Source: an uncultured archaeon | GTDB taxonomy: Archaea > Iainarchaeota > Iainarchaeia > Iainarchaeales > VGJJ01 | Length of the DNA: 64,000 nt | NCBI GenBank assembly: GCA_964363635.1 | Contig: CAYIIU010000001.1 | Coordinates: 5,112-69,111 of the forward strand | Direction: 5' to 3' | In this document: piece by piece, positions 1-64,000 of the stretch | Layout: each line of letters begins with the position of its first letter | Numbering within the stretch: position 1 is the stretch's first letter | Translations under genes and position numbers: made by a program | Notes under the pieces: generated by a model | The model's input: the letters and a program-made list of their open reading frames with translations, nothing else | What the model was told of the DNA's origin: nothing | Database searches by the model: none

Positions 1-86
1 CAACCACCACAGCGCCCCAACACACACTCTCAACACCTACCATTTCATCGAGCACGTATGTTCCGCCCGCGCCGCCCGCTCAACCG

Positions 87-1316
87 ATGGCAACCGAAAA
101 ATTATGGGAGAAAGGAATACTCGCAACGGTGGACGCACGTTTAGCGCAAATGGAACGCTTGAAGAAAGAACTCGATGACGTGATGGAAAAACGAATTCAA
201 ACGCATTATGATTCCATGGAAAAAAAATTGGAAGCACTATTTGATGCGCAACGGCAATTATACAAGTTCAAAATGGACGCGGAATTGAATGCCAAAACGA
301 AAGAAGTGGAAGATATTTTCGACCAAAAAATAAATGAAATAAAATCATTGAACTTGAGCACGCAGGAAGACTTGCAGCGAATCAAGGGACAAAAAATGAT
401 TATTGAAGATTTGGCCAAAGACTTGAGCGACAAATCCATTGCCCTTGATGCCACGAAAAAAGCCATCATCGATGACACGGGACAAAAATTAGAGGATTTA
501 CAGGAAAAAGTGGATGACTTGGTGGGAGAAACCGAAACACGCATGAGGGAAGTAGAAAACCGCGCGTCAAAAACACTTGAACTCGAGGAAAAAATAACAT
601 CCAACTTGAGTGCGCAGATGGAAGAGCAGGCCAACAAGATTGTCGAGGCAAAAGTGGAAGATTTACGGATGGAAATCAAAAAAGAAATTATCGAATTGAA
701 AAAATTGGGAGCGGATTTAGCATCGAAGGACATTCAAGGCGTCGTCGAGGAATTCAAAGAGATGAATGAGAAGATGGAGAAGACCAAAAAAGGAATTGAC
801 GAACTTGTTGAGAGTAAAACCCGCGAAGTGGATAAGATGATTGAGACCAAATTAGTGGATGTGGAAAAAATTGTCAACAACAAAATGGAGTCTCTTGTAA
901 AAGAGAAAGAACAATCATTCTCCAAAAAAGTGGACACGCAATCCATGGATGTGAACTCGCTCAAAAAAGAACTGGCCCAAAAACTGCTTGAAACCGAAAC
1001 ACGCATGCAGGGGTTGGACGGATTTCAGAGACAGTTTTTGGAAACACTCAAAAAAAGCAACTTTGAACGGGAAGAATTAATGGGAATTTTGAAAAAGAAA
1101 ATTGAAACATTTGACGTTCGAGCGGATGAAAAAGTGGCCATCATCGACCAACGCTTGAAACAATTGGACGCAGTTGTTGGCGAGCTGGGAACGCTGCTCA
1201 CGCAATGGAAGGGGCAGCAGGCGCAGAATATGGCGAACGCGAACATTGCTGCCAGCCACGCAAACGACGCACCCACTCCCGCGAAAAAGGGCGGATTAAA
1301 CCCATTCAAGAAGTGA
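87..1316 (+). CDS. Hypothetical coiled-coil protein, 409 aa. It is E/K-rich with heptad repeats throughout.
   Basis: The long ORF has periodic charged/hydrophobic repeats such as EKKLEALFDAQRQLYKF and LEEKITSNLSAQMEEQANKIVEAKVEDLRMEIKKE. I recognise no catalytic motif. Confidence 0.5.
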   Translation: MATEKLWEKGILATVDARLAQMERLKKELDDVMEKRIQTHYDSMEKKLEALFDAQRQLYKFKMDAELNAKTKEVEDIFDQKINEIKSLNLSTQEDLQRIKGQKMIIEDLAKDLSDKSIALDATKKAIIDDTGQKLEDLQEKVDDLVGETETRMREVENRASKTLELEEKITSNLSAQMEEQANKIVEAKVEDLRMEIKKEIIELKKLGADLASKDIQGVVEEFKEMNEKMEKTKKGIDELVESKTREVDKMIETKLVDVEKIVNNKMESLVKEKEQSFSKKVDTQSMDVNSLKKELAQKLLETETRMQGLDGFQRQFLETLKKSNFEREELMGILKKKIETFDVRADEKVAIIDQRLKQLDAVVGELGTLLTQWKGQQAQNMANANIAASHANDAPTPAKKGGLNPFKK

Positions 1317-1378
1317 ACCCAAAGGAAAATACGCATGACAAACCAGATGCTTTTTATGCCACAAATCAAAAACAGGGT

Positions 1379-2239
1379 ATGGCATCATCAAAGTTAAGAC
1401 GGAAAGTACGCGGACCATTATTGGTTTGGAGGGCCTTTCAGCTTTTCTCTCAAAAAAAACCTTCACGAGCAGTTTATGAAGAATTAATTAAAGAGCACCC
1501 TGAACTGGGAATTCAGACTCCTGAAAAAATGGAACAATACATGAAAAGGCTCATTGGACTTACATCGGGACAAAAAATAGAACACATTTTTGCAGGAAAA
1601 AATTCAAGAGAAACTTGGGAACAATTCATTGTTTACTTGAATGCGCACAGTCGAAAAAGAGAAAAAATAGTTGCAGCGTTGAAGGGAAGACCGCTCGCGC
1701 GTGATCTGCGGGAAAAAATTGCGGCTGCCAATCGGACACCTGAAAAAAGAGCCATTGTTCGCGCGGCAAACACCGGACGAGAATTAACACCTATGGAAAG
1801 CGCCAACCGCTCGCGCGCACTCAAAAAAAGATGGGAACAAACCATTGCAAAAAACCCAGAGGCGGGAAAAGTGGCTGCTGCACATGCCAACCGAGCCCAA
1901 ATTCTTACCAGACGCCAACGATTGCGCCAAGCTATTAATGAAGGAACAATCCAAGAGGGAGAAACCACTTTTGGGACAAACACAAGAGAAGTGATTGCAG
2001 GAAAGGAGTTTTCTCCCGAAAGAGAAATGTCACGACGGGAAATTAGAAATCTGTTGAATGAAGAGGCAAGGAGATTAAGTGGGATCAAGCGACAAATAAT
2101 CCTAGAACATTTCTTTGAAGAGAAATCCCTTGAAACAATTGCAACCGAGACGGGAATAGGATTGGAACGTATTCAAAAACATTACCGAGAGGCCCTCCAG
2201 ATATTATCCCGGAAATGGAATGTCCGCGCGTTGGTTTGA
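1379..2239 (+). CDS. Basic protein with a C-terminal HTH resembling sigma-70 region 4
   Basis: The C-terminus reads LSGIKRQIILEHFFEEKSLETIATETGIGLERIQKHYREALQILSRK. This matches the region 4 pattern L..RER.VL..RF......TLEEIG..LG...ERVRQI...AL.KL. The N-terminus is K/R-rich. I chose the start at ATG 1379, which is in frame with ORF 1205, to avoid a 112-nt overlap with the upstream gene. Confidence 0.45.
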   Translation: MASSKLRRKVRGPLLVWRAFQLFSQKKPSRAVYEELIKEHPELGIQTPEKMEQYMKRLIGLTSGQKIEHIFAGKNSRETWEQFIVYLNAHSRKREKIVAALKGRPLARDLREKIAAANRTPEKRAIVRAANTGRELTPMESANRSRALKKRWEQTIAKNPEAGKVAAAHANRAQILTRRQRLRQAINEGTIQEGETTFGTNTREVIAGKEFSPEREMSRREIRNLLNEEARRLSGIKRQIILEHFFEEKSLETIATETGIGLERIQKHYREALQILSRKWNVRALV

Positions 2240-2334
2240 CCACTCCTACGCACCCGCTTTAAAAGGATTCTGAGGGCGTTTTGATACGTCAAAGGGGATT
2301 TGCTTTTTTGATCGAACTTTTTAAAAAAAAGTTC

Positions 2335-2406
2335 GGGCGCTTGGCGCAACGGTAGCGCGCTTCCATGGCATGGAAGAGGTTGGGGGTTCAAATCCCCCAG
2401 CGTCCA
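2335..2406 (+). tRNA. tRNA-Ala (anticodon GGC)
   Basis: The 7-bp acceptor stem GGGCGCT/AGCGTCC carries a G3:U70 wobble pair, the alanine identity element. The anticodon stem CTTCC/GGAAG flanks the loop ATGGCAT, and the T-arm is TGGGGGTTCAAATCCCCCA. CCA is not encoded. Confidence 0.85.
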
Positions 2407-2543
2407 TAACCGGAAACCTCCGGTGGTGCGGCAGCCTTTTAGAAAAAGGCTGGCGAAAATTTCGATGAACCCTTTTCCAAAGGGTTCAAGGACTAGGAGG
2501 GATTTTCAATCCCTCGGTAGGCCAATTAGTAGTAGAGGCAAAT

Positions 2544-2614
2544 GCGGATGTGGTGCAATGGTAACATCAGAGCCTTCCAAGTTCTGGACCTGGGTTCGAT
2601 TCCCAGCATCCGCA
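2544..2614 (+). tRNA. tRNA-Gly (anticodon TCC)
   Basis: The acceptor stem is GCGGATG/CATCCGC. The anticodon stem AGAGC/GTTCT flanks the loop CTTCCAA. The T-arm is CTGGG-TTCGATT-CCCAG. I could not fold the D-arm cleanly by eye. Confidence 0.75.
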
Positions 2615-2615
2615 T

Positions 2616-3506
2616 TTATTCTTTTTTTGAAGCCGAAATGCTTGAATAGTACGCGCCCCACAATCCACCATTGTCACCTAATTGCGTTGCAACGATTGGA
2701 GGAACAGGATGCAACGTAAATGGTTTGATTTCATCCGCACTCGGAATAATTTCGGAAAATTGAGATACGCCAATGCTTCCCATAATAATTATCTTATCCA
2801 CCGCAAAAACATTGAGCATCGTTCCAATTCCACGTGCATTCACCGCGCGTGATTTTGCAACAATGGATCTTGCTTTATCATCTCCTTTTTTCGCAAGAGC
2901 AAAAACTTCCTCGGGAGAAATAAGATGATTGAATACTTTTTCGGTTTGCATTTGAATTCCTTTTCCTGACGAAAATGAGAACCAACACCCTTTGTGATCC
3001 AAAACACATGCGGGCGCACCTGAATAAGTGTCTAAAATCATGTGTCCGAATTCACCCATCGTTCCTTCCACAAGAGTTTTATTCCATACTAACCCCGCGC
3101 CCATGCCCGTGCTAATGGCAAGGAGGTAGAATGAGTCCAATCCTTTTCCATATCCGAGGAAAAACTCCGCTTTAACAGCGAGCTTCAGATCGTTTTCGAT
3201 TTTAACGGGATTTGGAAACGCACGAATGAGCGACTCGAGGGAGATGGATGACAAAATTCCTAAGGGACCTGAATTGAGGAGAATATTTCCTTGAATCGGA
3301 CCGGGAAGGCCGATGACGGTGCACTCCACGCTTGTTTTTTTCGCAGCACCACGAATTTCAGTTGAAAGATTTTTGATTAACAAAACAAGAGATGGAAAAC
3401 CAGCTTGCGTGCTGGGGATTATTTTCTTCGCGAGAATCTTTTCATTCTCGATAATAGCGCCGCGGATGGATGTCCCACCGACGTCAAAACATTCGATGAG
3501 GGGCAT
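2616..3506 (-). CDS. ROK-family sugar kinase (glucokinase-like)
   Basis: The N-terminus has DVGGTSIRGAI, the actin-fold phosphate-1 motif. ISTGMGAGLV and GEFGHM are ROK signatures. Confidence 0.8.
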   Translation of the reverse strand: MPLIECFDVGGTSIRGAIIENEKILAKKIIPSTQAGFPSLVLLIKNLSTEIRGAAKKTSVECTVIGLPGPIQGNILLNSGPLGILSSISLESLIRAFPNPVKIENDLKLAVKAEFFLGYGKGLDSFYLLAISTGMGAGLVWNKTLVEGTMGEFGHMILDTYSGAPACVLDHKGCWFSFSSGKGIQMQTEKVFNHLISPEEVFALAKKGDDKARSIVAKSRAVNARGIGTMLNVFAVDKIIIMGSIGVSQFSEIIPSADEIKPFTLHPVPPIVATQLGDNGGLWGAYYSSISASKKE

Positions 3507-3512
3507 AATCGC

Positions 3513-3749
3513 CTACGGTGAAATCAATAGGATGTTGTCGCCGCGAAGAATAATCTTCCCGTACTTTGTCTTCGGCTGGCCGTTTTCCCAACTCTCGGCG
3601 CTTTCCATGACAATGTTCATGTGCACATCAAATGCTTTCAACACGCCGCGGAAGGACCACCCTCCCTTCAATTCGACAAGGACGTTTTTTCCAATGCTTT
3701 CACTCAACAAATCGAATGGTCGAGAGGCGTTGGGGTTGTTGGTAGTCAT
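3513..3749 (-). CDS. Sm-like archaeal protein (SmAP/LSm)
   Basis: The 78-aa protein contains LKGGWSFRGVLKAFDVHMNIVM, matching the Sm1/Sm2 pattern. Confidence 0.75.
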   Translation of the reverse strand: MTTNNPNASRPFDLLSESIGKNVLVELKGGWSFRGVLKAFDVHMNIVMESAESWENGQPKTKYGKIILRGDNILLISP

Positions 3750-3783
3750 GGGTATCTATCACTCCTAATCGTAAAATAATCAA

Positions 3784-6027
3784 TCACACTTTCATCTCTT
3801 CCATTCCTTTTCCGGAAGGAGAACTTTTCTTTCCTCCGCCGAACAAGCGGGCGAAGAAACCGAAAATGGAACCAAAGAAACCTGAATGAGTTTTATTCTC
3901 GTCGAAATTGACAGGAAGACCGGCAAGGCGCGCGGCGAGCTTCTGAATTTCAATGGAAGACTTTGCCTGCGTATTGCGAAGCATTACGGGAACGGCTTTG
4001 TCGCGCTGAAACGAATGACGCATTTCATCATCGTAGGGCACCGTTGCATATACTGGGAGTTCCATCATGCGCGAAACTTCATCCTTGCCAATTTCACCTT
4101 TTTCAAAACGAACCATGTTGAGGACAATTCCCAAGGGTTTGTTTCCCAAACGCTGCGCGACGATTTTTGTTTTCAACACGTCTGCGATGGATGGAGAATC
4201 GGGCGTGGCGATGAGCAAGGATTCTTCCGTGGATGCAATCGTGGCGAGCACGGATTTTTCAATCCCTGCGGGACCGTCCAACAAAACAAAATCGAACTTA
4301 GGTTGAATGGTTTTGATGACCGTTGCCAATCTGTCGGCGTCGACGCGGCGATAATTTTCGAGTGATAATCCGGAAGGAATAAATTTCAGCCCATTGGGGC
4401 CATCGTAAATAGCATCATGGATTCCCGCTTCGCCGAGCAAAACATCGTGTAATGTGATTGGAGAGGATTGCATTCCCAACAAGAGTGAAAGATTCGCCAT
4501 CGCAATGTCCGCATCCACTAAACATACGGACACGCCGCGCTGCGCAAGGGCGATTCCTAAATTAGCACAAATGGATGTGTTGGAGAGAATGATTCCCGAT
4601 GCGTGCGTGAAATGGCCACCGTATTCAGAAACCTGGAAGTCGTAAACATATGGACGATTGTAATCAATTCGTTTCACATCGTCCACGCGTCGAAACTCCA
4701 CATTGTCTTGAAGCATTTGCTCCAACCACGAAATGAGTGGGTGCTGGACATTCATTTCTTTGTAAACATTCAAATAACGCTGCACCGTTTGTTTGGACAG
4801 CGCATAGTATTCCCATTCGTATTCATAGACCATTTGCTTGGTGCATCCCAGCTTCTTTTCAATTTGCAACGCAGTCAAATCGGATTCCTCTCGGATTTGT
4901 TTCAATAATTTTCCAACTGGATACACATCGATATTCGTATTCTCCTCTGCGGGACTCTGCAATTGATCAAATAAGCGGTTGGCCTTTTCCTGATGAGTAA
5001 AACCAATGTAATCGGAATATTTTTGTGCATTTTGTCCGGTAAGATATAAGCGCCAATAGGGCTGCTTCTCTGTCATTTTACCATTTGTTGCCATTTTGTA
5101 CGTTAGGGTTATTTGAGATGAGATGCCAAAACGGTTGCGCAATAATGACGCGACTTGGAACGCAAGCTTCTTTGATTTCGTATCATACTCGATCTCTCGG
5201 CGGTCAATATTCACTGTTCCATCGGTATCAAATAGACCCCGAATGAATGCAGCAATTGACGGATTGCTGGAGTTAAATAATGCAGTCGGAACTTCTTTAT
5301 CGCCGGCCAATGCCATTTTTACGCCGTACTTTTCGAATAGTTTGCGAATGGGCTCTTTTTTGTAAACGCTCATAACAAATGAATTACGATCCTTGTTCTG
5401 GAAAACCTCTCCAAAAACTTTTAAGTACGATTCACGAATGTTTCGAACCATGTCGGGCGGAGTGGCAACCACAGAAATGCCATTCTCTTTCATATTGCCA
5501 TCACCAATCACATATCCTAACCATTGAGCAACATACACAGGAACACTATCTTCGTTTTCGATATCGTGCGTGTTTTTGTACAAAAGCAAATAATCTTTTT
5601 TGGAAACGATTTCGTCCGCGCGAACTTTTTGCAACTTCCCCGAGCGCATGACGACAAATTGATGCTCTGGAGTGACGGAAACATCACCCGCTGCACAACA
5701 GATGGTAAACAATTCCTTAGGAGCGGGCTTGCGCATCAATGCAAAAGGTTTATTTTGAAAGTGGGTCACTTTCTGATTTTCTTCGGAAAACAAAAAAGAA
5801 TTAAGTTGGAATTCAGACGGAGAATCAATCACTTCAAAAAACTCTTCTGAACCGTCCGTCAGTTTGACAGCGACTTTCTTCACGGTTTGCGGACTTTTTT
5901 CGATTAAAGAGTCAATGAATGGACCGATTTGAATAACATCCCCATTTGACAAAGAAATGTATTCATCGTAGGATTGACTTTTCCCTACTCCACCCTTTCC
6001 TGAAACGATTGCTATACTTCGACCCAT
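3784..6027 (-). CDS. MinD/ParA-family ATPase whose deviant Walker A box is interrupted by an intein
   Basis: The N-extein is MGRSIAIVSGKGGVGK. The C-extein begins TSICANLGIALAQRGVSVCLVDADIAMANLSLLLG and continues with LLDGPAGIE, which is MinD-like. A 467-aa insert carrying a LAGLIDADG motif lies between them. Confidence 0.75.
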   Translation of the reverse strand: MGRSIAIVSGKGGVGKSQSYDEYISLSNGDVIQIGPFIDSLIEKSPQTVKKVAVKLTDGSEEFFEVIDSPSEFQLNSFLFSEENQKVTHFQNKPFALMRKPAPKELFTICCAAGDVSVTPEHQFVVMRSGKLQKVRADEIVSKKDYLLLYKNTHDIENEDSVPVYVAQWLGYVIGDGNMKENGISVVATPPDMVRNIRESYLKVFGEVFQNKDRNSFVMSVYKKEPIRKLFEKYGVKMALAGDKEVPTALFNSSNPSIAAFIRGLFDTDGTVNIDRREIEYDTKSKKLAFQVASLLRNRFGISSQITLTYKMATNGKMTEKQPYWRLYLTGQNAQKYSDYIGFTHQEKANRLFDQLQSPAEENTNIDVYPVGKLLKQIREESDLTALQIEKKLGCTKQMVYEYEWEYYALSKQTVQRYLNVYKEMNVQHPLISWLEQMLQDNVEFRRVDDVKRIDYNRPYVYDFQVSEYGGHFTHASGIILSNTSICANLGIALAQRGVSVCLVDADIAMANLSLLLGMQSSPITLHDVLLGEAGIHDAIYDGPNGLKFIPSGLSLENYRRVDADRLATVIKTIQPKFDFVLLDGPAGIEKSVLATIASTEESLLIATPDSPSIADVLKTKIVAQRLGNKPLGIVLNMVRFEKGEIGKDEVSRMMELPVYATVPYDDEMRHSFQRDKAVPVMLRNTQAKSSIEIQKLAARLAGLPVNFDENKTHSGFFGSIFGFFARLFGGGKKSSPSGKGMEEMKV
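4579..5979 (-). mobile_element. Intein with a LAGLIDADG homing-endonuclease domain, inside the MinD-like ATPase
   Basis: The insert begins with Ser straight after GKGGVGK and ends in Asn followed by Thr (ILSN|TS). A block reading FIRGLFDTDGTVN is present. Splicing would restore GKGGVGK-TS-ICANLG. Confidence 0.7.
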
Positions 6028-6118
6028 ATTGATTCACCGAATACTACACGGAATGTACTCTAAACGTGGTTTAGGCATTTAAAGGCACCGATAGGAAGGG
6101 GCTCCATAAACCCGCTTG

Positions 6119-6592
6119 TTAATCCCCGTGGGCTTTGAGGAAGGACTCAATTTCCTTAGCAAGGACTTGCAACTCGACTCGCGTGAGGTCGCTGCCGGCG
6201 CGGATGATGTAGATTTTCCCGTTGTAGGGGAAAATCATGAACCAGTTTTCTTTGTCTTTCACGAGAATCGTTTCACTTTCAGGCAATTCCGTCTTGATGT
6301 AATTGAACATCGCGCTTCCGATGATGGCTTCCGAAAAATCATTCTCATCCGTGGAAATGACAATGCTTCCATTGGGGGAGCAAATGCAAATCGAATCGAC
6401 CAAATGCTTTTTTTTCATGGATTGAACTAATTCCTGGATGGACGTGGTGTTCAATTCAAGTTTGTGGCGCGACAAAAAAGTGTTCAACAATTTCATCTGC
6501 TCCTGCGGCGTGTGATTGTCATCTACATCGAGCACGCGCTTGGTCATACTGCGCACAAATTGTTTTACTCCGCGAATCACCATATTATTCAT
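6119..6592 (-). CDS. Small protein, possibly of roadblock/LC7 type, upstream of the MinD-like ATPase
   Basis: The 157-aa protein has a segment HLVDSICICSPNGSIVISTDENDFSEAIIGSAMFNYI that resembles the roadblock core. The assignment rests on weak pattern similarity only. Confidence 0.3.
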   Translation of the reverse strand: MNNMVIRGVKQFVRSMTKRVLDVDDNHTPQEQMKLLNTFLSRHKLELNTTSIQELVQSMKKKHLVDSICICSPNGSIVISTDENDFSEAIIGSAMFNYIKTELPESETILVKDKENWFMIFPYNGKIYIIRAGSDLTRVELQVLAKEIESFLKAHGD

Positions 6593-6614
6593 TCACCTTC
6601 ATTCCATTGTTAAA

Positions 6615-7121
6615 CTAACGACCTTCAATTCCGGCCAAGCCAAAACGCTTGAACAATGATTCTTTGGACGCGGACTCGACTTCTTTGGCAGGACCAATCT
6701 TTTTGGCCAGTGTTGCATCGAACGAATCTTTTACAAGGGGTTTGAACTGTCCCTTCAAAATGGGTTTAGATAATTTTATTTGGGGATTGAATGCCGTGAC
6801 CAAATCCACTTGCTGTATGGAAAGATCAACCATGTCCAACACCCCAAACTCGGAAAGAAAACCATTCATGACGTGAACAACCGCTTCGTCGCCGTTCAAT
6901 GTTTGCTTGAGACCATAATATTCGTACACGGCACCCATCCCCTGTCCTTGACGGAATAGCACGGCAGACTCTTCCACGCCGCTCTCACCAAACAAGGACT
7001 CGACGACGTATCCGGAGAAATCCGCCGCGGACAAGTCATCCAAATCCTTCTTGGCATCAAACGATTTGACGCTCTTTCCTAGGATTCGCGTTACTCCAGC
7101 AGGTAAATTCATGGTTTTCAA
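6615..7121 (-). CDS. Hypothetical protein, first gene of a putative three-gene operon with the MinD-like ATPase
   Basis: The 168-aa ORF is co-directional with the two downstream genes and separated from them by short gaps. I recognise no motif. Confidence 0.4.
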   Translation of the reverse strand: MKTMNLPAGVTRILGKSVKSFDAKKDLDDLSAADFSGYVVESLFGESGVEESAVLFRQGQGMGAVYEYYGLKQTLNGDEAVVHVMNGFLSEFGVLDMVDLSIQQVDLVTAFNPQIKLSKPILKGQFKPLVKDSFDATLAKKIGPAKEVESASKESLFKRFGLAGIEGR

Positions 7122-7275
7122 TCACGCTCAACGAACACCATCACGGCACGGGCATTATTAAGCGTTAGCTGACGACCCAACCGCACCGCCATGGAATTGT
7201 TTCGCCCTTCCAAGTAGGCTTAAAAAGCGTCCGCCACCAAACTAGTGAGTTGAACCCGTTTAAGGTGAGCAAAAA

Positions 7276-7680
7276 ATGTCTGAAATCAAATTTACCCACG
7301 TTGGACAACTCCGCGAAGGCGGATATGTGATGATTGACGGCTTCGTCTGCCAAATCAAGACATTTGAAAAATCAAAACCGGGAAAGCACGGTGCCGCTAA
7401 GGCACGCATTACGGCCACGGGATTGTTTGATGGACAAAAACGCAACTTGATGGCCCCCGTCCACGGCGATGCGGAAGTTCCTATTGTAGACCGAGGAAAC
7501 GCTCAAGTAGTTGCCGTCATGGGCGGACAAATCCAGATCATGGACGTAGCCACGTATGAGACGCACAACGTGCCAAAACCGGCTGAATTGAAAGACTTGG
7601 CGAGCGGGGATGAAATAGAATACCTCCGATTCGGAACCAACTTGAAGATTTTGCGCAAACGCACCACGACGACGGCGTAA
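7276..7680 (+). CDS. eif5a: Translation initiation factor 5A (aIF-5A)
   Basis: EKSKPGKHGAAKARI is the hypusine loop, whose consensus is SKTGKHGHAK. Confidence 0.85.
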   Translation: MSEIKFTHVGQLREGGYVMIDGFVCQIKTFEKSKPGKHGAAKARITATGLFDGQKRNLMAPVHGDAEVPIVDRGNAQVVAVMGGQIQIMDVATYETHNVPKPAELKDLASGDEIEYLRFGTNLKILRKRTTTTA

Positions 7681-7761
7681 ATAAGAAAAATCGCATTCCA
7701 TTGCCTTTTCCATACACCGCAACGGCTGAAAGTATATAAACACGGAAACGATTAGGCGTGC

Positions 7762-9519
7762 ATGCGACGCACGCCAGTACCTATTTTTGTTTTAGCTGCT
7801 TTTTTGATTATTTTTTCCACTGGAGCGTGGGGATTAGTTTGCGGAGACACGAGTGGAGCGCTTCCTGCAGGAGCGGTTTCACTTTTTAGAATTGATTCGG
7901 TGCACAATGCACATGCGGAAGAAGCAGCAGGCACGACGTACAATAGAGTTGTTTACTGCGCGCCCAGCGTAGGAGAACCTGCACTCGTTGCAAATGCGGC
8001 TGGCGGAACAGAACTGTTACACCTAAATACCCCCACCAGTGCGCATGCCGAATTTCCAACAGGAACAAATTACACTATACCAATTAGATTGGGCACGAAT
8101 AATGGAACACAAGTACTGGTGCTAATGGTAGATGCTGCATCAGACACCTGCACAACACACAATGCCTCGGGCATCACCTACCAAGAAGTAGTTCGACTCG
8201 CACGCCCCACCAATTCTCATTTGCAAAGCAACAGCTACAATGGCCCTAGTTCGCTTTACCCGCGCCGCGTGTGCGTGTCAGTAAATATGAGCGGGGGAAG
8301 CGTGCCGGATAATGATATTGTTCAAACAACCGTAAGTGGAACGCCTGCAACGGTTGCAATGAACGGCGCAATAAGCTCCAATATTTTAACACGAAATTTA
8401 GTAGCGGGCGATACAGACTATACTGATATTTCTACTATAACAGTTACAACAATGTGTCGAATTGGAACAGGAAATTGTGATGCTATTTCAAGTTCGCCAT
8501 CAAAATACGACGCATATTTGAATGAACTAACATTGATGAGCGCAAATGGTTATTCTGGAGCACTCATCCCGGCATCCCTCGACATTGTACAATATGGGTC
8601 GAACTCGCAGAGCGGATTTGTGGGCGCCATGAGTGCACTTTACGGTGCAAACAAAATAACATCTACAGGGCAATTAGATACAATAACAAATGCATCTAAC
8701 GACACGCACACGAAAGTGTATAACATCAATCCAGCAGCACAATTACTCACGCCCGGGCAATATCGAATATTTTCGCTCACTTGGAGAGCAGATTTTGATT
8801 ATCAGACTAACCCAAAAGTTGAAGTGGATTATCAAACATCAAACTTTAGCGAAACAACTTTTTCAGTAACTGGATTTTGTGGGGATGGATACATTGACCC
8901 GACAAGCACACCTATTGAAGTATGTGAACCGCCAGGATTTCCAGGAGGGTGCCCAGCAACCTCAACATGCAACAGTACATGCGATGCATGCTTATCAAGC
9001 GGGCCTGGGACTTCAGGAACGGCCGGAGACGTGTACGTGCTGAAGAATATTGTCTTCCCGAACGTGTACAACGGAAGCGATATTGTCGCGAACATCACCA
9101 TCGAAAACAAAAACATGACGGCGGCATCCGACCCCATCCAAGAAAAGCTCCTCATCACAATTCGCGACTCACAGGGGGTTTTAGATCCGATTTGGAATCA
9201 ATATCCTATTGACATCCTTAGCTTTGGAGGCGTGTCCAAAAAGACGATTCAAGTCACCATCCAAACAGGTGGAGTGGCACCATTTTTGACACCGGGAAAA
9301 ACATACACGCTCTACGCGACGGTGCAGAAATTTATAGACACCATTCCACCCATCGACGCTACTGAAACAATCACCGCCAACAACAGCGCGTACAAAACAT
9401 TTACCACACTCAATGCGCCCCAAACGTTTGCCATCCCCGATTCGCCTTGGTGGATGAGTATACTTGTGTTCGGAATGATTGCGGGATGGTTATTCGTCTC
9501 CGCTCGCAAGAAAAATTAA
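7762..9519 (+). CDS. Secreted Ser/Thr/Asn-rich cell-surface protein with a C-terminal membrane anchor
   Basis: The N-terminus carries a signal peptide, MRRTPVPIFVLAAFLIIFSTGAWG. The C-terminus has the TM helix WWMSILVFGMIAGWLFV followed by RKKN. The composition is low-complexity and rich in T/S/N. Confidence 0.55.
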   Translation: MRRTPVPIFVLAAFLIIFSTGAWGLVCGDTSGALPAGAVSLFRIDSVHNAHAEEAAGTTYNRVVYCAPSVGEPALVANAAGGTELLHLNTPTSAHAEFPTGTNYTIPIRLGTNNGTQVLVLMVDAASDTCTTHNASGITYQEVVRLARPTNSHLQSNSYNGPSSLYPRRVCVSVNMSGGSVPDNDIVQTTVSGTPATVAMNGAISSNILTRNLVAGDTDYTDISTITVTTMCRIGTGNCDAISSSPSKYDAYLNELTLMSANGYSGALIPASLDIVQYGSNSQSGFVGAMSALYGANKITSTGQLDTITNASNDTHTKVYNINPAAQLLTPGQYRIFSLTWRADFDYQTNPKVEVDYQTSNFSETTFSVTGFCGDGYIDPTSTPIEVCEPPGFPGGCPATSTCNSTCDACLSSGPGTSGTAGDVYVLKNIVFPNVYNGSDIVANITIENKNMTAASDPIQEKLLITIRDSQGVLDPIWNQYPIDILSFGGVSKKTIQVTIQTGGVAPFLTPGKTYTLYATVQKFIDTIPPIDATETITANNSAYKTFTTLNAPQTFAIPDSPWWMSILVFGMIAGWLFVSARKKN

Positions 9520-9550
9520 CTTTTGGGAAAAAAAATATTGAGAACCCTCA

Positions 9551-11077
9551 TTACTTTTTTTCTATTTCAAACTTAGGGAACAAAACAGGCCCTTTGACGA
9601 TTTTCTTTCCGCTCAACGAAGGGGTTTTGTTCAGCGCCGTGAACGAGGGCTTTTCGAAACCAATTTGTGAAATTATTTTCTCGCACGTTTGGGGAAGGAC
9701 GGGTGCGAGAAGGATGCTCAGCACGCGGATGATTTCAATCTCCGTAGCAAGCAGCGACTCTACTTCCGCACGCTTGCCCTCTTTCATTAATTTCCACGGC
9801 TCGGTATCGGCGATGAATTTGTTTCCCACCGCGGAAACCTTCATCACTTGAACAAGGGCATTCTGAATGTCATGCTCCAAATAGAAACGATACGCTTCCT
9901 GCGCGTGAACGCGGGCTTGTTGAAGAACCGCCTCATTCAATGCCGCGTCGGGAATGACTCCATTCGTGTATTTTTCCATCATGGATAACACACGAAAAAC
10001 CAAATTGCCGAGACTGTTTCCTAATTCAGAGTTGGCACGCTCGACGAGGTTCTTTTCCGAAAAAGCAATGTCATTTCCCAATGGGACTTCGCGTAAGAGG
10101 TAATAGCGCAGGGCTTCCATGCCATATTTTGGAATAATTTGCAATGGGTCAACGCCATTTCCCAAACTTTTGGAAAATTTTATTCCATTTTCATCATTAA
10201 CGAAGCCATGAACGATAACTTGCTTGGGCAAAGCAATATTCGCGCTCATGAGCATGGCAGGCCAGAGCAATGAATGAAAGCGGTTGATGTCCATCCCGAT
10301 AACATGTACATCTGCCGGCCAAAAGTCCGTGTATTTCTTTTCGGGAAAACCGCACACCGTAAGATAGTTCACGAGGGCATCAGACCACACGTACATCGTG
10401 TGCTCCGGATTCACGGGCGTGGGAATTCCCCACTTGATGGATTTGCGAGAGAACGAAACGTCGTGCAATCCTTGCTTGAGAAAATTTTCCATCTCTTTCT
10501 TTCGAAACTCCGGAAAAACATTTCCAGGGGTTTGCGCGTACCACTCTTCGAGCTTTTTTTGAAACGCACTCCATTTGAAAAAATAACTTTCCTCTTTGAC
10601 CTTTTTCAATTCCTTTCCGCAATGCGTATTCGGGCAGAAGCGCTTGCCGAGCTTTTCAACGGTGTCCTTCTCTGTCCAGAACGTTTCGTCCGAAACACAA
10701 TACCATCCTTCGTACATGTCGGGGTAAATGTCATCGTTGTCCCACATTAATTGAAAAAAATGCTGCGCGGCTTTCACGTGATCCGCGTCAGTGGTGCGGA
10801 CGAAGCGGTCGTAGGAGATGAGAGCCATGTCCATGAGCTTCTGGAATTCAGCCGACATCTCATCCACAAATTGTTTGGGAGGAAGATTGGCGTGCTTCGC
10901 GGACTCGGCGATCTTTTCGCCGTGCTCGTCCGTGCCAACCGTGAACAAGACTTTTTCACCATTCAGACGGTGAACGCGGGCAATGACATCCGCTACCGTC
11001 TTCTCGTAGACATGACCCATGTGCAATTTTGCATTAGGGTAGTCAATCGCGCACGAGATGAAGAAACCCTTGGACAT
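9551..11077 (-). CDS. metG: Methionyl-tRNA synthetase
   Basis: HMGH is the class I HIGH motif and KFSKS is the KMSKS motif. A Zn knuckle CPNTHCGKE is present. Confidence 0.9.
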   Translation of the reverse strand: MSKGFFISCAIDYPNAKLHMGHVYEKTVADVIARVHRLNGEKVLFTVGTDEHGEKIAESAKHANLPPKQFVDEMSAEFQKLMDMALISYDRFVRTTDADHVKAAQHFFQLMWDNDDIYPDMYEGWYCVSDETFWTEKDTVEKLGKRFCPNTHCGKELKKVKEESYFFKWSAFQKKLEEWYAQTPGNVFPEFRKKEMENFLKQGLHDVSFSRKSIKWGIPTPVNPEHTMYVWSDALVNYLTVCGFPEKKYTDFWPADVHVIGMDINRFHSLLWPAMLMSANIALPKQVIVHGFVNDENGIKFSKSLGNGVDPLQIIPKYGMEALRYYLLREVPLGNDIAFSEKNLVERANSELGNSLGNLVFRVLSMMEKYTNGVIPDAALNEAVLQQARVHAQEAYRFYLEHDIQNALVQVMKVSAVGNKFIADTEPWKLMKEGKRAEVESLLATEIEIIRVLSILLAPVLPQTCEKIISQIGFEKPSFTALNKTPSLSGKKIVKGPVLFPKFEIEKK

Positions 11078-11122
11078 ACGCTCAACTTGTTCAAAATAAG
11101 TTAAAAGAACAGCGGTGCAGCA

Positions 11123-12064
11123 TCAGTCTTTGGGTTGAAATTGTCCATCTTTATAGACGAATCCATCTGCTGGAGAGGCGCGAACTCGCAATCCTTTCTT
11201 CTTGGCAGCTTCAAAAAATTTGTCATAACGGGCGAGTGCATCTTCGACCATTTTCCAATTCTTTGTAGTGTAACCTGTCATTAATTCATATTGGTAGCTG
11301 GCATTAACCATCTGCATCCAGGTTAAAATAATTCGATCCCGCGATTTTTTCCCCAATAGAATAGAGAAGCACCCCCTTACTTTTCCTTTTTCATCGACAA
11401 CTGCAATGTGTGTCTTTCTCAATGCGTGATTTCCTTCACCCTCTACTAACCGACGATAGGCATCGATGAATCGAACTAAATCCGGCCGACTGTGTTGGCT
11501 CGCCGCACGATTGCGCAAGTGACGCGGCATATCTTTGGGAAACGCTAACAACGGATGAGTGTGGATTTCCGAGGAATCAGTAGAGAGTGGAGGAACGAAT
11601 TCTACTTGGTCGTGTGAACGGGAAAGGGCAGCCCAACGCAATTGACCAGGTTTACCTTTCTGCTTGTACCAGCCTGCTTCGTGAGTAGCAATATCTGGAG
11701 TTTTTTCGATAATCTCGCGCACCGAAGAAGGCTTACGAGTCGAAACGTGTGGCAAACGATTTACCTCATCGTACTTTGCTTGCTTGCGCGCGTCTATTTC
11801 TGCCATTTTATCAGCAACTTTTTTTACACCCATCCAGACAATGGCGGTTGCACCTGCAGCGAGACCTAATTTCAACAAGGCCCGTCGACTAATAATTGGG
11901 GTAGAAGCAGTGACACGTTTTCTTTGCCGATTGTGACGCCACCCAAACATGCAGCTTAAAAGAATGAGAAGAATATAACTATTAGTTCGAAACCCGAAGC
12001 TGAACCGTATTAAGACGGTTCGAAAACCAATGCCAGCGAGGATAAGTAGTCGTACACGCATCAC
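11123..12064 (-). CDS. Hypothetical exported protein with a twin-arginine-like signal
   Basis: STPIISRRALLKLGLAAGATAIV is an RR motif followed by a hydrophobic region. The true start is probably the internal Met near 11950. Confidence 0.4.
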   Translation of the reverse strand: MMRVRLLILAGIGFRTVLIRFSFGFRTNSYILLILLSCMFGWRHNRQRKRVTASTPIISRRALLKLGLAAGATAIVWMGVKKVADKMAEIDARKQAKYDEVNRLPHVSTRKPSSVREIIEKTPDIATHEAGWYKQKGKPGQLRWAALSRSHDQVEFVPPLSTDSSEIHTHPLLAFPKDMPRHLRNRAASQHSRPDLVRFIDAYRRLVEGEGNHALRKTHIAVVDEKGKVRGCFSILLGKKSRDRIILTWMQMVNASYQYELMTGYTTKNWKMVEDALARYDKFFEAAKKKGLRVRASPADGFVYKDGQFQPKD

Positions 12065-12132
12065 ACTAGTCTCCCAAATTTTTTACGTAAAACTCCCCAT
12101 CCGTAGCACGGCGGTCTGCTGACATAACCGCT

Positions 12133-12139
12133 ATAAATG
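12133..12139 (+). promoter_or_regulatory. TATA box (tataaat) about 26 nt upstream of the MCM ATG, implying a leaderless mRNA
   Basis: The sequence is ccgctataaatgataaaatcg. The TATA centre lies about 29 nt before ATG 12165. Confidence 0.35.
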
Positions 12140-12164
12140 ATAAAATCGTGAGCTTACGCAGGGC

Positions 12165-15100
12165 ATGGGTATGGAAAGAGAAAGTTTTGGATTCGAGGAA
12201 GCGAAAGGCTTCCACAAGCCGGAAGAGACGGAGATAGCGCAGACGCCCCTCAAGGGAGCCGCAAACCCCTTCATCCCCAAATTCGAAGAATTCTTTTCCA
12301 CTCAAGAGTATAAGAAAAAGATCGAGAAGCTCGCCCACGAATACCCGCAAAACAAATCGCTGATTGTGGACTACAACGATGTGGATTCGTTTGATTATCA
12401 ACTCGCCGAAGAATTGCTCGCCCATCCTGATTTGTTGATTGAAGCCGCGGAACTGGCCGTGCAAAAAATTGAAGTGCCAGTGCTGCAAATGGATAAATTT
12501 TCTCCCAATGTACGTTTTCGGGGATTGCCCAAAGACAAGTCCCCCCTCGTGCGGGACATTTCCGCGCAGCAATTGGGAAAACTATTCGCCGTGGAGGGAG
12601 TTATTAGACAAGTCACCGAAGTCATGCCTAAATTGAAAAGCGCCACATGGAGATGCAAGCGCTGCGGAAACCAATACATCTTGGAGCAGGACGGGCACCA
12701 ACAGCGCAAGCCCGCATTCTGCAATTGCAAACACCGCGACTTTGAATTGGTTCCCGAAGAAAGCACGTTCGTGGACTATCAAAAAATTCAGATTCAAGAA
12801 CCCTTAGAAATGCTCAAAGGAAGCGAGCAAGCCGTGAATTTGGATGTGTACATTGAAGACGACTTCGTGAATCGCGTGTATCCGGGAAACCGCACGCAGA
12901 TTACGGGGATTTTGAGACTGTATCCGCCCAACAAGGACAAAAAGAATGTCTATGGAAGATACTTGGAAGCCATTCATCTGGAAGAAACGGAAAAAGAATT
13001 CGAAGACGTTACCATCAACGAAGAGGATGAAGTGAAAATCAAAGAAATCGCCAAGAATCCTAAGATTTATGAGATACTCGTACAATCGATCGCCCCCACG
13101 ATTCATGGACACGAAATCGTGAAAGAATCCATTTCGCTTCAGCTTTTTGGAGGAGTAAAGAAGACACTCCCCGGGGATATGAAAATCCGCGGAAATATTC
13201 ACGTTTTGCTTGTGGGCGATCCTGGCACTGGTAAAAGTATCCTCCTGCAAGCGACGGACAAGATTGCGCCGAAGAGCGTGTATGTGAGTGGTAAAGGAAG
13301 CACGAGTGCAGGATTATGCGTTGCACCTGACTCACTTATTTTGAATGATAATGGTTTCAAATCGATTGAAGAGTTTGTTGAAACAAAATTCGACAATCAA
13401 TTGCAGCGGGAAGAATTGCCCGGAGCATTTAGCAATGAATTCATGGGACAGACGCACAGCCTCACTCCACAATTGGATTTCTCAGTTCAACCTGTTGAGA
13501 AAATCTGGAGAATTAAAGCTCCGCCAAAGATGATTCAATTCACTACTAAAACAGGAAGAGAATTGAGCCTTACACCCGCAACCTCGCTGATCCGACTCAA
13601 AAGTAGTAAAGCGGAATGGATTGAAGCAAATGAATTACAAGCAGGAGACTATGTGGCAGTACCTCGCTTTTTGCCTGAAGGACAACGAAAAAATATTCCA
13701 ACCTTCACCGTATTGCTGGATGACCCGTACATCAAAATTGGAAATCCATTAGCGGAATGGATGAAAGAAATAATCGCGAAGCTCGTTCCGAAATACGGAA
13801 GCAAACAGGCCATCGCCAAAAAAGTGGGAAAAAGCAGGGACACTATCTATGCGATCCAAAACCCTAAATTCCACCACGGATGGGAACTGCAGAAAGTAGT
13901 TGGATTAGCACGCGAAGCAGGATATTCCGATAATCAAATCGCCCAAAAGATAACAACCCTATTCATTCGACATGGCTTTACAAATCAAATCCCCACCTAC
14001 CTAGATGACCCTGATGTCACCTACCTCGTTGGAGCCATTATCGGGGATGGAAGCATGGAAGATGCAGAAGATTGCACGACCATTCGTCTCTGCGGGAACG
14101 ATCCGCAGATACTTGATCGATGCACCAAAATATTGCATGATAAATTTGGAATCATTCCTGAAAAGGAGAAGAATGCGGATAGGGAGAGAGTCCCCTCCTT
14201 ACGAATGAGTTCCCGTGTTTTAGGAAAAATTCTTCGCGCGTATGGAATGCGACATGAGAAAAAAGAAAACGCACTGTCTCACATGGCAACAGAGATGCCT
14301 AACCATATTCTTCGAAATTTACTCCAAGGATTATTTGATACAGACGGATACGCAGATGATTCTAAAACAGGTGGAAAAAATGTTGGAATAAGTTCTGTCA
14401 GTCCTGAACTAATTAAAACAATTCACCTCTCGCTACTCAAATTTGGGATTATTTCCAAAAAGAGATTCCGTAAGAGAGCAGGAAATGTCGCAATCGGAAA
14501 AAAAATCACGGTAATAAGCCGAAACGATCAATACTCCATCGAAATTTATGGGAAAAAGAATATGGAGCTTTTCAGAGAAAAAATAGGGTTTGGTCTCGCC
14601 CGAAAACAAGAGACTCTGGATAAAATAATCAACAGCATACATGAAGAAAGGACAAATATTGATTTTATTCCGGAGATTCAAGAGGCACTTCAAACAACAA
14701 ATGCCAAAAGCCAATACAAAAAAGGAAAAGTTCGGATTTCCCGAACAAAATTGAAGGAATTAATGAAGGATCTGGAAGATTGTTTCTTGCAAAAATTGGG
14801 AAACGCCAATGTCCTTTGGGACCAAATCAAAGTGAAGAAAGAGTTTTCGCCCGATTATGAATACGTCTATGATATGACCGTTAGCGGCAGCCATAACTTC
14901 ATTGCGAATGGGTTTTACGTCCATAACACGGCTTCCGCCGTGAAAGATGATTTTGGTGAAGGCGGATGGACGCTCAAAGCCGGTGCGCTCGTGCTTGCGT
15001 CCGGCGGAATGGTTATGGTAGATGAATTTGATAAGATGGAATGCTTGATGGGAGACACGCTCGTCTGCTCCGAAAACGGAGAACTGAAACCCATTCAAAC

Positions 15101-17699
15101 CATTTTTGAAGAAGTCAAAAAAGAAGGAAGAATCGAAAAGACAAAAAAAGGAACAAGTGTGCGCGGCATCCAAAATAGATTCGTTCTTTCAATGGACAAA
15201 AACTTGAAAATGGTCAAACGAAAAGTGTTGGCCGCACATGAGTATTCCCATGATGGAAGAATTTTGGAAATCCGACTTCAGAGCGGAGAAAAAATAAAAG
15301 CCACTCCTAATCACCCTTTTTTTACTTCTACCGAAAAAGAAGTCAAGACTATTAAAGCAGGATTCTTGAAAAAAGGAGACTTTGTGCTAGTCCCTGCGCG
15401 CGTCCCTAATGAGGATGGGGGGAAATCAAATGAGAAACTTTCCCGCATGTATGGATATTTAGCGGGGGACGGAAACGTTACTTACAACCCGCCTGAAAAC
15501 TACTTGGTCCGATTTACGAATAAGGATGCAGACCTCTTGGATGATTTCAGCATATGCTGCGAAAACACGTTTGGTAAACCCACCATTTACCCGAGCGAGA
15601 TAAGGGCGGGAGGATTAATGTGTACGCGCATCAATGGACAAGCGCACATTGACTTCATTGCTGAACACGCTCCCGGACTCATGGAGAAATTTGAGCGCAA
15701 ATACACTCCGACAAGCATCTTTCATTCCTCTCGAAACACGTCCAATTACCTGCGAGGACTCTTTGACTCGGAGGGAAGCGTGGACATGAGACACCAGCAG
15801 ATCAGCTTTGCGTCAACGAGTGAAAGATTGACCTTGGAAGTTAAAGCACTACTATTGAAATACGGCATTCTCTCCCAAATACAGCACAAGAAACCAAAGG
15901 GGAATAAAATGACGGCATACGTGCTTCGAATCACCGACGCCGATTCGCTCCATTCATTTTTAAAAAAAATTGGATTCACCAGCCGACGAAAATACAAAAA
16001 ACTCGAAACATTCATTCAACCTACTAAAGAAAGGAGCGTCATCAATGTAATCCCAAATATTGGGGGGCTTCTCAAAGAAATTCGCATACCATTGGGTTTG
16101 CATCAAAAGCAATGCGGGATAAATAAAACGACCTACAACAATTTTGAAAAGGGGGCCGCCAACATAAGCATAAAAAATGCCCAGAAAGTATTGACGGCAT
16201 TCAAAAAAACAGCGGCGCAAAAGAACGTTTCAGATGAAACAAAAGAGAGAATGAAGTATTTCGAAGCCCTCGCTATGGGAGACGTCCGCTGGAGAAAAGT
16301 CGATGAAATAAAAGAAGCCAGCATTTCTTTGGATACTCACCTAAGCTATCAGCGTACCCACCAGATAAATCAAATTTTAAAAAAAACTGGAATGAAAAAA
16401 GTCTCCCATCAAAAAATGATAGAGAGAATTCCAATACTTATTCAAGAAATAGAAAAGGCCAACGAAACTATTCAAGAATATGTTGACAAAGAAAAGCATT
16501 CGTGGAGTGAAATAAAGGAAGTCATCAGAAAAAACACAATTAGCCACTCTGAAATAGCCAAAGAAGTGGGAGTGAACCAAGCCACTTTTACTAGGTGGGC
16601 GAATCAAAATACAAAACCGCCGCTGAATGCATTGCAGCAGACGGCCCAAGCGGTAAAAAAAAGATTAATTAGAAGAAAACAAACAACTGAAAGTCTGGTA
16701 CAGCTATTAAGTGAGACAATCGCTAAACCAACCGCCAAAATATATGATTTGACTATCGAAGGAAGCCACAATTTCATCGCCAACAATATTATCGTACACA
16801 ACTCCGAAGACCGGTCAGCGATGCATGAGGCGATGGAACAAGGACAAGTGAGTGTAGCGAAAGCCGGAATGGTCACGCGATTCAAAACGGACACTTCAGT
16901 ATTAGCCGCGGCCAATCCAAAACTTTCGCGCTTTGACACGTTCAAACCATTTTTCGAACAAATTGACTTGCCCCCCTCTCTCATTTCGCGATTTGATTTA
17001 TTTTTCATGATTCGCGACACGCTCAACAAGGAACGAGATGAAATGATTGCCGCGCACATCTTGTCCTCGCATAAAGTGGGGGAGCAGATGCTGCAGATGC
17101 AGCGCGCGGGAAAGAAGGGGTACACGGATGAAATGCTGAAAATGGAAGAGAAAGTCACGCCCATTATTGACATCGAATTGTTGCGAAAATACATATCCTA
17201 CTCGCGACAGCGCGTGTTTCCCATTTTGAGTTTAGAGGCCACCCAACTGATTCAAGACTTTTACGTTGGTTTACGTGATCAGGGAAGACAGCAGGGGAGC
17301 TATGCAGCAACGGCGAGACAATTGGAAGGACTCGTACGATTGGCGGAAGCCTCTGCACGCGTACGTTTGAGTGACGAAGTGACGCAAGAAGATGCGGAAC
17401 GTGCCATGCGACTCGTGCGCGCTTCGTTAGAGGATGTGGTGAAAGACCCCGAGACGGGAAGAATTGACATCGATATTGTTACCAGCGGACAAACACAAAG
17501 TTCGCGCGACCATATGCGCACCATCACGGACATCATCAAGGCGAAAAGCAAGGAAATGGACAAAGTCCCCATTCAAGATGTCGTTGCGGAAGCGTTGTCG
17601 AGAGGAATCGAAGAAGAGAAAGTGCGCGATTTGATTACCAAACTCAAGAAAGCGGGAGATATTTACGAACCCTCGCACGGTTTCCTCAAATCGGCGTGA
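12165..17699 (+). CDS. mcm: MCM replicative helicase interrupted by two inteins
   Basis: Extein motifs include a Zn finger CKRCG...CNCKH, the Walker A box GDPGTGKSILLQ and the Walker B box MVMVDEFDKM. They also include the sensor SEDRSAMHEAMEQGQVSVAKAG and the arginine finger VLAAANP. The extein totals about 720 aa. Confidence 0.9.
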   Translation: MGMERESFGFEEAKGFHKPEETEIAQTPLKGAANPFIPKFEEFFSTQEYKKKIEKLAHEYPQNKSLIVDYNDVDSFDYQLAEELLAHPDLLIEAAELAVQKIEVPVLQMDKFSPNVRFRGLPKDKSPLVRDISAQQLGKLFAVEGVIRQVTEVMPKLKSATWRCKRCGNQYILEQDGHQQRKPAFCNCKHRDFELVPEESTFVDYQKIQIQEPLEMLKGSEQAVNLDVYIEDDFVNRVYPGNRTQITGILRLYPPNKDKKNVYGRYLEAIHLEETEKEFEDVTINEEDEVKIKEIAKNPKIYEILVQSIAPTIHGHEIVKESISLQLFGGVKKTLPGDMKIRGNIHVLLVGDPGTGKSILLQATDKIAPKSVYVSGKGSTSAGLCVAPDSLILNDNGFKSIEEFVETKFDNQLQREELPGAFSNEFMGQTHSLTPQLDFSVQPVEKIWRIKAPPKMIQFTTKTGRELSLTPATSLIRLKSSKAEWIEANELQAGDYVAVPRFLPEGQRKNIPTFTVLLDDPYIKIGNPLAEWMKEIIAKLVPKYGSKQAIAKKVGKSRDTIYAIQNPKFHHGWELQKVVGLAREAGYSDNQIAQKITTLFIRHGFTNQIPTYLDDPDVTYLVGAIIGDGSMEDAEDCTTIRLCGNDPQILDRCTKILHDKFGIIPEKEKNADRERVPSLRMSSRVLGKILRAYGMRHEKKENALSHMATEMPNHILRNLLQGLFDTDGYADDSKTGGKNVGISSVSPELIKTIHLSLLKFGIISKKRFRKRAGNVAIGKKITVISRNDQYSIEIYGKKNMELFREKIGFGLARKQETLDKIINSIHEERTNIDFIPEIQEALQTTNAKSQYKKGKVRISRTKLKELMKDLEDCFLQKLGNANVLWDQIKVKKEFSPDYEYVYDMTVSGSHNFIANGFYVHNTASAVKDDFGEGGWTLKAGALVLASGGMVMVDEFDKMECLMGDTLVCSENGELKPIQTIFEEVKKEGRIEKTKKGTSVRGIQNRFVLSMDKNLKMVKRKVLAAHEYSHDGRILEIRLQSGEKIKATPNHPFFTSTEKEVKTIKAGFLKKGDFVLVPARVPNEDGGKSNEKLSRMYGYLAGDGNVTYNPPENYLVRFTNKDADLLDDFSICCENTFGKPTIYPSEIRAGGLMCTRINGQAHIDFIAEHAPGLMEKFERKYTPTSIFHSSRNTSNYLRGLFDSEGSVDMRHQQISFASTSERLTLEVKALLLKYGILSQIQHKKPKGNKMTAYVLRITDADSLHSFLKKIGFTSRRKYKKLETFIQPTKERSVINVIPNIGGLLKEIRIPLGLHQKQCGINKTTYNNFEKGAANISIKNAQKVLTAFKKTAAQKNVSDETKERMKYFEALAMGDVRWRKVDEIKEASISLDTHLSYQRTHQINQILKKTGMKKVSHQKMIERIPILIQEIEKANETIQEYVDKEKHSWSEIKEVIRKNTISHSEIAKEVGVNQATFTRWANQNTKPPLNALQQTAQAVKKRLIRRKQTTESLVQLLSETIAKPTAKIYDLTIEGSHNFIANNIIVHNSEDRSAMHEAMEQGQVSVAKAGMVTRFKTDTSVLAAANPKLSRFDTFKPFFEQIDLPPSLISRFDLFFMIRDTLNKERDEMIAAHILSSHKVGEQMLQMQRAGKKGYTDEMLKMEEKVTPIIDIELLRKYISYSRQRVFPILSLEATQLIQDFYVGLRDQGRQQGSYAATARQLEGLVRLAEASARVRLSDEVTQEDAERAMRLVRASLEDVVKDPETGRIDIDIVTSGQTQSSRDHMRTITDIIKAKSKEMDKVPIQDVVAEALSRGIEEEKVRDLITKLKKAGDIYEPSHGFLKSA
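13317..14927 (+). mobile_element. MCM intein 1, 537 aa, with a LAGLIDADG endonuclease
   Basis: The insert starts at Cys after GKGSTSAGL and ends YVHN before TASAVKDD. It contains LVGAIIGDGSMED and LQGLFDTDGYADD. Confidence 0.85.
15042..16802 (+). mobile_element. MCM intein 2, 587 aa, with a LAGLIDADG endonuclease
   Basis: The insert starts CLMGDTLV after DEFDKME and ends IIVHN before SEDRSAMHEAMEQ. It contains YLAGDGNV and LRGLFDSEGSVD. Confidence 0.85.
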
Positions 17700-17736
17700 A
17701 GCAAAACCATAAATAGAGAAACTTGTTTTCTCCCAC

Positions 17737-17997
17737 ATGGGCAGACAAGGCCGAAAGCCAATGGGATCGAACCAAAAATCGCACGCCGAAATAACATTGC
17801 GTTCGCATTATGGTTTGGCGCGAAAAGCAGGAAATGCATTCAATCAAAGCCAAAATCCAAAAACGAAAGCGGCAGTGGAAGGAATCATGGAAAGTGCACG
17901 AAAACATTTACGCGCAGTTAATGCCGAGCGCGCCAAAGAATACAAAAAACCCCTTACGTTGAAAGAACTCATCGAATTTATCCAAGACAGTGAATAA
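17737..17997 (+). CDS. Hypothetical small basic protein
   Basis: The 86-aa ORF has no recognisable motif. Confidence 0.3.
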   Translation: MGRQGRKPMGSNQKSHAEITLRSHYGLARKAGNAFNQSQNPKTKAAVEGIMESARKHLRAVNAERAKEYKKPLTLKELIEFIQDSE

Positions 17998-18499
17998 TAT
18001 GCCCCGCCCGCTCAAACGATTTATTCAAAAGTGGATTATTTCCCACCGCGCACGAAGACCGGTTTCGGTTCAAGACGCACAACTGAAACTTCACGCACCC
18101 ATCCATTCAGAATACCAACGCGTACGCGGACAGTTGAACAATCCGCAATCAGACCAAGCGGTGAATAGAATGTTCGGACGAATACGAAACACCAATCACT
18201 GGTTCGCCCTCACGCGTGCGTTCCGCGCTGCAGGAATATTCGGGAACGAAACACGAAATGACCTGTTAAACGTCCGCACGTGGAGTGAAGTGGAACAAAA
18301 AATAGGACAAAAACGCGCCGAAATGATGCAGCGGACGTATCAACAAGCACTGGATGCCGCACACGAAGCGGAAAAAAACATTTTTGTCGAAGGAGAATCA
18401 CGCGCGCGGCAACGAATGGCAGAACCGGCACAACGGCCGGTGCACGGCAGCGTCATCCAAGGAAATTTTGGTCAAAAATCAAAGAAGCGGGCCGCTTAA
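17990..18499 (+). CDS. Hypothetical basic protein
   Basis: The 169-aa ORF is Arg/Gln-rich. Confidence 0.35.
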   Translation: MNNMPRPLKRFIQKWIISHRARRPVSVQDAQLKLHAPIHSEYQRVRGQLNNPQSDQAVNRMFGRIRNTNHWFALTRAFRAAGIFGNETRNDLLNVRTWSEVEQKIGQKRAEMMQRTYQQALDAAHEAEKNIFVEGESRARQRMAEPAQRPVHGSVIQGNFGQKSKKRAA

Positions 18500-18539
18500 T
18501 CAACCAACCATTAAAAGCCCTTAACACGTTCTTTGACGC

Positions 18540-19376
18540 ATGGACAAACACCTCATCGCCCAGCTGGCGGGATATTTTCTCATCGTCAATTTGCTTGGAC
18601 TGTTTGTGGGGCACTATTTGATACAGCAGGACGTTCAACCCATTATCATCAACAATGACCCGAATGACATCGTGAACTCGTTCGGGTTGTTAGGATACAT
18701 GCTCGTGGGAACGATTATCATCCTCGCGGCCATCAAATTCTTCCCCGATAAAGTGTTGTATTGGTTTCTCAAAGGGTTGGAATCCATGGCCCTGCTTTTC
18801 AGCACCGTCATTGTGATGATTGCATTTTTGCCCGAAGAATTTGCCATATTTTTAGCATTCGTAATTATTGTCATTCGAATATTTTTTCCCCAATATTTGA
18901 TTTGGAGAAATATTTCCTCCACACTCGCAACGGTGGGAGTGGGCGCACTCTTGGGGGCGAGCATCGGCGTGTGGCCCGTGATTGTATTTTTGATTTTGCT
19001 CGCCGTGTACGATTATATCGCCGTGTTCCAAACCAAACACATGGTGACGATGGCCAAAGCGGTGGCGAAGAAAAATCTCTCGTTCACGTTCGCACTCCCC
19101 ACGAGCAAGCACCAATTCGAATTGGGAACGGGCGACTTAGTCATGCCCCTCGTTTTCAGCGTAGCCATATTAGGAGAATCATTAGACGCCGGATGGATGT
19201 GGCCCTATGCAGTAGTCCCGTCGTTTGGCGTTCTGGTGGCGTCGTTCGCGGGACTGGCATTTACACTCGATTACGGGAGCAAGAACGTTGGAAAGGCCCT
19301 GCCTGCCCTCCCCTTGCAAGTGGGGCTGATGATCCTCATGTACGGCGCGTTGAGCGTCTCCGGGTTATTCGGATAA
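18540..19376 (+). CDS. Presenilin/signal-peptide-peptidase family intramembrane aspartyl protease
   Basis: The protein is polytopic. It has LAVYDYIAVF (the YD motif), ELGTGDLVMP (the GxGD motif) and KALPALPL (the PAL motif), in the canonical order and spacing. Confidence 0.65.
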   Translation: MDKHLIAQLAGYFLIVNLLGLFVGHYLIQQDVQPIIINNDPNDIVNSFGLLGYMLVGTIIILAAIKFFPDKVLYWFLKGLESMALLFSTVIVMIAFLPEEFAIFLAFVIIVIRIFFPQYLIWRNISSTLATVGVGALLGASIGVWPVIVFLILLAVYDYIAVFQTKHMVTMAKAVAKKNLSFTFALPTSKHQFELGTGDLVMPLVFSVAILGESLDAGWMWPYAVVPSFGVLVASFAGLAFTLDYGSKNVGKALPALPLQVGLMILMYGALSVSGLFG

Positions 19377-19467
19377 AAACTAGAACGCTGTATATGCGTG
19401 CATGACCACCGGTGTGCTGTTTATTTTTTCCCCCGCGCTGTACCCTCGCTCAACGCTGGAAAACAAA

Positions 19468-19893
19468 ATGGTTTTTACGCATGGCGCGGTGCAAGAACTC
19501 AAAATGCGGAACGGTGAAGTAGTGGTGCGGGTTAAAGACGAGAAAGGGGAATGGGAAGGATTCATCGAGGAGAAAAATGCCCCCGCGATGAGCGAAGGAC
19601 TCATGGTGCGTGCGTACGGAATCATTTCCGCGCAGCCCGATGGACGGAATGTGCTGGCGTGCAAGTGGATTAAGATGATTCACGACGAAGAACAACAATT
19701 TTGCACACGAAAGACAAATGAAACGTGGGAAAAATTAACAAACGAACATGCTGAACTCGCCGAATTGAAACCATTCGTTCTCCCGCAGCCCAAACTGGTG
19801 AAAACCGAGCACACGATTGCCAAACCGATTGAAAATGCATCCGCGGAGTTCATTTCCGCGGCCGAAATCAAAGTAGAAAGGGAATATTTGTAG
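19468..19893 (+). CDS. Hypothetical protein, possibly a small OB-fold protein
   Basis: GEVVVRVKDEKGEWEGFIEE has a beta-rich character. The start is taken at the internal ATG 19468. Confidence 0.3.
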   Translation: MVFTHGAVQELKMRNGEVVVRVKDEKGEWEGFIEEKNAPAMSEGLMVRAYGIISAQPDGRNVLACKWIKMIHDEEQQFCTRKTNETWEKLTNEHAELAELKPFVLPQPKLVKTEHTIAKPIENASAEFISAAEIKVEREYL

Positions 19894-19900
19894 GCCTCCC

Positions 19901-20026
19901 GAGGGGTTGCAAAACCCCTCTCCGTCCACCGGCACGACCGCAGCCTTTTGAAATGGCCTTTTCAAAAAAGGCCGGCGAAAACTTTTGCTCGAGCTTTTTG
20001 AAAAAGCTCGAAAGGCTGGCGAAAAC
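19901..20026 (+). promoter_or_regulatory. Cluster of three short GC-clamped hairpins with repeated GGCGAAAAY motifs, upstream of aIF-2β
   Basis: gaggggttgcaaaacccctc is at 19901-19920. ggccttttcaaaaaaggcc is at 19955-19973 and is followed by ggcgaaaac. gagctttttgaaaaagctc is at 19991-20009 and is followed by gaaaggctggcgaaaac. Confidence 0.4.
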
Positions 20027-20105
20027 CCGACGCGCGGGGGCGGAACCCCGCATCGGAAGCGGTCCGAAACTGGCCTTTTATAAGGGTTTTTCCGTGTTTT
20101 CATGT

Positions 20106-20519
20106 ATGGAACTGTCCTATGAGCAGATGCTCGACCGCCTCTACACGCAAATTCCGCAAAAATCGTTAGACAAGGAACGATTTATCTTCCCGCGTGTGGA
20201 GAGCTTCATTCAAGGACCAAAAACGTATGTGAAGAACTTTGTCCAATTGATTAAAGTCATGCGGCGCGAAGACCCCAAAGACTTGCTCAAATTTTTGACC
20301 AAAGAAAGTGCGGCACCCGCCAAACCGGAAGGCGACCGTCTTGTTATCGTGGGAAAATTCTCCGAAAAACAAATCAACGACTGGTTCACGCGTTTTTTGG
20401 AAGAATTTGTCATCTGCAAAGAATGCGGAAAACCGGACACGCATTACATTGAACACAACGGCGTCCGTCAGTTAAAGTGTGAAGCGTGCGGAGCCATCTC
20501 TCCGCTGCGGAGAGGATAA
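20106..20519 (+). CDS. eif2b: Translation initiation factor 2 β subunit (aIF-2β)
   Basis: The C-terminus has a zinc ribbon, CKECGKPDT...CEACG, and a preceding KFSEKQINDWFTRFLEEFV region. The start is taken at MELSYEQ. Confidence 0.8.
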   Translation: MELSYEQMLDRLYTQIPQKSLDKERFIFPRVESFIQGPKTYVKNFVQLIKVMRREDPKDLLKFLTKESAAPAKPEGDRLVIVGKFSEKQINDWFTRFLEEFVICKECGKPDTHYIEHNGVRQLKCEACGAISPLRRG

Positions 20520-20522
20520 CCC

Positions 20523-20825
20523 TTGGACAAAAAAATTGCGATGCGCATGCATGCGAATGAAACAGGAAGCGTTCTCGCAGCCGCGGACGCGGAATTGATT
20601 GGAAAAACGCTCAACGAGGGAAAAATCTCCTTGAACGTGAGCAAGACATTCTATCACGAGAAAATAGTGGATGAAAACGAATTCGCCGAACACTTAAACG
20701 AAGCGGAAAACGTCAATTTGATTGGAGAAGAAACATTCAAAGTTGCCGTGAAACAAGGACTTTTGACGCAGAATGGAGTAAAGCGGATTGCTGGAGTGCC
20801 GCACGCGCAAATCTATAAAATCTAA
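20523..20825 (+). CDS. Hypothetical conserved protein co-oriented with the aIF-2β / aIF-1A genes
   Basis: The 100-aa ORF is tightly packed against aIF-2β. Confidence 0.4.
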   Translation: MDKKIAMRMHANETGSVLAAADAELIGKTLNEGKISLNVSKTFYHEKIVDENEFAEHLNEAENVNLIGEETFKVAVKQGLLTQNGVKRIAGVPHAQIYKI

Positions 20826-20854
20826 TTGTTACACGCAGGGAATGGGAAACACAC

Positions 20855-21172
20855 ATGGTTGAAACAACGAATACTGAGGGAGAAACCCAATACAAACTCA
20901 GACTGCCGTATCGGGATCACGGAGAATTGTTTGCGGTTGTAGTGAAACTCCACGGAACCGACCAAATTCTCGCCGCGTGCGAAGACGGAGTTGAGAGACA
21001 TTGCCGCATTCCGGGAAAACTGAAAAAGAAAGTGTGGATGCGTGAAGGAGATGTGATTATTGTACGCTTATGGGATTTTCAACCCATCAAAGGCGATGTC
21101 GTGTGGCGCTACTTGCCCATGCAAACCGAAAAACTGCGACGAATGGGACTGTTGACGAAATTACCTATTTAA
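20855..21172 (+). CDS. eif1a: Translation initiation factor 1A (aIF-1A)
   Basis: GELFAVVVKLHGTDQILAACEDGVERHCRIPGKLKKKVWMREGDVIIV matches the eIF-1A OB fold. Confidence 0.85.
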   Translation: MVETTNTEGETQYKLRLPYRDHGELFAVVVKLHGTDQILAACEDGVERHCRIPGKLKKKVWMREGDVIIVRLWDFQPIKGDVVWRYLPMQTEKLRRMGLLTKLPI

Positions 21173-21197
21173 AGTTCTGCGGCGAAATAGCATACGA

Positions 21198-21419
21198 ATG
21201 GTTAAAAATATGAAAAAACAAGTAAAGAGCATGAACGATGCCGATTCTATTCAAGTACTACAGCAGAGAATGGATCATTTAGAAATGAGAATGAAAGCGC
21301 TTTCGGTAAAAGAAGTTAAACCAACAAAGCAAGATTTACACGACATTCGCCAAGCCCGCAAAGATATTGCTGCTGGAAAAGTAATTCCTTGGTCTAAAGT
21401 GAAAGAACGCCACGGGTGA
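21198..21419 (+). CDS. Putative antitoxin, addiction-module component of the TIGR02574-like type
   Basis: The small helical protein ends AAGKVIPWSKVKER. That C-terminal motif, (G)xIPWEEVK, is characteristic of that antidote family. It sits immediately upstream of a RelE-family toxin. Confidence 0.55.
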   Translation: MVKNMKKQVKSMNDADSIQVLQQRMDHLEMRMKALSVKEVKPTKQDLHDIRQARKDIAAGKVIPWSKVKERHG

Positions 21420-21425
21420 CCAAAA

Positions 21426-21698
21426 ATGGACACTTTTTATGTCGAACTCACCCATCGGGCTGAAAAAGAATACTCTAAACTGGAACCCAAACTAAAAGAA
21501 AGAGTACGGAAAGCCATTAACGCGCTCGCTCAAAATCATGCACCAAAAGAGGAATTTGATGTGGAAAAACTTAGTGGAACCGACTCTGAATATCGCATTC
21601 GAATTCAAACCCACCGCATCAAATATACTGTTTATCACGATGCTAAAAAGATTACTATTTTCAGAATTGAGCGCAAAAAGGATAGAACCTATAAATAA
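21426..21698 (+). CDS. RelE/ParE-family toxin
   Basis: The 90-aa protein contains SEYRIRIQTHRIKYTVYHDAKKITIFRIERKKDR, the RelE pattern YRI..G.YRIiY.v......I..I..R. Confidence 0.7.
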   Translation: MDTFYVELTHRAEKEYSKLEPKLKERVRKAINALAQNHAPKEEFDVEKLSGTDSEYRIRIQTHRIKYTVYHDAKKITIFRIERKKDRTYK

Positions 21699-21718
21699 TC
21701 GCCCCCCTCAACTTATTC

Positions 21719-22483
21719 ATGTCCATGCCCGACGAGTACAATCTGACCAAACTCTTTCCAGAGGAAGACTTGCGAAAGACGTTTGCCAAAGTGTTCGACA
21801 AGAATGTGATTCGAATCATCCACACATTCGCATCACAGGGGCAGATTGACCATTTGGAATTCACCATTTCAACGGGAAAAGAAGCCCATGTGTTCCGCGC
21901 GGCGGACAATTCAGGACACTATCGCGCAGTGAAGATATACAAGATTGAAACAAGCGACTTCAAACGAATGGAAGATTATTTGGATTTTGAACCGCGATTC
22001 AAAAAAGCCAAGCACGATAAACGGAATATTGTGTTTGCGTGGACCCAAAAAGAATTTTCCTCATTACAACGATTTCAAAAATTCGGCGTTCCCGTTCCCA
22101 CGCCGCTGGCAGCGAAAGAAAATGTTTTAGTCATGGAATTCATCGGACAAAAAAACGGACACGCCGCACCGCGTCTGAAGGATGCGCACGTGAAGGATTT
22201 GAAAAAGTTTTATGATGCGGTGTGCTTGGCAATCGCCAACATGCTCCACGCCAAACTCATTCATGGGGATTTGTCCGAGTATAATATTTTAGTCAAGGAT
22301 GATTTGCCGGTGATTATTGACTGCGGACAATCCATCCCCACCATCCACCCCAACGCCAAACACTATTACGAACGTGACATCACGAACATGCTCAAAGTAT
22401 TCCACCGGATTGGAATGAAGGATTTGACGTATGAACAGTTTTACGAAGATGTCAAAAAAATAAAAAATGAAGGCGAATTTTAA
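21719..22483 (+). CDS. rio1: RIO-type serine/threonine protein kinase
   Basis: STGKEAHVF is the P-loop, LIHGDLSEYNILV is the catalytic loop and IDCGQS is the metal-binding loop. Confidence 0.85.
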   Translation: MSMPDEYNLTKLFPEEDLRKTFAKVFDKNVIRIIHTFASQGQIDHLEFTISTGKEAHVFRAADNSGHYRAVKIYKIETSDFKRMEDYLDFEPRFKKAKHDKRNIVFAWTQKEFSSLQRFQKFGVPVPTPLAAKENVLVMEFIGQKNGHAAPRLKDAHVKDLKKFYDAVCLAIANMLHAKLIHGDLSEYNILVKDDLPVIIDCGQSIPTIHPNAKHYYERDITNMLKVFHRIGMKDLTYEQFYEDVKKIKNEGEF

Positions 22484-22490
22484 AATAAAA

Positions 22491-22850
22491 TCACACGAAA
22501 ACAGTGTCGCGGGACCCATCTGGGCGGGTGTTGGCAGGGTTTTCAACAGCTAACAATATCAAATCTTTTGGGCCCGCTTTAAATCCATGAACTTCCTTGG
22601 GAGGATAATAGAGAATATCCCCCTGTTTGATGGGGTGTTCTTTTCCATTCAAGAAAACAACTCCATCTCCTTCGAGAACGTAAACAAACGAATGAGAGTA
22701 ATGGTGATAGTGGCGTGCCACTTCTGAATGCGAGGAAATCACGACGCGAATGACACCGGGACCATCAAAAGGAATGTTTTGAATAGCAGCACCGCTCTCG
22801 GAAGAATTAGGTTTAGGCCACGAATGAGAGGGGTGAATCCACGCGTCCAT
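22491..22850 (-). CDS. Cupin-domain protein
   Basis: The His cluster HYHHYSHSFVYVLEG and PKEVHGF match the two cupin motifs. Confidence 0.6.
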   Translation of the reverse strand: MDAWIHPSHSWPKPNSSESGAAIQNIPFDGPGVIRVVISSHSEVARHYHHYSHSFVYVLEGDGVVFLNGKEHPIKQGDILYYPPKEVHGFKAGPKDLILLAVENPANTRPDGSRDTVFV

Positions 22851-22929
22851 ATAGGCAAAAAAGCCAGAATCCTCTTAAACCCTCTTTACTAACCTCCTAG
22901 TATGCACCTTTGAAAGGTGGATCCCCTCC

Positions 22930-23463
22930 ATGACTGTTGAAGAATTCGCCATCCCCAAAGACCGAGTGGCCGTGGTAATAGGTCCAAACGGGGGAACCCG
23001 TAAAACGATTGAAAAAGAAACCCAGACACGAGTGAAAATCGACAGCAAGAACGGAGACGTTGAGATTGAGGCAGAGGATGCCGTTCAAGTTTTGAAATCC
23101 GCCAACATTGTTCGCGCCATTGGTAGAGGATTTTCCCCCGAACACGCGATGAGACTCGCGGACGATGAATACTATTTGGAAATAATCAACCTTACCGAAT
23201 TTTTGGGAAAACACCACAAGGCGATTCAGTCCAAAAAAGGGAGAATCATTGGAAAAGAAGGCGCCATTCGTTCCCAAATTGAAAAAGACACGCAGACATT
23301 CATTTCAGTATATGGAAAAACAGTCGCCATCATTGGGAAAGCCGATAATGTAGCTAAAGCGATGGAAGCCATCACGATGCTCGTGAAAGGCGCCGAGCAC
23401 GCCACTGTATTAAATTACTTACGCCAATCACTCTCAACAAGCGAAGAGTTTGAATTCAGGTAA
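22930..23463 (+). CDS. KH-domain RNA-binding protein, archaeal Dim2/Krr1-like
   Basis: There are two KH GXXG loops, VIGPNGGTRKTIE and IIGKEGAIRSQIE. The gene neighbourhood aIF-1A-Rio-KH is conserved in archaea. Confidence 0.75.
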   Translation: MTVEEFAIPKDRVAVVIGPNGGTRKTIEKETQTRVKIDSKNGDVEIEAEDAVQVLKSANIVRAIGRGFSPEHAMRLADDEYYLEIINLTEFLGKHHKAIQSKKGRIIGKEGAIRSQIEKDTQTFISVYGKTVAIIGKADNVAKAMEAITMLVKGAEHATVLNYLRQSLSTSEEFEFR

Positions 23464-23467
23464 AAAT

Positions 23468-25189
23468 ATGGCCGCACACGCTCAACAATCGGAAAAACCC
23501 GCTAAAACGGAAGCTGTCACGGCGCAAGACTTGGAAAAAGAGTTCCGCGAACACTCGGTGGCGGAATTCTTCAAGAAAAACAAGCAAATGCTTGGGTTGA
23601 GCGGAAAAACAAAAGCACTCACTACCATCATTCATGAATATGTGACGAATTCCTTGGATGCGTGTGAAAACGCCAACATTCTCCCCGACATTGAAGTACA
23701 AATCAAAGAATTGGGAGACGAATACTACGAAGTCACCAGCACGGACAATGGCCCCGGCCTCACACGTGAAACGGTTGGAAAAGCATTTGGACAATTGCTC
23801 GCGGGAACAAAGTTTCACCGCTTGATGCAAATGCGCGGACAACAAGGAATCGGCGCCGCGGGATGTACGATGCTTTCGCAGATGACCACTGGAAAAGAAG
23901 TAAAAGTCATCACGGGAAACGCCAAAGAAGTATTTTCGTGCGACGTGAGCATTGATACCAAATACAACCACCCAAAAGTATCGAACATTGTTGTTCTCAC
24001 CAAAAAATTCCGAGGAACGGCCGTAAAGGCACACTTCAAAGAAATGAAGTACGTGAACAACGAACAAGGACCGTATGAATATTTGCGACGCACGGCCATC
24101 GCCAATCCTCATGCAAAGATTACATTCACCGATCCCGCCGGCACTACAACAGTGTTCGAACGCACGGCGAAAGTCATTCCGGACAAACCTGAAGAAGTCC
24201 AGCCGCACCCGAAAGGAGTCACCGTTGACGAGCTCTTGAACATGGCCAAAGCCACCCCTTCCCGCAAAACAAATTCGTTTTTGAAAACAGAACTCGACCG
24301 AATGGGAGAAACGGCTATCAAGGAACTGGCGGAAAAGGTTTCATTCGATTTGGACAAGGACCCGCATCAACTCACATGGCAGGAAATTGAAGAAATAATC
24401 AAGGGGTTCAAAACGATTACATTCATCGCCCCGCGAACCGATTGTTTACGCCCGATTGGGGAAGAACAAATAATCAAGTCGTTGAAATCAATTGTGGAAC
24501 CCGAATTTTTATCCGTGGTCACACGCAAACCGCAAGTTTCGCAAGGAGGATACCCATTCCAAGTGGAAGTGAGTGTGGGATACGGAGGAAAAGCCGGACG
24601 AAGAGTAGGAGAAGAGATGCGCATGGAAATTATGCGCTTCGCCAACCGCGCACCCTTGTTGTTTGACACGGGCGGATGCGGCATTACGGAAGCGGTGAAA
24701 ACGGTTGACTGGAAACGCTACGGAATCAAAGACGCGGAAACAGCGCCTGTTACGGTTTTTGTGAATCTGATTTCCGTCCACATCCCCTACACGGGAGCCG
24801 GAAAGCAAGCGATTGCCAACGACGAAGAAATCGTCGAAGAAATCCGACTCTCTTTGATGGACGCCGGACGAAAAACCGCGCGGTACATCATCGGAAAAGA
24901 ACGCGAACGTTTGAAGATGGAAAAGAAACGAATCTATTCCAAATACGCCATTGAAGTGGCCATTGCGTTGGGAGAACTCGTGGAGAAGGATCCCAAGCCC
25001 ATCGAGCACAAACTGCTTGACATTGTTGCCAAACGCTTGAAGATTGATGAAGCGCAAGAAAAAGAATTGGAAGCTGAATCGGATGCGGAATTGGAAAAAG
25101 AAATTGCGCGATTAGGCAAATTAGACAAGGAATCCAAGGGCGGAAAGGCCAAAAAGAAAGAAGACGATGAAAATGGCGGTGAGGAATAA
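23468..25189 (+). CDS. top6B: DNA topoisomerase VI subunit B
   Basis: The GHKL/Bergerat ATPase motifs EYVTNSLDA, TDNGPGL and GQQGIGAAG are present. The stop overlaps the top6A start (ATGA). Confidence 0.9.
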   Translation: MAAHAQQSEKPAKTEAVTAQDLEKEFREHSVAEFFKKNKQMLGLSGKTKALTTIIHEYVTNSLDACENANILPDIEVQIKELGDEYYEVTSTDNGPGLTRETVGKAFGQLLAGTKFHRLMQMRGQQGIGAAGCTMLSQMTTGKEVKVITGNAKEVFSCDVSIDTKYNHPKVSNIVVLTKKFRGTAVKAHFKEMKYVNNEQGPYEYLRRTAIANPHAKITFTDPAGTTTVFERTAKVIPDKPEEVQPHPKGVTVDELLNMAKATPSRKTNSFLKTELDRMGETAIKELAEKVSFDLDKDPHQLTWQEIEEIIKGFKTITFIAPRTDCLRPIGEEQIIKSLKSIVEPEFLSVVTRKPQVSQGGYPFQVEVSVGYGGKAGRRVGEEMRMEIMRFANRAPLLFDTGGCGITEAVKTVDWKRYGIKDAETAPVTVFVNLISVHIPYTGAGKQAIANDEEIVEEIRLSLMDAGRKTARYIIGKERERLKMEKKRIYSKYAIEVAIALGELVEKDPKPIEHKLLDIVAKRLKIDEAQEKELEAESDAELEKEIARLGKLDKESKGGKAKKKEDDENGGEE

Positions 25190-26292
25190 TGGCTGGACTC
25201 TCAACGAAAGATAAGGAAGTCATCAAGAAACTCGAAGTATTGGGAAACCAGCTCGTTTCGCAGATTAACAAGGGAGATAATCCGTCGATGGAACTGCCAG
25301 TCCGTTCACTTGGAAACATTTTCTTCGACCAAAAGTCACGAACCATCAAATTAGGAGACAAAACATCCGAACGACAATTCCTGAACATTGCCCACACGCG
25401 AAAATTCATGCAAACCACGCTTGTGGCGAATGAAATCAAAAAAGTCATTCAGCAGAATGCCACAGTATCCATTCGTGATCTCTATTACGCACTCAAACAT
25501 ACCATTGAAGGGACGCAGGAGAATACTTTCGAAGACCAGTCCGAAAGTGATCCTCTTGTGGAAGACGTAGAAGCCTCGCTCAATTTGCTCCGCGAAGAAT
25601 TGCATCTTGCAGCATCGGCGAAAGGAATCATCGCCGGAGACATGGTGGTGCAGGATGGAAAGGACATCATTGATTTAGCCAAAATGGGTTCAGGCGGATG
25701 GTCCGTCCCCTCGAATGTGGAAGAGGACCGAATTGAAATAAAGAAAATGAAAGCCGACTATGTGCTTTTCATCGAAAAGGACGCTGTGTGGCGACGCTTC
25801 AATGAAGATAAGTTCTGGGAGAAAAATAATTGTATCATTATTACTGGTCGTGGACAAGCGGCGCGCGGAGAACGACGATTCGTTCAGCGTTTGAGCCGCG
25901 AACATAAATTGCCCGTGTACGCACTCATGGATGCGGACCCGTGGGGAATGTACATTTACTCGGTGATCAAACAAGGATCCATTTCACTTTCGTATTCGGA
26001 AGAAAAACTCGCCACTCCCGATACGAAATACATCGGTTTGACGGTTGGAGATGTGGACAAGTTCAAAATCCCCAAAGAAGTGACGATTAAACTCAACACG
26101 CTTGATTTGAAACGCTTAGATGAACTCAAATCATACGAGTGGTTCAAGCACAAGAAATGGCAGCAAGAGTTCGACTTGATGAAAGAGAAAAACATCAAGA
26201 TGGAATTGGAAGCCCTTTCCAAAAAAGGAATCCGCTTCATCACGGAGGAATACTTGCCACGAAAGATTAAGGACGAAGACTTCCTTCCATGA
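25189..26292 (+). CDS. top6A: DNA topoisomerase VI subunit A (Spo11 homolog)
   Basis: IRDLYY contains the catalytic Tyr region. ALMDADPWG is the Toprim DxD motif. The size is 367 aa. Confidence 0.9.
   Translation: MAGLSTKDKEVIKKLEVLGNQLVSQINKGDNPSMELPVRSLGNIFFDQKSRTIKLGDKTSERQFLNIAHTRKFMQTTLVANEIKKVIQQNATVSIRDLYYALKHTIEGTQENTFEDQSESDPLVEDVEASLNLLREELHLAASAKGIIAGDMVVQDGKDIIDLAKMGSGGWSVPSNVEEDRIEIKKMKADYVLFIEKDAVWRRFNEDKFWEKNNCIIITGRGQAARGERRFVQRLSREHKLPVYALMDADPWGMYIYSVIKQGSISLSYSEEKLATPDTKYIGLTVGDVDKFKIPKEVTIKLNTLDLKRLDELKSYEWFKHKKWQQEFDLMKEKNIKMELEALSKKGIRFITEEYLPRKIKDEDFLP
26212..26292 (+). repeat. Direct repeat copy 1, the authentic 3' end of top6A
   Basis: It encodes ALSKKGIRFITEEYLPRKIKDEDFLP*. 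Confidence 0.7.
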
Positions 26293-26428
26293 TTCTTTTC
26301 ATGGCTTTAACCGATTGATTGCCTTCAAATGGCCAAATTCAAGTCAAAAGATACATCAGTCTAACACTTGTTAATTTGGCGACTTAGCACCCCAACCATT
26401 AAGATATTGTCTGTTTTGAGAAATAAGT

Positions 26429-27274
26429 ATGGATAAGCAGGTCATCACACAGCTTACAAAAAAGTTTGAGGAGTATACCCGAGAAGCGGGGGGAATAGAG
26501 TTTTGGTTTGCAAGAGACCTTCAAATCCTTTTAGACTATGATAAATGGGAAAATTTTCTAAATGCAATCGACAAAGCAAAAATGGCTTGTACAAACTCAG
26601 GCTACGACTTAAATGACCATTTTCCCGGCATCAGGAAAATGGTTGATATTGGTTCAGGAGCAAAAAGAGAAATTGATGATATGATGCTGACCCGGTATGC
26701 GTGCTATCTCATTGCGCAGAATGGAGACCCTAGGAAGGAACAAATTGCTTTTGCTCAAAGCTATTTTGCCATCCAGACAAGAAAGCAGGAATTGATTGAA
26801 CAAAGAATAGGACTGCAAGAACGAATGTATGTGAGACAAAAACTCATAACTTCTGAAACAGAACTTTCCAAATTAATCTATGAGAGGGGAGTCGATGATA
26901 ATGGTTTTGCTAGAATCAGAAGCAAAGGAGACCAAGTTCTATTTGGCGGTTATTCGACTGGTCAGATGAAAAGTAAACTAGGAATCCCCCAACATAAACC
27001 ACTAGCCGATTTTCTCCCAACCATTACCATAACAGCCAAAAACCTTGCAACGGAAATTACTAACTTTAATGTTAAAAAAGAGGAATTGCGAGGCGAAAAT
27101 ACTATCACAAAGGAACATATGAGAAACAATTCAGATGTGCGGGATTTATTGAACAAGCGCGGAATAAAGCCCGAAGAACTCCCGCCCGAAGCGGATATTA
27201 AAAAGTTAGAAAGAAAAGTCAAGAAGGATGAACAAAAAATGGCCAACCGTTCAAAACACCAAAAACTAAATTAA
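26429..27274 (+). CDS. dinD: DinD-like protein, DNA-damage-inducible protein D family, normally bacterial
   Basis: FEEYTREAGGIEFWFARDLQILLDYDKWENF, HFPGIRKMVDIGSGAKREIDD and LTRYACYLIAQNGDPRKEQIAFAQSYFAIQTRKQEL are present. They closely resemble E. coli DinD as I recall it. The gene is more AT-rich than its flanks. Confidence 0.6.
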   Translation: MDKQVITQLTKKFEEYTREAGGIEFWFARDLQILLDYDKWENFLNAIDKAKMACTNSGYDLNDHFPGIRKMVDIGSGAKREIDDMMLTRYACYLIAQNGDPRKEQIAFAQSYFAIQTRKQELIEQRIGLQERMYVRQKLITSETELSKLIYERGVDDNGFARIRSKGDQVLFGGYSTGQMKSKLGIPQHKPLADFLPTITITAKNLATEITNFNVKKEELRGENTITKEHMRNNSDVRDLLNKRGIKPEELPPEADIKKLERKVKKDEQKMANRSKHQKLN

Positions 27275-27322
27275 TCCGGTTAAACCAGCGAAAACCTTTA
27301 GGAAATTTTTGGGAAGACGATG

Positions 27323-27402
27323 CCCTATCCAAGAAGGAAATCCGCTTCATCGCGGAAAAATACTTGCCACGAAAGATTAAGGACGAAGACTTCCTACCTT
27401 GA
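27323..27402 (+). repeat. Direct repeat copy 2, a diverged duplicate of the top6A 3' end, about 90% identical
   Basis: It encodes ALSKKEIRFIAEKYLPRKIKDEDFLP* in frame. A 37-nt stretch, aatacttgccacgaaagattaaggacgaagacttcct, is identical to copy 1. Confidence 0.7.
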
Positions 27403-27438
27403 CAGCAACTATTTATTCAAGCGAAATTCTAGTTTGAC

Positions 27439-28143
27439 ATGCCTGTTTATCGCCGTAATAGAAAGGTCAAAGTAATATCGGAATCGCGCACAATTCTTAG
27501 TTGGATATTTCGAAGATTATCAAAGAAACGACCAAAATCGCCTCATCTTTTGGCAACCAGCCGAATTGTTCGACGTAATGGAAGACGCACCTTTAAACTA
27601 GCCAAGGAATGGCTTTTCACGCACAGTGGGCTAAACCAAGTGGAAAAGGCATATGGTCTACCAGCAGGAGCTAAATTAGGAGATATTATCAACATGGCTG
27701 AAAAAAATGATCGGAAAAATCCGCTCAATGTGGTTGAGTGGGGATGTGGTGCAGGCGTAGCATTATCTGAATTAGCACAAAAAAATGAGTATGGAAATCG
27801 AACCCGTTTTTTCGGATTCTCCGATGAGGCCTTTTCGCAATGGGAAAAGTATTTGAAAGCGGTTTCGTTTATTCAAGCGCCTGCAACTGACTTTCAACAC
27901 TATTTGAAAAAAATTAGACCAGGGGTTATCTTTTCGCACTATGGGCTGATTCACCTTTCTCCAGCAGACCTTGCCCAACATATCAAAGAAATTGCTCCTT
28001 ATCTGCGCCCAAAAGGTTTTATTGTAACAGATTACAAATCAAGAGAATATGAAAATCCACAAATCATGATCGATATTTTCGCGCGGGCGGGTCTAAAATT
28101 GATGGCCACAGGCAAAAACGCACTCGTGTTCCAGAAGGACTAA
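27439..28143 (+). CDS. Putative SAM-dependent methyltransferase
   Basis: VVEWGCGAGVALSEL is motif I, the glycine-rich SAM loop. The very basic N-terminal 85 aa may not be translated. An internal start at MAEKND is possible. Confidence 0.45.
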   Translation: MPVYRRNRKVKVISESRTILSWIFRRLSKKRPKSPHLLATSRIVRRNGRRTFKLAKEWLFTHSGLNQVEKAYGLPAGAKLGDIINMAEKNDRKNPLNVVEWGCGAGVALSELAQKNEYGNRTRFFGFSDEAFSQWEKYLKAVSFIQAPATDFQHYLKKIRPGVIFSHYGLIHLSPADLAQHIKEIAPYLRPKGFIVTDYKSREYENPQIMIDIFARAGLKLMATGKNALVFQKD

Positions 28144-28149
28144 CGCTAA

Positions 28150-29580
28150 TTGCCAGCGCAACAATCGGGGAATCCATATAAAGCCCAATTTTACTCTGAG
28201 AGCATGCCTACCAACCTAGAGTATGCCTTCTCAGCGAAAAGCGTTGCCGTGATTGGGGCATCGCGAAACCCGGGAAAAATAGGGTATGTTACGCTGGAAA
28301 ACTTTGTGAAAGGGGGGTTTCGAGGCAAACTATTCGCGGTGAACCCGAGCGCGGAATCTATTCTGAATGTGAAATGTTTTCCATCCATTTCTGCCATCAA
28401 AGACAAGGTGGAATTAGCCGTCATCACCATCCCCGGAGAATTCGTCCCAAAAACGATTGAAGAATGCGGAAAAAAAGGTGTAAAGGCATGCATCATTATC
28501 TCCGCGGGATTTTCAGAAGTGGGAAACGCTCAACTGACTAAAAAATTGCAATCCGCCATGAACAAATACCCCTCCATGAAATGCATCGGACCCAATTGTT
28601 TGGGAGTGTTAGACACTCATTCCAATATTGACACCCTATTCTTGCCGCGCTACCGCTTGATGCGGCCTAAACGCGGAAAGATTTCCTTCATTTCTCAAAG
28701 CGGAGCATTGGGAAGCGCAGTGTTAGACTGGGCCGGAAGCAAAGAGTATGGAATCAACAAATTCATCTCATATGGAAATGCCATGAGCACGGACGAGGCG
28801 GATTTGTTGGAATATTTGGCCGAAGACAGGGATACGAAAGTCATTTGCGTGTACTTGGAAGGCGTGCGCAACGGACAGAAATTCTTCAAAGTTGCAAAGA
28901 AGGTCTCCGAGAAAAAACCCGTGATTATCATCAAAGGCGGAATGAGTGAAGCCGGAGGAAAAGCCACGGCCTCGCACACGGGAAGCCTGGCGGGAAACGC
29001 TAAAGTGTTTGATGCGGTGGTCAAACAGACCGGACTCATCCGCGCCGATAGCATGAGGCAAGTGTTTGATTACGCACGCGTGCTCGCGAGCGAACCTCGA
29101 CCCAAAGGAAACCGAGCGCAGATTATCACGAATGGAGGAGGATATGGGGTCCTCACCGCGGATGCATTATCCGATTCGTGCTTGAATTTGGCCGAGATGA
29201 GCGCCGAGTCGCGCAAACCCATTATCGCTGCGTCTCCTTCCTATGCCGTAATCAAAAACCCAATGGACTTAACGGGAGACGCGGACAACAACCGTTTTAT
29301 GGTAGCGATGGACAACGCACTCAAGGACGGGAATGTGGATTCCATTATTTTGATCCTATTATTCCAAGTTCCCACACTCGATTCGGATATTATTGAAGGC
29401 ATAAGCGGATTGCTCACGAAACGAACAAAGCCTGTTCTCGTGGTGAGCGCCGGCGGGGAATTTGCCAAAATGCACATGAAATTATTGGAAAAAGAAGGAA
29501 TACAAACATTCGAGGAACCCATTGACGCGGCGAATGCACTGCATGCGCTGACATATTATCATCATGGCAGTAAAAATTAA
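28150..29580 (+). CDS. Acyl-CoA synthetase (NDP-forming) alpha-type subunit / CoA-binding domain protein
   Basis: The N-terminal CoA-binding Rossmann fold reads KSVAVIGASRNPGKIGY. A succinyl-CoA-synthetase-like alpha domain contains SQSGALGSA and a CoA-ligase region. No beta subunit is adjacent. Confidence 0.6.
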   Translation: MPAQQSGNPYKAQFYSESMPTNLEYAFSAKSVAVIGASRNPGKIGYVTLENFVKGGFRGKLFAVNPSAESILNVKCFPSISAIKDKVELAVITIPGEFVPKTIEECGKKGVKACIIISAGFSEVGNAQLTKKLQSAMNKYPSMKCIGPNCLGVLDTHSNIDTLFLPRYRLMRPKRGKISFISQSGALGSAVLDWAGSKEYGINKFISYGNAMSTDEADLLEYLAEDRDTKVICVYLEGVRNGQKFFKVAKKVSEKKPVIIIKGGMSEAGGKATASHTGSLAGNAKVFDAVVKQTGLIRADSMRQVFDYARVLASEPRPKGNRAQIITNGGGYGVLTADALSDSCLNLAEMSAESRKPIIAASPSYAVIKNPMDLTGDADNNRFMVAMDNALKDGNVDSIILILLFQVPTLDSDIIEGISGLLTKRTKPVLVVSAGGEFAKMHMKLLEKEGIQTFEEPIDAANALHALTYYHHGSKN

Positions 29581-29934
29581 TTATTTCTGATGCACCAGAT
29601 TATTTTCAGCGTTTTTGTGATTATATTTTGCGAGAATTTCCTTCTGCACCATATTGAACGCTTCTTCGATGTCCACGTTTAATTGGTTTGCAAGGCGACA
29701 CATTCCAAAAAATAAATCTCCAATTCCGTCGACAAAAATTTCTTTTTTGTCCTTGATTATTTGAATCCGCTCCTCTTCGGATTTGTACCGCAAATGCTGG
29801 GACATTTCAATCAACTCCTCGTGCAGATGATCAAATTTGTCCACATTTGGAAAATCTTTCCATTTATTTCGCTCAGCAAAACCTCTAACGAGTTCCTGAG
29901 CACCTTTCATTGTTGTAATTTGCTTTTCTTCCAT
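29581..29934 (-). CDS. MazG-like nucleotide pyrophosphohydrolase
   Basis: HLHEELIEM and DGIGDLFFGMCRLANQLNVDIE match the MazG EExxE/D helices. The start is taken at MEEKQ. Confidence 0.5.
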   Translation of the reverse strand: MEEKQITTMKGAQELVRGFAERNKWKDFPNVDKFDHLHEELIEMSQHLRYKSEEERIQIIKDKKEIFVDGIGDLFFGMCRLANQLNVDIEEAFNMVQKEILAKYNHKNAENNLVHQK

Positions 29935-29947
29935 CTCATTCACGCTC

Positions 29948-31267
29948 CTATTTTTTTTCCACTGCAATTACCAGTTCTTCTTTCTTTTCCGGCTGGACTA
30001 ATTCTCCTTCACGCAGCAATTGTACGACCTTGTCAATATTATCTTTTTCTTCGAGCAGCTCGAACAAGCGTTTCACATCAATGCGCTTGTCCATGAGGGT
30101 TTGCTGCAGGTTTTTTTCGAGCAAATCAATCCCCATCTTCGATAACGAGGTGTTTGACTTATGCAGGGCGCGCAATTCATCCAAACGGAATGAAAATTCT
30201 CCCGTGGAAAACTTTTTCATGCACGAAAACAAGGCTTTGGACTCGAACTCTTTCACTAAAGGGGAAATATCCACATCTGCCTGCGTAAAACCCTTAGCGA
30301 GCGTGCCCGTGACCTTGAGGCGGTAAAGAGGGAGCATATCGTGCGTTAGTTTGGAATGAATCAAATCTTTTTCAATCACTTCGCGGCAGACTTTCAGAAT
30401 TTTCTGCGGCGTTCCGTCTTTGAATTTCAATTTGTGATAGTACAGTTTACGCTGCTTGGGAAGATGGTGCATTTCGAGTTGTTTGGTTTTCGTATCGTAG
30501 ATGTACCAACCCTTTGGTTTCTTCCCTTCGAGGTTTTTCATCTGGGTGAATACGGTTGAACCGGGAATCAACAATTTTTTGCCCTCCCACTCGGTCAATG
30601 AGGTCCAGTGCAAGTGTCCATTCAGGAGCAAATCGAATCCACTCGGAAGATTTTCCAACCCAATCGTGGCGACCATATCATCTTTGCTCGGGAGAAACTC
30701 TTTGATGGACTGATGAAGCACGAGAAGGTTGTGCACGTCCGAAATGGGTTGGGGATTGTACATCTTCAACGCCTCAAGGGCGCGCTTCTCGGGAATGCCG
30801 CTCATGCCGTGCACGGCGACTTTTTCGAGTTCGCCTTTTTCGTTCTTTTTTTCGATTAAAGCGTGGGAAGCATGCAAGCAAATGAGAAAATTCCCCGTTT
30901 CCAACACTTGCAGGGCGTTCTTCAAATCTTTTGAACGGTATTCGTGCGTGCCTGCAATGGCAATGAGGGGAATTCCTTGGTAATTGAATCCATTGGCAGA
31001 ACCATCTCTTTTTTGGTGAGTGATTTTTACTTCCGGGTCTTTCCCATTTTGAAGAATGCTCAACAAGTCGAAGGATTCGTTCCACACTTCCTGAATAGGA
31101 ATCTTGTGGTCAAAAAAATCCCCGGGGTGGATAATAGCATCCACATTTTGGTTGGCAATGCCTTCGAGGGCCTGCTTTAATGCGAGATACGCGTCCCCTT
31201 CACGTGAACTACCGCGGGCAAACCCTAAATGGGTGTCGGAAACGATGGCGAGGCGCATGAACACCAT
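29948..31267 (-). CDS. mre11: Mre11 DNA double-strand-break repair nuclease
   Basis: Phosphoesterase motifs I-V are present: IVSDTHLG, HPGDFFD, IAGTHE and GHLHW. There is a C-terminal coiled region. Confidence 0.8.
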   Translation of the reverse strand: MVFMRLAIVSDTHLGFARGSSREGDAYLALKQALEGIANQNVDAIIHPGDFFDHKIPIQEVWNESFDLLSILQNGKDPEVKITHQKRDGSANGFNYQGIPLIAIAGTHEYRSKDLKNALQVLETGNFLICLHASHALIEKKNEKGELEKVAVHGMSGIPEKRALEALKMYNPQPISDVHNLLVLHQSIKEFLPSKDDMVATIGLENLPSGFDLLLNGHLHWTSLTEWEGKKLLIPGSTVFTQMKNLEGKKPKGWYIYDTKTKQLEMHHLPKQRKLYYHKLKFKDGTPQKILKVCREVIEKDLIHSKLTHDMLPLYRLKVTGTLAKGFTQADVDISPLVKEFESKALFSCMKKFSTGEFSFRLDELRALHKSNTSLSKMGIDLLEKNLQQTLMDKRIDVKRLFELLEEKDNIDKVVQLLREGELVQPEKKEELVIAVEKK

Positions 31268-31325
31268 TACGGCGCGGACTCATTTAAGGATTGTGAATAA
31301 AATTGCCAAATTGAGCTTGAACTGA

Positions 31326-32009
31326 CTAGTACCCTTCCCCGTGCGCGGGCTTGATGTAGCGGTTTTCCAGCAGCCATTGGGGAAGGTATTGCACGCTCGG
31401 AATCATATTTTCACGCGCAAGCCCCTCGCGGGAAAACTTTTGAGCAGAGTGAAAACCGCTCAGCACGGCGCAGAAATCAACCCCCGCTCCGCGCGCAGTG
31501 AAATAATCAACGGTAAGATCACCCACATATAACATTTCATTTTTCTTGATGTAGTGCTTCTTGAACTGAAACAAGACTTCATCAAACGCCCGCGAATCCG
31601 GCTTCTTGAAAAAAGTGGACTGCTCTCCAAAAACGAAGGAGAAAATTTTAGGGTTTAATGCCGTGTATTCGATTCGCTCCAACAATTGCTCCGTAGGTTT
31701 GTTGGATAAAATCCCCAACTCGATATGATGCTCGTGCAGAAAATTAATGGTTTCCAGCGCGCCGGGGATTAAGGGATAACGCGAGGATTTACGAATTTTA
31801 GAGTACGCGGCAATGAACTCATTCACATCCGCATGAGGAAAAAGTGCGAGAATCATGGCGTGCCAAGGCTTCCCCCAGAATTTCAAAAAAGTCGAAAAAG
31901 CGGGCTTGGGCCACCCGAGAATTTGGGCGGTTTTGCAGTGGTTGCGGTACGAGGTTTCCCCACTCTTGACTAGGGTATCATCAAAATCGAATATAACAGC
32001 CTTGAGCAT
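31326..32009 (-). CDS. HAD-superfamily hydrolase
   Basis: VIFDFDDTL is HAD motif I and YVGDLTVD is motif IV. The start is taken at the internal Met MLKAVIFDFDDTL. Confidence 0.7.
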   Translation of the reverse strand: MLKAVIFDFDDTLVKSGETSYRNHCKTAQILGWPKPAFSTFLKFWGKPWHAMILALFPHADVNEFIAAYSKIRKSSRYPLIPGALETINFLHEHHIELGILSNKPTEQLLERIEYTALNPKIFSFVFGEQSTFFKKPDSRAFDEVLFQFKKHYIKKNEMLYVGDLTVDYFTARGAGVDFCAVLSGFHSAQKFSREGLARENMIPSVQYLPQWLLENRYIKPAHGEGY

Positions 32010-32183
32010 GCTCGTAAAACAACGCCTTGCATTAAAACCCTTGCCCAGATTATCCATATGGTCGCTCGGTGGATTTTGGGGAATGTAAAATTCCCCAAGA
32101 AGCCACATGATTGAATGTTGTAGGGGTACCGCCCCGCGGTACCCGTACGCATTTTGATCAAACTTTTGCGATAGCAAAAGTTT

Positions 32184-32254
32184 GCGGGGGTGGCAGAGAG
32201 GTTATGCGCCGGCCTGCAGAGCCGGATAGCCGAGTTCGATTCTCGGTCCCCGCT
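32184..32254 (+). tRNA. tRNA-Cys (anticodon GCA)
   Basis: The acceptor stem is GCGGGGG/TCCCCGC. The anticodon stem CCGGC/GCCGG flanks the loop CTGCAGA. The T-arm is CCGAG-TTCGATT-CTCGG. Confidence 0.85.
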
Positions 32255-32345
32255 TACGATTAGTAAACCGTACGCGCCAATCATCGGGTTAATCGGCGAT
32301 GCCCCGAGCACACCTTTTTATTGAATCAATACAGTAATAGATAGT

Positions 32346-32534
32346 ATGAGCGACACTGCTGTACTAAAAGCCATCCAAACCAGGCTTGAGACCATGGATA
32401 CTAAACTAAATGCCTTACTCGTGAAAGAGGAAGCTCCAACCAAAGAAGAACTACGCGCGATGAAACGCGGACATAAAGAAATCGCCGAAGGAAAAGTAAT
32501 TCCTTGGGAAACGGTAAAAGCTCGAAACCAATAA
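32346..32534 (+). CDS. Putative antitoxin, paralog of 21198-21419
   Basis: It ends AEGKVIPWETVKARNQ and lies immediately upstream of a RelE toxin. Confidence 0.55.
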   Translation: MSDTAVLKAIQTRLETMDTKLNALLVKEEAPTKEELRAMKRGHKEIAEGKVIPWETVKARNQ

Positions 32535-32546
32535 AGGCCCTCTATC

Positions 32547-32819
32547 ATGTCTGTCTATACTGTCGAATTGACGCGCGTAGCAGACAAACAATACACCAAA
32601 CTCGAACCCAAAATGAAAGAACGTATCAAAGAAGCCATTGACGCTCTCCGTGAAAACCCCGCACCAGTGAACCAATTCGATGTTACCAAAATAACTGGAA
32701 GCCAATCCGACTATCGTATCAGAATAGGAGACTATCGAATCCAATACACCGTAAACTGGAAAGAAAAATACGTCAAAGTGTACGACATTGACCGAAAGAA
32801 AGATCGAAGCTACAAATAA
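32547..32819 (+). CDS. RelE/StbE-family toxin, paralog of 21426-21698
   Basis: SDYRIRIGDYRIQYTVNWKEKYVKVYDIDRKKDR matches the RelE pattern. Confidence 0.7.
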   Translation: MSVYTVELTRVADKQYTKLEPKMKERIKEAIDALRENPAPVNQFDVTKITGSQSDYRIRIGDYRIQYTVNWKEKYVKVYDIDRKKDRSYK

Positions 32820-32929
32820 GCAATTTTTTCACCAAAAAGTATAGACCTATAATACCACGTTGACCCTAAGGAAATGGGCAATCAGGGTGTTGAATTACCA
32901 TGGACAGAGACCCGATCCGTTGTCCGGAC

Positions 32930-32945
32930 TCTCGGTCCCCGCTTA
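32930..32945 (+). repeat. 16-nt exact repeat of the tRNA-Cys 3' end (tctcggtccccgctta), an att-like site
   Basis: It is identical to 32241-32256 inside and just after tRNA-Cys. Confidence 0.55.
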
Positions 32946-33060
32946 TACTTTGGCGTTGAAGCGCTGTGGGAATAGTAGAAAAACGCGCTTTAACTGGGAT
33001 GCGAATCTTGGCTTGTCAATGTACCAAAAAAGATTTATTGAGGGATAGTAGACAATAAGC

Positions 33061-33405
33061 ATGTCATTAAAGAATCACAAACAGATATTTGCAGGAGCAC
33101 TAATTATAGTTTTTCTATTTTTTGCTTTTATTGTAAGTGGCTTTTTGGTAATTATAGAAGACAATTACGAAACTCCATGTGATGAACTTCCAACCACACA
33201 TGAATCCCAACAAATTTTATCAGCACACACCCAGGAACAAAATCAGGTAAACGCTATTTCCTTCGGAATGAGTATTGATACCTCTCGATGTCCTGGGAAA
33301 GCCGAAATTGTTATCAATTATCAAACTTTATCTGATCGACAAAAAATAAAAGACCTAATTGGAAACACTTTTTTTGGCATTCCCTATCGAATGAGCAACA
33401 ATTAA
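33061..33405 (+). CDS. Hypothetical small membrane-anchored protein
   Basis: The N-terminal TM helix is FAGALIIVFLFFAFIVSGFLVII. Confidence 0.4.
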   Translation: MSLKNHKQIFAGALIIVFLFFAFIVSGFLVIIEDNYETPCDELPTTHESQQILSAHTQEQNQVNAISFGMSIDTSRCPGKAEIVINYQTLSDRQKIKDLIGNTFFGIPYRMSNN

Positions 33406-33539
33406 ACAGGCAACAGCAAATTACCACGTTTCCAATTCGTTCAGAAACTCACCCTTACTCATTTTGATAAACTTTCCTTCATCATGTCTTTTCCAGGCTT
33501 TTTCAACGCGCTTAGAAAATATTGCATTATTCATAACAA

Positions 33540-33797
33540 TCAAATCCGCTTGTAAATAGTACTACGATGACCCACTACGCGCACCCAAATAATATCCGGG
33601 TTTCTTTCCACATCAACAATGGCGCGATAATCTCCAACCCGAATTTTGTGCCCATATTCTTTATCGTTAATGGATTCGATTCCGCGACCAGTTTGGGCCA
33701 CTTCACCCAATTTTCGAACAATCCGGGCCGCCACATCCTTTGGAAGCTTTTCTAACTGCTTCTCCGCTTTAGGGTCGTAACGGACCTCATAGGTCAT
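33540..33797 (-). CDS. RelE/ParE-family toxin
   Basis: HKIRVGDYRAIVDVERNPDIIWVRVVGHRSTIY is the ParE/RelE core. Confidence 0.65.
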   Translation of the reverse strand: MTYEVRYDPKAEKQLEKLPKDVAARIVRKLGEVAQTGRGIESINDKEYGHKIRVGDYRAIVDVERNPDIIWVRVVGHRSTIYKRI

Positions 33798-33988
33798 CGA
33801 AACTTCTTTTCCATTTCCTTTTGAGACTTAAACTCAATGTGAGCCCGTTTGCGGGATTCTTTTACTTGTGCTTTCGTTTCGTCATTTAATTCAAATTGGG
33901 ACTCTTCAAAGAGTTCTCTGAACTCATGCAAGTCCCTTTGGATTGCATCCACTTTAGTATTGATTTGTTTCAACTCAGTTTCAGTCAT
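33794..33988 (-). CDS. Putative antitoxin partner of the ParE/RelE toxin
   Basis: The 64-aa helical ORF overlaps the toxin start by 4 nt. Confidence 0.45.
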   Translation of the reverse strand: MTETELKQINTKVDAIQRDLHEFRELFEESQFELNDETKAQVKESRKRAHIEFKSQKEMEKKFR

Positions 33989-34123
33989 ATTAAATTAGGC
34001 GTCAAAAGACTATATAAAAATACCCACGCCAAATCGCCAAAAAAGCTTAAATCAGTTTATGTATCCAATCAGAGTCCAGAAAGTAGCACTTTAACACGCA
34101 GTATAGGAACGGCCTCCGCTTAT

Positions 34124-34333
34124 TTATTCCTTTATTCCGAGAGACACTAAACGTCGGCTGAAACGCGTGGAGAACTTTTTCGAGTGGCGGGATTTTTCAA
34201 CGATTTTATCAAAAACGGCTTCTCTTCGTTCATCGGATTCTCTCCGGTCTCGCTTGATTTCCCGCACGATTTCCCCCATTGAAACGGGGCTATTTTTGTC
34301 GGAATATTTATCAAATGGAAATTTCTTTTTCAT
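34124..34333 (-). CDS. Hypothetical small basic protein
   Basis: It overlaps the PIN gene end by 4 nt. No motif is recognised. Confidence 0.25.
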   Translation of the reverse strand: MKKKFPFDKYSDKNSPVSMGEIVREIKRDRRESDERREAVFDKIVEKSRHSKKFSTRFSRRLVSLGIKE

Positions 34334-34716
34334 AGATTCACCACCTGTGCATTAGGAAGGTTTCTAAAATCATTGTCGGAAGAAATGAGCAATGCTCCTG
34401 CGGAAAGGGCAGATTGATAGATGATGCTGTCCATGGAAGCGAGGTGATGCTGAACGCTTATCTCGGCGGATTTCAAAGCAATGTCTTCATCGATTGGAAC
34501 AATCGTGCTGTTTTCGTGCATGAAGCGAATGACTTCTTTGACGTAGGCTTCATTCGTCTTCAAGCGAATGAGACGGCGTGGCACTTCGTGAAAACAAACA
34601 ATGGACGTGAGCAATTTTCCTTCGTGGGAGTCCATCATTTTTCCCACCAGCTCGTCCGTGTGGAGGAAATAATCCAGCCAGATGCTCGAATCAATGAACA
34701 AGTTAGTATTTGTCAT
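34330..34716 (-). CDS. vapC: PIN-domain toxin (VapC-like)
   Basis: The N-terminus LFIDSSIWLDY carries a conserved Asp. The acidic PIN residues lie in FHEV...DSIIY...SSDNDF. Confidence 0.7.
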   Translation of the reverse strand: MTNTNLFIDSSIWLDYFLHTDELVGKMMDSHEGKLLTSIVCFHEVPRRLIRLKTNEAYVKEVIRFMHENSTIVPIDEDIALKSAEISVQHHLASMDSIIYQSALSAGALLISSDNDFRNLPNAQVVNL

Positions 34717-34933
34717 TCTTATCCCTCAATCCTTTCAAAATTTCCTTCATGGAAATATCCTTTCCTTCATCGGCCAAAAAGCCATGCAAGGACTTCGTCT
34801 TCTTCTGAATCAATTGGTTGATGACTGCATCATAGGTTTTCATGCCATACGCCTCCTTGAGCGAGTCTAAAAATTTCTTCGTGCCTTTTTCCACCTGAAT
34901 CGTTGTCGTGTCTACCACTAAAATCACCATCAA
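34703..34933 (-). CDS. vapB: Putative VapB-type antitoxin
   Basis: It is a small ORF of 76 aa that overlaps the PIN gene start. Confidence 0.45.
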   Translation of the reverse strand: MMVILVVDTTTIQVEKGTKKFLDSLKEAYGMKTYDAVINQLIQKKTKSLHGFLADEGKDISMKEILKGLRDKNDKY

Positions 34934-35016
34934 CTATAGTGCTATAGTATTTAAGAATTCGTGTGCGAGAACGCCGAGGAAGAGATGTTTAAACACATGC
35001 GAATACCCATAATGAT

Positions 35017-35622
35017 ATGGAAAATTCAACTGCTTTTTTCGAAGCCATTACCGCGTTGGAAGGACTCAAGAAACGCGCCCGCGCAGGATGGGTTAAGCGC
35101 GGCGTGAAAAATGCGGAAAGCGTTGCCGACCATTCATGGCGCGCAGGACTCATGGCCTACATGCTCGCGCCCGAAGGATACGATAAAGACAAAATGTTGA
35201 AGATGGGGCTCATTCATGACGCCACAGAAATATTTGGAGAGGATTACACCCCCGTAGATGGGATTGCGAAAGAAGAAAAAGAAAAAAAGGAACGTGAAAC
35301 GGCAGAAAACTATTTCAAATTGTTGCCTAAGAACTTGCAGAAAGAATTTCGCGGATTGTGGGAAGAATTTGAAGAACGAAAAACAAAAGAAGCGCAGTTC
35401 GTAAAACAAATCGAAATATTAGAAATGCTATTTCAAGCCCTGGAATATGAAACAGAAGAAAACTTCAAACAGGATTTGACGGAATGGTTGGAATACGAGA
35501 AAAACAATCGAAAAACAGAATGGCATCCGGTGCTAAAACATTATTTTGATGAAATTGACAAACGCTGGCCCGCGGAAGCGAAAAAGAAATTTGACGCGAG
35601 CAAATACAAGTACCATTACTAA
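35017..35622 (+). CDS. HD-domain phosphohydrolase, resembling the YfbR-type 5'-deoxynucleotidase
   Basis: RAGW...ESVADHS contains the H-D motif. LIHDATEIFGEDY contains the second HD. Confidence 0.7.
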   Translation: MENSTAFFEAITALEGLKKRARAGWVKRGVKNAESVADHSWRAGLMAYMLAPEGYDKDKMLKMGLIHDATEIFGEDYTPVDGIAKEEKEKKERETAENYFKLLPKNLQKEFRGLWEEFEERKTKEAQFVKQIEILEMLFQALEYETEENFKQDLTEWLEYEKNNRKTEWHPVLKHYFDEIDKRWPAEAKKKFDASKYKYHY

Positions 35623-35640
35623 ATAGTTGAAACAATATTG

Positions 35641-36867
35641 CTAAGCAAAAAGAAGTTTCAGAAACGCCGTCGTCGAAACCGTTTCATTCGAAGGGAACTT
35701 GGGTTCATTCAACCACGCGCGCGTCAAATGGGCACGCAGCGCAGGCTTCTGCGCCGCTTGAGCGAAAGTAAAGTCGAGCGCCGGGGCGAAAGAGGCGAGC
35801 GTGTGCAATTGTTTTGCGGAGGAAATATCATTTTCTAAATGAGCATTCAAAATGGTTTCGTATTCGTGCAGCATCGCATACGAAACATCATTTTTTTCCA
35901 ACGCGTTCGTAATGGTTTCCGCCGCAAGCTTGCCGGAAAGCAAATGGTTTCCCAACCCGTCGCCGGAAAACGATTCACCTAGACCTGCAGCGCTCCCTAG
36001 TAATACTGCCCCCGGAAATGCACGCGTGCGCGAATGCGATGCAAGAGAATGGGACCACATTTCAGAGTTTCCAACCAATTTGGCATCTTTGAAACGCGCC
36101 GCGAATGGTTCGCTGGCAAGAATTTTTTCGAATAATGTGGGAACGTGTATATTATTTTTCTGCGCATCCGCTAATTGCACGCTCAACCCGACGTTGCACG
36201 TGTTGTTTTCGAGCGGAGTAATCCAAAGTTGTGCACGTGTGCCATTGGAAAGAAAATGCACCTCTGCTTCGTCCGTCAAACCCTGCACATTTTCATAATA
36301 GCCGCGCACACATGAAAGAGAATGTTCCGGAACCACATCATTGGCGTTCAATTGTTGTGCGACCGTGGAAGAAATTCCATCCGCACCCACCACAATGCGC
36401 GAACGAATTTCTTTGGTTTCTTTCGTGGACAAATCCGCGATGCGAACGCCAACCACACGGTCGCCTTCTTTGAGCAAACCAACGACGTGGGTTTTTTCGC
36501 GGAACTCGCATGTTTTAGAAGCGTGTTCGAAAAGAATGTTGTCCAAGAATGTACTCTTTATTCCCCAGCCGTGGGTTTCGCCGCTCTCGACACGGGGTAG
36601 TCTTTGGGAGAAAATTTTTCCTCCGGGGGACGTGAAACGGATACCCCTCACTTTGGCGTGGGGCTTGCTTTCGAGGCGGGAAATAATGCCCATTTCTTCC
36701 ATCAGCGAGCGGCTTTTGCCTGCGAGACATAGGTCCCGGGAGGGTTTTTCCCGAGGAAAGGAAGCCTTGTCTAATAGTAAAACGCGGGCCCCTTTTTCCG
36801 CTGTTAAACGGGCGCAAACCGCGCCGGAAGGGCCCCCACCCACGACAATTACATCATAATCGGACAT
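35641..36867 (-). CDS. Geranylgeranyl reductase family FAD-dependent oxidoreductase
   Basis: DVIVVGGGPSGAVCARLTAEKGARVLLLDK is a Rossmann FAD-binding motif. The architecture is GGR-like. The start is taken at MSDYD. Confidence 0.8.
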   Translation of the reverse strand: MSDYDVIVVGGGPSGAVCARLTAEKGARVLLLDKASFPREKPSRDLCLAGKSRSLMEEMGIISRLESKPHAKVRGIRFTSPGGKIFSQRLPRVESGETHGWGIKSTFLDNILFEHASKTCEFREKTHVVGLLKEGDRVVGVRIADLSTKETKEIRSRIVVGADGISSTVAQQLNANDVVPEHSLSCVRGYYENVQGLTDEAEVHFLSNGTRAQLWITPLENNTCNVGLSVQLADAQKNNIHVPTLFEKILASEPFAARFKDAKLVGNSEMWSHSLASHSRTRAFPGAVLLGSAAGLGESFSGDGLGNHLLSGKLAAETITNALEKNDVSYAMLHEYETILNAHLENDISSAKQLHTLASFAPALDFTFAQAAQKPALRAHLTRAWLNEPKFPSNETVSTTAFLKLLFA

Positions 36868-36985
36868 ACCACCCATCACGCTAAAGGGCGTTAAAAGCGC
36901 TCCTATAGGAAATACCAAGGGAACGCAGGGCGTCGATTTTTAAATGATTCTCAGGGGTTTTTGAGTATCTAGAACACGAAAAGGA

Positions 36986-37023
36986 CGTTGGTTTTTCGCC
37001 AACGTTTTTTGCGAAGCAAAAAA
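36986..37023 (+). promoter_or_regulatory. Two adjacent T-run/A-run palindromes in the L10e 5' region
   Basis: They are cgttggtttttcgccaacg and ttttttgcgaagcaaaaaa. The first contains the reverse complement of GGCGAAAAAC. Confidence 0.35.
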
Positions 37024-37032
37024 GGTTGTTTT

Positions 37033-37806
37033 ATGGGATTGAGACCTGCACACTGTTATCGAGGGCAAGACAAGCCCGCCTATTGCCGCATCGCGGTGAC
37101 GGTTCATGATAAGAACTTCATCGGAACGAATCCCCATTTGCGCACACGACAGTTCAACATGGGAAACCCCCTCAAGAAATACTCGCACATCGTAGACCTT
37201 TACTGCAACGCAGGAGACGTTCAAATCCGCGACAACGCCATTGAGTCCGCACGCTTGAACGTGAATCGTGCGCTAATCAAATCACTCGGAAAAGAAAACT
37301 TCTTCATGCGACTCCGAATTTATCCCTTTCACATTATCCGCGAAAATAAGTTAGCACAAGGAGCCGGTGCCGACCGTGTCTCGTCCGGAATGAAACACGC
37401 GTTCGGAAAACCCATTGGAAAAGCCGCGCGCTTGCGACAGGGAAAAGTTATTTTGTCTGTTTTATGCGACGAGACGCAAATCTCGGAAGCCAACCGCTGC
37501 CTCATGCGAGCGATGCCAAAAATGGGATTCCCCATGGGCGTGCGCGTGCACCAAGACTTGGAATCCATTGGAAAATTGCCCAAGAAAATGCGTGAAGAAA
37601 AAGTGGAAGTGGTTGCCGAAGTCGCAGCCGACGGAACGACCGCTCCCGCAGCCGAAGGAGACGCTGCCGCCGCCGGTGCCAAAGGCGCTGCAGCCCCCGC
37701 GAAAGGAGCCGCGCCTGCCAAAGCCGGTGCCAAGGATGCCAAGCCCGCCGCGGGTGGAAAACCAGCTGCCGGAAAAGAGGACAAAAAGGATGCCAAGAAA
37801 AAATAA
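37033..37806 (+). CDS. rpl10e: Ribosomal protein L10e (uL16) with an Ala/Lys/Pro-rich C-terminal extension
   Basis: MGLRPAHCYR, KPAYCR, MGNP, IRDNAIESARLNVNR, RIYPFHIIRENK and FGKPIGKAARL form the L10e core. After about residue 175 there is an 80-aa tail (AAPAKGAAPAKAGAKDAKPAAGGKPAAGKEDKKDAKKK). Confidence 0.85.
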   Translation: MGLRPAHCYRGQDKPAYCRIAVTVHDKNFIGTNPHLRTRQFNMGNPLKKYSHIVDLYCNAGDVQIRDNAIESARLNVNRALIKSLGKENFFMRLRIYPFHIIRENKLAQGAGADRVSSGMKHAFGKPIGKAARLRQGKVILSVLCDETQISEANRCLMRAMPKMGFPMGVRVHQDLESIGKLPKKMREEKVEVVAEVAADGTTAPAAEGDAAAAGAKGAAAPAKGAAPAKAGAKDAKPAAGGKPAAGKEDKKDAKKK

Positions 37807-37868
37807 TTCTCGGCCTCCGTTTCCCCCATCTTTGTTATCCCATCCCCTCGGCTCTCGCGTGAAAAAGT

Positions 37869-38888
37869 ATGGACAACCCGCCATTACAACTCAACGAATT
37901 GCTAGCTGAAGTCCGTTCACGTAAACCCAAATCTGTTTTGATTCAACTTCCGGAAGGATTGAAGACGAATGTGGTGCAGATTGAAGACGCATTCACGCGC
38001 GAAAATATCCCGGTGATTACCGTTCTTGACCCGTCATTCGGCGCGTGCGACATTGCGGACCACAAAGCCCAAATGCTCGGATGCGATTTGATTGTGCATT
38101 TGGGACATTCCAAAATGCTCCACACGGGAATCCCCGTCATTTATTGGCCCGTGGAATTTCCCATCGAAAAAAATATGATTCCCGGATGCGTGAAGGCGCT
38201 CGCCAAAGAAAAATTCTTCTCAACAAACAAAAAGATTGGAATTTATGTCACGATTCAATTCCACCGACACTTGAATGAGATCAAAAAAGAATTAGAATCT
38301 AAAGGATTCGAAATCTTTGTAGGAATGGGCGACTTGAAGGACGGGCAAATCCTCGGATGCGACGTTTCCGCGCGCAGAGATATTGAAGATAAAGTTGATG
38401 CGAATGTGTATTTCGGCGACGGATACTTTCACGCGCTTGCCATCGCATTCGCGAGCAAGAAACCCACGTACCAATACAACCCGTTCACGCTCAAAATTGA
38501 AAACTTGGAAAAATACAAAGAAAAATATTTGCGCCAGCGCTTCGGACTCATTGCCCAAGCGCGCGACGCGCAAACATTCGCCGTTATTTTGTGCACCAAA
38601 AAGGGTCAGCTTCGAAAAGCCCTCGCCATGCGCATGAAAAGCGAACTTGAACAAGCGGGAAAGAAAGTTTCTCTCGTCGCGATGGAACATGTTTCTCCCA
38701 ATTCATTGTTGGGAGTGGATGTGGATGCGTACGTGAACACGGCATGCTCACGTATTGCCACGGATGACTTTGAATCGTACAAAAAACCCATGCTCACTCC
38801 GATTGAAGTGGAAATTTTGTTAGGAAAACGCACGCCCGAAAACTACGTGTTTGATGAAATCAAACATTTAGGTATGAAAGTAATGTGA
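37869..38888 (+). CDS. dph2: Diphthamide synthesis protein Dph2, 2-(3-amino-3-carboxypropyl)histidine synthase
   Basis: The N-terminus reads VLIQLPEGL. Cys residues are spread across three domains. The size is 339 aa. Confidence 0.8.
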   Translation: MDNPPLQLNELLAEVRSRKPKSVLIQLPEGLKTNVVQIEDAFTRENIPVITVLDPSFGACDIADHKAQMLGCDLIVHLGHSKMLHTGIPVIYWPVEFPIEKNMIPGCVKALAKEKFFSTNKKIGIYVTIQFHRHLNEIKKELESKGFEIFVGMGDLKDGQILGCDVSARRDIEDKVDANVYFGDGYFHALAIAFASKKPTYQYNPFTLKIENLEKYKEKYLRQRFGLIAQARDAQTFAVILCTKKGQLRKALAMRMKSELEQAGKKVSLVAMEHVSPNSLLGVDVDAYVNTACSRIATDDFESYKKPMLTPIEVEILLGKRTPENYVFDEIKHLGMKVM

Positions 38889-38904
38889 ACGTGTACGCGT
38901 AGAA

Positions 38905-39777
38905 TTAATTCGCGCCACTCACAACCCACGTTCCTTCATTGGATTGCTTGTTCAGAATGGCTTCGAGCTTGGAAACGTGCTTGTCGGATAAGAGAAGGGT
39001 TTCGACTTTGGAGCGGGCCATGACCAACGCCGTAAGCGGGTCCACAATGAACTGCTGGCTCGTCTTGAACGCGGCCTCGCTGGCCATCTTGGAAAAACGA
39101 CCGTGGTGCAACGTGTTCGAGGGGATATCCATGTCGGAAAACAAAACTAATTTTGCCCCCGCATTTTCGGCGAGCATCGCGGCACGGGCTTCCATCGATA
39201 AGGAGTCTTTGGAACCCAACATCACGGGCATCGCATCGCTCTGCAGCATGGAAACAGTTTCGCTGATTTCCTCGCACACTTGAGGGTGCGCTTGCGAAAG
39301 GGTGCGCAGCACTAATGAAGCGTTCAATCCGGAGCTCGCGCGCATTGCTTGCGAAATTTCATTGGGATGCAAACTCAATTGGTGCGCCGCGCGAGAGGCT
39401 ACTCTCACATCGGGAGATTCTCCGACAACAACAGCGATTTTTGTTCCGTTCGCACGCAAGGATTCGATTGTGGTTGCGAGTCGAGAAAGCCATGCGAGTT
39501 GGAATGAGTTTCCGCGCAAAATGGTGGAGCCGGGAATGGCAATGACGAGAGAATTAGAAATGGCCGTGCGAGATGCGGGGGCGAGTGTAGAAGGAAACGC
39601 GGATTCGTTCATGTCTCCATCAGGAGAAGGTTGGGTGTACAATCCTGCGTCTCCGCCAGACTCATTTTCAAATGCACTTTCCTTTGCGGAAGATTGAATT
39701 GGCGGACCATCCGTTTCAGGGGGGCTTTCAACCGGTTTCTTAGCGTCGGCTTCGCGAAATAAATCAAACATATCCAT
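38905..39777 (-). CDS. Amino-acid-kinase-fold protein, UMP-kinase-like, with degenerate glycine motifs and a disordered N-terminal extension
   Basis: It is collinear with archaeal PyrH. LVIAIPGSTIL corresponds to the GGS motif, IAVVVGES to VVGGG and FIVDPLTALVMARS to the C-terminal motif. The catalytic Gly residues are replaced. Confidence 0.45.
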   Translation of the reverse strand: MDMFDLFREADAKKPVESPPETDGPPIQSSAKESAFENESGGDAGLYTQPSPDGDMNESAFPSTLAPASRTAISNSLVIAIPGSTILRGNSFQLAWLSRLATTIESLRANGTKIAVVVGESPDVRVASRAAHQLSLHPNEISQAMRASSGLNASLVLRTLSQAHPQVCEEISETVSMLQSDAMPVMLGSKDSLSMEARAAMLAENAGAKLVLFSDMDIPSNTLHHGRFSKMASEAAFKTSQQFIVDPLTALVMARSKVETLLLSDKHVSKLEAILNKQSNEGTWVVSGAN

Positions 39778-39881
39778 AAGGCGCCCCGCCTATCCAGACA
39801 GCTGCTACACCGCCACTCGTGATAATCCACCCACCTATAAAAACGTGTCGACTTCCTTACTATTCAGGACCATTCCACGTT

Positions 39882-41132
39882 ATGGCTAAAGAAACCCTTT
39901 TGGAAATAGATTCGGCTGAGCAAGCCCTATTCAAGAAAAAGCTCAAGGAGCTGGGCGGCTACAAGGGACGCGGAACCGAATTGATTTCCGTGTACATCCC
40001 CTATGGCACGGATCGCGGAACGGTCATGAACCAGCTCGCCACGGAAGTGGGCCAGAGTGGAAACATCAAATCCCCTCAAACACGGAAGAATGTTCAATCG
40101 GCACTCAAAAAAATTTCCAATTATTTGAAACAAATTGACTTTGCACTGCCTCCAACGGGACTCGTGGTGTTTGCGGGGAACGTCTCCCCCATCGAAGGAC
40201 GAAATGATTTGCGCATGTTCCCCGTGAAGCCATTGAAACCGCTGCGCACGAAATTGTATTGGTGCGATTCTTCGTTTCATTTAGCTCCGTTGGAAGAAAT
40301 GATGGTCCCCACCGAGGTGTACGTGTTCATTGTCATGGACAAGCGCGAAGCGACGGTTGCACTTCTGGTGGGAAAGCGATACGACATCATTGGACATTTT
40401 ACATCCAATGTTGCCGGCAAATTTAGGGCCGGTGGACAGTCGGCGCAGCGATTCGAACACTTGCGCGAGGAAGCCGCGAATGATTTTTACAAAAGTGTTT
40501 CGGGAAAAATAAACGCCACGTTAGAAGGAAAATGGGACAAGTTGCGCGGGATTATTGTGGGCGGGCCTGGGCAGACGAAAAAGGACTTTTTGGACGTGGG
40601 GGAGCTTGACTACCGCTTGAAGGACAAGATTTTGGGAATCATTGACTTGTCTTATACGGACGAATCGGGGATTCGCGAAATTATTCAGCGCTCGGATGAC
40701 ATTTTACGCAACACGGATTTGATGAGGGAGCGTGCGGTGTTGGAAAAGTTCATGCAGGCGGTTGCCAAAGATGGCCTTGCCACGTATGGACAGTTTGATG
40801 TGGAAGCCGCGCTCGCCAAAGGGCAAGTTTCCTTGTTAATTTTATCGGAAGGAATCACGTGGAGAATCATCAAAGTCAAATGCACGCATTGTAACGAGGA
40901 AAAAGTCTTCACGTTGAAAGACCCTAAGCAAGAATTTGATGATACCAAAATCAAATGCGAAAAGTGCCAATCCCCCGTAGAGGAAGTGGAAGAGACGGAC
41001 TACTTGGACCACTTGCTCGACACCGCCCACGCGATGGGAACGGAAACCCACGTTGTGAGTATGGACTCCGATGAGGGAGCGCAATTCTACAACGCATTCG
41101 GCGGGATTGGAGCGATGTTACGTTACAAATAA
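39882..41132 (+). CDS. prf1: Peptide chain release factor aRF1
   Basis: GNIKSPQTR is the NIKS stop-codon recognition motif and GGQSAQRF is the GGQ motif. There is a C-terminal Zn ribbon CTHCN...CEKC. Confidence 0.9.
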   Translation: MAKETLLEIDSAEQALFKKKLKELGGYKGRGTELISVYIPYGTDRGTVMNQLATEVGQSGNIKSPQTRKNVQSALKKISNYLKQIDFALPPTGLVVFAGNVSPIEGRNDLRMFPVKPLKPLRTKLYWCDSSFHLAPLEEMMVPTEVYVFIVMDKREATVALLVGKRYDIIGHFTSNVAGKFRAGGQSAQRFEHLREEAANDFYKSVSGKINATLEGKWDKLRGIIVGGPGQTKKDFLDVGELDYRLKDKILGIIDLSYTDESGIREIIQRSDDILRNTDLMRERAVLEKFMQAVAKDGLATYGQFDVEAALAKGQVSLLILSEGITWRIIKVKCTHCNEEKVFTLKDPKQEFDDTKIKCEKCQSPVEEVEETDYLDHLLDTAHAMGTETHVVSMDSDEGAQFYNAFGGIGAMLRYK

Positions 41133-41141
41133 GGTGATACA

Positions 41142-41564
41142 ATGACGATTCGACTCGCAACCCTCGCCGATTTGGAAATTATTCTTCCCATCATGCGGAA
41201 ATTGGATGATGAAAACAACCATTATTCGGACGAGAAAGCGATAAAGGACATTACCAACAAACACATGTATGTTTCCGTGCATGACAAAAAAATCGTGGGA
41301 ACGATGGTCGTGGACATCTACATCGGCACGTGCGAGATTGTGCGCATCGTCTCCAACCAAAAAGGCTGCGGACGAGAAATGGTCGAATACGTGATTGAAA
41401 AATGCAAAAAGGAAAAAATTCCCAAGGTATGGTGCTGGAGTTCCGCTTGGCACGGCGCAGAAGGGTTTTACAAGAAAATGGGTTTTGAAGAACAATATCT
41501 GCTCCGCAAGCAGTGGCACGGGAAGGATTGCTGGATATTCGGGAAAGTCATCCCACTCATATAG
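41142..41564 (+). CDS. GNAT-family N-acetyltransferase
   Basis: The 140-aa protein has a QKGCGREMVEY acetyl-CoA binding loop. Confidence 0.6.
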   Translation: MTIRLATLADLEIILPIMRKLDDENNHYSDEKAIKDITNKHMYVSVHDKKIVGTMVVDIYIGTCEIVRIVSNQKGCGREMVEYVIEKCKKEKIPKVWCWSSAWHGAEGFYKKMGFEEQYLLRKQWHGKDCWIFGKVIPLI

Positions 41565-41586
41565 AAATCAAAATTGAAATGGGCTA

Positions 41587-41838
41587 ATGAATTTACGTCC
41601 ACCAAAAATTCAACATAGTTTTTTATTCGCAAGCGAAGATATAGAAGAACCTATGAACCGGTTTCAAGAGTTTATTGCGTTGGTGGTATCGGTATTTGGA
41701 ATATCGACCAGCCAGTCTACCCTGCTCATTTTCTCCAACATCACCGTTGGAATGGTAGGAACAATTCTCTTTTTCGCCGGTGTCATTGGGATGATTTTTG
41801 ATGACATTAAAGAGTTCTTTGACTTTACGGCATACTAA
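41587..41838 (+). CDS. Hypothetical small membrane protein
   Basis: Two predicted TM helices are present. Confidence 0.3.
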   Translation: MNLRPPKIQHSFLFASEDIEEPMNRFQEFIALVVSVFGISTSQSTLLIFSNITVGMVGTILFFAGVIGMIFDDIKEFFDFTAY

Positions 41839-42055
41839 ATATGTTGCCTATGTCCAGATTTGGGCGGCATTCTGCCTTGCAATATTTGCCAGCCAATTTT
41901 TGGGTGTTGTTGAAATTCGAACCAGCACGCAACAAATTATTGCCATCAATAATTTTGTGATTGCCATTCTATTTGGGCTCACCGGGTTCTTTTTCTTCCG
42001 CTCCAGACTCCGCAGGATAGAACGAATGGTTCATACTGGAAAGGTAGGGGATTAA
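41798..42055 (+). CDS. Hypothetical small membrane protein; its start is uncertain because it overlaps the previous ORF
   Basis: Hydrophobic helices are present. It overlaps the previous ORF by 40 nt. Confidence 0.25.
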   Translation: MMTLKSSLTLRHTKYVAYVQIWAAFCLAIFASQFLGVVEIRTSTQQIIAINNFVIAILFGLTGFFFFRSRLRRIERMVHTGKVGD

Positions 42056-42074
42056 AGACGCCGCGCAATAATCT

Positions 42075-43325
42075 ATGTCCATGAACCTCCCGTATTTGAC
42101 GAAAACGCCCCCATTGGGAGGGGAGCTCAAACGCCGCATTGAGGACTTTGTGGTGGAGGAGATATTGGAAGATGGCACGGTTTGCGAACTCGAACAATTG
42201 AACCAAAATCCTCCGCAGAAGATTGCGTTGGCGATTCCAGACAATCCTAACCCCGCGAAAATGGACCAGCTGCATGTGCGGATGGAAAAATTCAACATTG
42301 AAACCACATTCGCCATTCGAACGCTTTCACGCGGAACCGGGGGGAGCGTGAAGCGCATTGGCTACGCGGGATTGAAGGACAAGCGCGCACTCACATGCCA
42401 ACGCGTATCTTTTTGGCGCCCCGACGTGGCAAAACTTTCGAAGTTTTTTGTGAAGGGTTTAGCGTTGCATCATGCGCAATGGTCCGACAAGCGAATCGAT
42501 TTGGGAATGTTGCGCGGAAATAAGTTTACGATTGTCATTCGAAACATGGAAGGAAATGAAGAGGATATTCGAAAAAAGATTGACGAATTTGCATTGCAAC
42601 TTGGACAAGGGGTTCCCAATTATTTTGGAGAGCAGCGCTTTGGGGGGTATCGCGAAATTACGCATGTCGTGGGAAAATTGCTCTTGCAAAATCGCACCGA
42701 AGAAGCCATCATGGAATATTTATGCAAGGAAAGCGAGGGAGAACTGGATAGCCTGCGCGACGCACGCAAACGATTGCGTGAAACAAGGGATTTTGCTGCC
42801 GCGTTAAAGGAATTTCCCGACTCGGCGCACTTTGAAATCGCCATGCTGAATCATTTGGTGAATTTGCCTACCGATTTTGCAGGAGCATTCCAACGATTGC
42901 CCGCGCAGACGCGGTATTTGTTCACGCACGCGTACCAGAGCCACGTGTTCAATTTGATTGTCGCCGAACGTGTGAAACGGAAGCTGTTTTACCCTATGGA
43001 AGGAGATGTTTTAGAAAATGGAATTCCAACCGCCGTGTTACCCGGAATCCGCTCCAAACTTGCGAAGGGAATTCCGGGCGAACTTGAGCAACAAATCATG
43101 ACGGAGGAGAAGATTACCCCTGCGTTTTTTGCCAACCCCAACATGAACGAATTGGCGAGCTGGGGCGGGAGAAAACCCATCTTGCTGCGCGTGCACGATT
43201 TTAGATTGAACAAAGTGGTGGCGGATGCATTCTATCCTGAAAGGATGGCCGCAAGTGTTTCATTTTGGCTGGACAAAGGAACGTATGCTACCGTGGCGCT
43301 GCGCGAACTGCTGAAGAACGAATGA
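42075..43325 (+). CDS. truD: tRNA pseudouridine synthase TruD/Pus7
   Basis: GYAGLKDKRALT contains the catalytic Asp motif GxKD. The size is 416 aa. Confidence 0.85.
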   Translation: MSMNLPYLTKTPPLGGELKRRIEDFVVEEILEDGTVCELEQLNQNPPQKIALAIPDNPNPAKMDQLHVRMEKFNIETTFAIRTLSRGTGGSVKRIGYAGLKDKRALTCQRVSFWRPDVAKLSKFFVKGLALHHAQWSDKRIDLGMLRGNKFTIVIRNMEGNEEDIRKKIDEFALQLGQGVPNYFGEQRFGGYREITHVVGKLLLQNRTEEAIMEYLCKESEGELDSLRDARKRLRETRDFAAALKEFPDSAHFEIAMLNHLVNLPTDFAGAFQRLPAQTRYLFTHAYQSHVFNLIVAERVKRKLFYPMEGDVLENGIPTAVLPGIRSKLAKGIPGELEQQIMTEEKITPAFFANPNMNELASWGGRKPILLRVHDFRLNKVVADAFYPERMAASVSFWLDKGTYATVALRELLKNE

Positions 43326-43406
43326 GCCGGCATTAAAGAAATATTAAAAAAAATAGAAATATTGTGAGAAGGAAGAAAAGGGGGAAAAAAATCATTTCAG
43401 GATATT

Positions 43407-44057
43407 CTATTTTTGATTCGCAGCCACCACCCGATTAGTGGAATCAATCAACTCTCCCGCGTCGGGAAACATTCCGCGCAAAAACAAAAAATTGACTCCG
43501 GAAACATCAGTGTCTTTCACGGGTTTGATGGTGACTTTTTTTGAGGAGAGCTCCACAATGGGGCGTGATTGAGAAGCATTGGGAAAATCCAATTCTAAGA
43601 CGACTGAATTAGGGGCATCCAACAGGGAAACACATTCGCTCACCGAAATAGTTTCATTGTCTTTCCCCGAACCGAAGTCGGTCTGGCAGGAAACCCACTT
43701 TCCATTGGACGCAGATGAGTCAAACACTCGAATTACAGTCAGCGTGCTCTTTCGGTGGCCGCTTAGCACAATCTGATCTTGAATCAGGAGGTTGGCCGCG
43801 GCCGTGTTAAGCGGACTATTCCCCAACACCATGTGGGGGGAGATAATGAAACTCTGTTCCGCTGATAAGAGGGATAATAGTTGAGTGGGGACCCCCTCAT
43901 TGGATGCGAAAAGGATTCCCTGCGCGCTCTCCGTATATGCGTACCCCTGCGAAAAAAGGGCGTTCCACGCGTTGTGGGGGGTGACACCTGAAAGATAGGC
44001 AAAAGCGGCTATCCCAAACAAGACGACAAAAACAGCATACAATTTGGCGTTGCGCAT
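43407..44057 (-). CDS. Hypothetical secreted protein
   Basis: The N-terminal signal or anchor is MRNAKLYAVFVVLFGIAAFAYL. Confidence 0.45.
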   Translation of the reverse strand: MRNAKLYAVFVVLFGIAAFAYLSGVTPHNAWNALFSQGYAYTESAQGILFASNEGVPTQLLSLLSAEQSFIISPHMVLGNSPLNTAAANLLIQDQIVLSGHRKSTLTVIRVFDSSASNGKWVSCQTDFGSGKDNETISVSECVSLLDAPNSVVLELDFPNASQSRPIVELSSKKVTIKPVKDTDVSGVNFLFLRGMFPDAGELIDSTNRVVAANQK

Positions 44058-44156
44058 AGGTGTAACACGAGCAAAAAAGACTTTAAATCCGGCAGGAAAA
44101 GAATGGGAAAAAACAATGTGAAAGATTTGACTGAAATTTTAGGAGAAAAAATGGTT

Positions 44157-44198
44157 AAAAAAAAAAAAAAGATAGAGGAAGGGTCGAAACCCTTCCTC
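44157..44198 (-). terminator. Intrinsic-terminator-like element with a 9-bp GC-clamped hairpin followed by a T14 tract on the transcribed strand
   Basis: gaggaagggtcgaaacccttcctc is at 44175-44198. A14 at 44157-44170 on the plus strand reads as T14 on the minus strand. The element lies 15 nt past the S-layer gene stop. Confidence 0.5.
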
Positions 44199-44213
44199 GT
44201 GTATTGAATGTAT

Positions 44214-47200
44214 TTATGCGGCGTCCAAGGCTGAAATAAGCTCTTGGGCAGCGGTACCGGTGTCGGCTGCGGTGTATCCGGCCACAATGATGTTGCTGCC
44301 GTATACTCCAGCGACTTTGTCTCCGGAAGCGTTCAACAAATCAGCCACTTCTGTAGCCAATGCGTTAACCGCGGGTCCGCCGACCACAATCTTAGGTCCC
44401 GGGACTGACTGAGCGTCCGTATAGACTTGCGCCTTACCATTCAAGGGGGCGGGCGTCATGTACGTGAAGCCTGTTCCGTTCGTAACGACTGTGGATCCGT
44501 CCGTAACCGTGGCGGTGTAGGTGACATCCTTCACGGTAACCGTTGTTCCCGTAGTGAATGTTCCAGTCTCGCCTTCCTTGACCGTAATTTCTTCTCCACC
44601 CGTTACTGTAGAAGTCGTGGACTCCCCAGAAACGAGGAACGAAATATTCGGTCGTGCGTCAGGAATCCACCACTCGGCGGTCTGTCCGTCGGCGATAGAC
44701 ATCTTGGTACCCCAATCGGTGTACGCGCTGGCTAACGAAGAGCTGGACGTACTGTCGTTGCTCAACGATAACGTGACGCCGTTCAAAGCTTGGGCGGTTC
44801 GACCATAGTTCACATCGACAGTTGGAGTAGAGATCTTGTTAGATGCTCCGCCCAACAAGGGGATGCGGTCATTTCGTGTGTCAATGTGGGCGCGCGAATT
44901 GTATCCAAAGGCTGTACCGTTGTTTTCATCCACACCGAAGAATGCAGTAATAACAGTCTCGGCGGAAGGATCCTTACCATAGTTGTCAATCTGCGGAACA
45001 TAGAAGTTAATATCCGGTGTTCCATCTTCTCCAAGATCTGAACCGAAGAAGGCCAAATTCTTGGACTTCTGCAATCCACCACTCACAGGAATAGCTTGAC
45101 CGGTACCGCTCGAGACGGCGTTGAAGATATTACCCTGCAACGACAGATAGACACCCTCGCTGGATCCTCTGCTGTTAATGGATGTTCCACTCTCATTGAC
45201 GAAGAACCCGTAGGCAACCGCGTAGTTGTCTCCCGACAAATTCAATCGAGGACCAGCTCCGATTCCGCCCAAGTTACCGGCTGCGGTAACATTGGCATCG
45301 TCGTAGAAGAACACGTGCGCCATCGCGGCCGTGGTCATTCCCGCTCCATTTACTCTCGGATTCGATGCACCCGCTGCTCCGTCTAAGAAGTCGGACGAAG
45401 CCGTGGACGAATTGATTTGGGCCTTCGCAAATCGAGCCCATCCGTCGGCCTGCAAGCGAACCTGCGTATAGTTGGTTGTTGGAGCGACCGTCAAGTAACT
45501 CACTCCACTCAACACAACGTTGACAGGGCCTGTGCCGTTAATGTCGATGCTACCTAAATCCGTTGTCATTTCCAACGTGACGGGGTTGATGTCGATTGCA
45601 ACACCATTCAGAATATCTCCGTCTGCCACATTGAAGTCCTGCGTGGCTTGGTTCACATCGTAATAGAGTGTCTTGTTTCCATTGTCGAAATTGAACTGGA
45701 TTCCGTTCGAGTTCGAGGCAAAAGTACCGGCACTCAATGTACTGCTTCCACTATCTCCTGCTTCAGGCAATCGGACCCACATGGGAACGCGGTGTGTCGT
45801 GTCTTGGGCATCTTTGAATTCTAATTCATTGTTTCCAATCTGCACATACACCATGGCTTGGTCTTCCTTGAAACCATTGAAGGTTATCTTGAAGGCATCC
45901 TCACCTAATGCTCCTGTTCCATCTAAGAAGGATACTTCGTGCGTACCGGCTGTTCCAGCGGCGGTCAAAGAATCATCCGTCGAATAGAAGGGATGGTCCG
46001 AGTCAAATACGGAAATAGGCCAACCTTTGACTAAGTTCGCGGCAGTAGTGGTCGCAGTCGTAGTCGACTTGGTCGTGTTCTTAATCACAATTTTTGTCAA
46101 TCGATTTGAGCTCGCGGTCTCGGTTAATGTAACCTGATAGGGTCCGTTGATGTTTTCGGCATCCACTTGCTCGTTATACGGATAGTTTTGCCCATCCAAT
46201 AAGCGAACCGAAGAAGTCCCGACTAAGACTTCAACTGCACCTTCATTCGTTCCGGTATTCACCGAGGCAGAGTCCAAATAGACATCGCCGCTAATGACAT
46301 CGTCACCAGCTGAGTCTTCGAATTCTACGAAGTTTCCAGCGGACACTGTTTGCGTGTCAACCACGTTTCCGGCTTCATCCGTCAAGTTAAACTTAGCTTG
46401 ATAGGTTGCAGCAGCAGGTCCGGTTGCAACGACTGAAACCACAGTAACAGTCAACGTTTGACCACTATAGGCTCCAACTCCCTGCGCGGTAAAAGATTCC
46501 CCAGCGACGAATGTCTGCTTGGCCTTATCCTCCACTAAGCGCAACTCTACAACGTTGTTGCTGTCGTCAATATCGACTTTCTGAACCAAAAAGGTTTTCC
46601 CGAAGAAAGGGATGCGAATATTGTCATCCGACGTGTCGGTGAAATCGGTTGTCGAATTGGCGGCTGCACTCGTGGGAATTCCCGCACCGAGGCTGACCAC
46701 ATAGTTGATGTCTCCAGAGTCGAGTCGCGTAACCAAGTCTTTCACTTGCGTGGCGGTATCGAACTTAGGATTCAATTTTACTCCAACGGTTTCCTTCACA
46801 TCAATGGATGTGGAGCTTCCATTGTATTTGTACGAAAGAGATTTATCGGTCAAAAAAGATAATGGATCTTTTCCGATATCAGACGAATATTCGGCTGTTG
46901 CACCCGTCGAGTTCAACGGAGTGTTGTCAAATGTTTTTCCACCCGATGTGGTGACTGTTCCTCCTAACGCTAAGACAGCAGCAATGTCTGTAACAACGGC
47001 TGTACCGGTTCCGGTTCCGCCTGTGTAGACTTTTTCCATGACTGCTTTTTCAACGACCTTTCGGGCAATGTTTCCGGCCCAGACACCGTCTGAAACAGCG
47101 GCGCTTGATCCAACCACAATGTTCACATTGGGGGACATTTCGGCGTTGTATGTAACTGATTTGGCTTCTGCGCTAGTAATGGCTGAAACCATCGGGGCCA

Positions 47201-47267
47201 TTGCGGCACCTAACAAGGCTCCACCAGCTACAATAGCTGCGAGTTTGCGTACTTTCAAAACATTCAT
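44214..47267 (-). CDS. Large S-layer-like cell-surface glycoprotein
   Basis: A signal peptide MNVLKVRKLAAIVAGGALLGAAMAPMVSA is present. Its size is 1017 aa. It is T/S/G/N/V-rich and has many N-x-T/S sequons. Confidence 0.6.
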   Translation of the reverse strand: MNVLKVRKLAAIVAGGALLGAAMAPMVSAITSAEAKSVTYNAEMSPNVNIVVGSSAAVSDGVWAGNIARKVVEKAVMEKVYTGGTGTGTAVVTDIAAVLALGGTVTTSGGKTFDNTPLNSTGATAEYSSDIGKDPLSFLTDKSLSYKYNGSSTSIDVKETVGVKLNPKFDTATQVKDLVTRLDSGDINYVVSLGAGIPTSAAANSTTDFTDTSDDNIRIPFFGKTFLVQKVDIDDSNNVVELRLVEDKAKQTFVAGESFTAQGVGAYSGQTLTVTVVSVVATGPAAATYQAKFNLTDEAGNVVDTQTVSAGNFVEFEDSAGDDVISGDVYLDSASVNTGTNEGAVEVLVGTSSVRLLDGQNYPYNEQVDAENINGPYQVTLTETASSNRLTKIVIKNTTKSTTTATTTAANLVKGWPISVFDSDHPFYSTDDSLTAAGTAGTHEVSFLDGTGALGEDAFKITFNGFKEDQAMVYVQIGNNELEFKDAQDTTHRVPMWVRLPEAGDSGSSTLSAGTFASNSNGIQFNFDNGNKTLYYDVNQATQDFNVADGDILNGVAIDINPVTLEMTTDLGSIDINGTGPVNVVLSGVSYLTVAPTTNYTQVRLQADGWARFAKAQINSSTASSDFLDGAAGASNPRVNGAGMTTAAMAHVFFYDDANVTAAGNLGGIGAGPRLNLSGDNYAVAYGFFVNESGTSINSRGSSEGVYLSLQGNIFNAVSSGTGQAIPVSGGLQKSKNLAFFGSDLGEDGTPDINFYVPQIDNYGKDPSAETVITAFFGVDENNGTAFGYNSRAHIDTRNDRIPLLGGASNKISTPTVDVNYGRTAQALNGVTLSLSNDSTSSSSLASAYTDWGTKMSIADGQTAEWWIPDARPNISFLVSGESTTSTVTGGEEITVKEGETGTFTTGTTVTVKDVTYTATVTDGSTVVTNGTGFTYMTPAPLNGKAQVYTDAQSVPGPKIVVGGPAVNALATEVADLLNASGDKVAGVYGSNIIVAGYTAADTGTAAQELISALDAA

Positions 47268-47622
47268 TTGTGTTCACCTCACGATCACAAACGAGCATAC
47301 GCACCAATACAACATTCAAAGAATAGTCGGTATCGATGACTGGCTCATTGAGTCATACCCTAGGTCAAGCCCTTTAAATATCTTACTAGTTTTGTACGAC
47401 TCTTAACGAAGTATCGGGACCCTTTATAACCAAACGACCCCCCAAACCACGTACAATCATCGAACGAGGGTAAGTCAATCTTCGAAAGGTTGGCGGGTAA
47501 CAAATGCAGTATTCAGGATTAGGAATGGAAAAAAATCCTTTTTACGAGGGAAAACCCCATTTGAATGGGTGTGGGGGAAGTGATCGGGCGAGGACCCTTT
47601 TGGGGGCCGGGCGATGAATATG

Positions 47623-48348
47623 CTATATCGTAGGCAAATCTTCCGGGAGAGTGGTCTTTTCCACGTTGGAAGCGGGGGTTCGAGCCGAAGAAGAGGGGGC
47701 GCGGCCCATCCCTTTGAAGAGTTTGGTGTTGAACTCTTCCACTTGTTTTCGGGAGAGAATGCCCATGATGTAGTTCGCATACGCGTGGACCATGTCCGTC
47801 ATGTCCACGAGACCATCTTGGAAGTCATTCTGGGTGAATTCTATCTTGTTGGGTTTGATGACCTCGATGGAAGCAGGGCCGTAGAAGAACATCAAACGCA
47901 CGATGGCGCGGAAATCCCTTACCGAGAGATTGACGTCTACGAACGTGGAGAACTTGTCCTCCACGGGAACAATCGTCTCTATTTTCTGCGAATAAATCTT
48001 GAAAAAAGGCTCCTTCTTGAGGTTTTCGAGGATCTTTTCGGCTTGATTTTTGACGAGACTTTCCTCCACTCCCTGAACTTCAATCATCATTTGGACGCGG
48101 AACGTGTTATCGTCCTCTTGCTCCAAAGACTTTCTGCGCTTCATTTCCGCGGACACGTCATCCTTCAACGCATACACTGGAGGGGTGCCCTGCAGCGCAA
48201 CCAATTTCAACTGCATCAAAAACTTCAACTCTTCCTGCGCCTCGCTCATTTTCATGTTAGTGCGCTCGGCCAACTGTTCAAGGGAAAGCGGACCATTGAT
48301 TAACGCAGTGGAGAGCTTCTTTTGTTTATCATTGAATTGAAGAGACAT
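47623..48348 (-). CDS. Hypothetical protein with a winged-helix-like N-terminal domain
   Basis: LSTALINGPLSLEQLAERTNMKMSEAQEELKFLMQLKLVAL looks like an HTH. The start is taken at MSLQFND. Confidence 0.35.
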   Translation of the reverse strand: MSLQFNDKQKKLSTALINGPLSLEQLAERTNMKMSEAQEELKFLMQLKLVALQGTPPVYALKDDVSAEMKRRKSLEQEDDNTFRVQMMIEVQGVEESLVKNQAEKILENLKKEPFFKIYSQKIETIVPVEDKFSTFVDVNLSVRDFRAIVRLMFFYGPASIEVIKPNKIEFTQNDFQDGLVDMTDMVHAYANYIMGILSRKQVEEFNTKLFKGMGRAPSSSARTPASNVEKTTLPEDLPTI

Positions 48349-48385
48349 ACTAAGAAAGAGCGGAGAATTGTTTATAAGAACAGGG

Positions 48386-49189
48386 TCAGGGATGGTATCG
48401 TTTGCGGAGAAAATGTTCGTATTTTCGTCGATTTGCCCAATGATTCCAAGCGCGAGAAAAAAGATTCCCACGCCGGATCTGCCGCCATGATTCGATGGTC
48501 TCATCGCGTCCTACTAGCTCCCTAGCATTGCGTTTAATCCATTGGGTGTACGTTTCAAATCCGACCGGAATATCCAAATACCCTCTCCAACGCCAGAAAT
48601 TTAATCCTACTTTTCCGGGAAAACGCAGTTGATACTGAAAACGCGCCCGTTCTGCGCGCGAGGGCTTGATGAAAATCAAATCGCCATTCCGTGCAATGGC
48701 AAAAATAGGGTGAGTGGATGCAATGACTGATGAATTTTTCCATCCCGGAGGATAACTATCCTCCGATTCCCCAATCACATGGTGGATTTTCATCAACTGC
48801 ACCATTTCTCTTTGCAAAATCATTATTTTGTACGCGGAAAATTGCCGAACACCCAAACTTAGGGAAGAACCTGCTATGCTCATGGGGGCAAACACCCCCG
48901 TTGCTGCTCCAATGCCCTGCGCTGCCATCCCTGCTTCTCCCAACGCACGAGTACGGCGCCAAAACCGCATTTCGAAGATTGCCTTTTTCATTTCAGGAGT
49001 GAGATCCGCATACGTTATCCGCACCCGATTCTGACTTGACGATTGGGGAGTCTCTAGGCTCGCGCGCGGCGGCCGGTATAGATTTTCATCGTACGCACGG
49101 GACATGACCACTCCATCGCATCGAGGGTTATATACTTTGATGAAACAGTAGAGGCATGAACATCCTCTTGCAAGTCCCCGCCGCTCCAC
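48386..49189 (-). CDS. Hypothetical protein
   Basis: It is a long ORF with no motif I recognise. Confidence 0.35.
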   Translation of the reverse strand: MERRGLARGCSCLYCFIKVYNPRCDGVVMSRAYDENLYRPPRASLETPQSSSQNRVRITYADLTPEMKKAIFEMRFWRRTRALGEAGMAAQGIGAATGVFAPMSIAGSSLSLGVRQFSAYKIMILQREMVQLMKIHHVIGESEDSYPPGWKNSSVIASTHPIFAIARNGDLIFIKPSRAERARFQYQLRFPGKVGLNFWRWRGYLDIPVGFETYTQWIKRNARELVGRDETIESWRQIRRGNLFSRAWNHWANRRKYEHFLRKRYHP

Positions 49190-49452
49190 TCGAAACGGTC
49201 ACGAATACGATTTCGGGAAACATTTCATGGCTGCTGATTGGAATCGTTTTGTTTGCCGCCGCGGCCGTGGTCATTTACTTTTTGAAAAATTTTATTGCCA
49301 ACGCCATACTAGGAATTATTGGATGGGCCGTGTTAACGTATGTGTTTCACGTCCCTCTCCCATTCCTTCCATCCCTACTCATTTCAGCGATATTTGGATT
49401 GGCTGGACTGGGCGCGATGGTCGTGCTCGCTTTTTTAGGAATCGTGACGTAA
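49156..49452 (+). CDS. Hypothetical small membrane protein
   Basis: It has three hydrophobic helices. Confidence 0.4.
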   Translation: MNILLQVPAAPLETVTNTISGNISWLLIGIVLFAAAAVVIYFLKNFIANAILGIIGWAVLTYVFHVPLPFLPSLLISAIFGLAGLGAMVVLAFLGIVT

Positions 49453-49475
49453 ACTTTTTTGAAAAAAAAGTTTAA
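49453..49475. terminator. Near-perfect T-run/A-run palindrome between convergent genes, a putative bidirectional terminator
   Basis: aaacttttttgaaaaaaaagttt starts immediately after the plus-strand stop at 49452. It lies 20 nt before the minus-strand gene end at 49496. Confidence 0.45.
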
Positions 49476-49495
49476 TCAAAAAAATAATCAAAACC

Positions 49496-50251
49496 CTAAC
49501 GCACGTAAGGGAGATCTAATTTCTTGTTCCCGCCCTCTTCCGCCTGCATCGTCTCGGCGAGTTTCTGGAATGCTTTCTCAATCTCCTTCGACTCGGCTTC
49601 AATCTTGTCCATCTTTATTTTGAAGCCGTATTTTTTAATCAAAAGGTCGAGAACGCTCTTGCTCGCGCCCGGGTCACCATAAACAAGGCGCGCAGAGGTT
49701 TCTCCCATCAAACACACGCCCGGAATGCCCTGCGTCTTTCCTATTCCCAACAACAAACCCGCGTGGCCCCAAATGGTTCCTTCCGGCTGATCCGTTTTCG
49801 CACCGGCCTTTTTCCATTCTTCCAAGGATTTTTTGTCCGTGGCCGCGGCAATGACATGCGGCGTAATCTTCATGCGTTCTTCACCAATATTCAACCCCGC
49901 AATCGTGCACACTTCATTGATGCCAAGCTCTTTGAACGCCGCCACTAATGTTCGGGAAAAATCATACTGGTCTCCCGTGTTGGAGACATTCTGGTCCCAG
50001 TTTGGAATCACAGGACCCGCGACGAAATAGAATGCCTGTCCTTTGTGATTCAAATAATAAATATGGTCGGAAAACATTTCCACGACGCCGCTCTTGGTAA
50101 TGACTGCGGGGGGAAACGAATCACTAAAAACTTCGGCAATTTTTTTGGGCTTCAATTCTTTCACTAAATAATCCACGACAATTTTTCCCACGAGACCAAT
50201 GCCGGGCAAGCCGATGAAAACCATCCCGCCTTTCTCTTTGGGCTTTTCCAT
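49496..50251 (-). CDS. PAC2-family (proteasome assembly chaperone-like) protein
   Basis: MVFIGLPGIGLVGKI is the PAC2 N-terminal signature. The size from MEKPKEK is about 250 aa. Confidence 0.55.
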   Translation of the reverse strand: MEKPKEKGGMVFIGLPGIGLVGKIVVDYLVKELKPKKIAEVFSDSFPPAVITKSGVVEMFSDHIYYLNHKGQAFYFVAGPVIPNWDQNVSNTGDQYDFSRTLVAAFKELGINEVCTIAGLNIGEERMKITPHVIAAATDKKSLEEWKKAGAKTDQPEGTIWGHAGLLLGIGKTQGIPGVCLMGETSARLVYGDPGASKSVLDLLIKKYGFKIKMDKIEAESKEIEKAFQKLAETMQAEEGGNKKLDLPYVR

Positions 50252-50277
50252 AATGAAAACTTGCGTGGGCATGACTT

Positions 50278-51228
50278 TCAACTCACTACCTGTCGAGCGA
50301 ACGAAATGGTACCATTCTGGCCTATATATTTGTGCAGTTTTTCCTGCACGCCTGCCAATCCTTTTTCGGCGAGCTTGAAATCGTACGAAACGACTTTCAA
50401 CAAATATTTTCCCCCGCCCAAATAGGAATAATGAATGTTGGCATTGGAGACATTTTTGGCGCTTTCCAACAAAGCCGTTTTGACCAACTCCACACCATTG
50501 GGAGCAGTGCATGCAATCGTGAGTGTGCCCTTCACTTCCTTCTCTGCAGGGCGGACATTCTTTTTCACCACTTCAACGAGAATAGGAATCCACTCTTTAC
50601 TGATTCCATCAATCGCACGTTCTCCATCCATGGCAATGGCTTCAAAGGCTTGGGGAATGTTTCCATACATCGCAATGAGAGGAGGCGCAATGGCCGCCCA
50701 ACCTTCTTCTTTGGTCTTGTTGAGTGTTTTCGCCATCTGCTCAATCAATTTTTTATTTCGATCCAATTGTTTGTACTCTTCGATGCGCAAACGTTGCTGA
50801 CGCTCGGTGACTTTCGTGAGTGAAAGGTCGATTTGCAATTTTTCCTTGTCAATCTTTTGAACAAGCGCCGCGCGCATCTGTCCTTCGCTCACGTAATTGC
50901 GAATATTCTTGATCCAGCTCGATTCGACTTGAGAGATGTGAACGAAACCCGTGGCGTTTTCATATTCTAACAGCGAACAAAAAACTCCGTAATCCAAAAC
51001 CTTGTCTACTTTCACGACGACAATTTCATTGATGTTGGGCCACTTCTTCACATTTTGATTTCGCATCGACGCGGCACTGGACTGCGGACGCGGAGAAAAT
51101 CCTCCGGCGGTGTTTAAACCTTGGCCCGTCCCTGTTCCCGTTCCCGTGCTCGTCGTGCGCCCATGATACGGTTTGGAAGGCCGGGCAAAACGCGGACGAT
51201 TGAAATTAGGTCGCGGGGGGAAGGGCAT
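50278..51228 (-). CDS. eif2a: Translation initiation factor 2 α subunit (aIF-2α); the start may be the internal Met at 51066
   Basis: The S1 domain is NEIVVVKVDKVLDYGVFCSLLEYENATGFVHISQV, followed by alpha-helical and alpha/beta domains. An in-frame 54-aa Pro/Arg/(TG)n N-terminal extension is present. Confidence 0.8.
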   Translation of the reverse strand: MPFPPRPNFNRPRFARPSKPYHGRTTSTGTGTGTGQGLNTAGGFSPRPQSSAASMRNQNVKKWPNINEIVVVKVDKVLDYGVFCSLLEYENATGFVHISQVESSWIKNIRNYVSEGQMRAALVQKIDKEKLQIDLSLTKVTERQQRLRIEEYKQLDRNKKLIEQMAKTLNKTKEEGWAAIAPPLIAMYGNIPQAFEAIAMDGERAIDGISKEWIPILVEVVKKNVRPAEKEVKGTLTIACTAPNGVELVKTALLESAKNVSNANIHYSYLGGGKYLLKVVSYDFKLAEKGLAGVQEKLHKYIGQNGTISFARQVVS

Positions 51229-51281
51229 ATGTACGAAAGCGGGGGCAAATAGTTCTTAAATAAACGTCCTTTCCGCACGGT

Positions 51282-51992
51282 TCAAACGTTTTCCCCGAGT
51301 TTGCGGGAGAGAAATAATTGTGCAATCTTCTCCGGGAGTTCAACAATTTCGCCGGGCTTGTAGGGGCCGTACTCTTTCAAATCGGTTCCCACAAAACTTG
51401 GAATATCTGAAATGATTTTTACCGGAGAAGAGGGGCCGGATGATGCAGAAGGATTTCGCGCGGGCGTGGAGGAAGAGGAAAATGAATGGGATGGGGGAAC
51501 CGTTTCCACCATTTTTTCAACGGGAGGAGACTCGGGAGAAACATGTTTCAGTGAATCCATCCGCGCTTCTAATGGTGAAGGAGATTGCGGAGTGGAGGGA
51601 ATTCCAATCGCGACAAACTCTCCATTGGCATCCATGACTTGCTTGGCAATGGCGCGGTGGTCCATGAGCGCGGCATACACGAGCGCGACCATTTTCTTTT
51701 CTTCCGCGGCCATATGTTGAGAATCCATTTCTTCTAAACGCGCGGCCATGAGAACGGCATTCAACAATTTCTTTTCGCGCACGACAAACCATTCATCCAC
51801 GAGCTTTTTCAAGTTCCCAAAGTCCCTTGCTCGAGTGGTGTTCAAATCCTTCAACGAGTCAAAATATTTCTTCCGCTCCTCATCGATGAGACCGTGCAAT
51901 AAGGTGAAAAAATCGTCGGGAACGTCCACTAATCTTGCCGTGCTCTTTTCCAAGCGGTATATTCTCCGCATTTCTTCAAAATCAATCGCCAT
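51282..51992 (-). CDS. gins51: Putative GINS subunit Gins51 (Gins15)
   Basis: The helical A-domain reads MAIDFEEMRRIYRLEKSTARLVDVPDDFFTLL and continues to LVYAALMD. A Ser/Pro linker follows, then a small C-terminal beta domain. It is adjacent to priS, as in many archaea. Confidence 0.5.
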   Translation of the reverse strand: MAIDFEEMRRIYRLEKSTARLVDVPDDFFTLLHGLIDEERKKYFDSLKDLNTTRARDFGNLKKLVDEWFVVREKKLLNAVLMAARLEEMDSQHMAAEEKKMVALVYAALMDHRAIAKQVMDANGEFVAIGIPSTPQSPSPLEARMDSLKHVSPESPPVEKMVETVPPSHSFSSSSTPARNPSASSGPSSPVKIISDIPSFVGTDLKEYGPYKPGEIVELPEKIAQLFLSRKLGENV

Positions 51993-52088
51993 ATTTTCCC
52001 AACCTATTGCTTGGTGTGAAACGGCTTTCCAACCTAAATGACTGCCTACTTCACTTTCCCAACTTCCTTCGGTTTCCAACCATTTGCT

Positions 52089-53327
52089 TTAGCGCAGCGT
52101 GGCTGCACCCCAACCGACTAAATACACGCTCAAGGGGCCGGGAACCACCATTTCAGCAGGTTCCAAGACTGGGTCGAGCGTGTATTTCCCGATAGTAATC
52201 TGGGGAGCATGGTCCACTAAAAGCTTTCGCTCGGGAAGCATGAAAAATGGTGCGGAATCGACGAAGGGATTGTAATCCTTGAGTTGTGCGATGGGAATCG
52301 TCTGCGCCACTAATCCGGTGCTGCCGTGCAGCGTGTCCGGCACGCGAATCAACTTGAAAATATCCCCCGAGGTCTGCCTGTCGATGGGCAAGCGAAGTTT
52401 TTCCACCAACGCAGATAAGACGGCGTTCCAAAACGCTTCCGTTTTTTTCCCGGGCAACGCGGGCAAATACCCTGAATGGATTTCCTGAAACCACTGCTTC
52501 CGTTTGTTCACGTCGCCTAAATACGAACGAATACTCCGCGGCGCGGAACCGGAAATGAGCACCCATTCGTCTTCGGTGCCACTCTCAACAAGTCGCAAAA
52601 GTTCGGCGAGCAATCGTTTGGCGTGACCTGATGCTTTCGCGTAACGCGGACAGCGATACGCCTTTCCATCGAATGAAAAACCGGCTAGTTGAGCGTCAAA
52701 CTCGTGCATAGAAAGATAATCCATCAATTCTACGCGTGCGGATTTGGGAAGCGTAAAAATACTTTGCGAGCGCACGTAAACATGATACCCTTTGCTCCCA
52801 GAGAAATTGACGTGTAACATTTTTTCATCAAAACCAAAATCGTCTTGGAGAACTTTGAGTAAGGAAAACGTTTGCGTCTTCGTCGCACCCACACATTCGT
52901 TGCACACCCATTCATCCAGCGCAGTGCCCTTTCCGCAGGTGGTGCATTTTTTCACACGGCCTTTTCCTATCGCACCGCAGCTGGTGCATTTCCACGAGTC
53001 ATGTTTTTCTTTGCAACTCGTGGGAACGTCATCCGCATCAAATTCGTAAATCAAGTCGCTCCCCACGAGGCCTTTTTTTTCCATCGGTTGTATCGCGGGA
53101 TTCATGAACTCTGAAACGGACGCGGACACAAACAAAGGAGTTTGGTTTCTCAAAAAGGAATTGAACTCGGCATTATTTTCAATGTGAACATGGCGCTTGT
53201 CGATTTTCCCTTCGATTCCCCACCCGAATTCGCGGCGCGACGCATCATAGGGAAGGGAAAGCGTATGTTGAGCGTAATATTTCTGGAACAGGCCCCTCAA
53301 CCAGATAATTTCATTGGAATAATTCAT
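52089..53327 (-). CDS. priS: DNA primase catalytic (small) subunit PriS
   Basis: DLIYEFDAD contains the catalytic acidic residues and FSGSKGYHVYV is the SGxRGYH motif. A Zn knuckle CTSCG...CTTCG is present. Confidence 0.8.
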   Translation of the reverse strand: MNYSNEIIWLRGLFQKYYAQHTLSLPYDASRREFGWGIEGKIDKRHVHIENNAEFNSFLRNQTPLFVSASVSEFMNPAIQPMEKKGLVGSDLIYEFDADDVPTSCKEKHDSWKCTSCGAIGKGRVKKCTTCGKGTALDEWVCNECVGATKTQTFSLLKVLQDDFGFDEKMLHVNFSGSKGYHVYVRSQSIFTLPKSARVELMDYLSMHEFDAQLAGFSFDGKAYRCPRYAKASGHAKRLLAELLRLVESGTEDEWVLISGSAPRSIRSYLGDVNKRKQWFQEIHSGYLPALPGKKTEAFWNAVLSALVEKLRLPIDRQTSGDIFKLIRVPDTLHGSTGLVAQTIPIAQLKDYNPFVDSAPFFMLPERKLLVDHAPQITIGKYTLDPVLEPAEMVVPGPLSVYLVGWGAATLR

Positions 53328-53442
53328 GAACGCACAACCCTATAGGGAATATGCCGGAGGAGAGATATAAAGAAAACGAAGAAGAAACGCATTATCAGGG
53401 TTTTGGTCCAAAACCCAGACCCAAATTGCCATTCTCATTTAT

Positions 53443-56148
53443 ATGCCACCAATTCCAGCTCGAAGGATGCCAGAGCACTATCAACAGGACGTGAACAGTG
53501 TCCTGCGCGCACTGAAAACGAGCGCAAACGGACTCTCCAATGAGGAAGCCGCGTTGCGGTTGAACGAAGACGGGTCCAACACGATTCAACTGGACAAAAA
53601 AATCAATGTGTGGGGATTGTTAATCGGACAATTCACGGAACTGCTCGTAGTCGTGTTAATCGGCGCGGGCATACTCTCCTATTTGGTGGGCGACCCGCTC
53701 GATACCGTGGTTATTTTTGCGATTGTCATCATCAACGGCCTCCTAGGATTTTTTCAAGAATACAAAGCCGAACGCGCCATTGACGAATTAAAAAAAATGG
53801 GAGCGCAAGGGGCAACTGTCAAACGCAATGGCAAACTGATTCAAATCAGCGCCAAAGACTTGGTGCCGGGAGACATTGTACAGCTCGAAGAAGGAGACAA
53901 AATCCCCGCGGACATTCGATTCATCGACGTCATTGAGACATCCGTGGATGAGGCCGTGCTCACCGGAGAAAGCAGTGCAGTGAATAAGAAAGTGGAAGCG
54001 TTAAGCGGAACACTGGCGGTCGCGGACCGCGTCAATTACGGATACGCCAACACTTCCATCGTTCGCGGACGCGGAATGGGAGTGGTTATTTTCACCGGAT
54101 TGAAAACAGAATTTGGAAAAATCGCCGAAAAATTAGAAGAAGTGGTGGACGAACCCACTCCCCTCAAGCAAAACTTGGAAGTGCTGGCCAAACAGCTCAC
54201 GATAGGCGTGGTTATCGTGATGGTCATTTTGTTTATCATCGGATACTTCATCCAAGGACGCGAATTAGTAGAAATGCTCCTGCTTGCTATTGCGTTAGGA
54301 GTGGCTGCCATTCCGGAAGGACTTCCGGCCGTGACCACCATTACGCTTGCGCTGGGCATTCAGCAGATGGCCCAGCGAAACGCGCTCATCAAACATCTGC
54401 CAAGCGTGGAAACATTGGGGTCAACGGACGTTATTTGCTCCGATAAAACGGGAACACTCACCAAGAATGAAATGACCGTAGAATACGTGTACGCGGACGA
54501 GCAACTCGTTCACGTCACGGGCGTCGGTTACGCGTCCGCGGGGGAAATACAATGGAACAACCAGCCGTTTAATGTGGAACGCGAAAGCGCGCTTGAAATG
54601 ACGATTCAAAATGGCGTGCACAACAACAATTCCCAATACCACGTTGACGAGGGAACCATTTTGGGGGACCCCACGGAAGGGTGTATGCTCGTGCTGGGAC
54701 ACAAAGCCCGGGTGAATGCAACCCTTGTACGCATAAAAGAAATTCCTTTCACGAGCGAACGAAAAAAAATGACAACCGTGAATACGCTCAACACGAATGC
54801 ATATCGTATTTTCATGAAGGGAGCAGTGGAAAAAATATTGGAAAAAAGCATCCTCGTTTTAGAACACGGAAAACGCGTACCCATGACGGAAGGAAAACGC
54901 CAGCAGATACTCCAACAAACGGAAACGCTTTCCAAGAATGCGTACCGCGTATTAGGGTTTGCCTACCGCGACGTGAATGCGCTTTCGGATGATATGGAGC
55001 ACAGCCTCGTGTTCACCGGACTCATGGCGCTGCGCGACCCCCCGCGAGAAGAGGTTACTCAAGCTATTCAGAAATGTTTAGACGCCGGAATTCAAGTGAA
55101 GATGATTACGGGAGACCACCCGGTTACCGCTGCTGCAATCGCGGAGAAAATCGGACTCAAGGGAAATGCCATCACAGGAGTAGAATTGAACCAAATGGAC
55201 GATGCACAATTCAACGACGCCGTACGAACGCACAACGTGTTCGCGCGCGTGGACCCGGAGCACAAATACAAAATTGTTTCGTTTTTACAGAAACAAGGAC
55301 ATGTGGTCGCGGTGACGGGAGACGGCGTGAATGATGCCCCCGCGATTAAGAAAGCGGACATCGGAATCGCGATGGGAATCAAGGGAACGGATGTGGCGAA
55401 AGAGGCAAGCGACATGGTGCTGCGCGACGATAATTTTGCGAGCATTGTGAACGCGGTGGAACTTGGACGCACGGTGTATCAGAACATTCAAGCGTTTGTA
55501 CGCTATTTGTTGGGCGCCAATTTGGTGGAAGTATTAGTCGTGTCGCTGGGATTCTTTTTTGCTTTGGGGGAAGTGATTACACCCATCCAATTATTGTGGA
55601 TTAATCTCGCCACCGATGCCCTTCCTGCACTCGCCCTCGGAGAAGACCCGCCCGGAAAGCACGTGATGCAGCAGAAACCGCGCTCTAAATTCGCGGGGGT
55701 CTTAGACGGAATGGGCTCGTTCATCGGCATCGCAGGAATACTCGGCACGGCCGCGACGCTGGGAATGTACATGTACGGACTCTCAACGGACGAAGATTAC
55801 GCGCGCACGCTCGCATTCACCACGCTCGTCGTGTTTGAACTCATGCTCGTATTCAACGCCCGCCAAATTGGAAAGAGCTGGCTGCAGTACAGTCCGTTCA
55901 ACAATATTTGGCTGATTGCGGCGGTGCTAGCATCGTTCGCTCTGCAGATGATTGCAGTGTACGTTCCTTTCTTACATCCCATTTTCAAAACGGAAAGCAT
56001 TGCGCTGAATGACATGCTGATTATTTTGGGCGTGTGCTTGAGCACGACGCTTGTTCCATATCTGGCGGAGTCGTACAATCGATTGACCAAAAAGAAAAGC
56101 GAAAAAGAATATTTTGAAAACGCATGGCCCGCGCCGAATGTGAACTAA
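53443..56148 (+). CDS. P-type cation-transporting ATPase (type II, Ca2+-ATPase-like)
   Basis: ICSDKTGTLT is the phosphorylation site. TGDGVNDAPAIKKADIGIAMG is the hinge and KGAVE/MITGD are further motifs. Ten TM segments are predicted. Confidence 0.9.
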   Translation: MPPIPARRMPEHYQQDVNSVLRALKTSANGLSNEEAALRLNEDGSNTIQLDKKINVWGLLIGQFTELLVVVLIGAGILSYLVGDPLDTVVIFAIVIINGLLGFFQEYKAERAIDELKKMGAQGATVKRNGKLIQISAKDLVPGDIVQLEEGDKIPADIRFIDVIETSVDEAVLTGESSAVNKKVEALSGTLAVADRVNYGYANTSIVRGRGMGVVIFTGLKTEFGKIAEKLEEVVDEPTPLKQNLEVLAKQLTIGVVIVMVILFIIGYFIQGRELVEMLLLAIALGVAAIPEGLPAVTTITLALGIQQMAQRNALIKHLPSVETLGSTDVICSDKTGTLTKNEMTVEYVYADEQLVHVTGVGYASAGEIQWNNQPFNVERESALEMTIQNGVHNNNSQYHVDEGTILGDPTEGCMLVLGHKARVNATLVRIKEIPFTSERKKMTTVNTLNTNAYRIFMKGAVEKILEKSILVLEHGKRVPMTEGKRQQILQQTETLSKNAYRVLGFAYRDVNALSDDMEHSLVFTGLMALRDPPREEVTQAIQKCLDAGIQVKMITGDHPVTAAAIAEKIGLKGNAITGVELNQMDDAQFNDAVRTHNVFARVDPEHKYKIVSFLQKQGHVVAVTGDGVNDAPAIKKADIGIAMGIKGTDVAKEASDMVLRDDNFASIVNAVELGRTVYQNIQAFVRYLLGANLVEVLVVSLGFFFALGEVITPIQLLWINLATDALPALALGEDPPGKHVMQQKPRSKFAGVLDGMGSFIGIAGILGTAATLGMYMYGLSTDEDYARTLAFTTLVVFELMLVFNARQIGKSWLQYSPFNNIWLIAAVLASFALQMIAVYVPFLHPIFKTESIALNDMLIILGVCLSTTLVPYLAESYNRLTKKKSEKEYFENAWPAPNVN

Positions 56149-57239
56149 TTGGAAACAGGTTGGTTAGGGAACACGGAATTATTTTCTTCAATTGGTTCAT
56201 CTTTCTTTTTAGGCGCCGAGAGTTCGCGCTGGTAAAATTGCAATGGGTGCGTGACGTTGCACGTGCGGGAGATGCAGAACCCGTGTTCTCTAATTTTGGC
56301 GCACGCGGGAGAAGAATACGTTTTCCCATGCTTCCCGGCAAGATTATCTAAATGATAACGCGTAATCTTTTCATCGTAGTTGGATGCTTTGGCAAACACG
56401 GAAACAATATCTTCGAAGGGCATGTGCACATTTACCAAAAATGTTGCCAAATCGAAGCGCGCCATGTGGGGAATGTTTATTCCGCTTGAAATGTCGGTGT
56501 ACAACTTGTCCATGCACGGAGGAAACGCTTCCAAAACGAGGCCGGAAGAAATAGTTAATTTTGCTTCCTGCATGCGCAGCGCTTGCAAACGCGATTGGGC
56601 GACTTTTTGAATATCGTTGAAAATGGTTGGAAGCCCTTGCGTGTCTACTGGAAGGGAAGATAGAACGTGTGCGTGCACACGCTCAGCCATCCAGCGGCAG
56701 GCGACATTCCATTCGAGCTTAACAAAACCTTTTTCCAACGGTTGATGGACCAAATGAAGTTGTCCATCGCGGAAAGGGATTGAGAGGTATGTGGGAAGCG
56801 AAAGCGAAACAACAGGTTGCTCGTCCAGTGAAACATCCACGAGCACATTCAAATCGCGCGCGAGGTCGGAAAACGCGCCGCGCTTATCCTTCTCCGCATT
56901 CAAATATTCGAATGTCAAATCGCCCATCAGCTGGGCGAAGCGGTCATACAATTGAGGGTGACGGAGATTGGAGAGAATTATTTTTGCCAGCGGATACGCT
57001 AACACGTCGTTTTGGAGAAATTCCGCATACGAAAGTTCGCGCTTGGAAAAATGGTCCTCGACAAATATCCTTCTTGCTTTGGGCGACGCTGCGGAGCACG
57101 CATCCACCATCGCTAGGGCAGCTTCGAAGGATGATGGGTCGATTTGCATGAGGTCGGGAACGAGCTGCTTGACCACGCTTTTCGAGTGAGTAGAATACGG
57201 GTATTTCCGCGCGAGCTGCAATTGTGAAAGGGGGACCAT
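56145..57239 (-). CDS. priL: DNA primase large subunit PriL
   Basis: The C-terminal 4Fe-4S cluster Cys residues lie in PPCMDK, SPACAKIREHGFCISRTC and HPLQFY. There is a helical N-terminal domain. It overlaps the ATPase gene convergently by 4 nt. Confidence 0.75.
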   Translation of the reverse strand: MVPLSQLQLARKYPYSTHSKSVVKQLVPDLMQIDPSSFEAALAMVDACSAASPKARRIFVEDHFSKRELSYAEFLQNDVLAYPLAKIILSNLRHPQLYDRFAQLMGDLTFEYLNAEKDKRGAFSDLARDLNVLVDVSLDEQPVVSLSLPTYLSIPFRDGQLHLVHQPLEKGFVKLEWNVACRWMAERVHAHVLSSLPVDTQGLPTIFNDIQKVAQSRLQALRMQEAKLTISSGLVLEAFPPCMDKLYTDISSGINIPHMARFDLATFLVNVHMPFEDIVSVFAKASNYDEKITRYHLDNLAGKHGKTYSSPACAKIREHGFCISRTCNVTHPLQFYQRELSAPKKKDEPIEENNSVFPNQPVSN

Positions 57240-57324
57240 AGAATATCTTCGGCTTAACCGGCATTAAACCCCTACGGCAGAACGGCGCCGCAAGGATTAT
57301 ATATAGAACATAGAATATAGATTT

Positions 57325-57528
57325 ATGGATGAAGAAACAACTACCATTGCTGTGAAGAAGACTACCCTTTGGCTTTTGCGTGAGCTAAAACAGGAGTGGA
57401 AGACCCCCTCTTTTGACGACACCATCCAGAAAATGATTGCCAAAACCAAGAAGCCTAAAAAATCATTTTTTGGTGCGTTCCCCGAGTTACCATCTTTCAG
57501 GAGGGAAGAACTTGACCGTTTTACTTGA
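57325..57528 (+). CDS. vapB: Putative VapB-type antitoxin
   Basis: The small ORF has a stop that overlaps the downstream PIN gene start. The N-terminus TIAVKKTTLWLLRELK suggests an RHH or SpoVT-like fold. Confidence 0.45.
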   Translation: MDEETTTIAVKKTTLWLLRELKQEWKTPSFDDTIQKMIAKTKKPKKSFFGAFPELPSFRREELDRFT

Positions 57529-57883
57529 TTCATGGGCGTGGATTGAATACACTCGCCGCAGTCCGCGAAGTGAAAAAATCCGAAACTATATCGAAGGAGA
57601 TGAACCTGTTATTTTAAGCGCAATTAATATCGCTGAAGTTTATCGATTTTTTTTGGCCAATAAACCGCGTGAAACTGAACACTTTGTTGCATTCATATTA
57701 GCACGCGCAAGTGTCATTCCGGTGGACATATCCATTGCAAAAGATGCGGCCAAAATAAGACATGAGAAAAAATTTGGATTGGGCGATGCTATTGTATTAG
57801 CAACTGGTCAACAAAAAAATGCGAAAATCATTACAGGCGATTCTGATTTCAGAAATGAAAAAAATGTCGAAATAATTACCTAA
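57512..57883 (+). CDS. vapC: PIN-domain toxin (VapC-like) with a TTG start
   Basis: (M)TVLLDSWAWIEY starts the PIN core, ILSAINIAEV continues it, and GDAIVLATG and ITGDSDF carry the acidic PIN residues. A GGAGGG Shine-Dalgarno sequence lies 7 nt upstream of TTG 57512. Confidence 0.65.
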   Translation: MTVLLDSWAWIEYTRRSPRSEKIRNYIEGDEPVILSAINIAEVYRFFLANKPRETEHFVAFILARASVIPVDISIAKDAAKIRHEKKFGLGDAIVLATGQQKNAKIITGDSDFRNEKNVEIIT

Positions 57884-57885
57884 AA

Positions 57886-58614
57886 TTACAAAATCATGTG
57901 CGCTAAATAGTACTGCATCTTGGCCTTTCCGATGGGATAGGTGATGCGCATGGGAGCATCGGATTTGAATTCGAGGAGGATGGGCGAATCGTTATCGGCT
58001 TCCTTGATTACATTCGAGAGAAAATTCAATGAGTATTTTGACGTGACATTCACACTCGTGTGCACGGAAATCATGTGCGATTGTTTGGAAACGGTTTTGA
58101 GAATACCGGGAGAACCTTTGGCTTCGATTCCGAATTTTCCATCCTTGACTTTAACGACAACACTCGAACCGAAAATTTGCGCATCCTTGAGGGCTTCTTT
58201 GAGGAGGCGAGCGTTGACTTCAACCTTCGCATCAAAATTCTGCGCCGGAAGTTTCAATTCTTTTTCACTCTCCGAAACATCAATCAACGGGAGTTGAAAG
58301 GAACGCGAAAAATCCCCCTCCAAATTGAGCGTGATTTCACTCTCGCCCACGTCCAACAACAACTTGTCGTTCGGAAGCGAGCGCGCGAGCATACGCGAAA
58401 ACTCTACAACATCCACTCCCACGAAGGTGGGCTCAAGGTCATAGGTTGAGAACGCGCCTTTTTCGATGAAGCAGTCCACGAGAACGATTTGAGAAGGGTC
58501 CACCGCACGCAGGCTGATTCCTTTTTCGGAAAAGCGGAAGTTCCCCTCCGAAATGAAAGAGGAAATGGCATCAATGGCCTTCTTGAATGAGTTCACGTCC
58601 TGGGTTTCAATCAT
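57886..58614 (-). CDS. pcn1: PCNA sliding clamp, paralog 1
   Basis: FKKAIDAISSFISEGNFRFSEKGISLRAVDPSQIVLVDCFIEKGAFSTYDLEPTFVGVD is the PCNA N-domain pattern. The size is 242 aa. Confidence 0.85.
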   Translation of the reverse strand: MIETQDVNSFKKAIDAISSFISEGNFRFSEKGISLRAVDPSQIVLVDCFIEKGAFSTYDLEPTFVGVDVVEFSRMLARSLPNDKLLLDVGESEITLNLEGDFSRSFQLPLIDVSESEKELKLPAQNFDAKVEVNARLLKEALKDAQIFGSSVVVKVKDGKFGIEAKGSPGILKTVSKQSHMISVHTSVNVTSKYSLNFLSNVIKEADNDSPILLEFKSDAPMRITYPIGKAKMQYYLAHMIL

Positions 58615-58670
58615 ACGAACTAGGTTTTCCCCGGGCTTTTGGTAAAAGGCCGAATCATCGTACGTTAAAT

Positions 58671-59279
58671 ATGCCCCCGATGTTTAAAGAAATACCGGGT
58701 GAAAAACACATAGCAAAAACGACCGAAATGGGAATGGGACACGTCCTCGCATGGGGATTGCGCGGGATTCTAGTGCTCGGAATGGTAGGATACGTGCTCG
58801 AACTCAAGTTTGTTTTAGCCGGAATTTTATTGATGAGCTTTGCGGGGAGCGGACTCATCTATTACGTTTGTAAACATTATTTTGGAAAGACCGGAGAATA
58901 TTTGGACGTGCTTTTTGCACTTTTAGTGGTGTTCAACAATTATTTCGGAGTGGTGTTAGACTTTTACCACACCGTGCCGGGGTGGGACATCGCCACGCAT
59001 TACACGACGAGCGCGTTTTTGGCCGTTTCTGCGCTGGTGCTCATGCAGCGCGCGTATGGGGTGGTGTTAACGGAGGCGCCGCAAATGATTATTGTCATCG
59101 CCATGATTCTGTTTAGTTTGGGACTGGGCGGCGTGTGGGAGATTGGAGAATTTACCTCCGATTTTTTGCGCGGAACGGACTTCCAACATGGTCTCGTGAA
59201 TACGATGCAGGACTTGATTATTGACATGTTCGCGGGACTCATTGTTGGAATGGCGTGGGTGAAGACGCGGAGAAAATAG
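58671..59279 (+). CDS. Hypothetical integral membrane protein
   Basis: Multiple TM helices are predicted. The start is taken at the internal ATG MPPMFKE. Confidence 0.45.
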   Translation: MPPMFKEIPGEKHIAKTTEMGMGHVLAWGLRGILVLGMVGYVLELKFVLAGILLMSFAGSGLIYYVCKHYFGKTGEYLDVLFALLVVFNNYFGVVLDFYHTVPGWDIATHYTTSAFLAVSALVLMQRAYGVVLTEAPQMIIVIAMILFSLGLGGVWEIGEFTSDFLRGTDFQHGLVNTMQDLIIDMFAGLIVGMAWVKTRRK

Positions 59280-59294
59280 CACTACCTTTTTGTT

Positions 59295-59699
59295 TTACGG
59301 ATTGGTTTGCTGCTGATAGACTGTCATACCTCGAATGGCATCGGCCAAAGACCCCTTACATTCGAGAGTACTGCCAGAAAACTCATAGTTTCCAAATTCA
59401 TCCGAAGAGAGAAAGCAGTCCATATTCAGAAGCACATTCTCAGGATTCCCTTCTCCATATACGTGACATTTGTCTTCAACCAACCCAACTACCTGCAGAC
59501 GCATTTTGCCTTCCCTGAAGTTATTTTCCAAATACCCTGACGAACACGTTTGAACAAGATTCTGAAAGCATAGTATCCCTCCATCTGCACAGTTTTTTCC
59601 TTTAATTTCTGGACGTGAAACCAGGCAACCCATCATAAAAACATATACAATGAGGATTGCTAGAACACAATTCCATTTTGTTGAATTAAATGATTCCAT
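59295..59699 (-). CDS. Small Cys-rich secreted protein
   Basis: The signal anchor is WNCVLAILIVYVFMMGCLVS. Eight Cys residues are present. The gene is AT-rich. Confidence 0.35.
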   Translation of the reverse strand: MESFNSTKWNCVLAILIVYVFMMGCLVSRPEIKGKNCADGGILCFQNLVQTCSSGYLENNFREGKMRLQVVGLVEDKCHVYGEGNPENVLLNMDCFLSSDEFGNYEFSGSTLECKGSLADAIRGMTVYQQQTNP

Positions 59700-59738
59700 G
59701 CCAGTGCATCGAATCAGGAATTAATAATCCTTACGGGA

Positions 59739-60530
59739 TCACGCGCTCTCAATCCGCGGCGCGAGGAAATAACGCAAGCGGGCTTCGCCGATGTGGTAAT
59801 TCAATTCTACCGGGGCGTTGTCTTTGATTTTGACGGTAACATCGGTGTCTCCGACGGCGGCTTTGAGCATGTCGCTAAGATAGTCTAATGGAAACATCGA
59901 GGAACAATCCTTCTTCACGCTCAAATCGGGCAAGGACTCGCTTCCTTTGGCGGTCTCGTTCAACAATTCTCCTTTGCTCGACGTGGCTTTGACATAAAAC
60001 ATATCCATCTTCGCGCCTAAAGTCAAATGGGTTGACAATAAGGAAGCATCTTTCAGCGCGTCCTGCAGCAAGCCGGCCTTGATTTTCACCGTGGCATCGA
60101 ATTCAATCTTGGGATTGGGCAATTCTCCAGAAGAAATGTCGATGAGGGGGACGGAAAATGTTCGCACGCTCGTTCCGCGGAACGTGACGCTCAACTTGGA
60201 CGAATCATCATCCAATTTCAACTCCACTTCATCGCTGGGTTTTGAACGCGACATTACTTGATTCAAGTATTCCAAGTCCATTCCGATGCGAATCGTTCCA
60301 TCCACGTGAAACTTTTTGAAGGCTTTCTTTTCCAATTCAAAATCGACCATGGAAATCTGGGAAGGGTCGGTGGCTTTCAATGTGACTCCCTTGTCGGAGA
60401 TTTCAAACTCGGCTTCGTCAATCAAAACCGCAATAGCATCGACGCTGCGCTTCAATACATCGGCACGTTCCAAAACAATATGCATCATACTTCCAACCCC
60501 TTTATTCGATATATGATATTTTTTATCCAA
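59739..60530 (-). CDS. pcn2: PCNA sliding clamp, paralog 2; the likely start is the internal MMHIV
   Basis: MHIVLERADVLKRSVDAIAVLIDEAEFEISDKGVTLKATDPSQISMVDFELEKKAF is present. Its domain order matches paralog 1. Confidence 0.8.
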   Translation of the reverse strand: MDKKYHISNKGVGSMMHIVLERADVLKRSVDAIAVLIDEAEFEISDKGVTLKATDPSQISMVDFELEKKAFKKFHVDGTIRIGMDLEYLNQVMSRSKPSDEVELKLDDDSSKLSVTFRGTSVRTFSVPLIDISSGELPNPKIEFDATVKIKAGLLQDALKDASLLSTHLTLGAKMDMFYVKATSSKGELLNETAKGSESLPDLSVKKDCSSMFPLDYLSDMLKAAVGDTDVTVKIKDNAPVELNYHIGEARLRYFLAPRIESA

Positions 60531-60575
60531 CCTAATTTGATATGAAGATACGCTGCCGAGAGATATAAAACTACG

Positions 60576-61346
60576 CTAAACGCGGGCATTTTGCCACGAG
60601 TCAACGAGGAGGAGTTTAATGTACCCTAAATAAGGGACCCACACGAGGGCTTTGCCTCTCACAAGGGAAAGGGGAACGGGATAGGGTGAAGGACACGATT
60701 TGGACGTGACGATCTGCCCGTTGGGAGAACCGGGAAGAAGGAGCTCATCCACGTTTCCGCAGTCTTGGTCTAGGGAAGGATTGTTATCCCCCTTCGTTAA
60801 AACAAAATATTCTCCATTCGAACGGATTTTGATGACCGCACGATGAATGATTTCGAGATTCTTGTGCGTGGAATTGTAGACGACAATGCTGCTCGACCCT
60901 TTTTTGGGAACATTCACCATTTGGCCGGTTTCCTTGAATGTGATGTTCCACCCGCCCGAACCATCCGAAGAATAGACGGCCAAATCGGAAAGAGACGTGT
61001 GACCAACGTCCACGCCGTCTAACACGACTTCGGGCGCGTTCACGTGCGCGCCATCCACGCCCTGCAAAATAACCACATCGCCTCGCGACATGGTGGGAAG
61101 CATGCTGCCGGAAACAACGATGACTAAGGGAGACTGCGTCTGCAAAATAAAACCAAAAATAGTGTACAATGTGTATGCGAAAACGAATGAGAAGACAATG
61201 TACACGGCCCAATTAACTATTTCATTATTGCTTGGATTAATTTTGGGAATAATATAATCATCCACATACGTAAACGGGTCGAGTTTTTCCCAAAAAGAAC
61301 GAGAACGTTTAACGCTCAAAACGGGCGCGCGGGATTTGATGGACAT
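60576..61346 (-). CDS. Signal peptidase I (archaeal Sec11/SPC18 type) with an extended C-terminal region
   Basis: An N-terminal TM helix is followed by IVVSGSMLPTMSRGDVVIL, the catalytic Ser box. A later segment reads YFVLTKGDNNPSLD. Confidence 0.65.
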   Translation of the reverse strand: MSIKSRAPVLSVKRSRSFWEKLDPFTYVDDYIIPKINPSNNEIVNWAVYIVFSFVFAYTLYTIFGFILQTQSPLVIVVSGSMLPTMSRGDVVILQGVDGAHVNAPEVVLDGVDVGHTSLSDLAVYSSDGSGGWNITFKETGQMVNVPKKGSSSIVVYNSTHKNLEIIHRAVIKIRSNGEYFVLTKGDNNPSLDQDCGNVDELLLPGSPNGQIVTSKSCPSPYPVPLSLVRGKALVWVPYLGYIKLLLVDSWQNARV

Positions 61347-61406
61347 GTTCTAAGTCAAACAGGAATGGGGTTAAAAAGAGCTGGGGGAAATGAAAGCGCG
61401 CACGCC

Positions 61407-61652
61407 TCACTCGTACACGTGACCCCGGTCGTCTAACCATGCAAACTGAATGGTCGTGTCATTTACTCTGTAAATAATTCGAAGATTCTCGATGCGCTCG
61501 CTCAAGTAGTGCTGCAGGGGCGCGTGAAGCGGTTTTCCCAACGCAGGATTTTCAACGATTTTCAAAATCTTTTTCTTAACGAGTTCTTGCTGATGTGGGT
61601 CCAACTTTTTATACTGTTTCTTGAAGCGCTCCGAATAGAAATAGTCGACCAT
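61407..61652 (-). CDS. RelE/ParE-family toxin
   Basis: The 81-aa protein contains LRIIYRVNDTTIQFAWLDDRGHVY. Confidence 0.6.
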   Translation of the reverse strand: MVDYFYSERFKKQYKKLDPHQQELVKKKILKIVENPALGKPLHAPLQHYLSERIENLRIIYRVNDTTIQFAWLDDRGHVYE

Positions 61653-61654
61653 TT

Positions 61655-61873
61655 TTATCGATCCAAATCGTCAATCATCGCTTGGATGGTTGTAAATTTT
61701 TTCCCTTTGCCCTGCTGAACTTCCTCCATTGCTTTCCAAAAATCGGGCTTGCTGAATAGTTGCAAATCTTCTAAATACGATTCAAATTCGCCCTTCAAAC
61801 GCGCAGCCTCTTTTCTCAGCGCGGGAATGGATTGGGCTTGCAGTAGGGTGGTATTCATTTTGGATCGCTTCAT
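61655..61873 (-). CDS. Putative antitoxin; the start is uncertain, either the internal Met at 61873 or at 61858
   Basis: It is a helical ORF immediately upstream of the toxin. The ORF as listed runs into the rpoL stop. Confidence 0.4.
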   Translation of the reverse strand: MKRSKMNTTLLQAQSIPALRKEAARLKGEFESYLEDLQLFSKPDFWKAMEEVQQGKGKKFTTIQAMIDDLDR

Positions 61874-61955
61874 ACAAAGTACGGGTTGAAGGTATTTATA
61901 TCTTTTTAGGCCAAACCGCCGAGAACGCCCTATGAAAAGATAGATTATATGAGAA

Positions 61956-62231
61956 TTACTTGAGCGCTTTATCCAACGCACTTTGCAATTCTTTCACATC
62001 TTCTTGAACGCGCTTCGCGGCTTCAAGCAGGACGGCCTTCGCGGGCTTGCCTTTGGTTTTCAACACAAACATGGCATCTTTGTCCATGGGGTGTTCAAGC
62101 TTGTACGCGACAAACTCCACATTGGCATCATCCACTAAATGAGACTTCAACAAGTTGGCAAACGTGTGCGTCTCGCCGAGTATTTTGAACTCAATGTGGT
62201 TGGCGGTCTTCTTCAAAAACTGGATTTCCAT
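61956..62231 (-). CDS. rpoL: DNA-directed RNA polymerase subunit L (Rpo11)
   Basis: In the 91-aa protein, HTFANLLKSHLVDDANVEFVAYKLEHPMDKDAMFVLKTK matches the Rpb11/L fold pattern. Confidence 0.75.
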   Translation of the reverse strand: MEIQFLKKTANHIEFKILGETHTFANLLKSHLVDDANVEFVAYKLEHPMDKDAMFVLKTKGKPAKAVLLEAAKRVQEDVKELQSALDKALK

Positions 62232-62237
62232 ACGATA

Positions 62238-62771
62238 TCACTCCTGCTCCGTATTGGTTGCTTCAGGAAGCGTTTCTTTCCCGTCGCGCATACTCTGAAT
62301 AACATCATCTCGCGACAAAATCTTTCCTAACCCTTTGTCGGCGGTCATTAGTTCAGTAGAATAACGTGTAACGGACGAAACTTTCGCACGCACAAAATCG
62401 CCTATTTGAAACAAGTCATGCATGGAACGGACGAAATCGCGCGACGCTCGTGAAACTCCTATGGCGCCCGTGGCGTCGAAGATTTGGCGCTTCTGACCAT
62501 TCTTCTCCGCGTAACCGATCGTCATCAAGGCCACGGCGTCTTTCACTAGGGTAATGCGCCCCACCACGATGGAACCCACTTCCACCCCTTTGGCATTGTG
62601 GTGTTCATTCTGGACGTGCACTTCGCGCGCGTCTTCGTTGAACGTGACGTGGCCGGCCGTGGTGGAAATGACATTCCCTTCGTCATCGGTATACGTGTTC
62701 GTGCCGGGCTCGTATTCTTCCTCGACTGTGAGTCGTTGACCGGGCAATACAATCTTTTTGGAATCAGCCAT
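62238..62771 (-). CDS. csl4: Exosome RNA-binding subunit Csl4-like (S1 domain); it lacks the usual Cys4 zinc ribbon
   Basis: The N-terminus is KIVLPGQRLTVEEEY. The S1 domain reads GSIVVGRITLVKDAVALMTI ... GDFVRAKVSS. Adjacency to rpoL is typical. No Cys is present. Confidence 0.5.
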   Translation of the reverse strand: MADSKKIVLPGQRLTVEEEYEPGTNTYTDDEGNVISTTAGHVTFNEDAREVHVQNEHHNAKGVEVGSIVVGRITLVKDAVALMTIGYAEKNGQKRQIFDATGAIGVSRASRDFVRSMHDLFQIGDFVRAKVSSVTRYSTELMTADKGLGKILSRDDVIQSMRDGKETLPEATNTEQE

Positions 62772-62870
62772 AGGGGTTTTCACCGAGTGTTTTACCATCG
62801 TTATAGCGGATGGTCGATATACGAAAAGGCCACGGAATGGTTTTAAATACCCCAACATGGGCGTTGCGTA

Positions 62871-63827
62871 ATGGTCCTAGAAACACTCCTTCCAAGCTCC
62901 ATTGCGAGGCAAAAACCCCATTACATGATGGTCATCGCCTTCCTCTTTGCCATCGTGGGGATGTGGCTGGCCTACTTCATTTTCCCCTATTCCGCGTCCA
63001 TTTTGACGATTGCATTCATTGTAATCGCGGCCGAACCCCTTATGCGAAGGACTTTTTTGCAGGAAGAGGATGAGGAGGCCCGCGCGCCCGGACCCGCGGC
63101 AACGTTTTTGGAACGACACTTTGACATCATCGTCATGTATTCATGGTTTTTCGTGGGACTCGTAATTGCATTCATGGCATGGTACATCATCCTCCCCGCC
63201 GCGACGCCGGAACGATGTCTAACAGACGGATTGTGCGGAGAGTTTCCCACGCGCACGAGTATTTTTGCGGAACAAGAACGCCAACTCGGAGGCATTGCGC
63301 AGCTGCGCGATAGCGCCAATTTGGGAACAACGGGAAATTTTATTTTGCCACTCACGGGATTTGGAGTTCCCCCAACTATTCAGGGAGATTTTTGGGGAAT
63401 CGTGCAGTTTTTGTTTGCCAATAATACCACGGTGCTATTACTGGCGATTTTATTTTCATTTTTGTTCGGAGAAGGGGCGCTGTTTTTGATTTCATGGAAC
63501 GCGAGCATCATTGGAACGGTGATGGGAAAGATTTCCGCGCAGGCCATGGCATTGAGTCCGACGCACGATATCATTTCAATCATTTATTCACTGGGATATG
63601 GAATCTACCACGGAATAGGATTTGTTCCGCACGGAATACCCGAAATTGGAGCGTATTACATCGGCGCCATCGCAGGGGGAATCATTTCCGCGAGCATGGC
63701 CAAACAAGCGTATCGGAAAGACGAATTCAAAATCATTGCCAAAGACGCGGCTGGGTTGATTATCATCGCAGTGATACTGCTCTTTGTGGGCGCGATGATC
63801 GAAAGCTATTTGTGGATGACGGCGTGA
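62871..63827 (+). CDS. SpoIIM/DUF95-family integral membrane protein
   Basis: It has six or more TM helices. YYIGAIAGGIISASM is near the C-terminus. Confidence 0.5.
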   Translation: MVLETLLPSSIARQKPHYMMVIAFLFAIVGMWLAYFIFPYSASILTIAFIVIAAEPLMRRTFLQEEDEEARAPGPAATFLERHFDIIVMYSWFFVGLVIAFMAWYIILPAATPERCLTDGLCGEFPTRTSIFAEQERQLGGIAQLRDSANLGTTGNFILPLTGFGVPPTIQGDFWGIVQFLFANNTTVLLLAILFSFLFGEGALFLISWNASIIGTVMGKISAQAMALSPTHDIISIIYSLGYGIYHGIGFVPHGIPEIGAYYIGAIAGGIISASMAKQAYRKDEFKIIAKDAAGLIIIAVILLFVGAMIESYLWMTA

Positions 63828-63840
63828 TTATTCTATGTTC

Positions 63841-64000
63841 CTCTTAACTCGAATGATCCAGCCCGCGCCACCAACGTAGGTGTCTGTAGAGAAGGATTCA
63901 GATAATTCATCTCTTAATTTCTCTTGAATACGCCTTGCTAAATGCTGAGGAACATCCACAACCAAAAGTCCGCCAAGTGCTAATTTGTCACATAGTTTTC
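63841..64000 (-). CDS. Partial gene, C-terminal part, possibly a SAM-dependent methyltransferase
   Basis: The reverse-strand translation reads ...KLCDKLALGGLLVVDVPQHLARRIQEKL...GGAGWIIRVKRNIE*. The gene runs out of the window. Confidence 0.3.

Follow-up and report, generated by a model that had tools for sequence, protein, structure and literature searches.

Why does a groundwater archaeon of tiny genome size carry a gene for a small, strongly basic protein whose C-terminus resembles region 4 of the bacterial sigma-70 factors, and what could such a protein do? The question arises from a stretch of 64,000 nucleotides, here called the window, in which this gene lies between the gene of a coiled-coil protein and a pair of tRNA genes:

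1..1316, + strand: conserved Iainarchaeota coiled-coil protein, cut by the start of the window (ATG 87 is internal)
1317..2245, + strand: lineage-specific insert of ~0.93 kb, from the coiled-coil stop codon to the tRNA-Ala upstream element, delimited by alignment with relatives
1351..1358, + strand: TATA-like TTTTTATG, centred ~25 nt 5' of ATG 1379, read from the sequence
1379..2239, + strand: gene of the basic protein, 286 aa, with ATG at 1379 and the stop codon included (ORF listing and sequence)
2246..2334, + strand: conserved intergenic element TTTAAAAGGATTCTGAGGGCG...TTTTTTGATCGAACTTTTT, the right boundary of the insert, from alignment with the syntenic relatives L007, L008, L009 and L011
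2335..2406, + strand: tRNA-Ala (GGC), ARAGORN and Rfam
2543..2615, + strand: tRNA-Gly (UCC), ARAGORN and Rfam

The open reading frame given in the preliminary description and the C-terminal residues quoted there were both confirmed in the sequence. The translation ends in ...RRLSGIKRQIILEHFFEEKSLETIATETGIGLERIQKHYREALQILSRKWNVRALV, and the protein is identical in the NCBI and ENA assemblies. Another gene caller chose an alternative start, GTG 1313, which yields a 308-aa form and overlaps the stop codon of the upstream coiled-coil gene (GTGA). With a pI of 10.7 and a net charge of +25, the 286-aa protein is indeed highly basic, as had been stated for the part outside the HTH. The accompanying label of low complexity holds only in part, as the middle is likely a degenerate repeat array. 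AlphaFold modelled the protein with a mean pLDDT of 78 and a pTM of 0.38 from a shallow alignment of 24 sequences. When the sequence of the full protein was compared directly with the PDB, the only similarity was to ParB/Spo0J and was discarded at an E-value of 0.15, which is chance level. Four regions can be distinguished:

aa 1-92, 1379..1654, + strand: N-terminal region without recognisable family, predicted to be all-helical (AlphaFold)
aa 93-155, 1655..1843, + strand: degenerate NUMOD3-like repeats REKIVAALKG, RPLARDLREKIAAANR and GRELTPMESANRSRALKKRW, from alignment to the relative P0004 and a custom HMM
aa 156-218, 1844..2032, + strand: basic helical segment, then a flexible linker (AlphaFold)
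aa 219-280, 2033..2218, + strand: four-helix HTH of sigma-70 region-4 type (Pfam, PDB profile, PHROG, Foldseek)

The C-terminal HTH had been described as following the region-4 pattern, and this reading is borne out at the level of sequence and predicted fold. Pfam Sigma70_r4 (PF04545) matches aa 232-276 with an E-value of 7.4e-6 and 25.8 bits against a curated cut-off of 24.1, and the C-terminal 77 aa alone reach 29.8 bits; Sigma70_r4_2 is the second-best Pfam model and stays under its threshold. When a three-sequence HTH profile was compared with the PDB, sigma factors aligned at region 4 accounted for 25 of 34 among the matches listed and for all of the best eight. They include the ECF factor SigE (E 6.5e-4), RpoS and SigA, and the best SigB stretch in this search comprises chain residues 183-231, upstream of SigB region 4. 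Foldseek with the AlphaFold model returned sigma factors as 48 of the best 50 matches. Some of the best fits are to region 4 as an isolated domain, namely to that of SigF (8jzt_A; TM 0.87, rmsd 1.2 Å over 55 columns), to SigD4 (3vfz; TM 0.81) and to the SigE region 4-DNA structure (2h27; TM 0.72). A PHROG sigma factor family also matches the HTH (E 4e-6), and its BFVD matches include phage sigma factors as well as standalone region-4 proteins. The recognition helix, GLERIQKHYREAL, contains an ERI motif. A winged HTH of the TrmB/Lrp type lacking any region-4 signal was looked for and not found, Sigma70_r4 being the top match; GerE (PF00196) was likewise absent among the Pfam matches of the isolated C-terminal domain at E ≤ 10.

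Does such a domain make a sigma factor? Since Sigma70_r2 (region 2) gives no Pfam match at E ≤ 1 with the whole protein, the 286-aa protein is, judged by its sequence, not a sigma factor. One might still propose that it initiates or activates transcription in a sigma-like manner or in association with RNA polymerase, given the genuine region-4 similarity and the ERI motif. However, regions 2 and 3 are both lacking, and the NCBIfam sigma models reach 12-31 bits, far below their cut-offs of 43-385, and align to the C-terminal third only, with alignments that end in region 4. Furthermore, the gene is dispensable, being missing from the closest relatives. The window encodes an Sm/LSM protein and an MCM that carries two inteins besides its archaeal winged helix, and the nearest relatives of the host are Candidatus Iainarchaeum/Diapherotrites MAGs. 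Thus the host is archaeal and would not contain a bacterial-type core RNA polymerase. In addition, the mostly archaeal Tfx/EnfR regulators, whose HTH is assigned to sigma-70 region 4 by Pfam and by crystal structures, act as ordinary DNA-binding regulators (PMC10570040). We therefore regard a role as initiation factor as exceedingly improbable. Region-4 signatures of InterPro have already been reported for archaeal LuxR-like proteins as well (PMC5413776), and calling a region-4-like module unexpected in Archaea was consequently an overstatement. The TBP/TFB model of archaeal transcription stays unchallenged, since archaeal regulators with a sigma-4-like HTH were known before. TFX_C gave no Pfam match at E ≤ 1 with the whole protein or at E ≤ 10 with its three parts, and Pfam revealed no LAGLIDADG or WhiA match. 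For annotation, the practical consequence is that the label 'sigma factor' should be avoided for proteins of this type.

If not a sigma factor, to which family does the protein belong? An exhaustive phmmer search of 1.84 billion representatives revealed one non-self relative, P0004 (E 2.3e-7), and a profile search added a second, P0005 (E 7e-44). Both begin directly with NUMOD3 repeats and have no extra domain; 3-9 clear repeats (about nine) are followed by a C-terminal HTH of the same type as in the window protein. In homing endonucleases of the GIY-YIG and HNH types, NUMOD3 repeats, with the consensus G-[KR]-x-x-S-x-E-x-[RK]-x-K-[IM]-S-x-A, are short helices that bind the minor groove. Pfam PF07460 recognises P0004 with an E-value of 1.2e-11, PHROG 'homing endonuclease' families match P0004/P0005 (E 4e-11 and 2e-19), and tblastn with P0005 hits annotated phage homing endonucleases. 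Among the 120 profile matches, NUMOD3 was detected in 119, GIY-YIG in at least 48, HNH-type domains in about 13 and Sigma70_r4 in only two, and the window protein is the sole one that fails Pfam NUMOD3. The genome of P0005 is a Candidatus Iainarchaeum (DPANN) MAG, in which the gene sits between housekeeping genes, without a coiled-coil neighbour.

This family comprises three distinct sequences, as the window-type copies are all near-identical, and has so far been traced to Iainarchaeota (DPANN) only. Compared with 5.8 billion proteins in a word-indexed search, the whole protein matched only itself. GTDB genomes, JGI metagenomes and IMG/VR yielded no confirmed relative, with peptide patterns that derive partly from poorly aligned columns, and no match to the window protein came up by tblastn in 50,697 phage genomes. 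NUMOD3 and HTH HMMs found no paralogue when run on every ORF in the window and in 41 loci. Two candidates were rejected. Two alignments of P0005, to Bacillus phage YungSlug and Synechococcus phage S-H34, seemed to place a region-4-type HTH in the endonucleases of these phages; as both overrun the endonuclease ORF into the next gene, they are no evidence for such an HTH in phage endonucleases. P0003 (locus L003) appeared to be a diverged copy, yet its 'frameshifts' are assembly errors, as it stems from the same strain and from an indel-riddled assembly of 0.48x coverage with 64 gap openings and 14 mismatches in 4 kb.

In the window protein itself, aa 93-155 align with the NUMOD3 repeats of P0004 (BLASTP E 2e-11; library-wide phmmer E 2.3e-7). 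A custom NUMOD3 HMM gives modest scores: 10.4 bits, which a single one of 2000 shuffled sequences also attained, and 12.4 bits for the mid-region, which none of 2000 attained. Pfam NUMOD3 (PF07460) remains below significance on the window protein, so that the repeat assignment depends on a single distant homologue and on the custom HMM. The AlphaFold model shows pLDDT values of 88-95 over aa 91-170, the repeat region included. We consider it likely that the middle represents a degenerate NUMOD3 array. The stretch aa 156-218 is partly missing from P0004 and P0005, where the alignment has a gap, and its linker (aa 197-216) is modelled with a pLDDT below 50. Neither the NUMOD3 link of the middle nor the two relatives had been noticed in the preliminary description.

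The link of the NUMOD3-HTH layout to homing endonucleases raises the question whether the protein cuts DNA. No nuclease domain was detected with Pfam, NCBIfam, PHROG or PADLOC. The arrangement of an N-terminal domain of unknown nature, NUMOD3 and a C-terminal HTH does correspond to the order in GIY-YIG/HNH enzymes (PMC3664794), the gene is present or absent at an intergenic site beside conserved genes, and inteins with endonucleases abound in the genome. These features would speak for a free-standing homing endonuclease that is still active, with the N-terminal 92 aa as a novel nuclease domain. However, these 92 aa contain no Cys and no GIY-YIG, HNH or other nuclease signature, and P0004 and P0005, which start directly with NUMOD3, have no such domain. 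The region gives no Pfam match at E ≤ 10, and its prediction is purely helical. Its helices reach pLDDT values of up to 89 in the full model; the N-terminal half modelled alone is poor (pLDDT 64) and has no fold match, and Foldseek with the N-terminal region found nothing in the PDB with E < 2. Thus we judge an active endonuclease to be very improbable. In the MAFFT alignment, the N-terminal TPEKM/QKI..G stands opposite the TRQKM/DKI..G repeats of P0004/P0005, and the second half of aa 1-92 may consist of further decayed NUMOD3-like repeats.

The surroundings of the gene are equally informative. DNA homology to L007 stops inside the end of the coiled-coil gene and restarts at window position 2305, and the alignment places a conserved element, for which Rfam has no family, just right of the HTH stop codon. 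From the coiled-coil stop to tRNA-Ala, the distance is 1018 bp in the window, 96 bp in L007 and 131 bp in L011. At this junction the HTH gene is missing from all four syntenic relatives (L007, L008, L009 and L011): L007 and L011 have an empty site, and in L008 and L009 it is filled by unrelated ORFs, in one case on the opposite strand. The polarity of gain versus loss is read from these four relatives. Thus the site is a variable hotspot between a conserved gene and the tRNA-Ala/tRNA-Gly pair, the same two tRNAs that had been noted nearby from the start. With 0.355, the GC3 of the HTH gene is the lowest among the 22 genes in the window. The earlier proposal of a horizontally acquired regulator or a repurposed DNA-binding domain therefore comes close to the mark, since the gene is a lineage-specific insert of atypical GC3.

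Could the gene instead form a functional pair with its upstream neighbour? Both genes lie on the same strand, the gap between coiled-coil stop and HTH ATG is 62 nt, and the stop codon of the coiled-coil gene and the alternative start GTG 1313 overlap. The neighbour had been introduced as a 409-aa heptad-repeat protein encoded at 87-1316 and as a possible partner. The reading frame exists; the length does not hold, as the full-length protein comprises 496 aa, and its global heptad periodicity is only mildly above that of shuffled sequences. It is rich in E, K and L, lacks proline over 375 aa and gives weak matches to the coiled-coil regions of SMC/JetC. However, its gene is conserved at 90, 79, 64 and 54% identity in the four syntenic relatives, none of which has the HTH gene. 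Consequently, the coiled-coil protein is not a dedicated partner. The pair as such is thus absent in L007, L008, L009 and L011, two of these genomes carry a different ORF at the site, and P0005 has no coiled-coil neighbour at all. On this comparison of loci, pairing is largely refuted by synteny, and we find a functional pair hardly credible.

Given the position next to tRNA-Ala, an origin from an integrated element that targeted this locus, be it a virus, a plasmid or another mobile element, also has to be considered. Besides the tRNA adjacency, the lineage-specific occurrence and the atypical composition, it is in keeping with such an origin that phages commonly encode sigma factors and standalone region-4 proteins. 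In L009, moreover, 19 nt of the tRNA-Ala upstream element recur as a direct repeat on the flanks of the different insert of that genome. However, the insert in the window is a single gene of ~0.93 kb without an integrase, and it shows neither a convincing flanking repeat nor a partial tRNA duplication: terminal repeats and target-site duplications, searched for around the insert, appeared in the window at chance level only. Rfam, PADLOC and PHROGs gave nothing relevant for neighbours or cargo ORFs, and P0005 sits between housekeeping genes. The preliminary description had brought up a provirus gene and looked to viral metagenomes for homologues; with no confirmed match in IMG/VR and none in the 50,697 phage genomes, that origin is unsupported. 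In sum, we consider a mobile-element gene improbable.

What, then, does the gene encode? We lean towards a nuclease-free, homing-endonuclease-derived protein that would bind DNA sequence-specifically, either as a regulator or as a selfish remnant. In the layout that the family suggests, a NUMOD3 array is followed by a sigma-70 region-4-type HTH; in the window protein, the repeats would have badly degenerated and a helical N-terminus of ~90 aa, belonging to no family, would have been added. The sigma-4-like HTH would read a short major-groove motif, much as sigma-4 reads the -35 element, and the preceding basic helices would track the adjacent minor groove, as in the DNA-binding domains of I-TevI, I-HmuI and I-BmoI. 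The protein could thereby cover an extended, asymmetric site and leave it uncut, and might act as a repressor or other regulator, possibly of its own promoter. Judged by general archaeal promoter geometry, TTTTTATG is a possible candidate for that promoter, which would give rise to a leaderless or nearly leaderless mRNA. A search around the HTH gene identified no target site, operator-like repeat or regulated neighbour, the repeats being at chance level. Alternatively, the protein could be the DNA-binding remnant of a free-standing homing-endonuclease-like gene that merely persists.

A more sceptical reading would deny any function: the hotspot would have received a gene like those of P0004 and P0005, once rich in NUMOD3, and its remnant would now be decaying by drift, with degenerating repeats and a reading frame that happens to be still open. 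The failure of Pfam NUMOD3 on the window protein, alone among the 120 profile matches, would fit such decay, and so would the atypical GC3, the lack of relatives of this lineage-specific gene in related genomes and the turnover of cargo genes at the site. However, the 286-aa ORF is intact and identical in several independent assemblies, the HTH still exceeds its Pfam threshold, the helices derived from the repeats retain pLDDT values of 88-95, and a plausible TATA box precedes the gene. We thus hold functionless decay to be unlikely and maintain the preference for a non-cutting DNA binder.

One might speculate further that P0004, P0005 and the window protein represent a family in which a NUMOD3 array, part of what homing endonucleases use to bind DNA, became fused to a sigma-4 HTH of bacterial or phage origin and was retained without a nuclease. 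Such proteins could serve as site-specific regulators, or as targeting or immunity factors for a separately encoded nuclease. They would be an independently evolved archaeal counterpart of the WhiA design and would move between chromosomal hotspots. We offer this as a rather doubtful extension. In either case, the locus marks a gene-turnover hotspot by a tRNA pair in Iainarchaeota.

If compared to known systems, the closest likeness in sequence and predicted fold of the C-terminus is with sigma-70 factors and the standalone region-4 proteins of phages, which share the four-helix region 4.1-4.2. In contrast to sigma-70 factors, the window protein has neither sigma-2 nor sigma-3, NCBIfam scores stay far below the cut-offs, and its host lacks the bacterial core RNA polymerase. 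Tfx/EnfR proteins are likewise archaeal and basic and bind promoter regions through an HTH assigned to region 4 (PMC10570040). However, their HTH is N-terminal and joined to an acidic alpha+beta TFX_C domain, whereas that of the window protein is C-terminal, without TFX_C, and the rest of the protein is NUMOD3-like.

The modular design itself is found in GIY-YIG and HNH endonucleases, including the seg and mob enzymes of phage T4: in I-TevI, I-HmuI and I-BmoI, the DNA-binding domain consists of a NUMOD3 helix and a C-terminal HTH (PMC3664794, PMC1564403). Free-standing endonuclease genes of this kind reside in intergenic regions and show presence/absence polymorphism, as we observed at the flanked site described here, and T4 segB even lies between tRNA genes (PMC2988022). 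In contrast to these enzymes, the window protein has no nuclease, its repeats are too degenerate for Pfam NUMOD3, and its host is a DPANN archaeon instead of a phage, a bacterium or an organelle.

Another parallel is WhiA, in which a dead scaffold derived from a homing endonuclease is combined with a C-terminal HTH that mimics region 4 of sigma-A in its contacts, so that the protein acts as transcription factor and not as nuclease (PMC10243135, PMC3240954). The resemblance is conceptual only, as there is no sequence relationship: the scaffold of WhiA is of the LAGLIDADG type, while NUMOD3 repeats take its place in the window protein, and WhiA is an ancient protein, conserved among the Gram-positive bacteria, whereas the window gene is strain-specific. 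If the window protein does bind DNA specifically, a DPANN archaeon of very small genome size, in which hardly any regulators are known, would provide the second independent case, after WhiA, in which homing-endonuclease parts and a sigma-4-type HTH were combined in a protein that does not cut.

The gene placed at 1379-2239 by the preliminary description, with a C-terminus resembling sigma-70 region 4, is real: the plus-strand ORF encodes 286 aa, ending in ...LSGIKRQIILEHFFEEKSLETIATETGIGLERIQKHYREALQILSRKWNVRALV. An alternative start, a GTG at 1313 that shares bases with the upstream gene's stop codon, yields the 308-aa form called in ENA assemblies. The protein is extremely basic (pI 10.7), and its gene shows the lowest GC3 (0.355) among 22 window genes tested. 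The features discussed here are:

1-1316, plus strand: coiled-coil gene, about 500 aa, conserved and Iainarchaeota-specific (147-1637 in locus L001, 11414-13006 in locus L007)
1351-1358: TATA-like TTTTTATG, about 25 nt upstream of the HTH gene's ATG, as read from the sequence
1379-2239, plus strand: HTH gene
2246-2334, plus strand: element of about 90 bp, conserved across five genomes
2335-2406: tRNA-Ala(GGC)
2543-2615: tRNA-Gly(UCC)
2616-3506, minus strand: ROK-family kinase gene adjoining tRNA-Gly, with a low GC3 of 0.40
3784-6027, minus strand: MinD/ParA-type ATPase with an intein of about 464 aa (LAGLIDADG_3 and HTH_3) in the P-loop (GKGGVGK/S...N/TSICANL)
7762-9519, plus strand: 585-aa ORF without a Pfam family
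12165-17699, plus strand: MCM helicase, 1844 aa, two inteins, both LAGLIDADG homing-endonuclease, one also with HTH_3

The TATA-like motif would be compatible with an own promoter and a leaderless or near-leaderless mRNA for the HTH gene.

Three independent routes, Pfam, PDB sequences and structure, identify the C-terminal HTH as sigma region-4 type. Pfam Sigma70_r4 matches aa 232-276 (E 7.4e-6; 25.8 bits against a curated cut-off of 24.1). On the isolated C-terminus it reaches 29.8 bits with Sigma70_r4_2 ranking second, and GerE, TrmB, Lrp, NUMOD1 and HTH_10 gave no Pfam match there even at E<=10. A profile built from this HTH and those of its two relatives was run against PDB sequences and mainly recovered sigma factors aligned at region 4: they account for 25 of the 34 matches listed and for all of the top eight, with ECF SigE (E 6.5e-4), RpoS and SigA among them; the best SigB stretch falls upstream of SigB region 4. 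The alignments span the classic L-x-x-x-x-R-x-[IV]-[IL]...F...E-I-A...[IV]...A-L-x-x-L pattern. With an AlphaFold2 model (mean pLDDT 78; 77-91 in the HTH region) as Foldseek query, sigma factors made up 48 of the 50 top PDB matches. Superposition on isolated sigma-4 domains gave a TM of 0.87 (rmsd 1.2 A) for SigF, 0.81 for SigD4 and 0.72 for SigE region 4 on -35 DNA, while the best matches in a viral structure library were phage sigma factors and standalone region-4 proteins. Thus the region-4 assignment holds against a TrmB/Lrp-like winged HTH without region-4 signal, which the preliminary description had named as its possible undoing.

A sigma-like or RNAP-associated factor is extremely improbable despite this HTH. 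Region-2 and region-3 signal is absent, and the protein was consequently rejected as a sigma factor; all NCBIfam sigma models align solely to its C-terminal third and far under their cut-offs (broadest superfamily model: 31.5 bits against 42.9). Membership of Tfx was rejected as well, since the HTH is C-terminal and the TFX_C domain is absent. Nor is a sigma-4 HTH in an archaeon surprising: among archaeal proteins, LuxR-like and bacterio-opsin-activator-like ones have also been described with InterPro region-4 signatures (PMC5413776). What first made the gene striking, a sigma module in a host that lacks sigma factors, has lost much of its force.

The protein is nearly an orphan. A word-indexed search of 5.8 billion clusters returned only the protein itself. 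Exhaustive phmmer against 1.84 billion representatives yielded, besides a fragment of this gene, a single true relative: P0004 (263 aa, E 2.3e-7). It consists of a textbook NUMOD3 repeat array (Pfam PF07460, E 1.2e-11) and, behind it, the same HTH, also above the Sigma70_r4 threshold. A two-sequence profile of both proteins retrieved a second relative of identical layout, P0005 (262 aa, E 7e-44), and then drew more than 100 NUMOD3 proteins. Scanned singly, 120 profile hits comprised NUMOD3 in 119, GIY-YIG in 48, SegE-type GIY-YIG in 6 and an HNH-type domain in about 13. Sigma70_r4 was passed by just two, the window protein and P0004; P0005, the third family member, bears the same HTH. The repeat parts of both relatives group with annotated homing endonucleases (PHROGs; tblastn against phages).

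Within the window protein, aa 93-155 (REKIVAALKG-RPLARDLREKIAAANR...GRELTPMESANRSRALKKRW) align with the P0004 repeats (DKIAAALKG-RTLPEDVKRKI...GRRHTPAELVKMSESMKRHW). A custom NUMOD3 HMM of 348 repeat units from other proteins, its significance assessed by 2000 shuffles, gave 10.4 bits on the whole protein (matched by 1 shuffle) and 12.4 bits on the middle region (matched by none). Since Pfam's own NUMOD3 model gave no significant score, these repeats, judged by sequence, appear clearly degenerate. MAFFT sets parts of aa 45-92 weakly opposite repeats, and aa 1-92 match no family and no fold. That the protein is an active endonuclease whose N-terminus forms a novel nuclease is very improbable; Pfam, NCBIfam, PHROGs and PADLOC searches found no nuclease signature anywhere in the protein, and P0004 and P0005 leave no room for a nuclease domain.

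Syntenic loci of related Iainarchaeota genomes, compared by tblastn, share the order MetRS ... MinD-LSM ... tRNA-Gly/tRNA-Ala-coiled-coil, with L011 showing only tRNA-Ala. No homologue of the HTH protein is encoded in L007, L008, L009 or L011 (tblastn; HMM scan of ORFs). From coiled-coil stop to tRNA-Ala, the loci contain:

Window: 1018 bp, HTH gene
L007 (11321-11416): 96 bp, empty
L011: 131 bp, empty
L008 (10881-11904): about 1.0 kb, unrelated 309-aa ORF (ORFan) on the same strand
L009 (1963-2966): about 1.0 kb, unrelated 236-aa ORF on the opposite strand, its N-terminus resembling a signal peptide

DNA alignment places the left edge of the window insert at 1317, directly past the coiled-coil stop codon, and the right edge at about 2245, where the conserved element upstream of tRNA-Ala resumes. 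With two genomes empty and three carrying mutually unrelated ORFs, the junction is a gene-turnover hotspot in Iainarchaeota, and we conclude that the HTH gene is its accessory cargo. The insertion is strain-specific. A provirus or integrated-element gene is improbable: no integrase, convincing terminal repeats or tRNA duplication accompany the insert. On each side of the L009 insert lies a 19-nt copy (AAAAAG[TC]T[TC]GATCAAAAAA) of the element upstream of tRNA-Ala. This element (2246-2334) contains TATA-like TTTAAAAGG / TTTTTAATGG, then a short palindrome (CGAACTTTTT...AAAAAGTTCG); it matches no Rfam family and probably serves the tRNA-Ala/tRNA-Gly unit as promoter/leader. The P0005 locus differs, lying between a nitroreductase fragment and ProRS. 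A Candidatus Iainarchaeum sp. MAG that also has the P0005 gene encodes a ProRS with 90% or more identity to this one, and the small NUMOD3 plus sigma-4 family has so far been traced to Iainarchaeota only.

The upstream coiled-coil protein had been proposed as a partner of the HTH protein. The window edge truncates its 409-aa ORF (87-1316), and the full gene on an identical ENA contig encodes 496 aa: a small N-terminal domain (conserved as MPNQEAIIENIRKLE.MGLHGEELI.QLD.LGIPR.QAERW.REA), then a linker rich in Pro and Thr, then some 400 residues that are rich in E/K/L and lack proline. It belongs to no Pfam family, matches SMC/JetC coiled-coil segments weakly, shows a heptad periodicity only mildly above shuffles over its full length, and may be cytoskeletal or chromosome-organising. 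The gene always adjoins tRNA-Val. Partnership is hardly credible, as the pair is not conserved elsewhere: L007, L008, L009 and L011 keep the coiled-coil protein (90, 79, 64 and 54% identity to the window copy) without an HTH homologue. We conclude that the coiled-coil gene is conserved in the lineage and that its product does not partner the HTH protein.

The window is archaeal, with an MCM carrying an archaeal winged helix, an Sm/LSM protein and the MinD/ParA ATPase. Its nearest genomes by LSM anchor are 'uncultured archaeon' and Candidatus Iainarchaeum / Diapherotrites MAGs (DPANN), and the identical sequence is present in Hainich groundwater 0.1-um-filter assemblies. Locus L003 (ERZ2470813 contig, coverage 0.48x; 1546-5460) represents the same strain, in an assembly that has 64 gap openings over 4 kb; its many short gene calls, the 65-aa 'relative' P0003 among them, were rejected as pseudogenes and are frameshift artefacts of assembly. 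A ROK kinase gene between LSM and tRNA-Gly is confined to the window, L007 (73% identity) and L010, with no tblastn match in L008, L009 and L011. The 7762-9519 product shares 28-46% identity with its syntenic counterparts, its neighbours mostly 70-93% in the closest relatives and down to 58% in L011; the gene is fast-evolving and its product possibly surface-exposed. The MinD/ParA orthologue of L007, the closest relative, is 96% identical and intein-free (290-aa ORF), and the window intein thus is a recent lineage-specific invasion. MCM owes its length to its two inteins. The window genome is rich in homing-endonuclease elements.

We slightly favor the interpretation that the window protein is a nuclease-free DNA binder of the homing-endonuclease type. 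Its sigma-4-like HTH would read a short major-groove motif and the preceding basic helices might track the adjacent minor groove, like extended I-TevI-type DNA-binding domains; a long asymmetric DNA site would then be bound without cutting. Such a binder could serve as repressor or regulator; alternatively, it might simply be the DNA-binding part left over from a selfish element. A decaying remnant without any function is unlikely. The favored DNA-binder interpretation is weakest in two respects: the family is very small, and the window protein's own NUMOD3 signal is degenerate.

Both modules and the design principle are already known, while the fusion of a NUMOD3 array with a Sigma70_r4 HTH without nuclease is rare; we found no published description of it in the literature, and in DPANN archaea it is new. 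WhiA illustrates that a true transcription factor can arise from endonuclease-derived parts and a sigma-4-mimicking HTH (PMC10243135, PMC3240954). In I-TevI, I-HmuI and I-BmoI, the DNA-binding domain consists of NUMOD3 minor-groove helices with an HTH behind them (PMC3664794, PMC1564403). Thus the window protein is built like the DNA-binding half of a homing endonuclease, with a sigma-4-type HTH as its terminal module.

Follow-up and report, generated by a model that had tools for sequence, protein, structure and literature searches.

What is a set of short, A/T-rich palindromes doing around the tRNA-Ala and tRNA-Gly genes of an uncultured groundwater archaeon, when the first of them runs straight into a mature tRNA? 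A sequence-only reading of the DNA stretch analysed here (64,000 nt, hereafter the window) had described four such hairpins, and direct reading of the sequence together with a search for perfect hairpins recovered all of them. The 10-bp stem of the first (H1) is perfect, as claimed, and its last base, 2335, is G1 of tRNA-Ala. The other three do lie between the two tRNA genes, but H3 and H4 had been drawn too short and cover 2466-2488 and 2497-2515. Recurrence upstream of the aIF-2beta and L10e genes was also found, and the hairpin between convergent genes is real, although it spans 49450-49474 and not 49453-49475. Each element carries a T-tract on both strands, as had been proposed. The punctuation of this DNA by hairpins is confirmed and is larger than first stated (Table 1).

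Table 1. Hairpins, T-runs and adjoining genes in the window, numbered from its first nucleotide
Feature	Position	Strand	Remarks
TATA-like box gcTTTAAAAgg	2256-2266	+	70-77 nt upstream of tRNA-Ala; candidate alternative promoter, leader of ~45 nt
T6-GAT	2304-2312	+	-31 to -23 of tRNA-Ala; stop codon of upstream gene at 2239
Hairpin H1, cgaactttttaaaaaaaagttcg (cgaacT5-aaa-A5gttcg)	2313-2335		10-bp stem, 3-nt loop
tRNA-Ala(GGC)	2335-2406	+	ARAGORN and Rfam
GC hairpin ccggaaacctccgg (ccgga-aacc-tccgg)	2410-2423		Fifth hairpin, just 3' of tRNA-Ala
Hairpin H2 and tail GCGAAAA	2432-2459		H2 at 2432-2452, 9-bp stem
TTTCGA and hairpin H3	2460-2488		H3 at 2466-2488, tgaaccc..gggttca, 10 bp; head-to-head with H2
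Hairpin H4, gaggga-TTTTCAA-tccctc (gagggatt..aatccctc)	2497-2515		8 bp; 29-47 nt before G1 of tRNA-Gly
tRNA-Gly(UCC)	2544-2614	+	ARAGORN and Rfam
T7 run	2622-2628	+	8 nt 3' of tRNA-Gly
Three-hairpin cluster with GGCGAAAA tails	19901-20011		Hairpins at 19901-19920, 19955-19973 and 19989-20011
Hairpin ttggggaat-gtaaa-attccccaa	32076-32098		Centre ~29 nt ahead of the probable start codon (ATG 32058, - strand) of a divergent HAD gene
GC hairpin gggtaccg-ccc-cggtaccc	32124-32144		Within a ~70-nt module shared with L046
TTTTGAT and hairpin caaacTTTTgc-gata-gcAAAAgtttg	32152-32184		TTTTGAT at -32 to -26; hairpin at 32159-32184, 11 bp
tRNA-Cys(GCA)	32184-32254	+	ARAGORN and Rfam; preceded by three hairpins
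Two adjoining hairpins upstream of L10e	36985-37023		36985-37005 and 37005-37023; L10e ATG at 37033
GC hairpin, then T14	44157-44198	-	Hairpin 44175-44198, T14 44157-44170; 15 nt past the stop codon of a 1017-aa gene
Hairpin taaacT6-g-A8gttta and tail ATCAAAAAAA	49450-49484		Hairpin 49450-49474, 11-bp stem, between convergent genes
Hairpin gggTTTTgg-t-ccAAAAccc	53398-53416		Between the divergently oriented genes for primase and P-type ATPase; 27 nt from its end to the ATPase ATG

The window contains about 5-9 times as many perfect hairpins as shuffled sequence does. It holds 13 with stems of at least 9 bp and loops up to 7 nt, whereas 40 dinucleotide shuffles averaged 2.6 +/- 1.6 and never exceeded 7; for stems of at least 10 bp the counts were 6 and 0.7. 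The enrichment of palindromes in intergenic over coding DNA, which had been anticipated, holds within the 64-kb window: every one of the seven T-run/A-run hairpins whose stem reaches 7 bp falls between genes, while intergenic DNA makes up 5,192 of the 64,000 nt (8.1 %). Runs of T5 or longer are found 116 times on the sense and 291 times on the antisense strand of coding DNA. Folded individually as RNA, the hairpins of the window reach -5.5 to -13.1 kcal/mol (z -2.0 to -6.3), with H1 at -7.7 kcal/mol (z -3.4).

The T6-GAT ahead of H1 is proposed to be at once the oligo-T stop of the upstream gene and the A/T box of the tRNA-Ala promoter. It stands where the TATA boxes of the window's protein genes stand, which are leaderless and have their boxes starting at about -28 to -31. 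Both this T6 and the T5 that H1 carries on the + strand (the - strand has T8) lie on the sense strand 65-83 nt 3' of the stop codon, where they would halt archaeal RNA polymerase ahead of tRNA-Ala, and they argue against a long transcribed leader. The canonical-looking T/A box at about -77 is kept at the matching place in all three relatives, among them L250 and L251, so that a hairpin-containing leader of about 45 nt is possible. Folding of leader and tRNA together drew G1 into the hairpin and broke the acceptor stem. As for the element itself, in L250 the stem before tRNA-Ala has decayed, yet this relative retains ATTTTGAG at -30 as well as AGCAAAAGTTT|G from -11 to +1; tRNA-Ala of L251 is without the element.

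Downstream of tRNA-Ala, the hairpin at 2410-2423 is kept in position in relatives with a different sequence. H2, whose T4-T5 lies 26-45 nt 3' of tRNA-Ala, has the orientation usual for an element 3' of a gene or tRNA; H2 and H3 are specific to the window lineage and both are absent from L250 and L251. H4 is retained in position in both L250 (gtgggt/acccac) and L251 (gagggg/cccttc). Two positions of its stem have changed in a compensatory manner; the TTTTCAA centre is constant and probably provides the tRNA-Gly promoter with its A/T box. The T7 beyond tRNA-Gly is likely the terminator of the tRNA unit, by analogy with published archaeal U-tract terminators (PMC8716108). The spacer between the two tRNA genes contains neither C nor D boxes of a C/D-box sRNA, and scanning of 1800-3000 for sigma-70 promoters and bacterial terminators returned nothing relevant (0 terminator sites).

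The cluster preceding aIF-2beta, a gene assigned by its Pfam domain, is located between a stop codon at 19893 and the TATA box at 20077-20084. That the tail CRAAAA might serve the following gene as a BRE was also considered and rejected, as no TATA follows at a fixed distance. Upstream of L10e, the T6 of TTTTTTGCGAAGCAAAAAA falls at about -28 to -23. The stem at 49450-49474, with its T6 and T8, includes the TAA stop codon of the + strand ORF, and on the - strand the whole element reads as T7-GAT-hairpin 11 nt past the PAC2 stop codon; it is absent from the relative L232. The GC hairpin at 44175-44198 with its T14 is, by its sequence, a classic hairpin-plus-T-run terminator. L232 retains it, one A-T pair having become G-C by compensatory change, and hairpin-linked T-runs are thus in use in this lineage.

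The sequence-only reading had missed tRNA-Cys(GCA) and the three hairpins preceding it. The one at 32076-32098 probably holds the A/T box of the HAD gene. The GC hairpin belongs to a module of 74 nt with 89 % identity between the window and L046, where it precedes two different tRNAs in two organisms. The last hairpin (32159-32184; -13.1 kcal/mol, z -6.3) ends with G1 of tRNA-Cys. In L233 the orthologous tRNA-Cys has no hairpin, and the spacer between HAD and tRNA-Cys measures 45 nt there as against 145 nt in the window.

Three to four copies within the 64-kb window are related to one another. Their arms, T-run lengths and loops differ, so they are not recent duplicates. The half-site RAACTTTT/AAAAGTTY is common to three window sites and to many archaeal loci, and the two tRNA-abutting copies share TTTTGATC-RAACTTTT...AAAAGTTY-G. 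The conserved layout of this subtype is T4-6 GAT followed by Y-RAAC-T4-5, a loop and A4-5-GTTY-R. The T-run-GAT occupies about -32 to -23 and the 3' arm, rich in A/T, -10 to -1; the closing purine is +1 and follows a T. A stem of at least 10 bp ends exactly on +1 in two of the three window tRNAs. 

Searching genome contigs for TTGATYRAACTTTT-N0-12-AAAAGTTY gave at least 118 loci, at least 59 of them archaeal, in many phyla; per-genome copy numbers are minimum values. The closing pair was left free by the pattern and is complementary in 63 of 70 elements among the matches listed (C-G 38, T-A 25, unpaired 7), and the loop measures 3 nt in 59 of these 70. Other hairpins in the motif loci have arms that are unlike yet complementary (CAAGCC, TAACC, CGAT), with the T-run/A-run order in 120 and A-run/T-run in 16 among the matches listed. 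Read from TTGAT to the hairpin, the gene beyond is convergent, with its 3' end adjoining, in 44 of the archaeal matches listed, and a gene start is nearest in 15. The motif usually stands directly past stop codons, and TAA lies inside the stem in at least seven cases. An ORF directly after the motif, tried as a general rule, holds for few loci only.

At tRNA genes the motif abuts +1 (window Ala and Cys, L058 Ser, L046), lies 2-4 nt past the 3' end (L069, L075, L102, L010) or opens an intron (L010, L017, L022 and L063 by ARAGORN and Rfam; L005 and L053 by ARAGORN only). In the introns it begins 0-3 nt past the 5' splice site and forms an intron-internal helix only. The T5 side is always either directed away from the tRNA or antisense to it, and leader copies are oriented as the mirror of intron and trailer copies. 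The tRNA-Ala of L022 has a canonical TATA at about -60, and its T5-GA-hairpin ends 2 nt before G1. In Woesearchaeota (L016 and L068) the final base of the motif is the A of an ATG or lies 1 nt ahead of it (ORFs of 481 and 186 aa). An A/T-rich box at about -36 to -23 occurs in nearly all of 15 tRNAs of the lineage, and TTTTGAT falls there; no further A/T box is present in the 50 nt upstream of +1 at window Cys, L058 Ser or L046. TTTTGATC fits the TTTAAA/TATAAA boxes of the genome poorly.

Tandem arrays were seen in Methanosarcina (L088, five copies with an 83-nt period) and on giant-virus contigs, and multi-copy repeat families with the same core in Oscillospirales and Aminicenantes. The pattern matched IMG/VR contigs 142 times, one contig encoding an NCLDV capsid protein; the closing pair is T-A in 56 and T-T in 50 copies, without covariation, and 0 of the 142 lie within 60 nt of a tRNA. 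Given these similar motifs in giant viruses and bacteria, conservation across phyla may partly be convergence, AT-rich palindromes being selected by the pattern. Rfam 15 at the gathering score, run on the window and 59 further loci, recognised only tRNAs and one SAM riboswitch in a bacterial locus. A single, unrelated hit came from full-text search for the motif in DNA or RNA letters, and keyword searching turned up no description of it. A CRISPR leader was considered for the bacterial copies (GTCGC..GCAG..GCGAC resembles a type I-C repeat) and dropped, as L080 has no array; a rolling-circle origin (PMC13107129) shares no feature with the elements.

Our preferred reading is that the palindromes are intergenic punctuation marks which act as oligo-T terminators on both strands, and that in the tRNA-abutting copies the T-run-GAT at about -30 is probably the promoter A/T box of a leaderless or near-leaderless tRNA; we give it a probability of roughly one half. 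It starts from the anatomy of the elements, their strictly intergenic location, covariation, orientation bias, association with tRNAs and turnover between relatives. With a T-run on each strand, RNA polymerase coming from either side would hit an oligo-T stop and terminate there, and the palindromes would separate densely packed transcription units as two-way terminators or insulators. In elements 25-35 bp ahead of a start site, the A/T-rich portion seems to double as the A/T (TATA-like) box for the promoter that follows. TBP would then use the T-run-GAT, tRNA-Ala and tRNA-Cys would be transcribed from the element itself starting at +1, with a leader of nil or nearly nil, and both upstream read-through and downstream antisense transcription would be halted at the tRNA border.

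The earlier suggestion of terminators or attenuators fits best among those made, given the strictly intergenic location, the T-runs on both strands and the preference for 3' ends (44 against 15). Runs of at least T4-5 occur on the non-template strand shortly past gene and tRNA 3' ends, and the T-run-GAT lies near the expected 26-30 nt before the tRNA +1 (Ala -31 to -23, Cys -32 to -26). The bacterial type of terminator did not hold up, because the T-run lies inside or before the hairpin and not after it; a GC-rich stem-loop followed by a T-run is found only at 44175-44198. Some consequences sit less well with the preferred reading. Term-seq maps need no hairpin in archaeal terminators, so selection for pairing is unexplained by the T-runs alone. 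A promoter made of T-run-GAT and hairpin would, in the orientation that prevails at gene 3' ends, direct antisense transcription into those genes. Orthologous tRNA-Cys (L233) and tRNA-Ala (L251) without the element indicate that it is dispensable.

Archaeal termination uses U-tracts of 4-7 (PMC8716108), a hairpin is not required at published archaeal terminators (PMC8716108, PMC7237163), and in Haloferax an AGATC motif lies downstream of termination sites (PMC7237163). The elements described here resemble such terminators in their T4-8 runs, which occur on either strand, often in series, just past stop codons and the 3' ends of tRNAs, and the GATC after the T-run (TTTTT|GATC) resembles the Haloferax motif. 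They differ in that the T-run lies within a hairpin, or 3-4 nt before it, and that the pairing of this hairpin is selected. Several copies (2432, 2466, 2497 and 32159) have only T4, the low end of published terminator U-tracts. Bacterial rho-independent terminators share the stem-loop and T-run at gene ends, from both sides, and the hairpin with T14 has the same form; in the T/A palindromes, by contrast, the T-run forms the inner portion of the 5' arm or comes ahead of the stem, and is not a tail. In Nanoarchaeum equitans tRNAs are leaderless and their promoters lie 26-27 nt upstream (PMC10100707). The likeness to these promoters lies in an A/T-rich box about 26-30 nt from +1, a purine at +1 and the compact DPANN genome of the host, whereas here a T-run-GAT replaces the canonical TATA and a hairpin fills the spacer. 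Unlike a whole-genome survey, a search of the window and of about 100 kb of sequence from relatives covers a small part of a genome; it turned up no RNase P RNA. The 3'-end signals of the Mimiviridae 'hairpin rule' (PMC4402537) are likewise AT-rich gene-end palindromes used from both sides, but the viral copies lack covariation of the closing pair, none is near a tRNA, and viral 3' ends are processed by a viral RNase III and polyadenylation.

Functionless chance palindromes in A/T-rich intergenic DNA can practically be dismissed. A T-run beside an A-run is inherently self-complementary, and promoters and terminators are A/T-rich, but the shuffles (13 against 2.6 for stems of at least 9 bp) contradict this explanation, as do the perfect pairing of GC-containing outer arms, two of three tRNAs with a stem of at least 10 bp ending on +1, compensatory changes in orthologous hairpins and covariation of the closing pair across 70 elements. 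The RNase P or processing signal suggested by the sequence-only reading finds no backing, and we regard as unlikely a hairpin acting in a transcribed 5' leader as an RNA-level determinant, anti-determinant or protection for RNase P or another 5' enzyme. The stem does end precisely at the mature 5' end in four tRNAs, the -77 box of tRNA-Ala recurs in relatives, the T5-GA-hairpin of L022 would be part of a leader if transcription began from its TATA, and in other archaea the motif occurs in parts of pre-tRNAs that get removed (introns and trailers). Against this stand the sense-strand T6 and T5 before tRNA-Ala, the sequestering of G1 with a disrupted acceptor stem, orthologous tRNAs without the hairpin, and the mirrored orientation of leader versus intron and trailer copies, which fits a logic at the level of DNA and not one RNA signal. 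Moreover, copies ending on the A of ATG (L016, L068) are not explicable by RNase P, and the leader-tRNA junction lacks bulge-helix-bulge geometry (two 3-nt bulges and a 4-bp helix), as the stem runs unbulged into G1. Still somewhat less credible is that RAACTTTT-N-AAAAGTTY is the operator of a dimeric regulator, placed between A/T box and start and repressing tRNA and ribosomal-protein genes. The shared half-site would suit it, and archaeal repressors usually bind at -22 to +1. However, gene 3' ends, tRNA introns and arrays account for most copies, the motif occurs also in giant viruses and bacteria, and the arms change by compensatory pairs (GAAC/GTTC, C-G/T-A): the stems covary rather than hold one sequence, and members carry unrelated arms where an operator would show a conserved half-site with uncompensated changes.

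A different kind of question is where the elements come from. They may be REP- or MITE-like miniature palindromes, selfish or semi-domesticated, that landed in intergenic DNA, tRNA flanks and introns and have terminator or promoter effects only secondarily. This concerns origin and is compatible with punctuation; we find it possible but on balance improbable. Several related copies (three to four in 64 kb) and presence/absence in relatives are indeed found, the latter at three orthologous sites (the HAD-tRNA-Cys spacer, L233; H2/H3, L250 and L251; 49450, L232), which implies fast turnover. The near-identical module before two different tRNAs, the tandem arrays in L088 and on giant-virus contigs and the same-core families in Oscillospirales and Aminicenantes point the same way. 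Bacterial REP/BIME and miniature palindromic repeats are also short intergenic hairpins with a conserved flanking motif, in many copies and sometimes in arrays, that are gained and lost between relatives and often are terminators or insulators. The form of a conserved short motif plus hairpin resembles that of REP and of IS200/IS605 ends. On the other hand, no transposase was identified, no target-site duplication or terminal repeats are visible at the indels, where the flanks are much diverged, and the window copies are not recent duplicates. The arms vary freely across the family with the architecture kept, which looks like selection on form, and neither the orientation bias nor the nucleotide-exact placement at +1 is expected under neutral insertion. 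REP/BIME differ further in being species-specific and having a cognate transposase, whereas the present elements span many phyla, have no known one and are tightly linked to tRNA borders and introns. The left end of ISDra2 (IS200/IS605) has a TTGAT target and a hairpin about 16 nt from the cut site; we set such an end aside here, as the hairpin is adjacent and the right side is tRNA and not the interior of an element.

The preferred reading of two-way punctuation can be extended, with considerable doubt, to a portable terminator-promoter cassette of T-run-GAT and hairpin whose last base is the start. The tRNAs of Iainarchaeota and further DPANN, along with some leaderless mRNAs, would begin at its +1, and the cassette would have colonised tRNA trailers and intron 5' ends across Euryarchaeota and DPANN. 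If so, tRNA 5' ends would not require RNase P, and the evolution of promoters, terminators and introns at tRNA genes would be linked via a small mobile hairpin. The two copies ending on a tRNA +1 point to leaderless tRNA transcription beyond Nanoarchaeum, which bears on the dispensability of RNase P in DPANN. In published maps the archaeal terminator is a bare U-tract, and a structured, selected and gene-oriented hairpin T-tract present across phyla would add a class of signal. The motif at introns and 3' ends of tRNAs in distant archaea provides a concrete sequence for studying the exchange of introns, leaders and trailers. Should the elements be merely fast-evolving terminators, the finding would be an ordinary one that still helps to annotate gene boundaries in such genomes. 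The hairpin family is heterogeneous, and in some members, those before tRNA-Gly and the HAD gene, the A/T box of a promoter is apparently central.

All four T-run/A-run hairpins that the sequence-only reading had placed around two tRNA genes were found, two of them slightly longer than first described. The same arrangement, which had been missed, occurs at tRNA-Cys, where an 11-bp hairpin also ends on G1 of the tRNA and has two further hairpins upstream. The recurrences proposed upstream of aIF-2β, upstream of L10e and between convergent genes held as well. Stems of ≥9 bp number 13 in the window against 2.6 ± 1.6 in dinucleotide shuffles, and stems of ≥10 bp six against 0.7; these shuffles, together with the covariation described below, exclude chance palindromes. 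A lack of intergenic excess would have refuted the sequence-only reading, but in the window the T-run/A-run hairpins are intergenic in 7/7 cases, with intergenic DNA making up 8.1 %. The hairpin observation therefore stands, and it is confirmed and extended here.

Hairpins, tRNA genes and other features of the window, by window position
Feature	Positions	Remarks
ORF with Sigma-70 region 4 domain	1205-2239	Directly upstream of tRNA-Ala; E ~1e-5, just above the Pfam cutoff; unusual in an archaeon
Hairpin	2313-2335	Perfect 10-bp stem, final base is G1 of tRNA-Ala
tRNA-Ala(GGC)	2335-2406	
Hairpin	2432-2452	
Hairpin	2466-2488	Longer than first described
Hairpin	2497-2515	Before tRNA-Gly; longer than first described
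tRNA-Gly(UCC)	2544-2614	
MCM and ParA/MinD-type ATPase genes (one entry)	12165-17699 and 3784-6027	MCM: two inteins with LAGLIDADG domains; ATPase: intein with LAGLIDADG and HTH domains
Hairpin cluster	19901-20011	Upstream of aIF-2β
Direct repeat, 91 nt	26202-26292 and 27312-27402	86 % identity; one gene's 3′ end and a stretch 1.1 kb downstream
Hairpin	32159-32184	Ends on G1 of tRNA-Cys
tRNA-Cys(GCA)	32184-32254	
Small ORFs 3′ of tRNA-Cys	32260-34300	Lower GC (0.42); no counterpart in L233; holds an antitoxin-like ORF that recurs at 21360-21405; may represent an integrated or variable island
Hairpin cluster	36985-37023	Upstream of L10e
aRF1-TruD interval	41142-42055	Three small ORFs; absent in L232, in which 32 nt separate aRF1 and TruD
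Additional hairpin	44175-44198	
Hairpin	49450-49474	Between convergent genes
Additional hairpin	53398-53416	

The gene content of the window is archaeal (aIF-2β, PAC2, presenilin-type peptidase, LSM, MCM, primase, Topo VI B, aRF1, TruD and L10e) and its nearest relatives are Diapherotrites/Iainarchaeota MAGs. A Hainich groundwater contig from the 0.1 µm fraction encodes one protein identical to a window protein. The TATA boxes of the protein genes begin ~28–31 nt 5′ of the ATG, which indicates leaderless mRNAs.

Syntenic with the window are the aRF1 relatives L232 (87 % aa) and L233 (81 %) and the ROK relatives L250 and L251 (72–75 %). No hairpins were found at the orthologous tRNA-Cys of L233, where 45 nt separate the tRNA from HAD; this spacer measures 145 nt in the window. 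A stretch of 136 nt lies between tRNA-Ala and tRNA-Gly of the window, against 75 nt in L250 and 68 nt in L251, the hairpins at 2432 and 2466 being extra in the window, and the 49450 element is missing from L232. The window, L250 and L251 all retain the hairpin preceding tRNA-Gly, built around a constant TTTTCAA, and its stems (GAGGGA/TCCCTC, GTGGGT/ACCCAC and GAGGGG/CCCTTC) are compensatory at two positions. L232 retains the GC hairpin at 44175 that precedes T14 on the gene's strand, an A-T pair being exchanged for G-C. Upstream of tRNA-Ala, L250 has a decayed copy (ATTTTGAG...AGCAAAAGTTT|G) and L251 an unrelated module, TTAGCGTCAACCGATAATGCG (1696–1730), which is also present at tRNA-Pro of another relative (L254, 6885–6920) and ends 2–6 nt before +1. 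As this module is common to two tRNAs of two relatives, tRNA upstream modules seem to be interchangeable in this lineage. Moreover, a 74-nt module (GC hairpin, GTACGCA, TTTTGATC, A/T hairpin) that lies upstream of the window tRNA-Cys is 89 % identical to one upstream of a different tRNA in L046, a locus from outside the window.

The copies at tRNA-Ala, tRNA-Cys and 49450–49484 (read on the minus strand) share TTTTGATY-RAACTTTT...AAAAGTTY, with a weaker copy at 19983. We searched one genome per prokaryotic species for TTGATYRAACTTTT-N0-12-AAAAGTTY, a pattern that leaves the closing pair flanking RAAC...GTTY free, and recovered at least 118 loci, at least 59 of them archaeal. The archaeal matches listed come from Methanosarcinales, Methanocellales, Methanomicrobiales, ANME-1, Halobacteria, Methanobrevibacter, Thermococcus, Hydrothermarchaeota, Altiarchaeota, Micr-, Woese-, Pace-, Nano-, Iain- and Aenigmarchaeota. 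Among the 70 distinct archaeal elements in the matches listed, the closing pair (base 5′ of RAAC with base 3′ of GTTY) is C-G in 38, T-A in 25 and unpaired in 7, and the loop has 3 nt in 59. Other hairpins at these loci have arms that differ yet are complementary (CAAGCC, TAACC, TAAGC, GAAAC, CGAT and others) and a common build of T4-5 plus 3–4 nt on one side; T-run/A-run polarity prevails over the reverse by 120 to 16 among the matches listed. Given the varied but complementary arms, the covarying closing pair and the shared build, the constant feature is an architecture, with pairing under selection.

In the TTGAT-to-hairpin direction, the far-side neighbour among the matches listed is a convergent gene 3′ end 44 times vs a gene start 15 times, so the usual arrangement is gene stop, hairpin, RATCAAAA. 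The TAA stop codon often forms the first stem bases in other archaea, as at window 49450. At tRNAs, the motif terminates on +1 (window tRNA-Ala and tRNA-Cys, an Iainarchaeum tRNA-Ser at L058, and L046), lies 2–4 nt 3′ of the tRNA end (L069, L075 (Thermococcus), L102 and L010) or, in canonical introns, begins 0–3 nt past the 5′ splice site (L010, L017, L022 and L063, with the tRNA called by both ARAGORN and Rfam, and L005 and L053, with the tRNA called by ARAGORN only). The longer T-run side faces outward from the tRNA body or falls on the antisense strand in all tRNA cases. In a Woesearchaeota MAG, the start of two protein genes coincides with the final base of the motif or follows it by 1 nt (L016, L068). 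The link of these palindromes to tRNA 5′ ends, 3′ ends and introns is striking, unexpected and testable. At L010 (636–790), the motif lies 3 nt past a tRNA-Leu, and beyond it comes a partial copy of the tRNA 3′ end (...tttgaatcctccactctgca), an arrangement resembling an att-like duplication. The very stable GCGAAGC mini-hairpin core forms the centre of, or lies beside, several palindromes (window 37005–37023, L016, L043, L046, L069 and L094).

U-tracts of ~4–7 terminate archaeal RNA polymerase (PMC8716108), and T5+ runs in window genes are 2.5-fold rarer on the sense than on the antisense strand. A T-run/A-run palindrome would offer a U-tract stop to polymerases coming from either side. A two-way terminator or insulator fits the place where it is usually found, directly behind stop codons and tRNA ends. 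The hairpin's own contribution could be a downstream-DNA roadblock, protection of RNA 3′ ends, or it could be a by-product of how the element originated. The interpretation given in the sequence-only reading is partly supported: among the roles it suggested, the terminator fits best and the other two are disfavoured. A role in RNase P processing or as a leader is hard to reconcile with T6 and T5 on the sense strand, the sequestered G1, the mirror orientation of leader and trailer copies, the motif also abutting the ATG of protein genes and its absence from orthologues; covarying stems speak against a regulator binding site. The indels between relatives, the arrays and the shared 74-nt module would agree with a REP- or MITE-like origin, but no transposase was identified, no target duplication was visible at the indels, whose diverged flanks may mask one, and the orientation and placement of the elements look selected. 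The elements are a variant of two known kinds, archaeal T-tract terminators and REP-like palindromes.

A terminator alone would leave the tRNA-abutting copies without room for a promoter. The T-run-GAT lies at −31 to −23 of tRNA-Ala and −32 to −26 of tRNA-Cys, where nearly all of 15 lineage tRNAs have an A/T-rich box and the leaderless window genes their TATA; the hairpin 3′ arm would supply an A/T-rich −10 region, with a T|G junction. Despite the decayed stem of its upstream copy, the L250 tRNA-Ala keeps just the T-run-GAT-type box, the A/T-rich −10 part and the T|G junction. At L10e, T6 at about −28 to −23 forms the 5′ arm of a hairpin, and the hairpins before tRNA-Gly and HAD are centred at the expected A/T-box positions. 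Based on these features, we think that the abutting elements would both act as a stop for incoming transcription and have the tRNA begin at or close to +1, similar to N. equitans, where promoters 26–27 nt upstream give leaderless tRNAs (PMC10100707). Three points count against the promoter: TTTTGATC makes a weak TATA, relatives retain a canonical-looking box at −77 of tRNA-Ala, and the majority orientation would aim such a promoter into gene 3′ ends.

The bacterial matches listed are multi-copy repeat families in Oscillospirales (L020, L080, L081 and many others), Aminicenantes (CSMAG_1899: L018, L019, L023, L036, L056, L070, L073, L084, L086, L093) and Cloacimonadota, with a AAAAGTTTTGATCAAACTTTTTCAAAAGTTTG core, 2-nt loops and adjoining GC hairpins. 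The units of ~100 nt in Oscillospirales and Aminicenantes matched no Rfam family, and no CRISPR array was found at L080, the one repeat locus checked. In IMG/VR, 142 matches were spread over 112 AT-rich stretches, of which many belong to giant-virus bins, and one contig with the motif encodes an NCLDV capsid protein; these viral copies show no closing-pair covariation and have no tRNA neighbours. The bacterial and viral matches temper any claim of deep homology; the spread may in part reflect A/T-rich palindromic end signals, for example the Mimiviridae 'hairpin rule' (PMC4402537), that arose convergently. Giant-virus contigs also carry tandem arrays of TTTTGATTAAACTTTTTCTAAAAGTTT (L145 3871–4039, L199 7770–7857, L183 2896–4229 and L132/L139/L178/L206), and in one giant-virus bin the half-motif TTTTTGATTAAACTTT recurs on its own, lacking the hairpin, which points to a signal of promoter or terminator type in those viruses.

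Follow-up and report, generated by a model that had tools for sequence, protein, structure and literature searches.

An archaeal MinD with an interrupted P-loop

The gene at 3784-6027 of the window (the whole stretch of 64,000 nucleotides which was analysed) is best explained as coding for an archaeal MinD precursor which carries a mobile intein in its P-loop and lies in a conserved gene array with two small proteins, the latter being its candidate partners; as an overall explanation this is considered very likely. The following features were recognized (positions in the window, strand, description):

3513-3749, minus: LSm gene, directly downstream of MinD (Pfam LSM, E 2e-21)
3784-6027, minus: MinD precursor gene, 747 aa, N-extein + intein + C-extein (ORF, TIGR01969 minD_arch)
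3784-4578, minus: C-extein, aa 484-747 plus stop codon, beginning with Thr+1 (TSICANLG; alignment with 1hyq and 1g3q)
3826-3885, minus: predicted C-terminal amphipathic membrane-targeting helix SGFFGSIFGFFARLFGGGKK in the C-extein
4258-4290, minus: Walker B/switch II, FVLLDGPAGIE, in the C-extein
4489-4518, minus: switch I, VDADIAMANL, in the C-extein
4579-5979, minus: class-1 intein, 467 aa, precursor aa 17-483 (Ser1...Ser-Asn, then Thr+1)
4579-4650, minus: intein blocks F/G, YVYDFQV..GGHF..GIILSN
4816-4878, minus: HTH-like DNA-binding region, nested in the intein
5212-5244, minus: LAGLIDADG motif 2, IRGLFDTDGTV, aa 262-272
5491-5523, minus: LAGLIDADG motif 1, WLGYVIGDGNM, aa 169-179
5656-5682, minus: intein block B, VSVTPEHQF, aa 116-124
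5941-5979, minus: intein block A, SQSYDEYISLSNG, starting at precursor Ser17
5980-6027, minus: N-extein, aa 1-16 (MGRSIAIVSGKGGVGK), the last residue being the Walker A lysine
6119-6592, minus: protein with predicted Roadblock/LC7 fold (domain roughly 6122-6442) and N-terminal helical extension
6615-7121, minus: putative divergent DUF2226 protein, with globular alpha/beta domain, disordered linker and C-terminal peptide
6627-6668, minus: conserved C-terminal K/F-rich peptide of the DUF2226 protein, SKESLFKRFGLAGI
7276-7680, plus: aIF5A, divergent neighbour at the upstream edge of the array (Pfam IF5A-like_N, synteny)

With the intein still in place, the precursor matched the archaeal MinD model TIGR01969 with 250.8 bits; the 280-aa extein obtained by splicing in silico scored 274.7 bits over model positions 1-242 of 251, the curated cut-off being 201.75 bits. 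The bacterial MinD equivalog model was not reached by the spliced extein (133.6 bits versus a cut-off of 212.9). Alignment with the structure of A. fulgidus MinD-1 (1hyq) gave an E value of 3.6e-61 and was free of gaps at the P-loop; 1g3q was aligned as well. The signature lysine of the deviant Walker A motif (SGK) is contained in the N-extein, and after splicing the complete motif, xKGGxGK[ST], is present as SGKGGVGKTS. The expectation of the original prediction, namely that the flanks of the insert would rebuild a canonical MinD P-loop and that the spliced extein would align with MinD models, was thus borne out.

In the closest related genome (locus L010) MinD is uninterrupted; it is identical to the spliced extein in 272 of 280 positions (97%), without a gap, and the junction GKGGVGK/TSICANLG is colinear between the two. 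Eight more empty-site alleles were aligned (L007, L011, L012, L015, L016, L018, L022, L023), and these MinDs are also colinear with the extein. For the whole extein, comparison with L010 yielded a dN/dS of 0.043, from which it is concluded that the host MinD gene stays functional. A hydrophobic moment of 0.55 was calculated for the segment FFGSIFGFFARLF of the predicted membrane-targeting helix. Judged from these comparisons, the gene encodes an archaeal MinD of the SIMIBI class, for which membrane binding is predicted. The host is a groundwater DPANN archaeon, and an identical MinD precursor was found on two Hainich groundwater contigs.

The gene array and its two small proteins

Two co-directional, tightly linked genes are located upstream of MinD at 6119-6592 and 6615-7121, as originally predicted. 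The ORFs of 168 and 157 aa which had been given for them are present, but alignments of homologues favour ATG starts at 7112 for the DUF2226 gene and at 6583 for the roadblock-like gene, which gives 165 and 154 aa, respectively. The intergenic gaps amount to 22-31 nt between these two genes, 91 nt between the roadblock-like gene and MinD, and 34 nt between MinD and LSm. A TATA-like box was read by eye in the 91-nt gap; MinD could be transcribed separately.

The notion of roadblock-like partners was retained for one of the two proteins only, 6119-6592, by its predicted fold, the sequence comparisons having remained below significance. A model of low confidence (mean pLDDT 58) showed the order alpha-beta-beta-alpha-beta-beta-beta. 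The protein of the window had no Pfam match, Robl_LC7 (PF03259) included, and one of 51 relatives matched Robl_LC7 (E 0.004). Alignments of the family profile with dynein roadblock chains of the PDB (E 0.14-0.4) and an hhalign comparison with DYNLRB1 (E 0.019, probability 2.5%) were in register and below threshold. A roadblock/LC7 fold is suggested by the model. The family is small (77 of 1.84 billion cluster representatives) and is confined to Iainarchaeota/Diapherotrites and Micrarchaeota lineages. The other protein, 6615-7121, scored 17.7 bits against DUF2226 (PF09987, cut-off 22); its syntenic orthologues in L007, L009, L024 and L025 reached 32-39 bits, and an HMM built from its close relatives matched the orthologues of L007 and L009 with E values of 5e-24 and 8e-17. 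By its profile matches it is regarded as a divergent DUF2226 protein. Searches yielded no solved structural relative of this protein and, in the literature, no publication on DUF2226.

The order DUF2226, then roadblock-like gene, was present in all species-representative loci (14 of 14), and MinD followed in each of the 11 whose contig continues; the conserved linkage in other archaeal genomes, on which the original prediction had been made to depend, was therefore found. The order of the three genes also occurs in L003, L007, L008, L009, L024, L025 and L027, with LSm following MinD in all of these, and some array-bearing genomes are labelled Micrarchaeota. A NYN gene, which in relatives lies between aIF5A and DUF2226, is missing in the window. 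In L003, and in this locus only, an FtsZ gene is near the array, about 700 bp downstream. The values of dN/dS were about 0.04 for both the DUF2226 and the roadblock-like gene; these estimates and that for MinD indicate strong purifying selection on each of the three genes. As judged from the loci compared, Iainarchaeota/Diapherotrites and Micrarchaeota have kept the array of DUF2226, roadblock-fold protein, MinD and LSm irrespective of the presence of the intein.

Such an array could have been kept by descent only, with the DUF2226 and roadblock-fold proteins unrelated to MinD, perhaps belonging together with the adjoining RNA-related genes (NYN nuclease, LSm, aIF5A) or having separate roles. 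Synteny extends to MetRS, aIF5A, NYN, LSm and L15e (L003, L007, L024, L025, L027), and since this wider synteny is kept in small genomes, adjacency is a weaker argument and may partly reflect shared descent. In L008, L017, L018, L020 and L024 unrelated genes separate MinD from the roadblock-like gene, and MinDs of the Pacearchaeota type occur without both small genes. On the other hand, the order was kept though the roadblock-like and DUF2226 proteins are just about 20-28% identical between the lineages which share it; the roadblock-like gene, restricted to these lineages, lay in this array in every locus examined; and neighbouring array genes overlap by 4 nt in L009 and L024, which suggests coupled translation. 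Koonin and Aravind are said to have described, in 2000, roadblock-fold proteins as regulators of P-loop NTPases in general, which would also speak against descent as the sole reason. On balance, descent only is considered rather unlikely.

The intein and its mobility

The original prediction had placed an insert of 467 aa exactly after GKGGVGK, with the boundaries Ser1...Asn and Thr+1, and these were confirmed at aa 17-483. The insert separates K16, the lysine of Walker A, from the threonine which binds Mg (T+1), the junctions being GKGGVGK/SQSYDEY... and ...GIILSN/TSICANLG. Blocks A, B, F and G, which a profile search had been expected to reveal, are present, and Intein_splicing (PF14890) was matched with 38.0 bits (cut-off 35.8). 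The block GLFDTDGTV, noticed earlier as LAGLIDADG, turned out to be the second of two such motifs, both intact and each with its conserved acidic residue (LAGLIDADG_3, PF14528: E 1.1e-17, 64.5 bits versus a cut-off of 22.5). HTH_3 scored 22.7 bits, just below its 23-bit cut-off. For the intein, comparison with that of L020 gave a dN/dS of 0.059, with dS saturated.

Among 18 homologous MinD inteins inserted at the same site, Ser1, TxEH, VYDFQ..GGHF and SN/T are invariant; two of these have a decayed endonuclease and intact splicing blocks. Glutamine as the N-terminal splice residue was ruled out, the nucleophile being Ser17, which corresponds to the invariant Ser1. A caution had been raised because the intein ends in ILSN; the usual penultimate His is indeed replaced by Ser, but Ser occupies this position in all 18 homologues and is thus taken as a feature kept throughout the family and not as damage to this copy. 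Natural inteins without a penultimate His exist, and the DnaE split inteins are efficient natural inteins ending in Ser-Asn.

No intein in a MinD/ParA-class ATPase had been known to the original prediction; this allele is, however, already contained in public databases, at the same site in about 20 other DPANN MinD clusters, and several intein-bearing MinDs are named merely "cell division ATPase MinD" by NCBI. A literature search found no publication on a MinD intein, and the MinD P-loop intein is regarded as a new intein allele. It is present in two of 11 related GTDB species and absent in nine which have the operon, and it occurs also in Pacearchaeota-type MinDs without the two partner genes; a tie between intein and operon was rejected for these reasons. 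Its G+C content is 41.7%, compared to 48.2% for the exteins. A low G+C content is likewise seen in the two MCM inteins which the window contains. Between clades, the inteins are 40-47% identical and their exteins only 29-35%; lateral transfer of the intein among distant MinDs seems to have taken place. Since this operon contains an uninterrupted MinD in close relatives, the intein is, by this comparison, a selfish, optional element and no part of the function of the operon.

A different role would be that of a conditional post-translational switch, by which an environmental or redox cue gates the formation of active MinD. Placed in the catalytic P-loop, the insert must keep the precursor inactive; the 18 homologues, including those whose endonuclease has decayed, share strongly conserved splicing blocks; and conditional splicing is documented for the inteins of the ATPases RadA (PMC4513877) and DnaB (PMC6195587). 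However, any intein in an important gene is expected to keep its splicing blocks, Ser1 and Thr+1 have no thiol for redox control, most of the close species, including that with the 97% identical MinD, manage without the intein, and the low G+C, together with inteins more similar than exteins across clades, points to a mobile parasite; a switch is considered improbable. Still less probable, and very unlikely indeed, is a dead intein in a pseudogene-like, non-functional MinD precursor, for which the missing penultimate His could be cited and the fact that splicing is predicted here from sequence alone, whereas the reading frame is intact across 747 codons, Ser1, TxEH, the Asp of block F, the terminal Asn and Thr+1 are all there, Ser-Asn is invariant in the family and known from efficient inteins, and the dN/dS values of extein and intein are low.

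Proposed working of precursor and partners

For the preferred reading, a MinD precursor with a mobile intein, the following course may be envisaged. With its P-loop interrupted, the 747-aa precursor would be unable to bind ATP, so that active MinD would arise only via protein splicing. According to established intein chemistry, an N-O acyl shift at Ser1 would be followed by transesterification onto Thr+1, cyclisation of the terminal Asn and an O-N shift, and the product would be a normal 280-aa MinD with GKGGVGKTS. By means of its LAGLIDADG endonuclease the element would spread by homing, its targets being the conserved P-loop codons of empty MinD alleles.

Gene order points, if tentatively, to the two small proteins as cognate MinD partners acting on its cycle or as adaptors to a cargo; they would take the role which MinE/MinC or ParB have for the bacterial relatives. 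The amphipathic helix at the C-terminus would attach ATP-bound MinD dimers to the membrane. The roadblock-fold protein, which is probably dimeric, could be a regulator of the ATPase cycle or an adaptor, and the DUF2226 protein could bind MinD or the membrane via its K/F-rich peptide and connect MinD with a cargo, for which the FtsZ divisome may be considered. That the three proteins form an unrecognised Min-like spatial system of Iainarchaeota and Micrarchaeota, in which a roadblock protein regulates a SIMIBI-class MinD and DUF2226 links it to the membrane or the FtsZ divisome, is a more doubtful proposal.

Comparison with known systems

Established partners of roadblock proteins are, to our knowledge, GTPases of the TRAFAC class and not ATPases of the SIMIBI class, a point which weakens the case for a link with MinD. 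In MglA/MglB and Rag/Ragulator the NTPase is a Ras-like TRAFAC GTPase, whereas that of the array is a SIMIBI-class ATPase; compared to MglB-type roadblock proteins, the array protein has an N-terminal helical extension of roughly 45 aa and remains below the Pfam thresholds for Robl_LC7. Bacterial MinCDE and ParA/ParB resemble the array in that a MinD/ParA ATPase is encoded with small proteins and MinD has a membrane-targeting helix; MinE and ParB, like one of the array proteins, possess a short conserved basic/hydrophobic terminal peptide. The small proteins of the array, however, show no similarity to MinC, MinE or ParB in sequence or fold. Other archaeal MinDs (TIGR01969; 1hyq, 1g3q, 1ion; Haloferax volcanii MinD2 and MinD4) share the deviant Walker A motif, the switches and the amphipathic helix, but not the intein, nor the location next to genes for DUF2226 and a roadblock-fold protein in an array specific to DPANN.

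P-loop inteins are known from other ATPases (MCM-a, DnaB-b, RFC-S; Novikova et al. 2016, PMC4760082). Like the MinD intein, these and LAGLIDADG inteins such as PI-SceI are class-1 Hint inteins with a nested two-motif LAGLIDADG endonuclease; also shared are the Walker A site in a P-loop NTPase, sporadic occurrence, low G+C and decay of the endonuclease in some copies. They differ by Cys1 and His-Asn in place of Ser1/Thr+1 and Ser-Asn, and by their hosts, which are NTPases of replication, repair or translation and not a MinD/ParA (SIMIBI) positioning ATPase. The two MCM inteins of the window are outside the P-loop and about 25% identical to the MinD intein.

Deletion of HVO_0596, the gene downstream of H. 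volcanii MinD2, was without phenotype (PMC11588486). In Haloferax, the divisome is reported to be positioned by the Dip system, consisting of the GTPase DipA, DipB (DUF2073) and the Zn-ribbon protein DipC (He et al. 2026 preprint, PMC13228585). As in the array, three genes of an archaeal operon code for a membrane-binding NTPase and two small proteins, and Dip is linked to FtsZ-based division, but the protein families are unrelated. Among DPANN, Dip was reported only in Nanohalarchaeota (PMC13228585), so that Iainarchaeota and Micrarchaeota may use something else.

Implications

The catalogue of inteins gains a host class, a cell-organisation ATPase, and a defined site, in line with the preference for P-loops which inteins are known to have. 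With 97% identity between them, the natural alleles with and without the insert are suited to studies of homing and splicing, and the Ser1/Thr+1 and Ser-Asn chemistry could interest protein engineers. Database entries of this kind, named MinD and 700 aa or longer, are precursors and not unusually large MinDs.

The MinD paralogues of Haloferax do not position FtsZ. Archaea lack MinC and MinE, as far as we know, and we know of no established partner of any archaeal MinD; the conserved array gives two concrete candidates and may plausibly represent a MinD positioning module of a new type. If the link is true, roadblock-fold regulators of NTPases would act not only on Ras-like GTPases but also on a MinD/ParA ATPase, and the pairing of a roadblock regulator with a SIMIBI-class MinD would be the first, as far as is known. 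A Min-like system, should it exist in these archaea, would fill the role of MinE/MinC in bacteria and of Dip in Haloferax.

The MinD precursor and its predicted product

The MinD gene encodes a precursor of 747 amino acids, in which GKGGVGK stops at residue 16 and TSICANLG follows from residue 484; its flanks carry ParA, CbiA and AAA_31 domains (Pfam). The original prediction of a MinD-type ATPase with a Walker A box split by an insert, running from Ser1 to an Asn before Thr+1 and containing a GLFDTDGTV block, was thus confirmed.

Features of the MinD locus (positions in the window)
3784-6027, minus strand: MinD precursor ORF, 747 aa
4579-5979, minus strand: intein insert in MinD, exactly 467 aa; Ser first, Ser-Asn last, then Thr
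6119-6583/6592: roadblock-like protein, 154 aa
6615-7112/7121: DUF2226-like protein, 165 aa
Empty-site DNA of the L010 type: ...GGTGGCGTTGGAAAG / ACGTCTATTTGCGCC..., insertion point at the slash

Splicing in silico yielded a protein of 280 amino acids, which scored 274.7 bits with TIGR01969, the NCBIfam model for archaeal MinD (cut-off 201.75; model positions 1-242 of 251 covered), and which could be aligned with the solved archaeal MinD structures 1hyq (E 3.6e-61), 1g3q and 1ion without a gap in the P-loop; the proposed alignment of the spliced extein with MinD models therefore gave a positive answer. The sequence contains a deviant Walker A motif with the signature lysine, the switch regions, and a C-terminal amphipathic helix, FFGSIFGFFARLF, with a computed hydrophobic moment of 0.55. 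Because of these features the protein should dimerise on ATP and bind to the membrane as other MinDs do. In the closest species-representative genome (L010), MinD is uninterrupted; it shares 272 of 280 residues with the predicted spliced product and runs colinear with it across GKGGVGK/TSICANLG, the DNA being just 84% identical. This natural empty site is the strongest evidence, by sequence comparison, for an intein. The dN/dS value of 0.043 between the window extein and L010 indicated strong purifying selection on the host gene, and the predicted spliced product is equivalent to an ordinary, conserved MinD.

Two metagenomic contigs from groundwater at Hainich (filter fraction of 0.1 um) encode an identical 747-aa precursor; homologues were labelled Diapherotrites/Iainarchaeum and Micrarchaeota, which places the organism among the DPANN archaea. 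No second copy of MinD, the roadblock-like gene or the DUF2226-like gene was found within the window.

Properties of the intein

Pfam searches with the insert gave LAGLIDADG_3 at 64.5 bits, Intein_splicing at 38.0 bits (cut-off 35.8) and a weak match to HTH_3; an intein was thereby upheld by the profile search, with the splicing blocks kept. Both LAGLIDADG motifs are intact (WLGYVIGDGNM and IRGLFDTDGTV). A database search showed about 20 clusters of MinD proteins, 596-767 aa in length, in which this position also holds an insert. All 18 full MinD-intein sequences examined had the junctions GKGGVGK followed by S, and SN followed by T(T/S); Ser1, block B (VT-x-EH-x-F), block F (VYDFQ, GGHF) and the terminal SN were invariant or nearly so in this set. 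The suspicion that the N-terminal junction might be Q rather than S was not substantiated, since the insert begins with Ser. The missing penultimate His had been raised as a point of caution; Ser occupies this position in all 18 sequences, and its presence can be read as a family trait rather than a defect. In two of the 18 (P0019 and P0021) the first LAGLIDADG motif is gone and all splicing blocks are kept, a decay stage to be expected of a homing element which must preserve splicing.

Comparison shows that the insert parts the catalytic lysine in the P-loop of the precursor from the Mg-binding threonine. According to established intein chemistry, splicing would proceed by an acyl shift at Ser1, transesterification to Thr+1, cyclisation of Asn and an O-N shift; the endonuclease would then home into empty alleles.

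The site is typical, since inteins favour the P-loops of ATPases (Novikova et al. 2016, PMC4760082); the list in the main text of that article does not contain a MinD-class host. Our literature search yielded no paper on a MinD intein, and nothing relevant on DUF2226/PF09987 or on inteins in DPANN. The presumed lack of precedent thus holds for the papers found but not for the databases, where the roughly 20 clusters are already public, annotated simply as MinD. What is described here is a new allele.

The intein as a mobile element

Among 11 related species-representative loci with a readable MinD, the intein was present in two (L017 and L020). Loci L007 and L027 share the array, their exteins are near-identical, and only one of the two carries the intein. 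The G+C content of the MinD intein is 41.7%, compared to 48.2% in the exteins; an equal offset was found for the two inteins in the MCM helicase gene of the window (41.1% and 41.4%, exteins 48.5%). Identity between the window MinD and the Pacearchaeota-type MinDs is 29-35% for the exteins and 40-47% for the inteins. This is the inverse of the usual order of rates, and its simplest explanation is a lateral move of the intein into the P-loop site, which is conserved. Among close relatives, too, the two similarities do not run in parallel: L017 has 86% for the extein and 62.5% for the intein, and L020 has 86% and 77.5%. The scattered distribution, the contrast between L007 and L027, the low G+C content and the identity reversal identify the MinD intein as a mobile parasite that does not belong to the operon. 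It is selfish, and its allele is a new one of an element type that is well known.

The MCM gene (12165-17699, plus strand, 1844 aa) contains two LAGLIDADG inteins:

Inteins of the MCM helicase
Intein 1, about aa 385-921: ...STSAGL/CVAP...VHN/TASA
Intein 2, about aa 959-1546: ...DKME/CLMG...VHN/SEDR

Derivation of the MinD intein from a P-loop intein of this neighbour was rejected: the MCM Walker A motif, GDPGTGKS, is intact with both inteins outside it, and the better match, intein 2, which has an HTH_3 region as in the MinD intein, is 25% identical to it.

The gene array

In all 14 species-representative loci, which had been collected with the DUF2226-like alignment A2 and represent only the Iainarchaeota-type genomes within its reach, the roadblock-like gene directly follows the DUF2226-like gene, and MinD was next in all 11 loci with a continuing contig. 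A fuller array, consisting of aIF5A (divergent), NYN, DUF2226, roadblock-like, MinD and LSm genes, was found in seven loci (L003, L007, L008, L009, L024, L025, L027). Co-occurrence of the three genes beyond this genome, which had been proposed as a check, was thus established. The array persists even where the identity of both small proteins to those of the window has fallen to about 20-28%; adjacent genes overlap by 4 nt in L009 and L024, and dN/dS against L010 is about 0.04 for all three genes. Caution is advisable, since wider synteny is also conserved in these small genomes, which weakens the argument from linkage; the insertions between the roadblock-like gene and MinD and the lack of both partners in the Pacearchaeota type, described below, count against it as well.

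The junction between the roadblock-like gene and MinD is an insertion hotspot. In L008, L017, L018 and L020 it holds an extra gene or a spacer of 0.6-0.9 kb; the extra gene of L008 (5498-6457, 319 aa) gave a faint HEAT_2 match. In L024 the junction holds a gene for a free-standing LAGLIDADG_2 homing endonuclease of 255 aa (5567-6334), whose stop codon lies right against the start of an intein-free MinD. The locus is the target of homing elements of two kinds.

The Pacearchaeota-type MinDs carry the intein, are preceded by a different small gene and lack both partners. The upstream proteins were considered as diverged DUF2226 or roadblock-like proteins, which was dismissed because their HMM scores were about zero. 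They include a conserved helical protein of about 140 aa (L026, 3515-3934; L006, 5527-5952) with the motif ADHL-x-x-V-(T/S)-LKYT(R/K)T-x-DVI, which is encoded downstream of Sec61-beta and NAC and is unrelated to DUF2226 and to the roadblock-like family.

In L003 an FtsZ gene (8877-9941; Tubulin and FtsZ_C domains) lies downstream of the array at a distance of about 700 bp. It was not seen at that place in the window or any other examined locus; this single case hints at a role in division. Adjoining FtsZ and the array of L003 is a gene for a 369-aa coiled-coil protein (10313-11422), sharing the N-terminal motif LWEKGIL-x-TV with a 409-aa coiled-coil protein of the window (87-1316, plus strand, no Pfam family). 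This may be another conserved cell-organisation gene of the neighbourhood.

The two small proteins

With Pfam DUF2226 the window copy of the 165-aa protein stayed at 17.7 bits, short of the cut-off of 22, and the orthologues at the corresponding position in L007, L009, L024 and L025 reached 32-39 bits. An HMM from close relatives of the window protein matched those of L007 (E 5e-24) and L009 (E 8e-17), and one relative is named DUF2226 protein by NCBI. A low-confidence linker is followed by a conserved C-terminal peptide, SKESLFK(K/R)FGLAGI, recognisable as h-h-KK-h-G-L in orthologues 25% identical. By analogy with the terminal peptides of MinE and ParB, one might speculate that it contacts MinD or the membrane.

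For the 154-aa protein no family match was obtained in the profile libraries. Its AlphaFold2 model, based on 22 homologues and of low overall confidence (mean pLDDT 58; C-terminal domain about 70), clearly showed an N-terminal helical extension and then the topology alpha-beta-beta-alpha-beta-beta-beta-alpha. A profile of 51 family members matched dynein light chain roadblock chains over the whole domain at E 0.14-0.4, and one of the 51 matched Pfam Robl_LC7 (E 0.004). Comparison by hhalign with human DYNLRB1, the sequence of which scored as Robl_LC7 at 91.5 bits, gave E 0.019 with matching secondary-structure elements. These weak matches share one register; none of the sequence-only methods assigned the protein to Robl_LC7 with significance. 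The suggested roadblock likeness therefore stands for the modelled topology and not for sequence membership, and the protein is designated as having a predicted roadblock fold. The family proved to be small: when 1.84 billion cluster representatives were searched exhaustively with a profile, 77 members were found; those with names were from Diapherotrites and Micrarchaeota.

Other genes of the window

An ORF of up to 344 aa (1205-2239, plus strand) has a C-terminal helix-turn-helix of the Sigma70_r4 type (25.4 bits, cut-off 24.1), which is unusual for an archaeon; its true start is probably further downstream, since the 5' part overlaps the coiled-coil gene. ORFs of 585 aa (7762-9519, plus strand; hydrophobic segments at both ends) and 1017 aa (44214-47267, minus strand) had no Pfam match. 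A family-less gene of similar size (557 aa) adjoins aIF5A in L008 at the same position as the 585-aa ORF, which may encode a lineage-specific surface protein.

Relation to known positioning systems

Divisome positioning in Haloferax was assigned to Dip, which within DPANN is reported only from Nanohalarchaeota (PMC13228585). Identity of the array with Dip was rejected, as the families are unrelated. Haloferax MinD2 has a downstream neighbour, HVO_0596, of unknown function, the deletion of which was without phenotype (PMC11588486).

From gene order, the roadblock-fold protein and the DUF2226 protein could tentatively be proposed as cognate partners of MinD, a suggestion we hold to be somewhat short of probable; one of them might tune the ATPase cycle or serve as an adaptor, and the other might tether MinD to cargo or membrane. 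Roadblock-fold regulators are partners of Ras-like GTPases; none is known to pair with a MinD-type ATPase. The array is, as judged from its conservation and a predicted fold, a plausible new variant of the MinD/ParA positioning modules.
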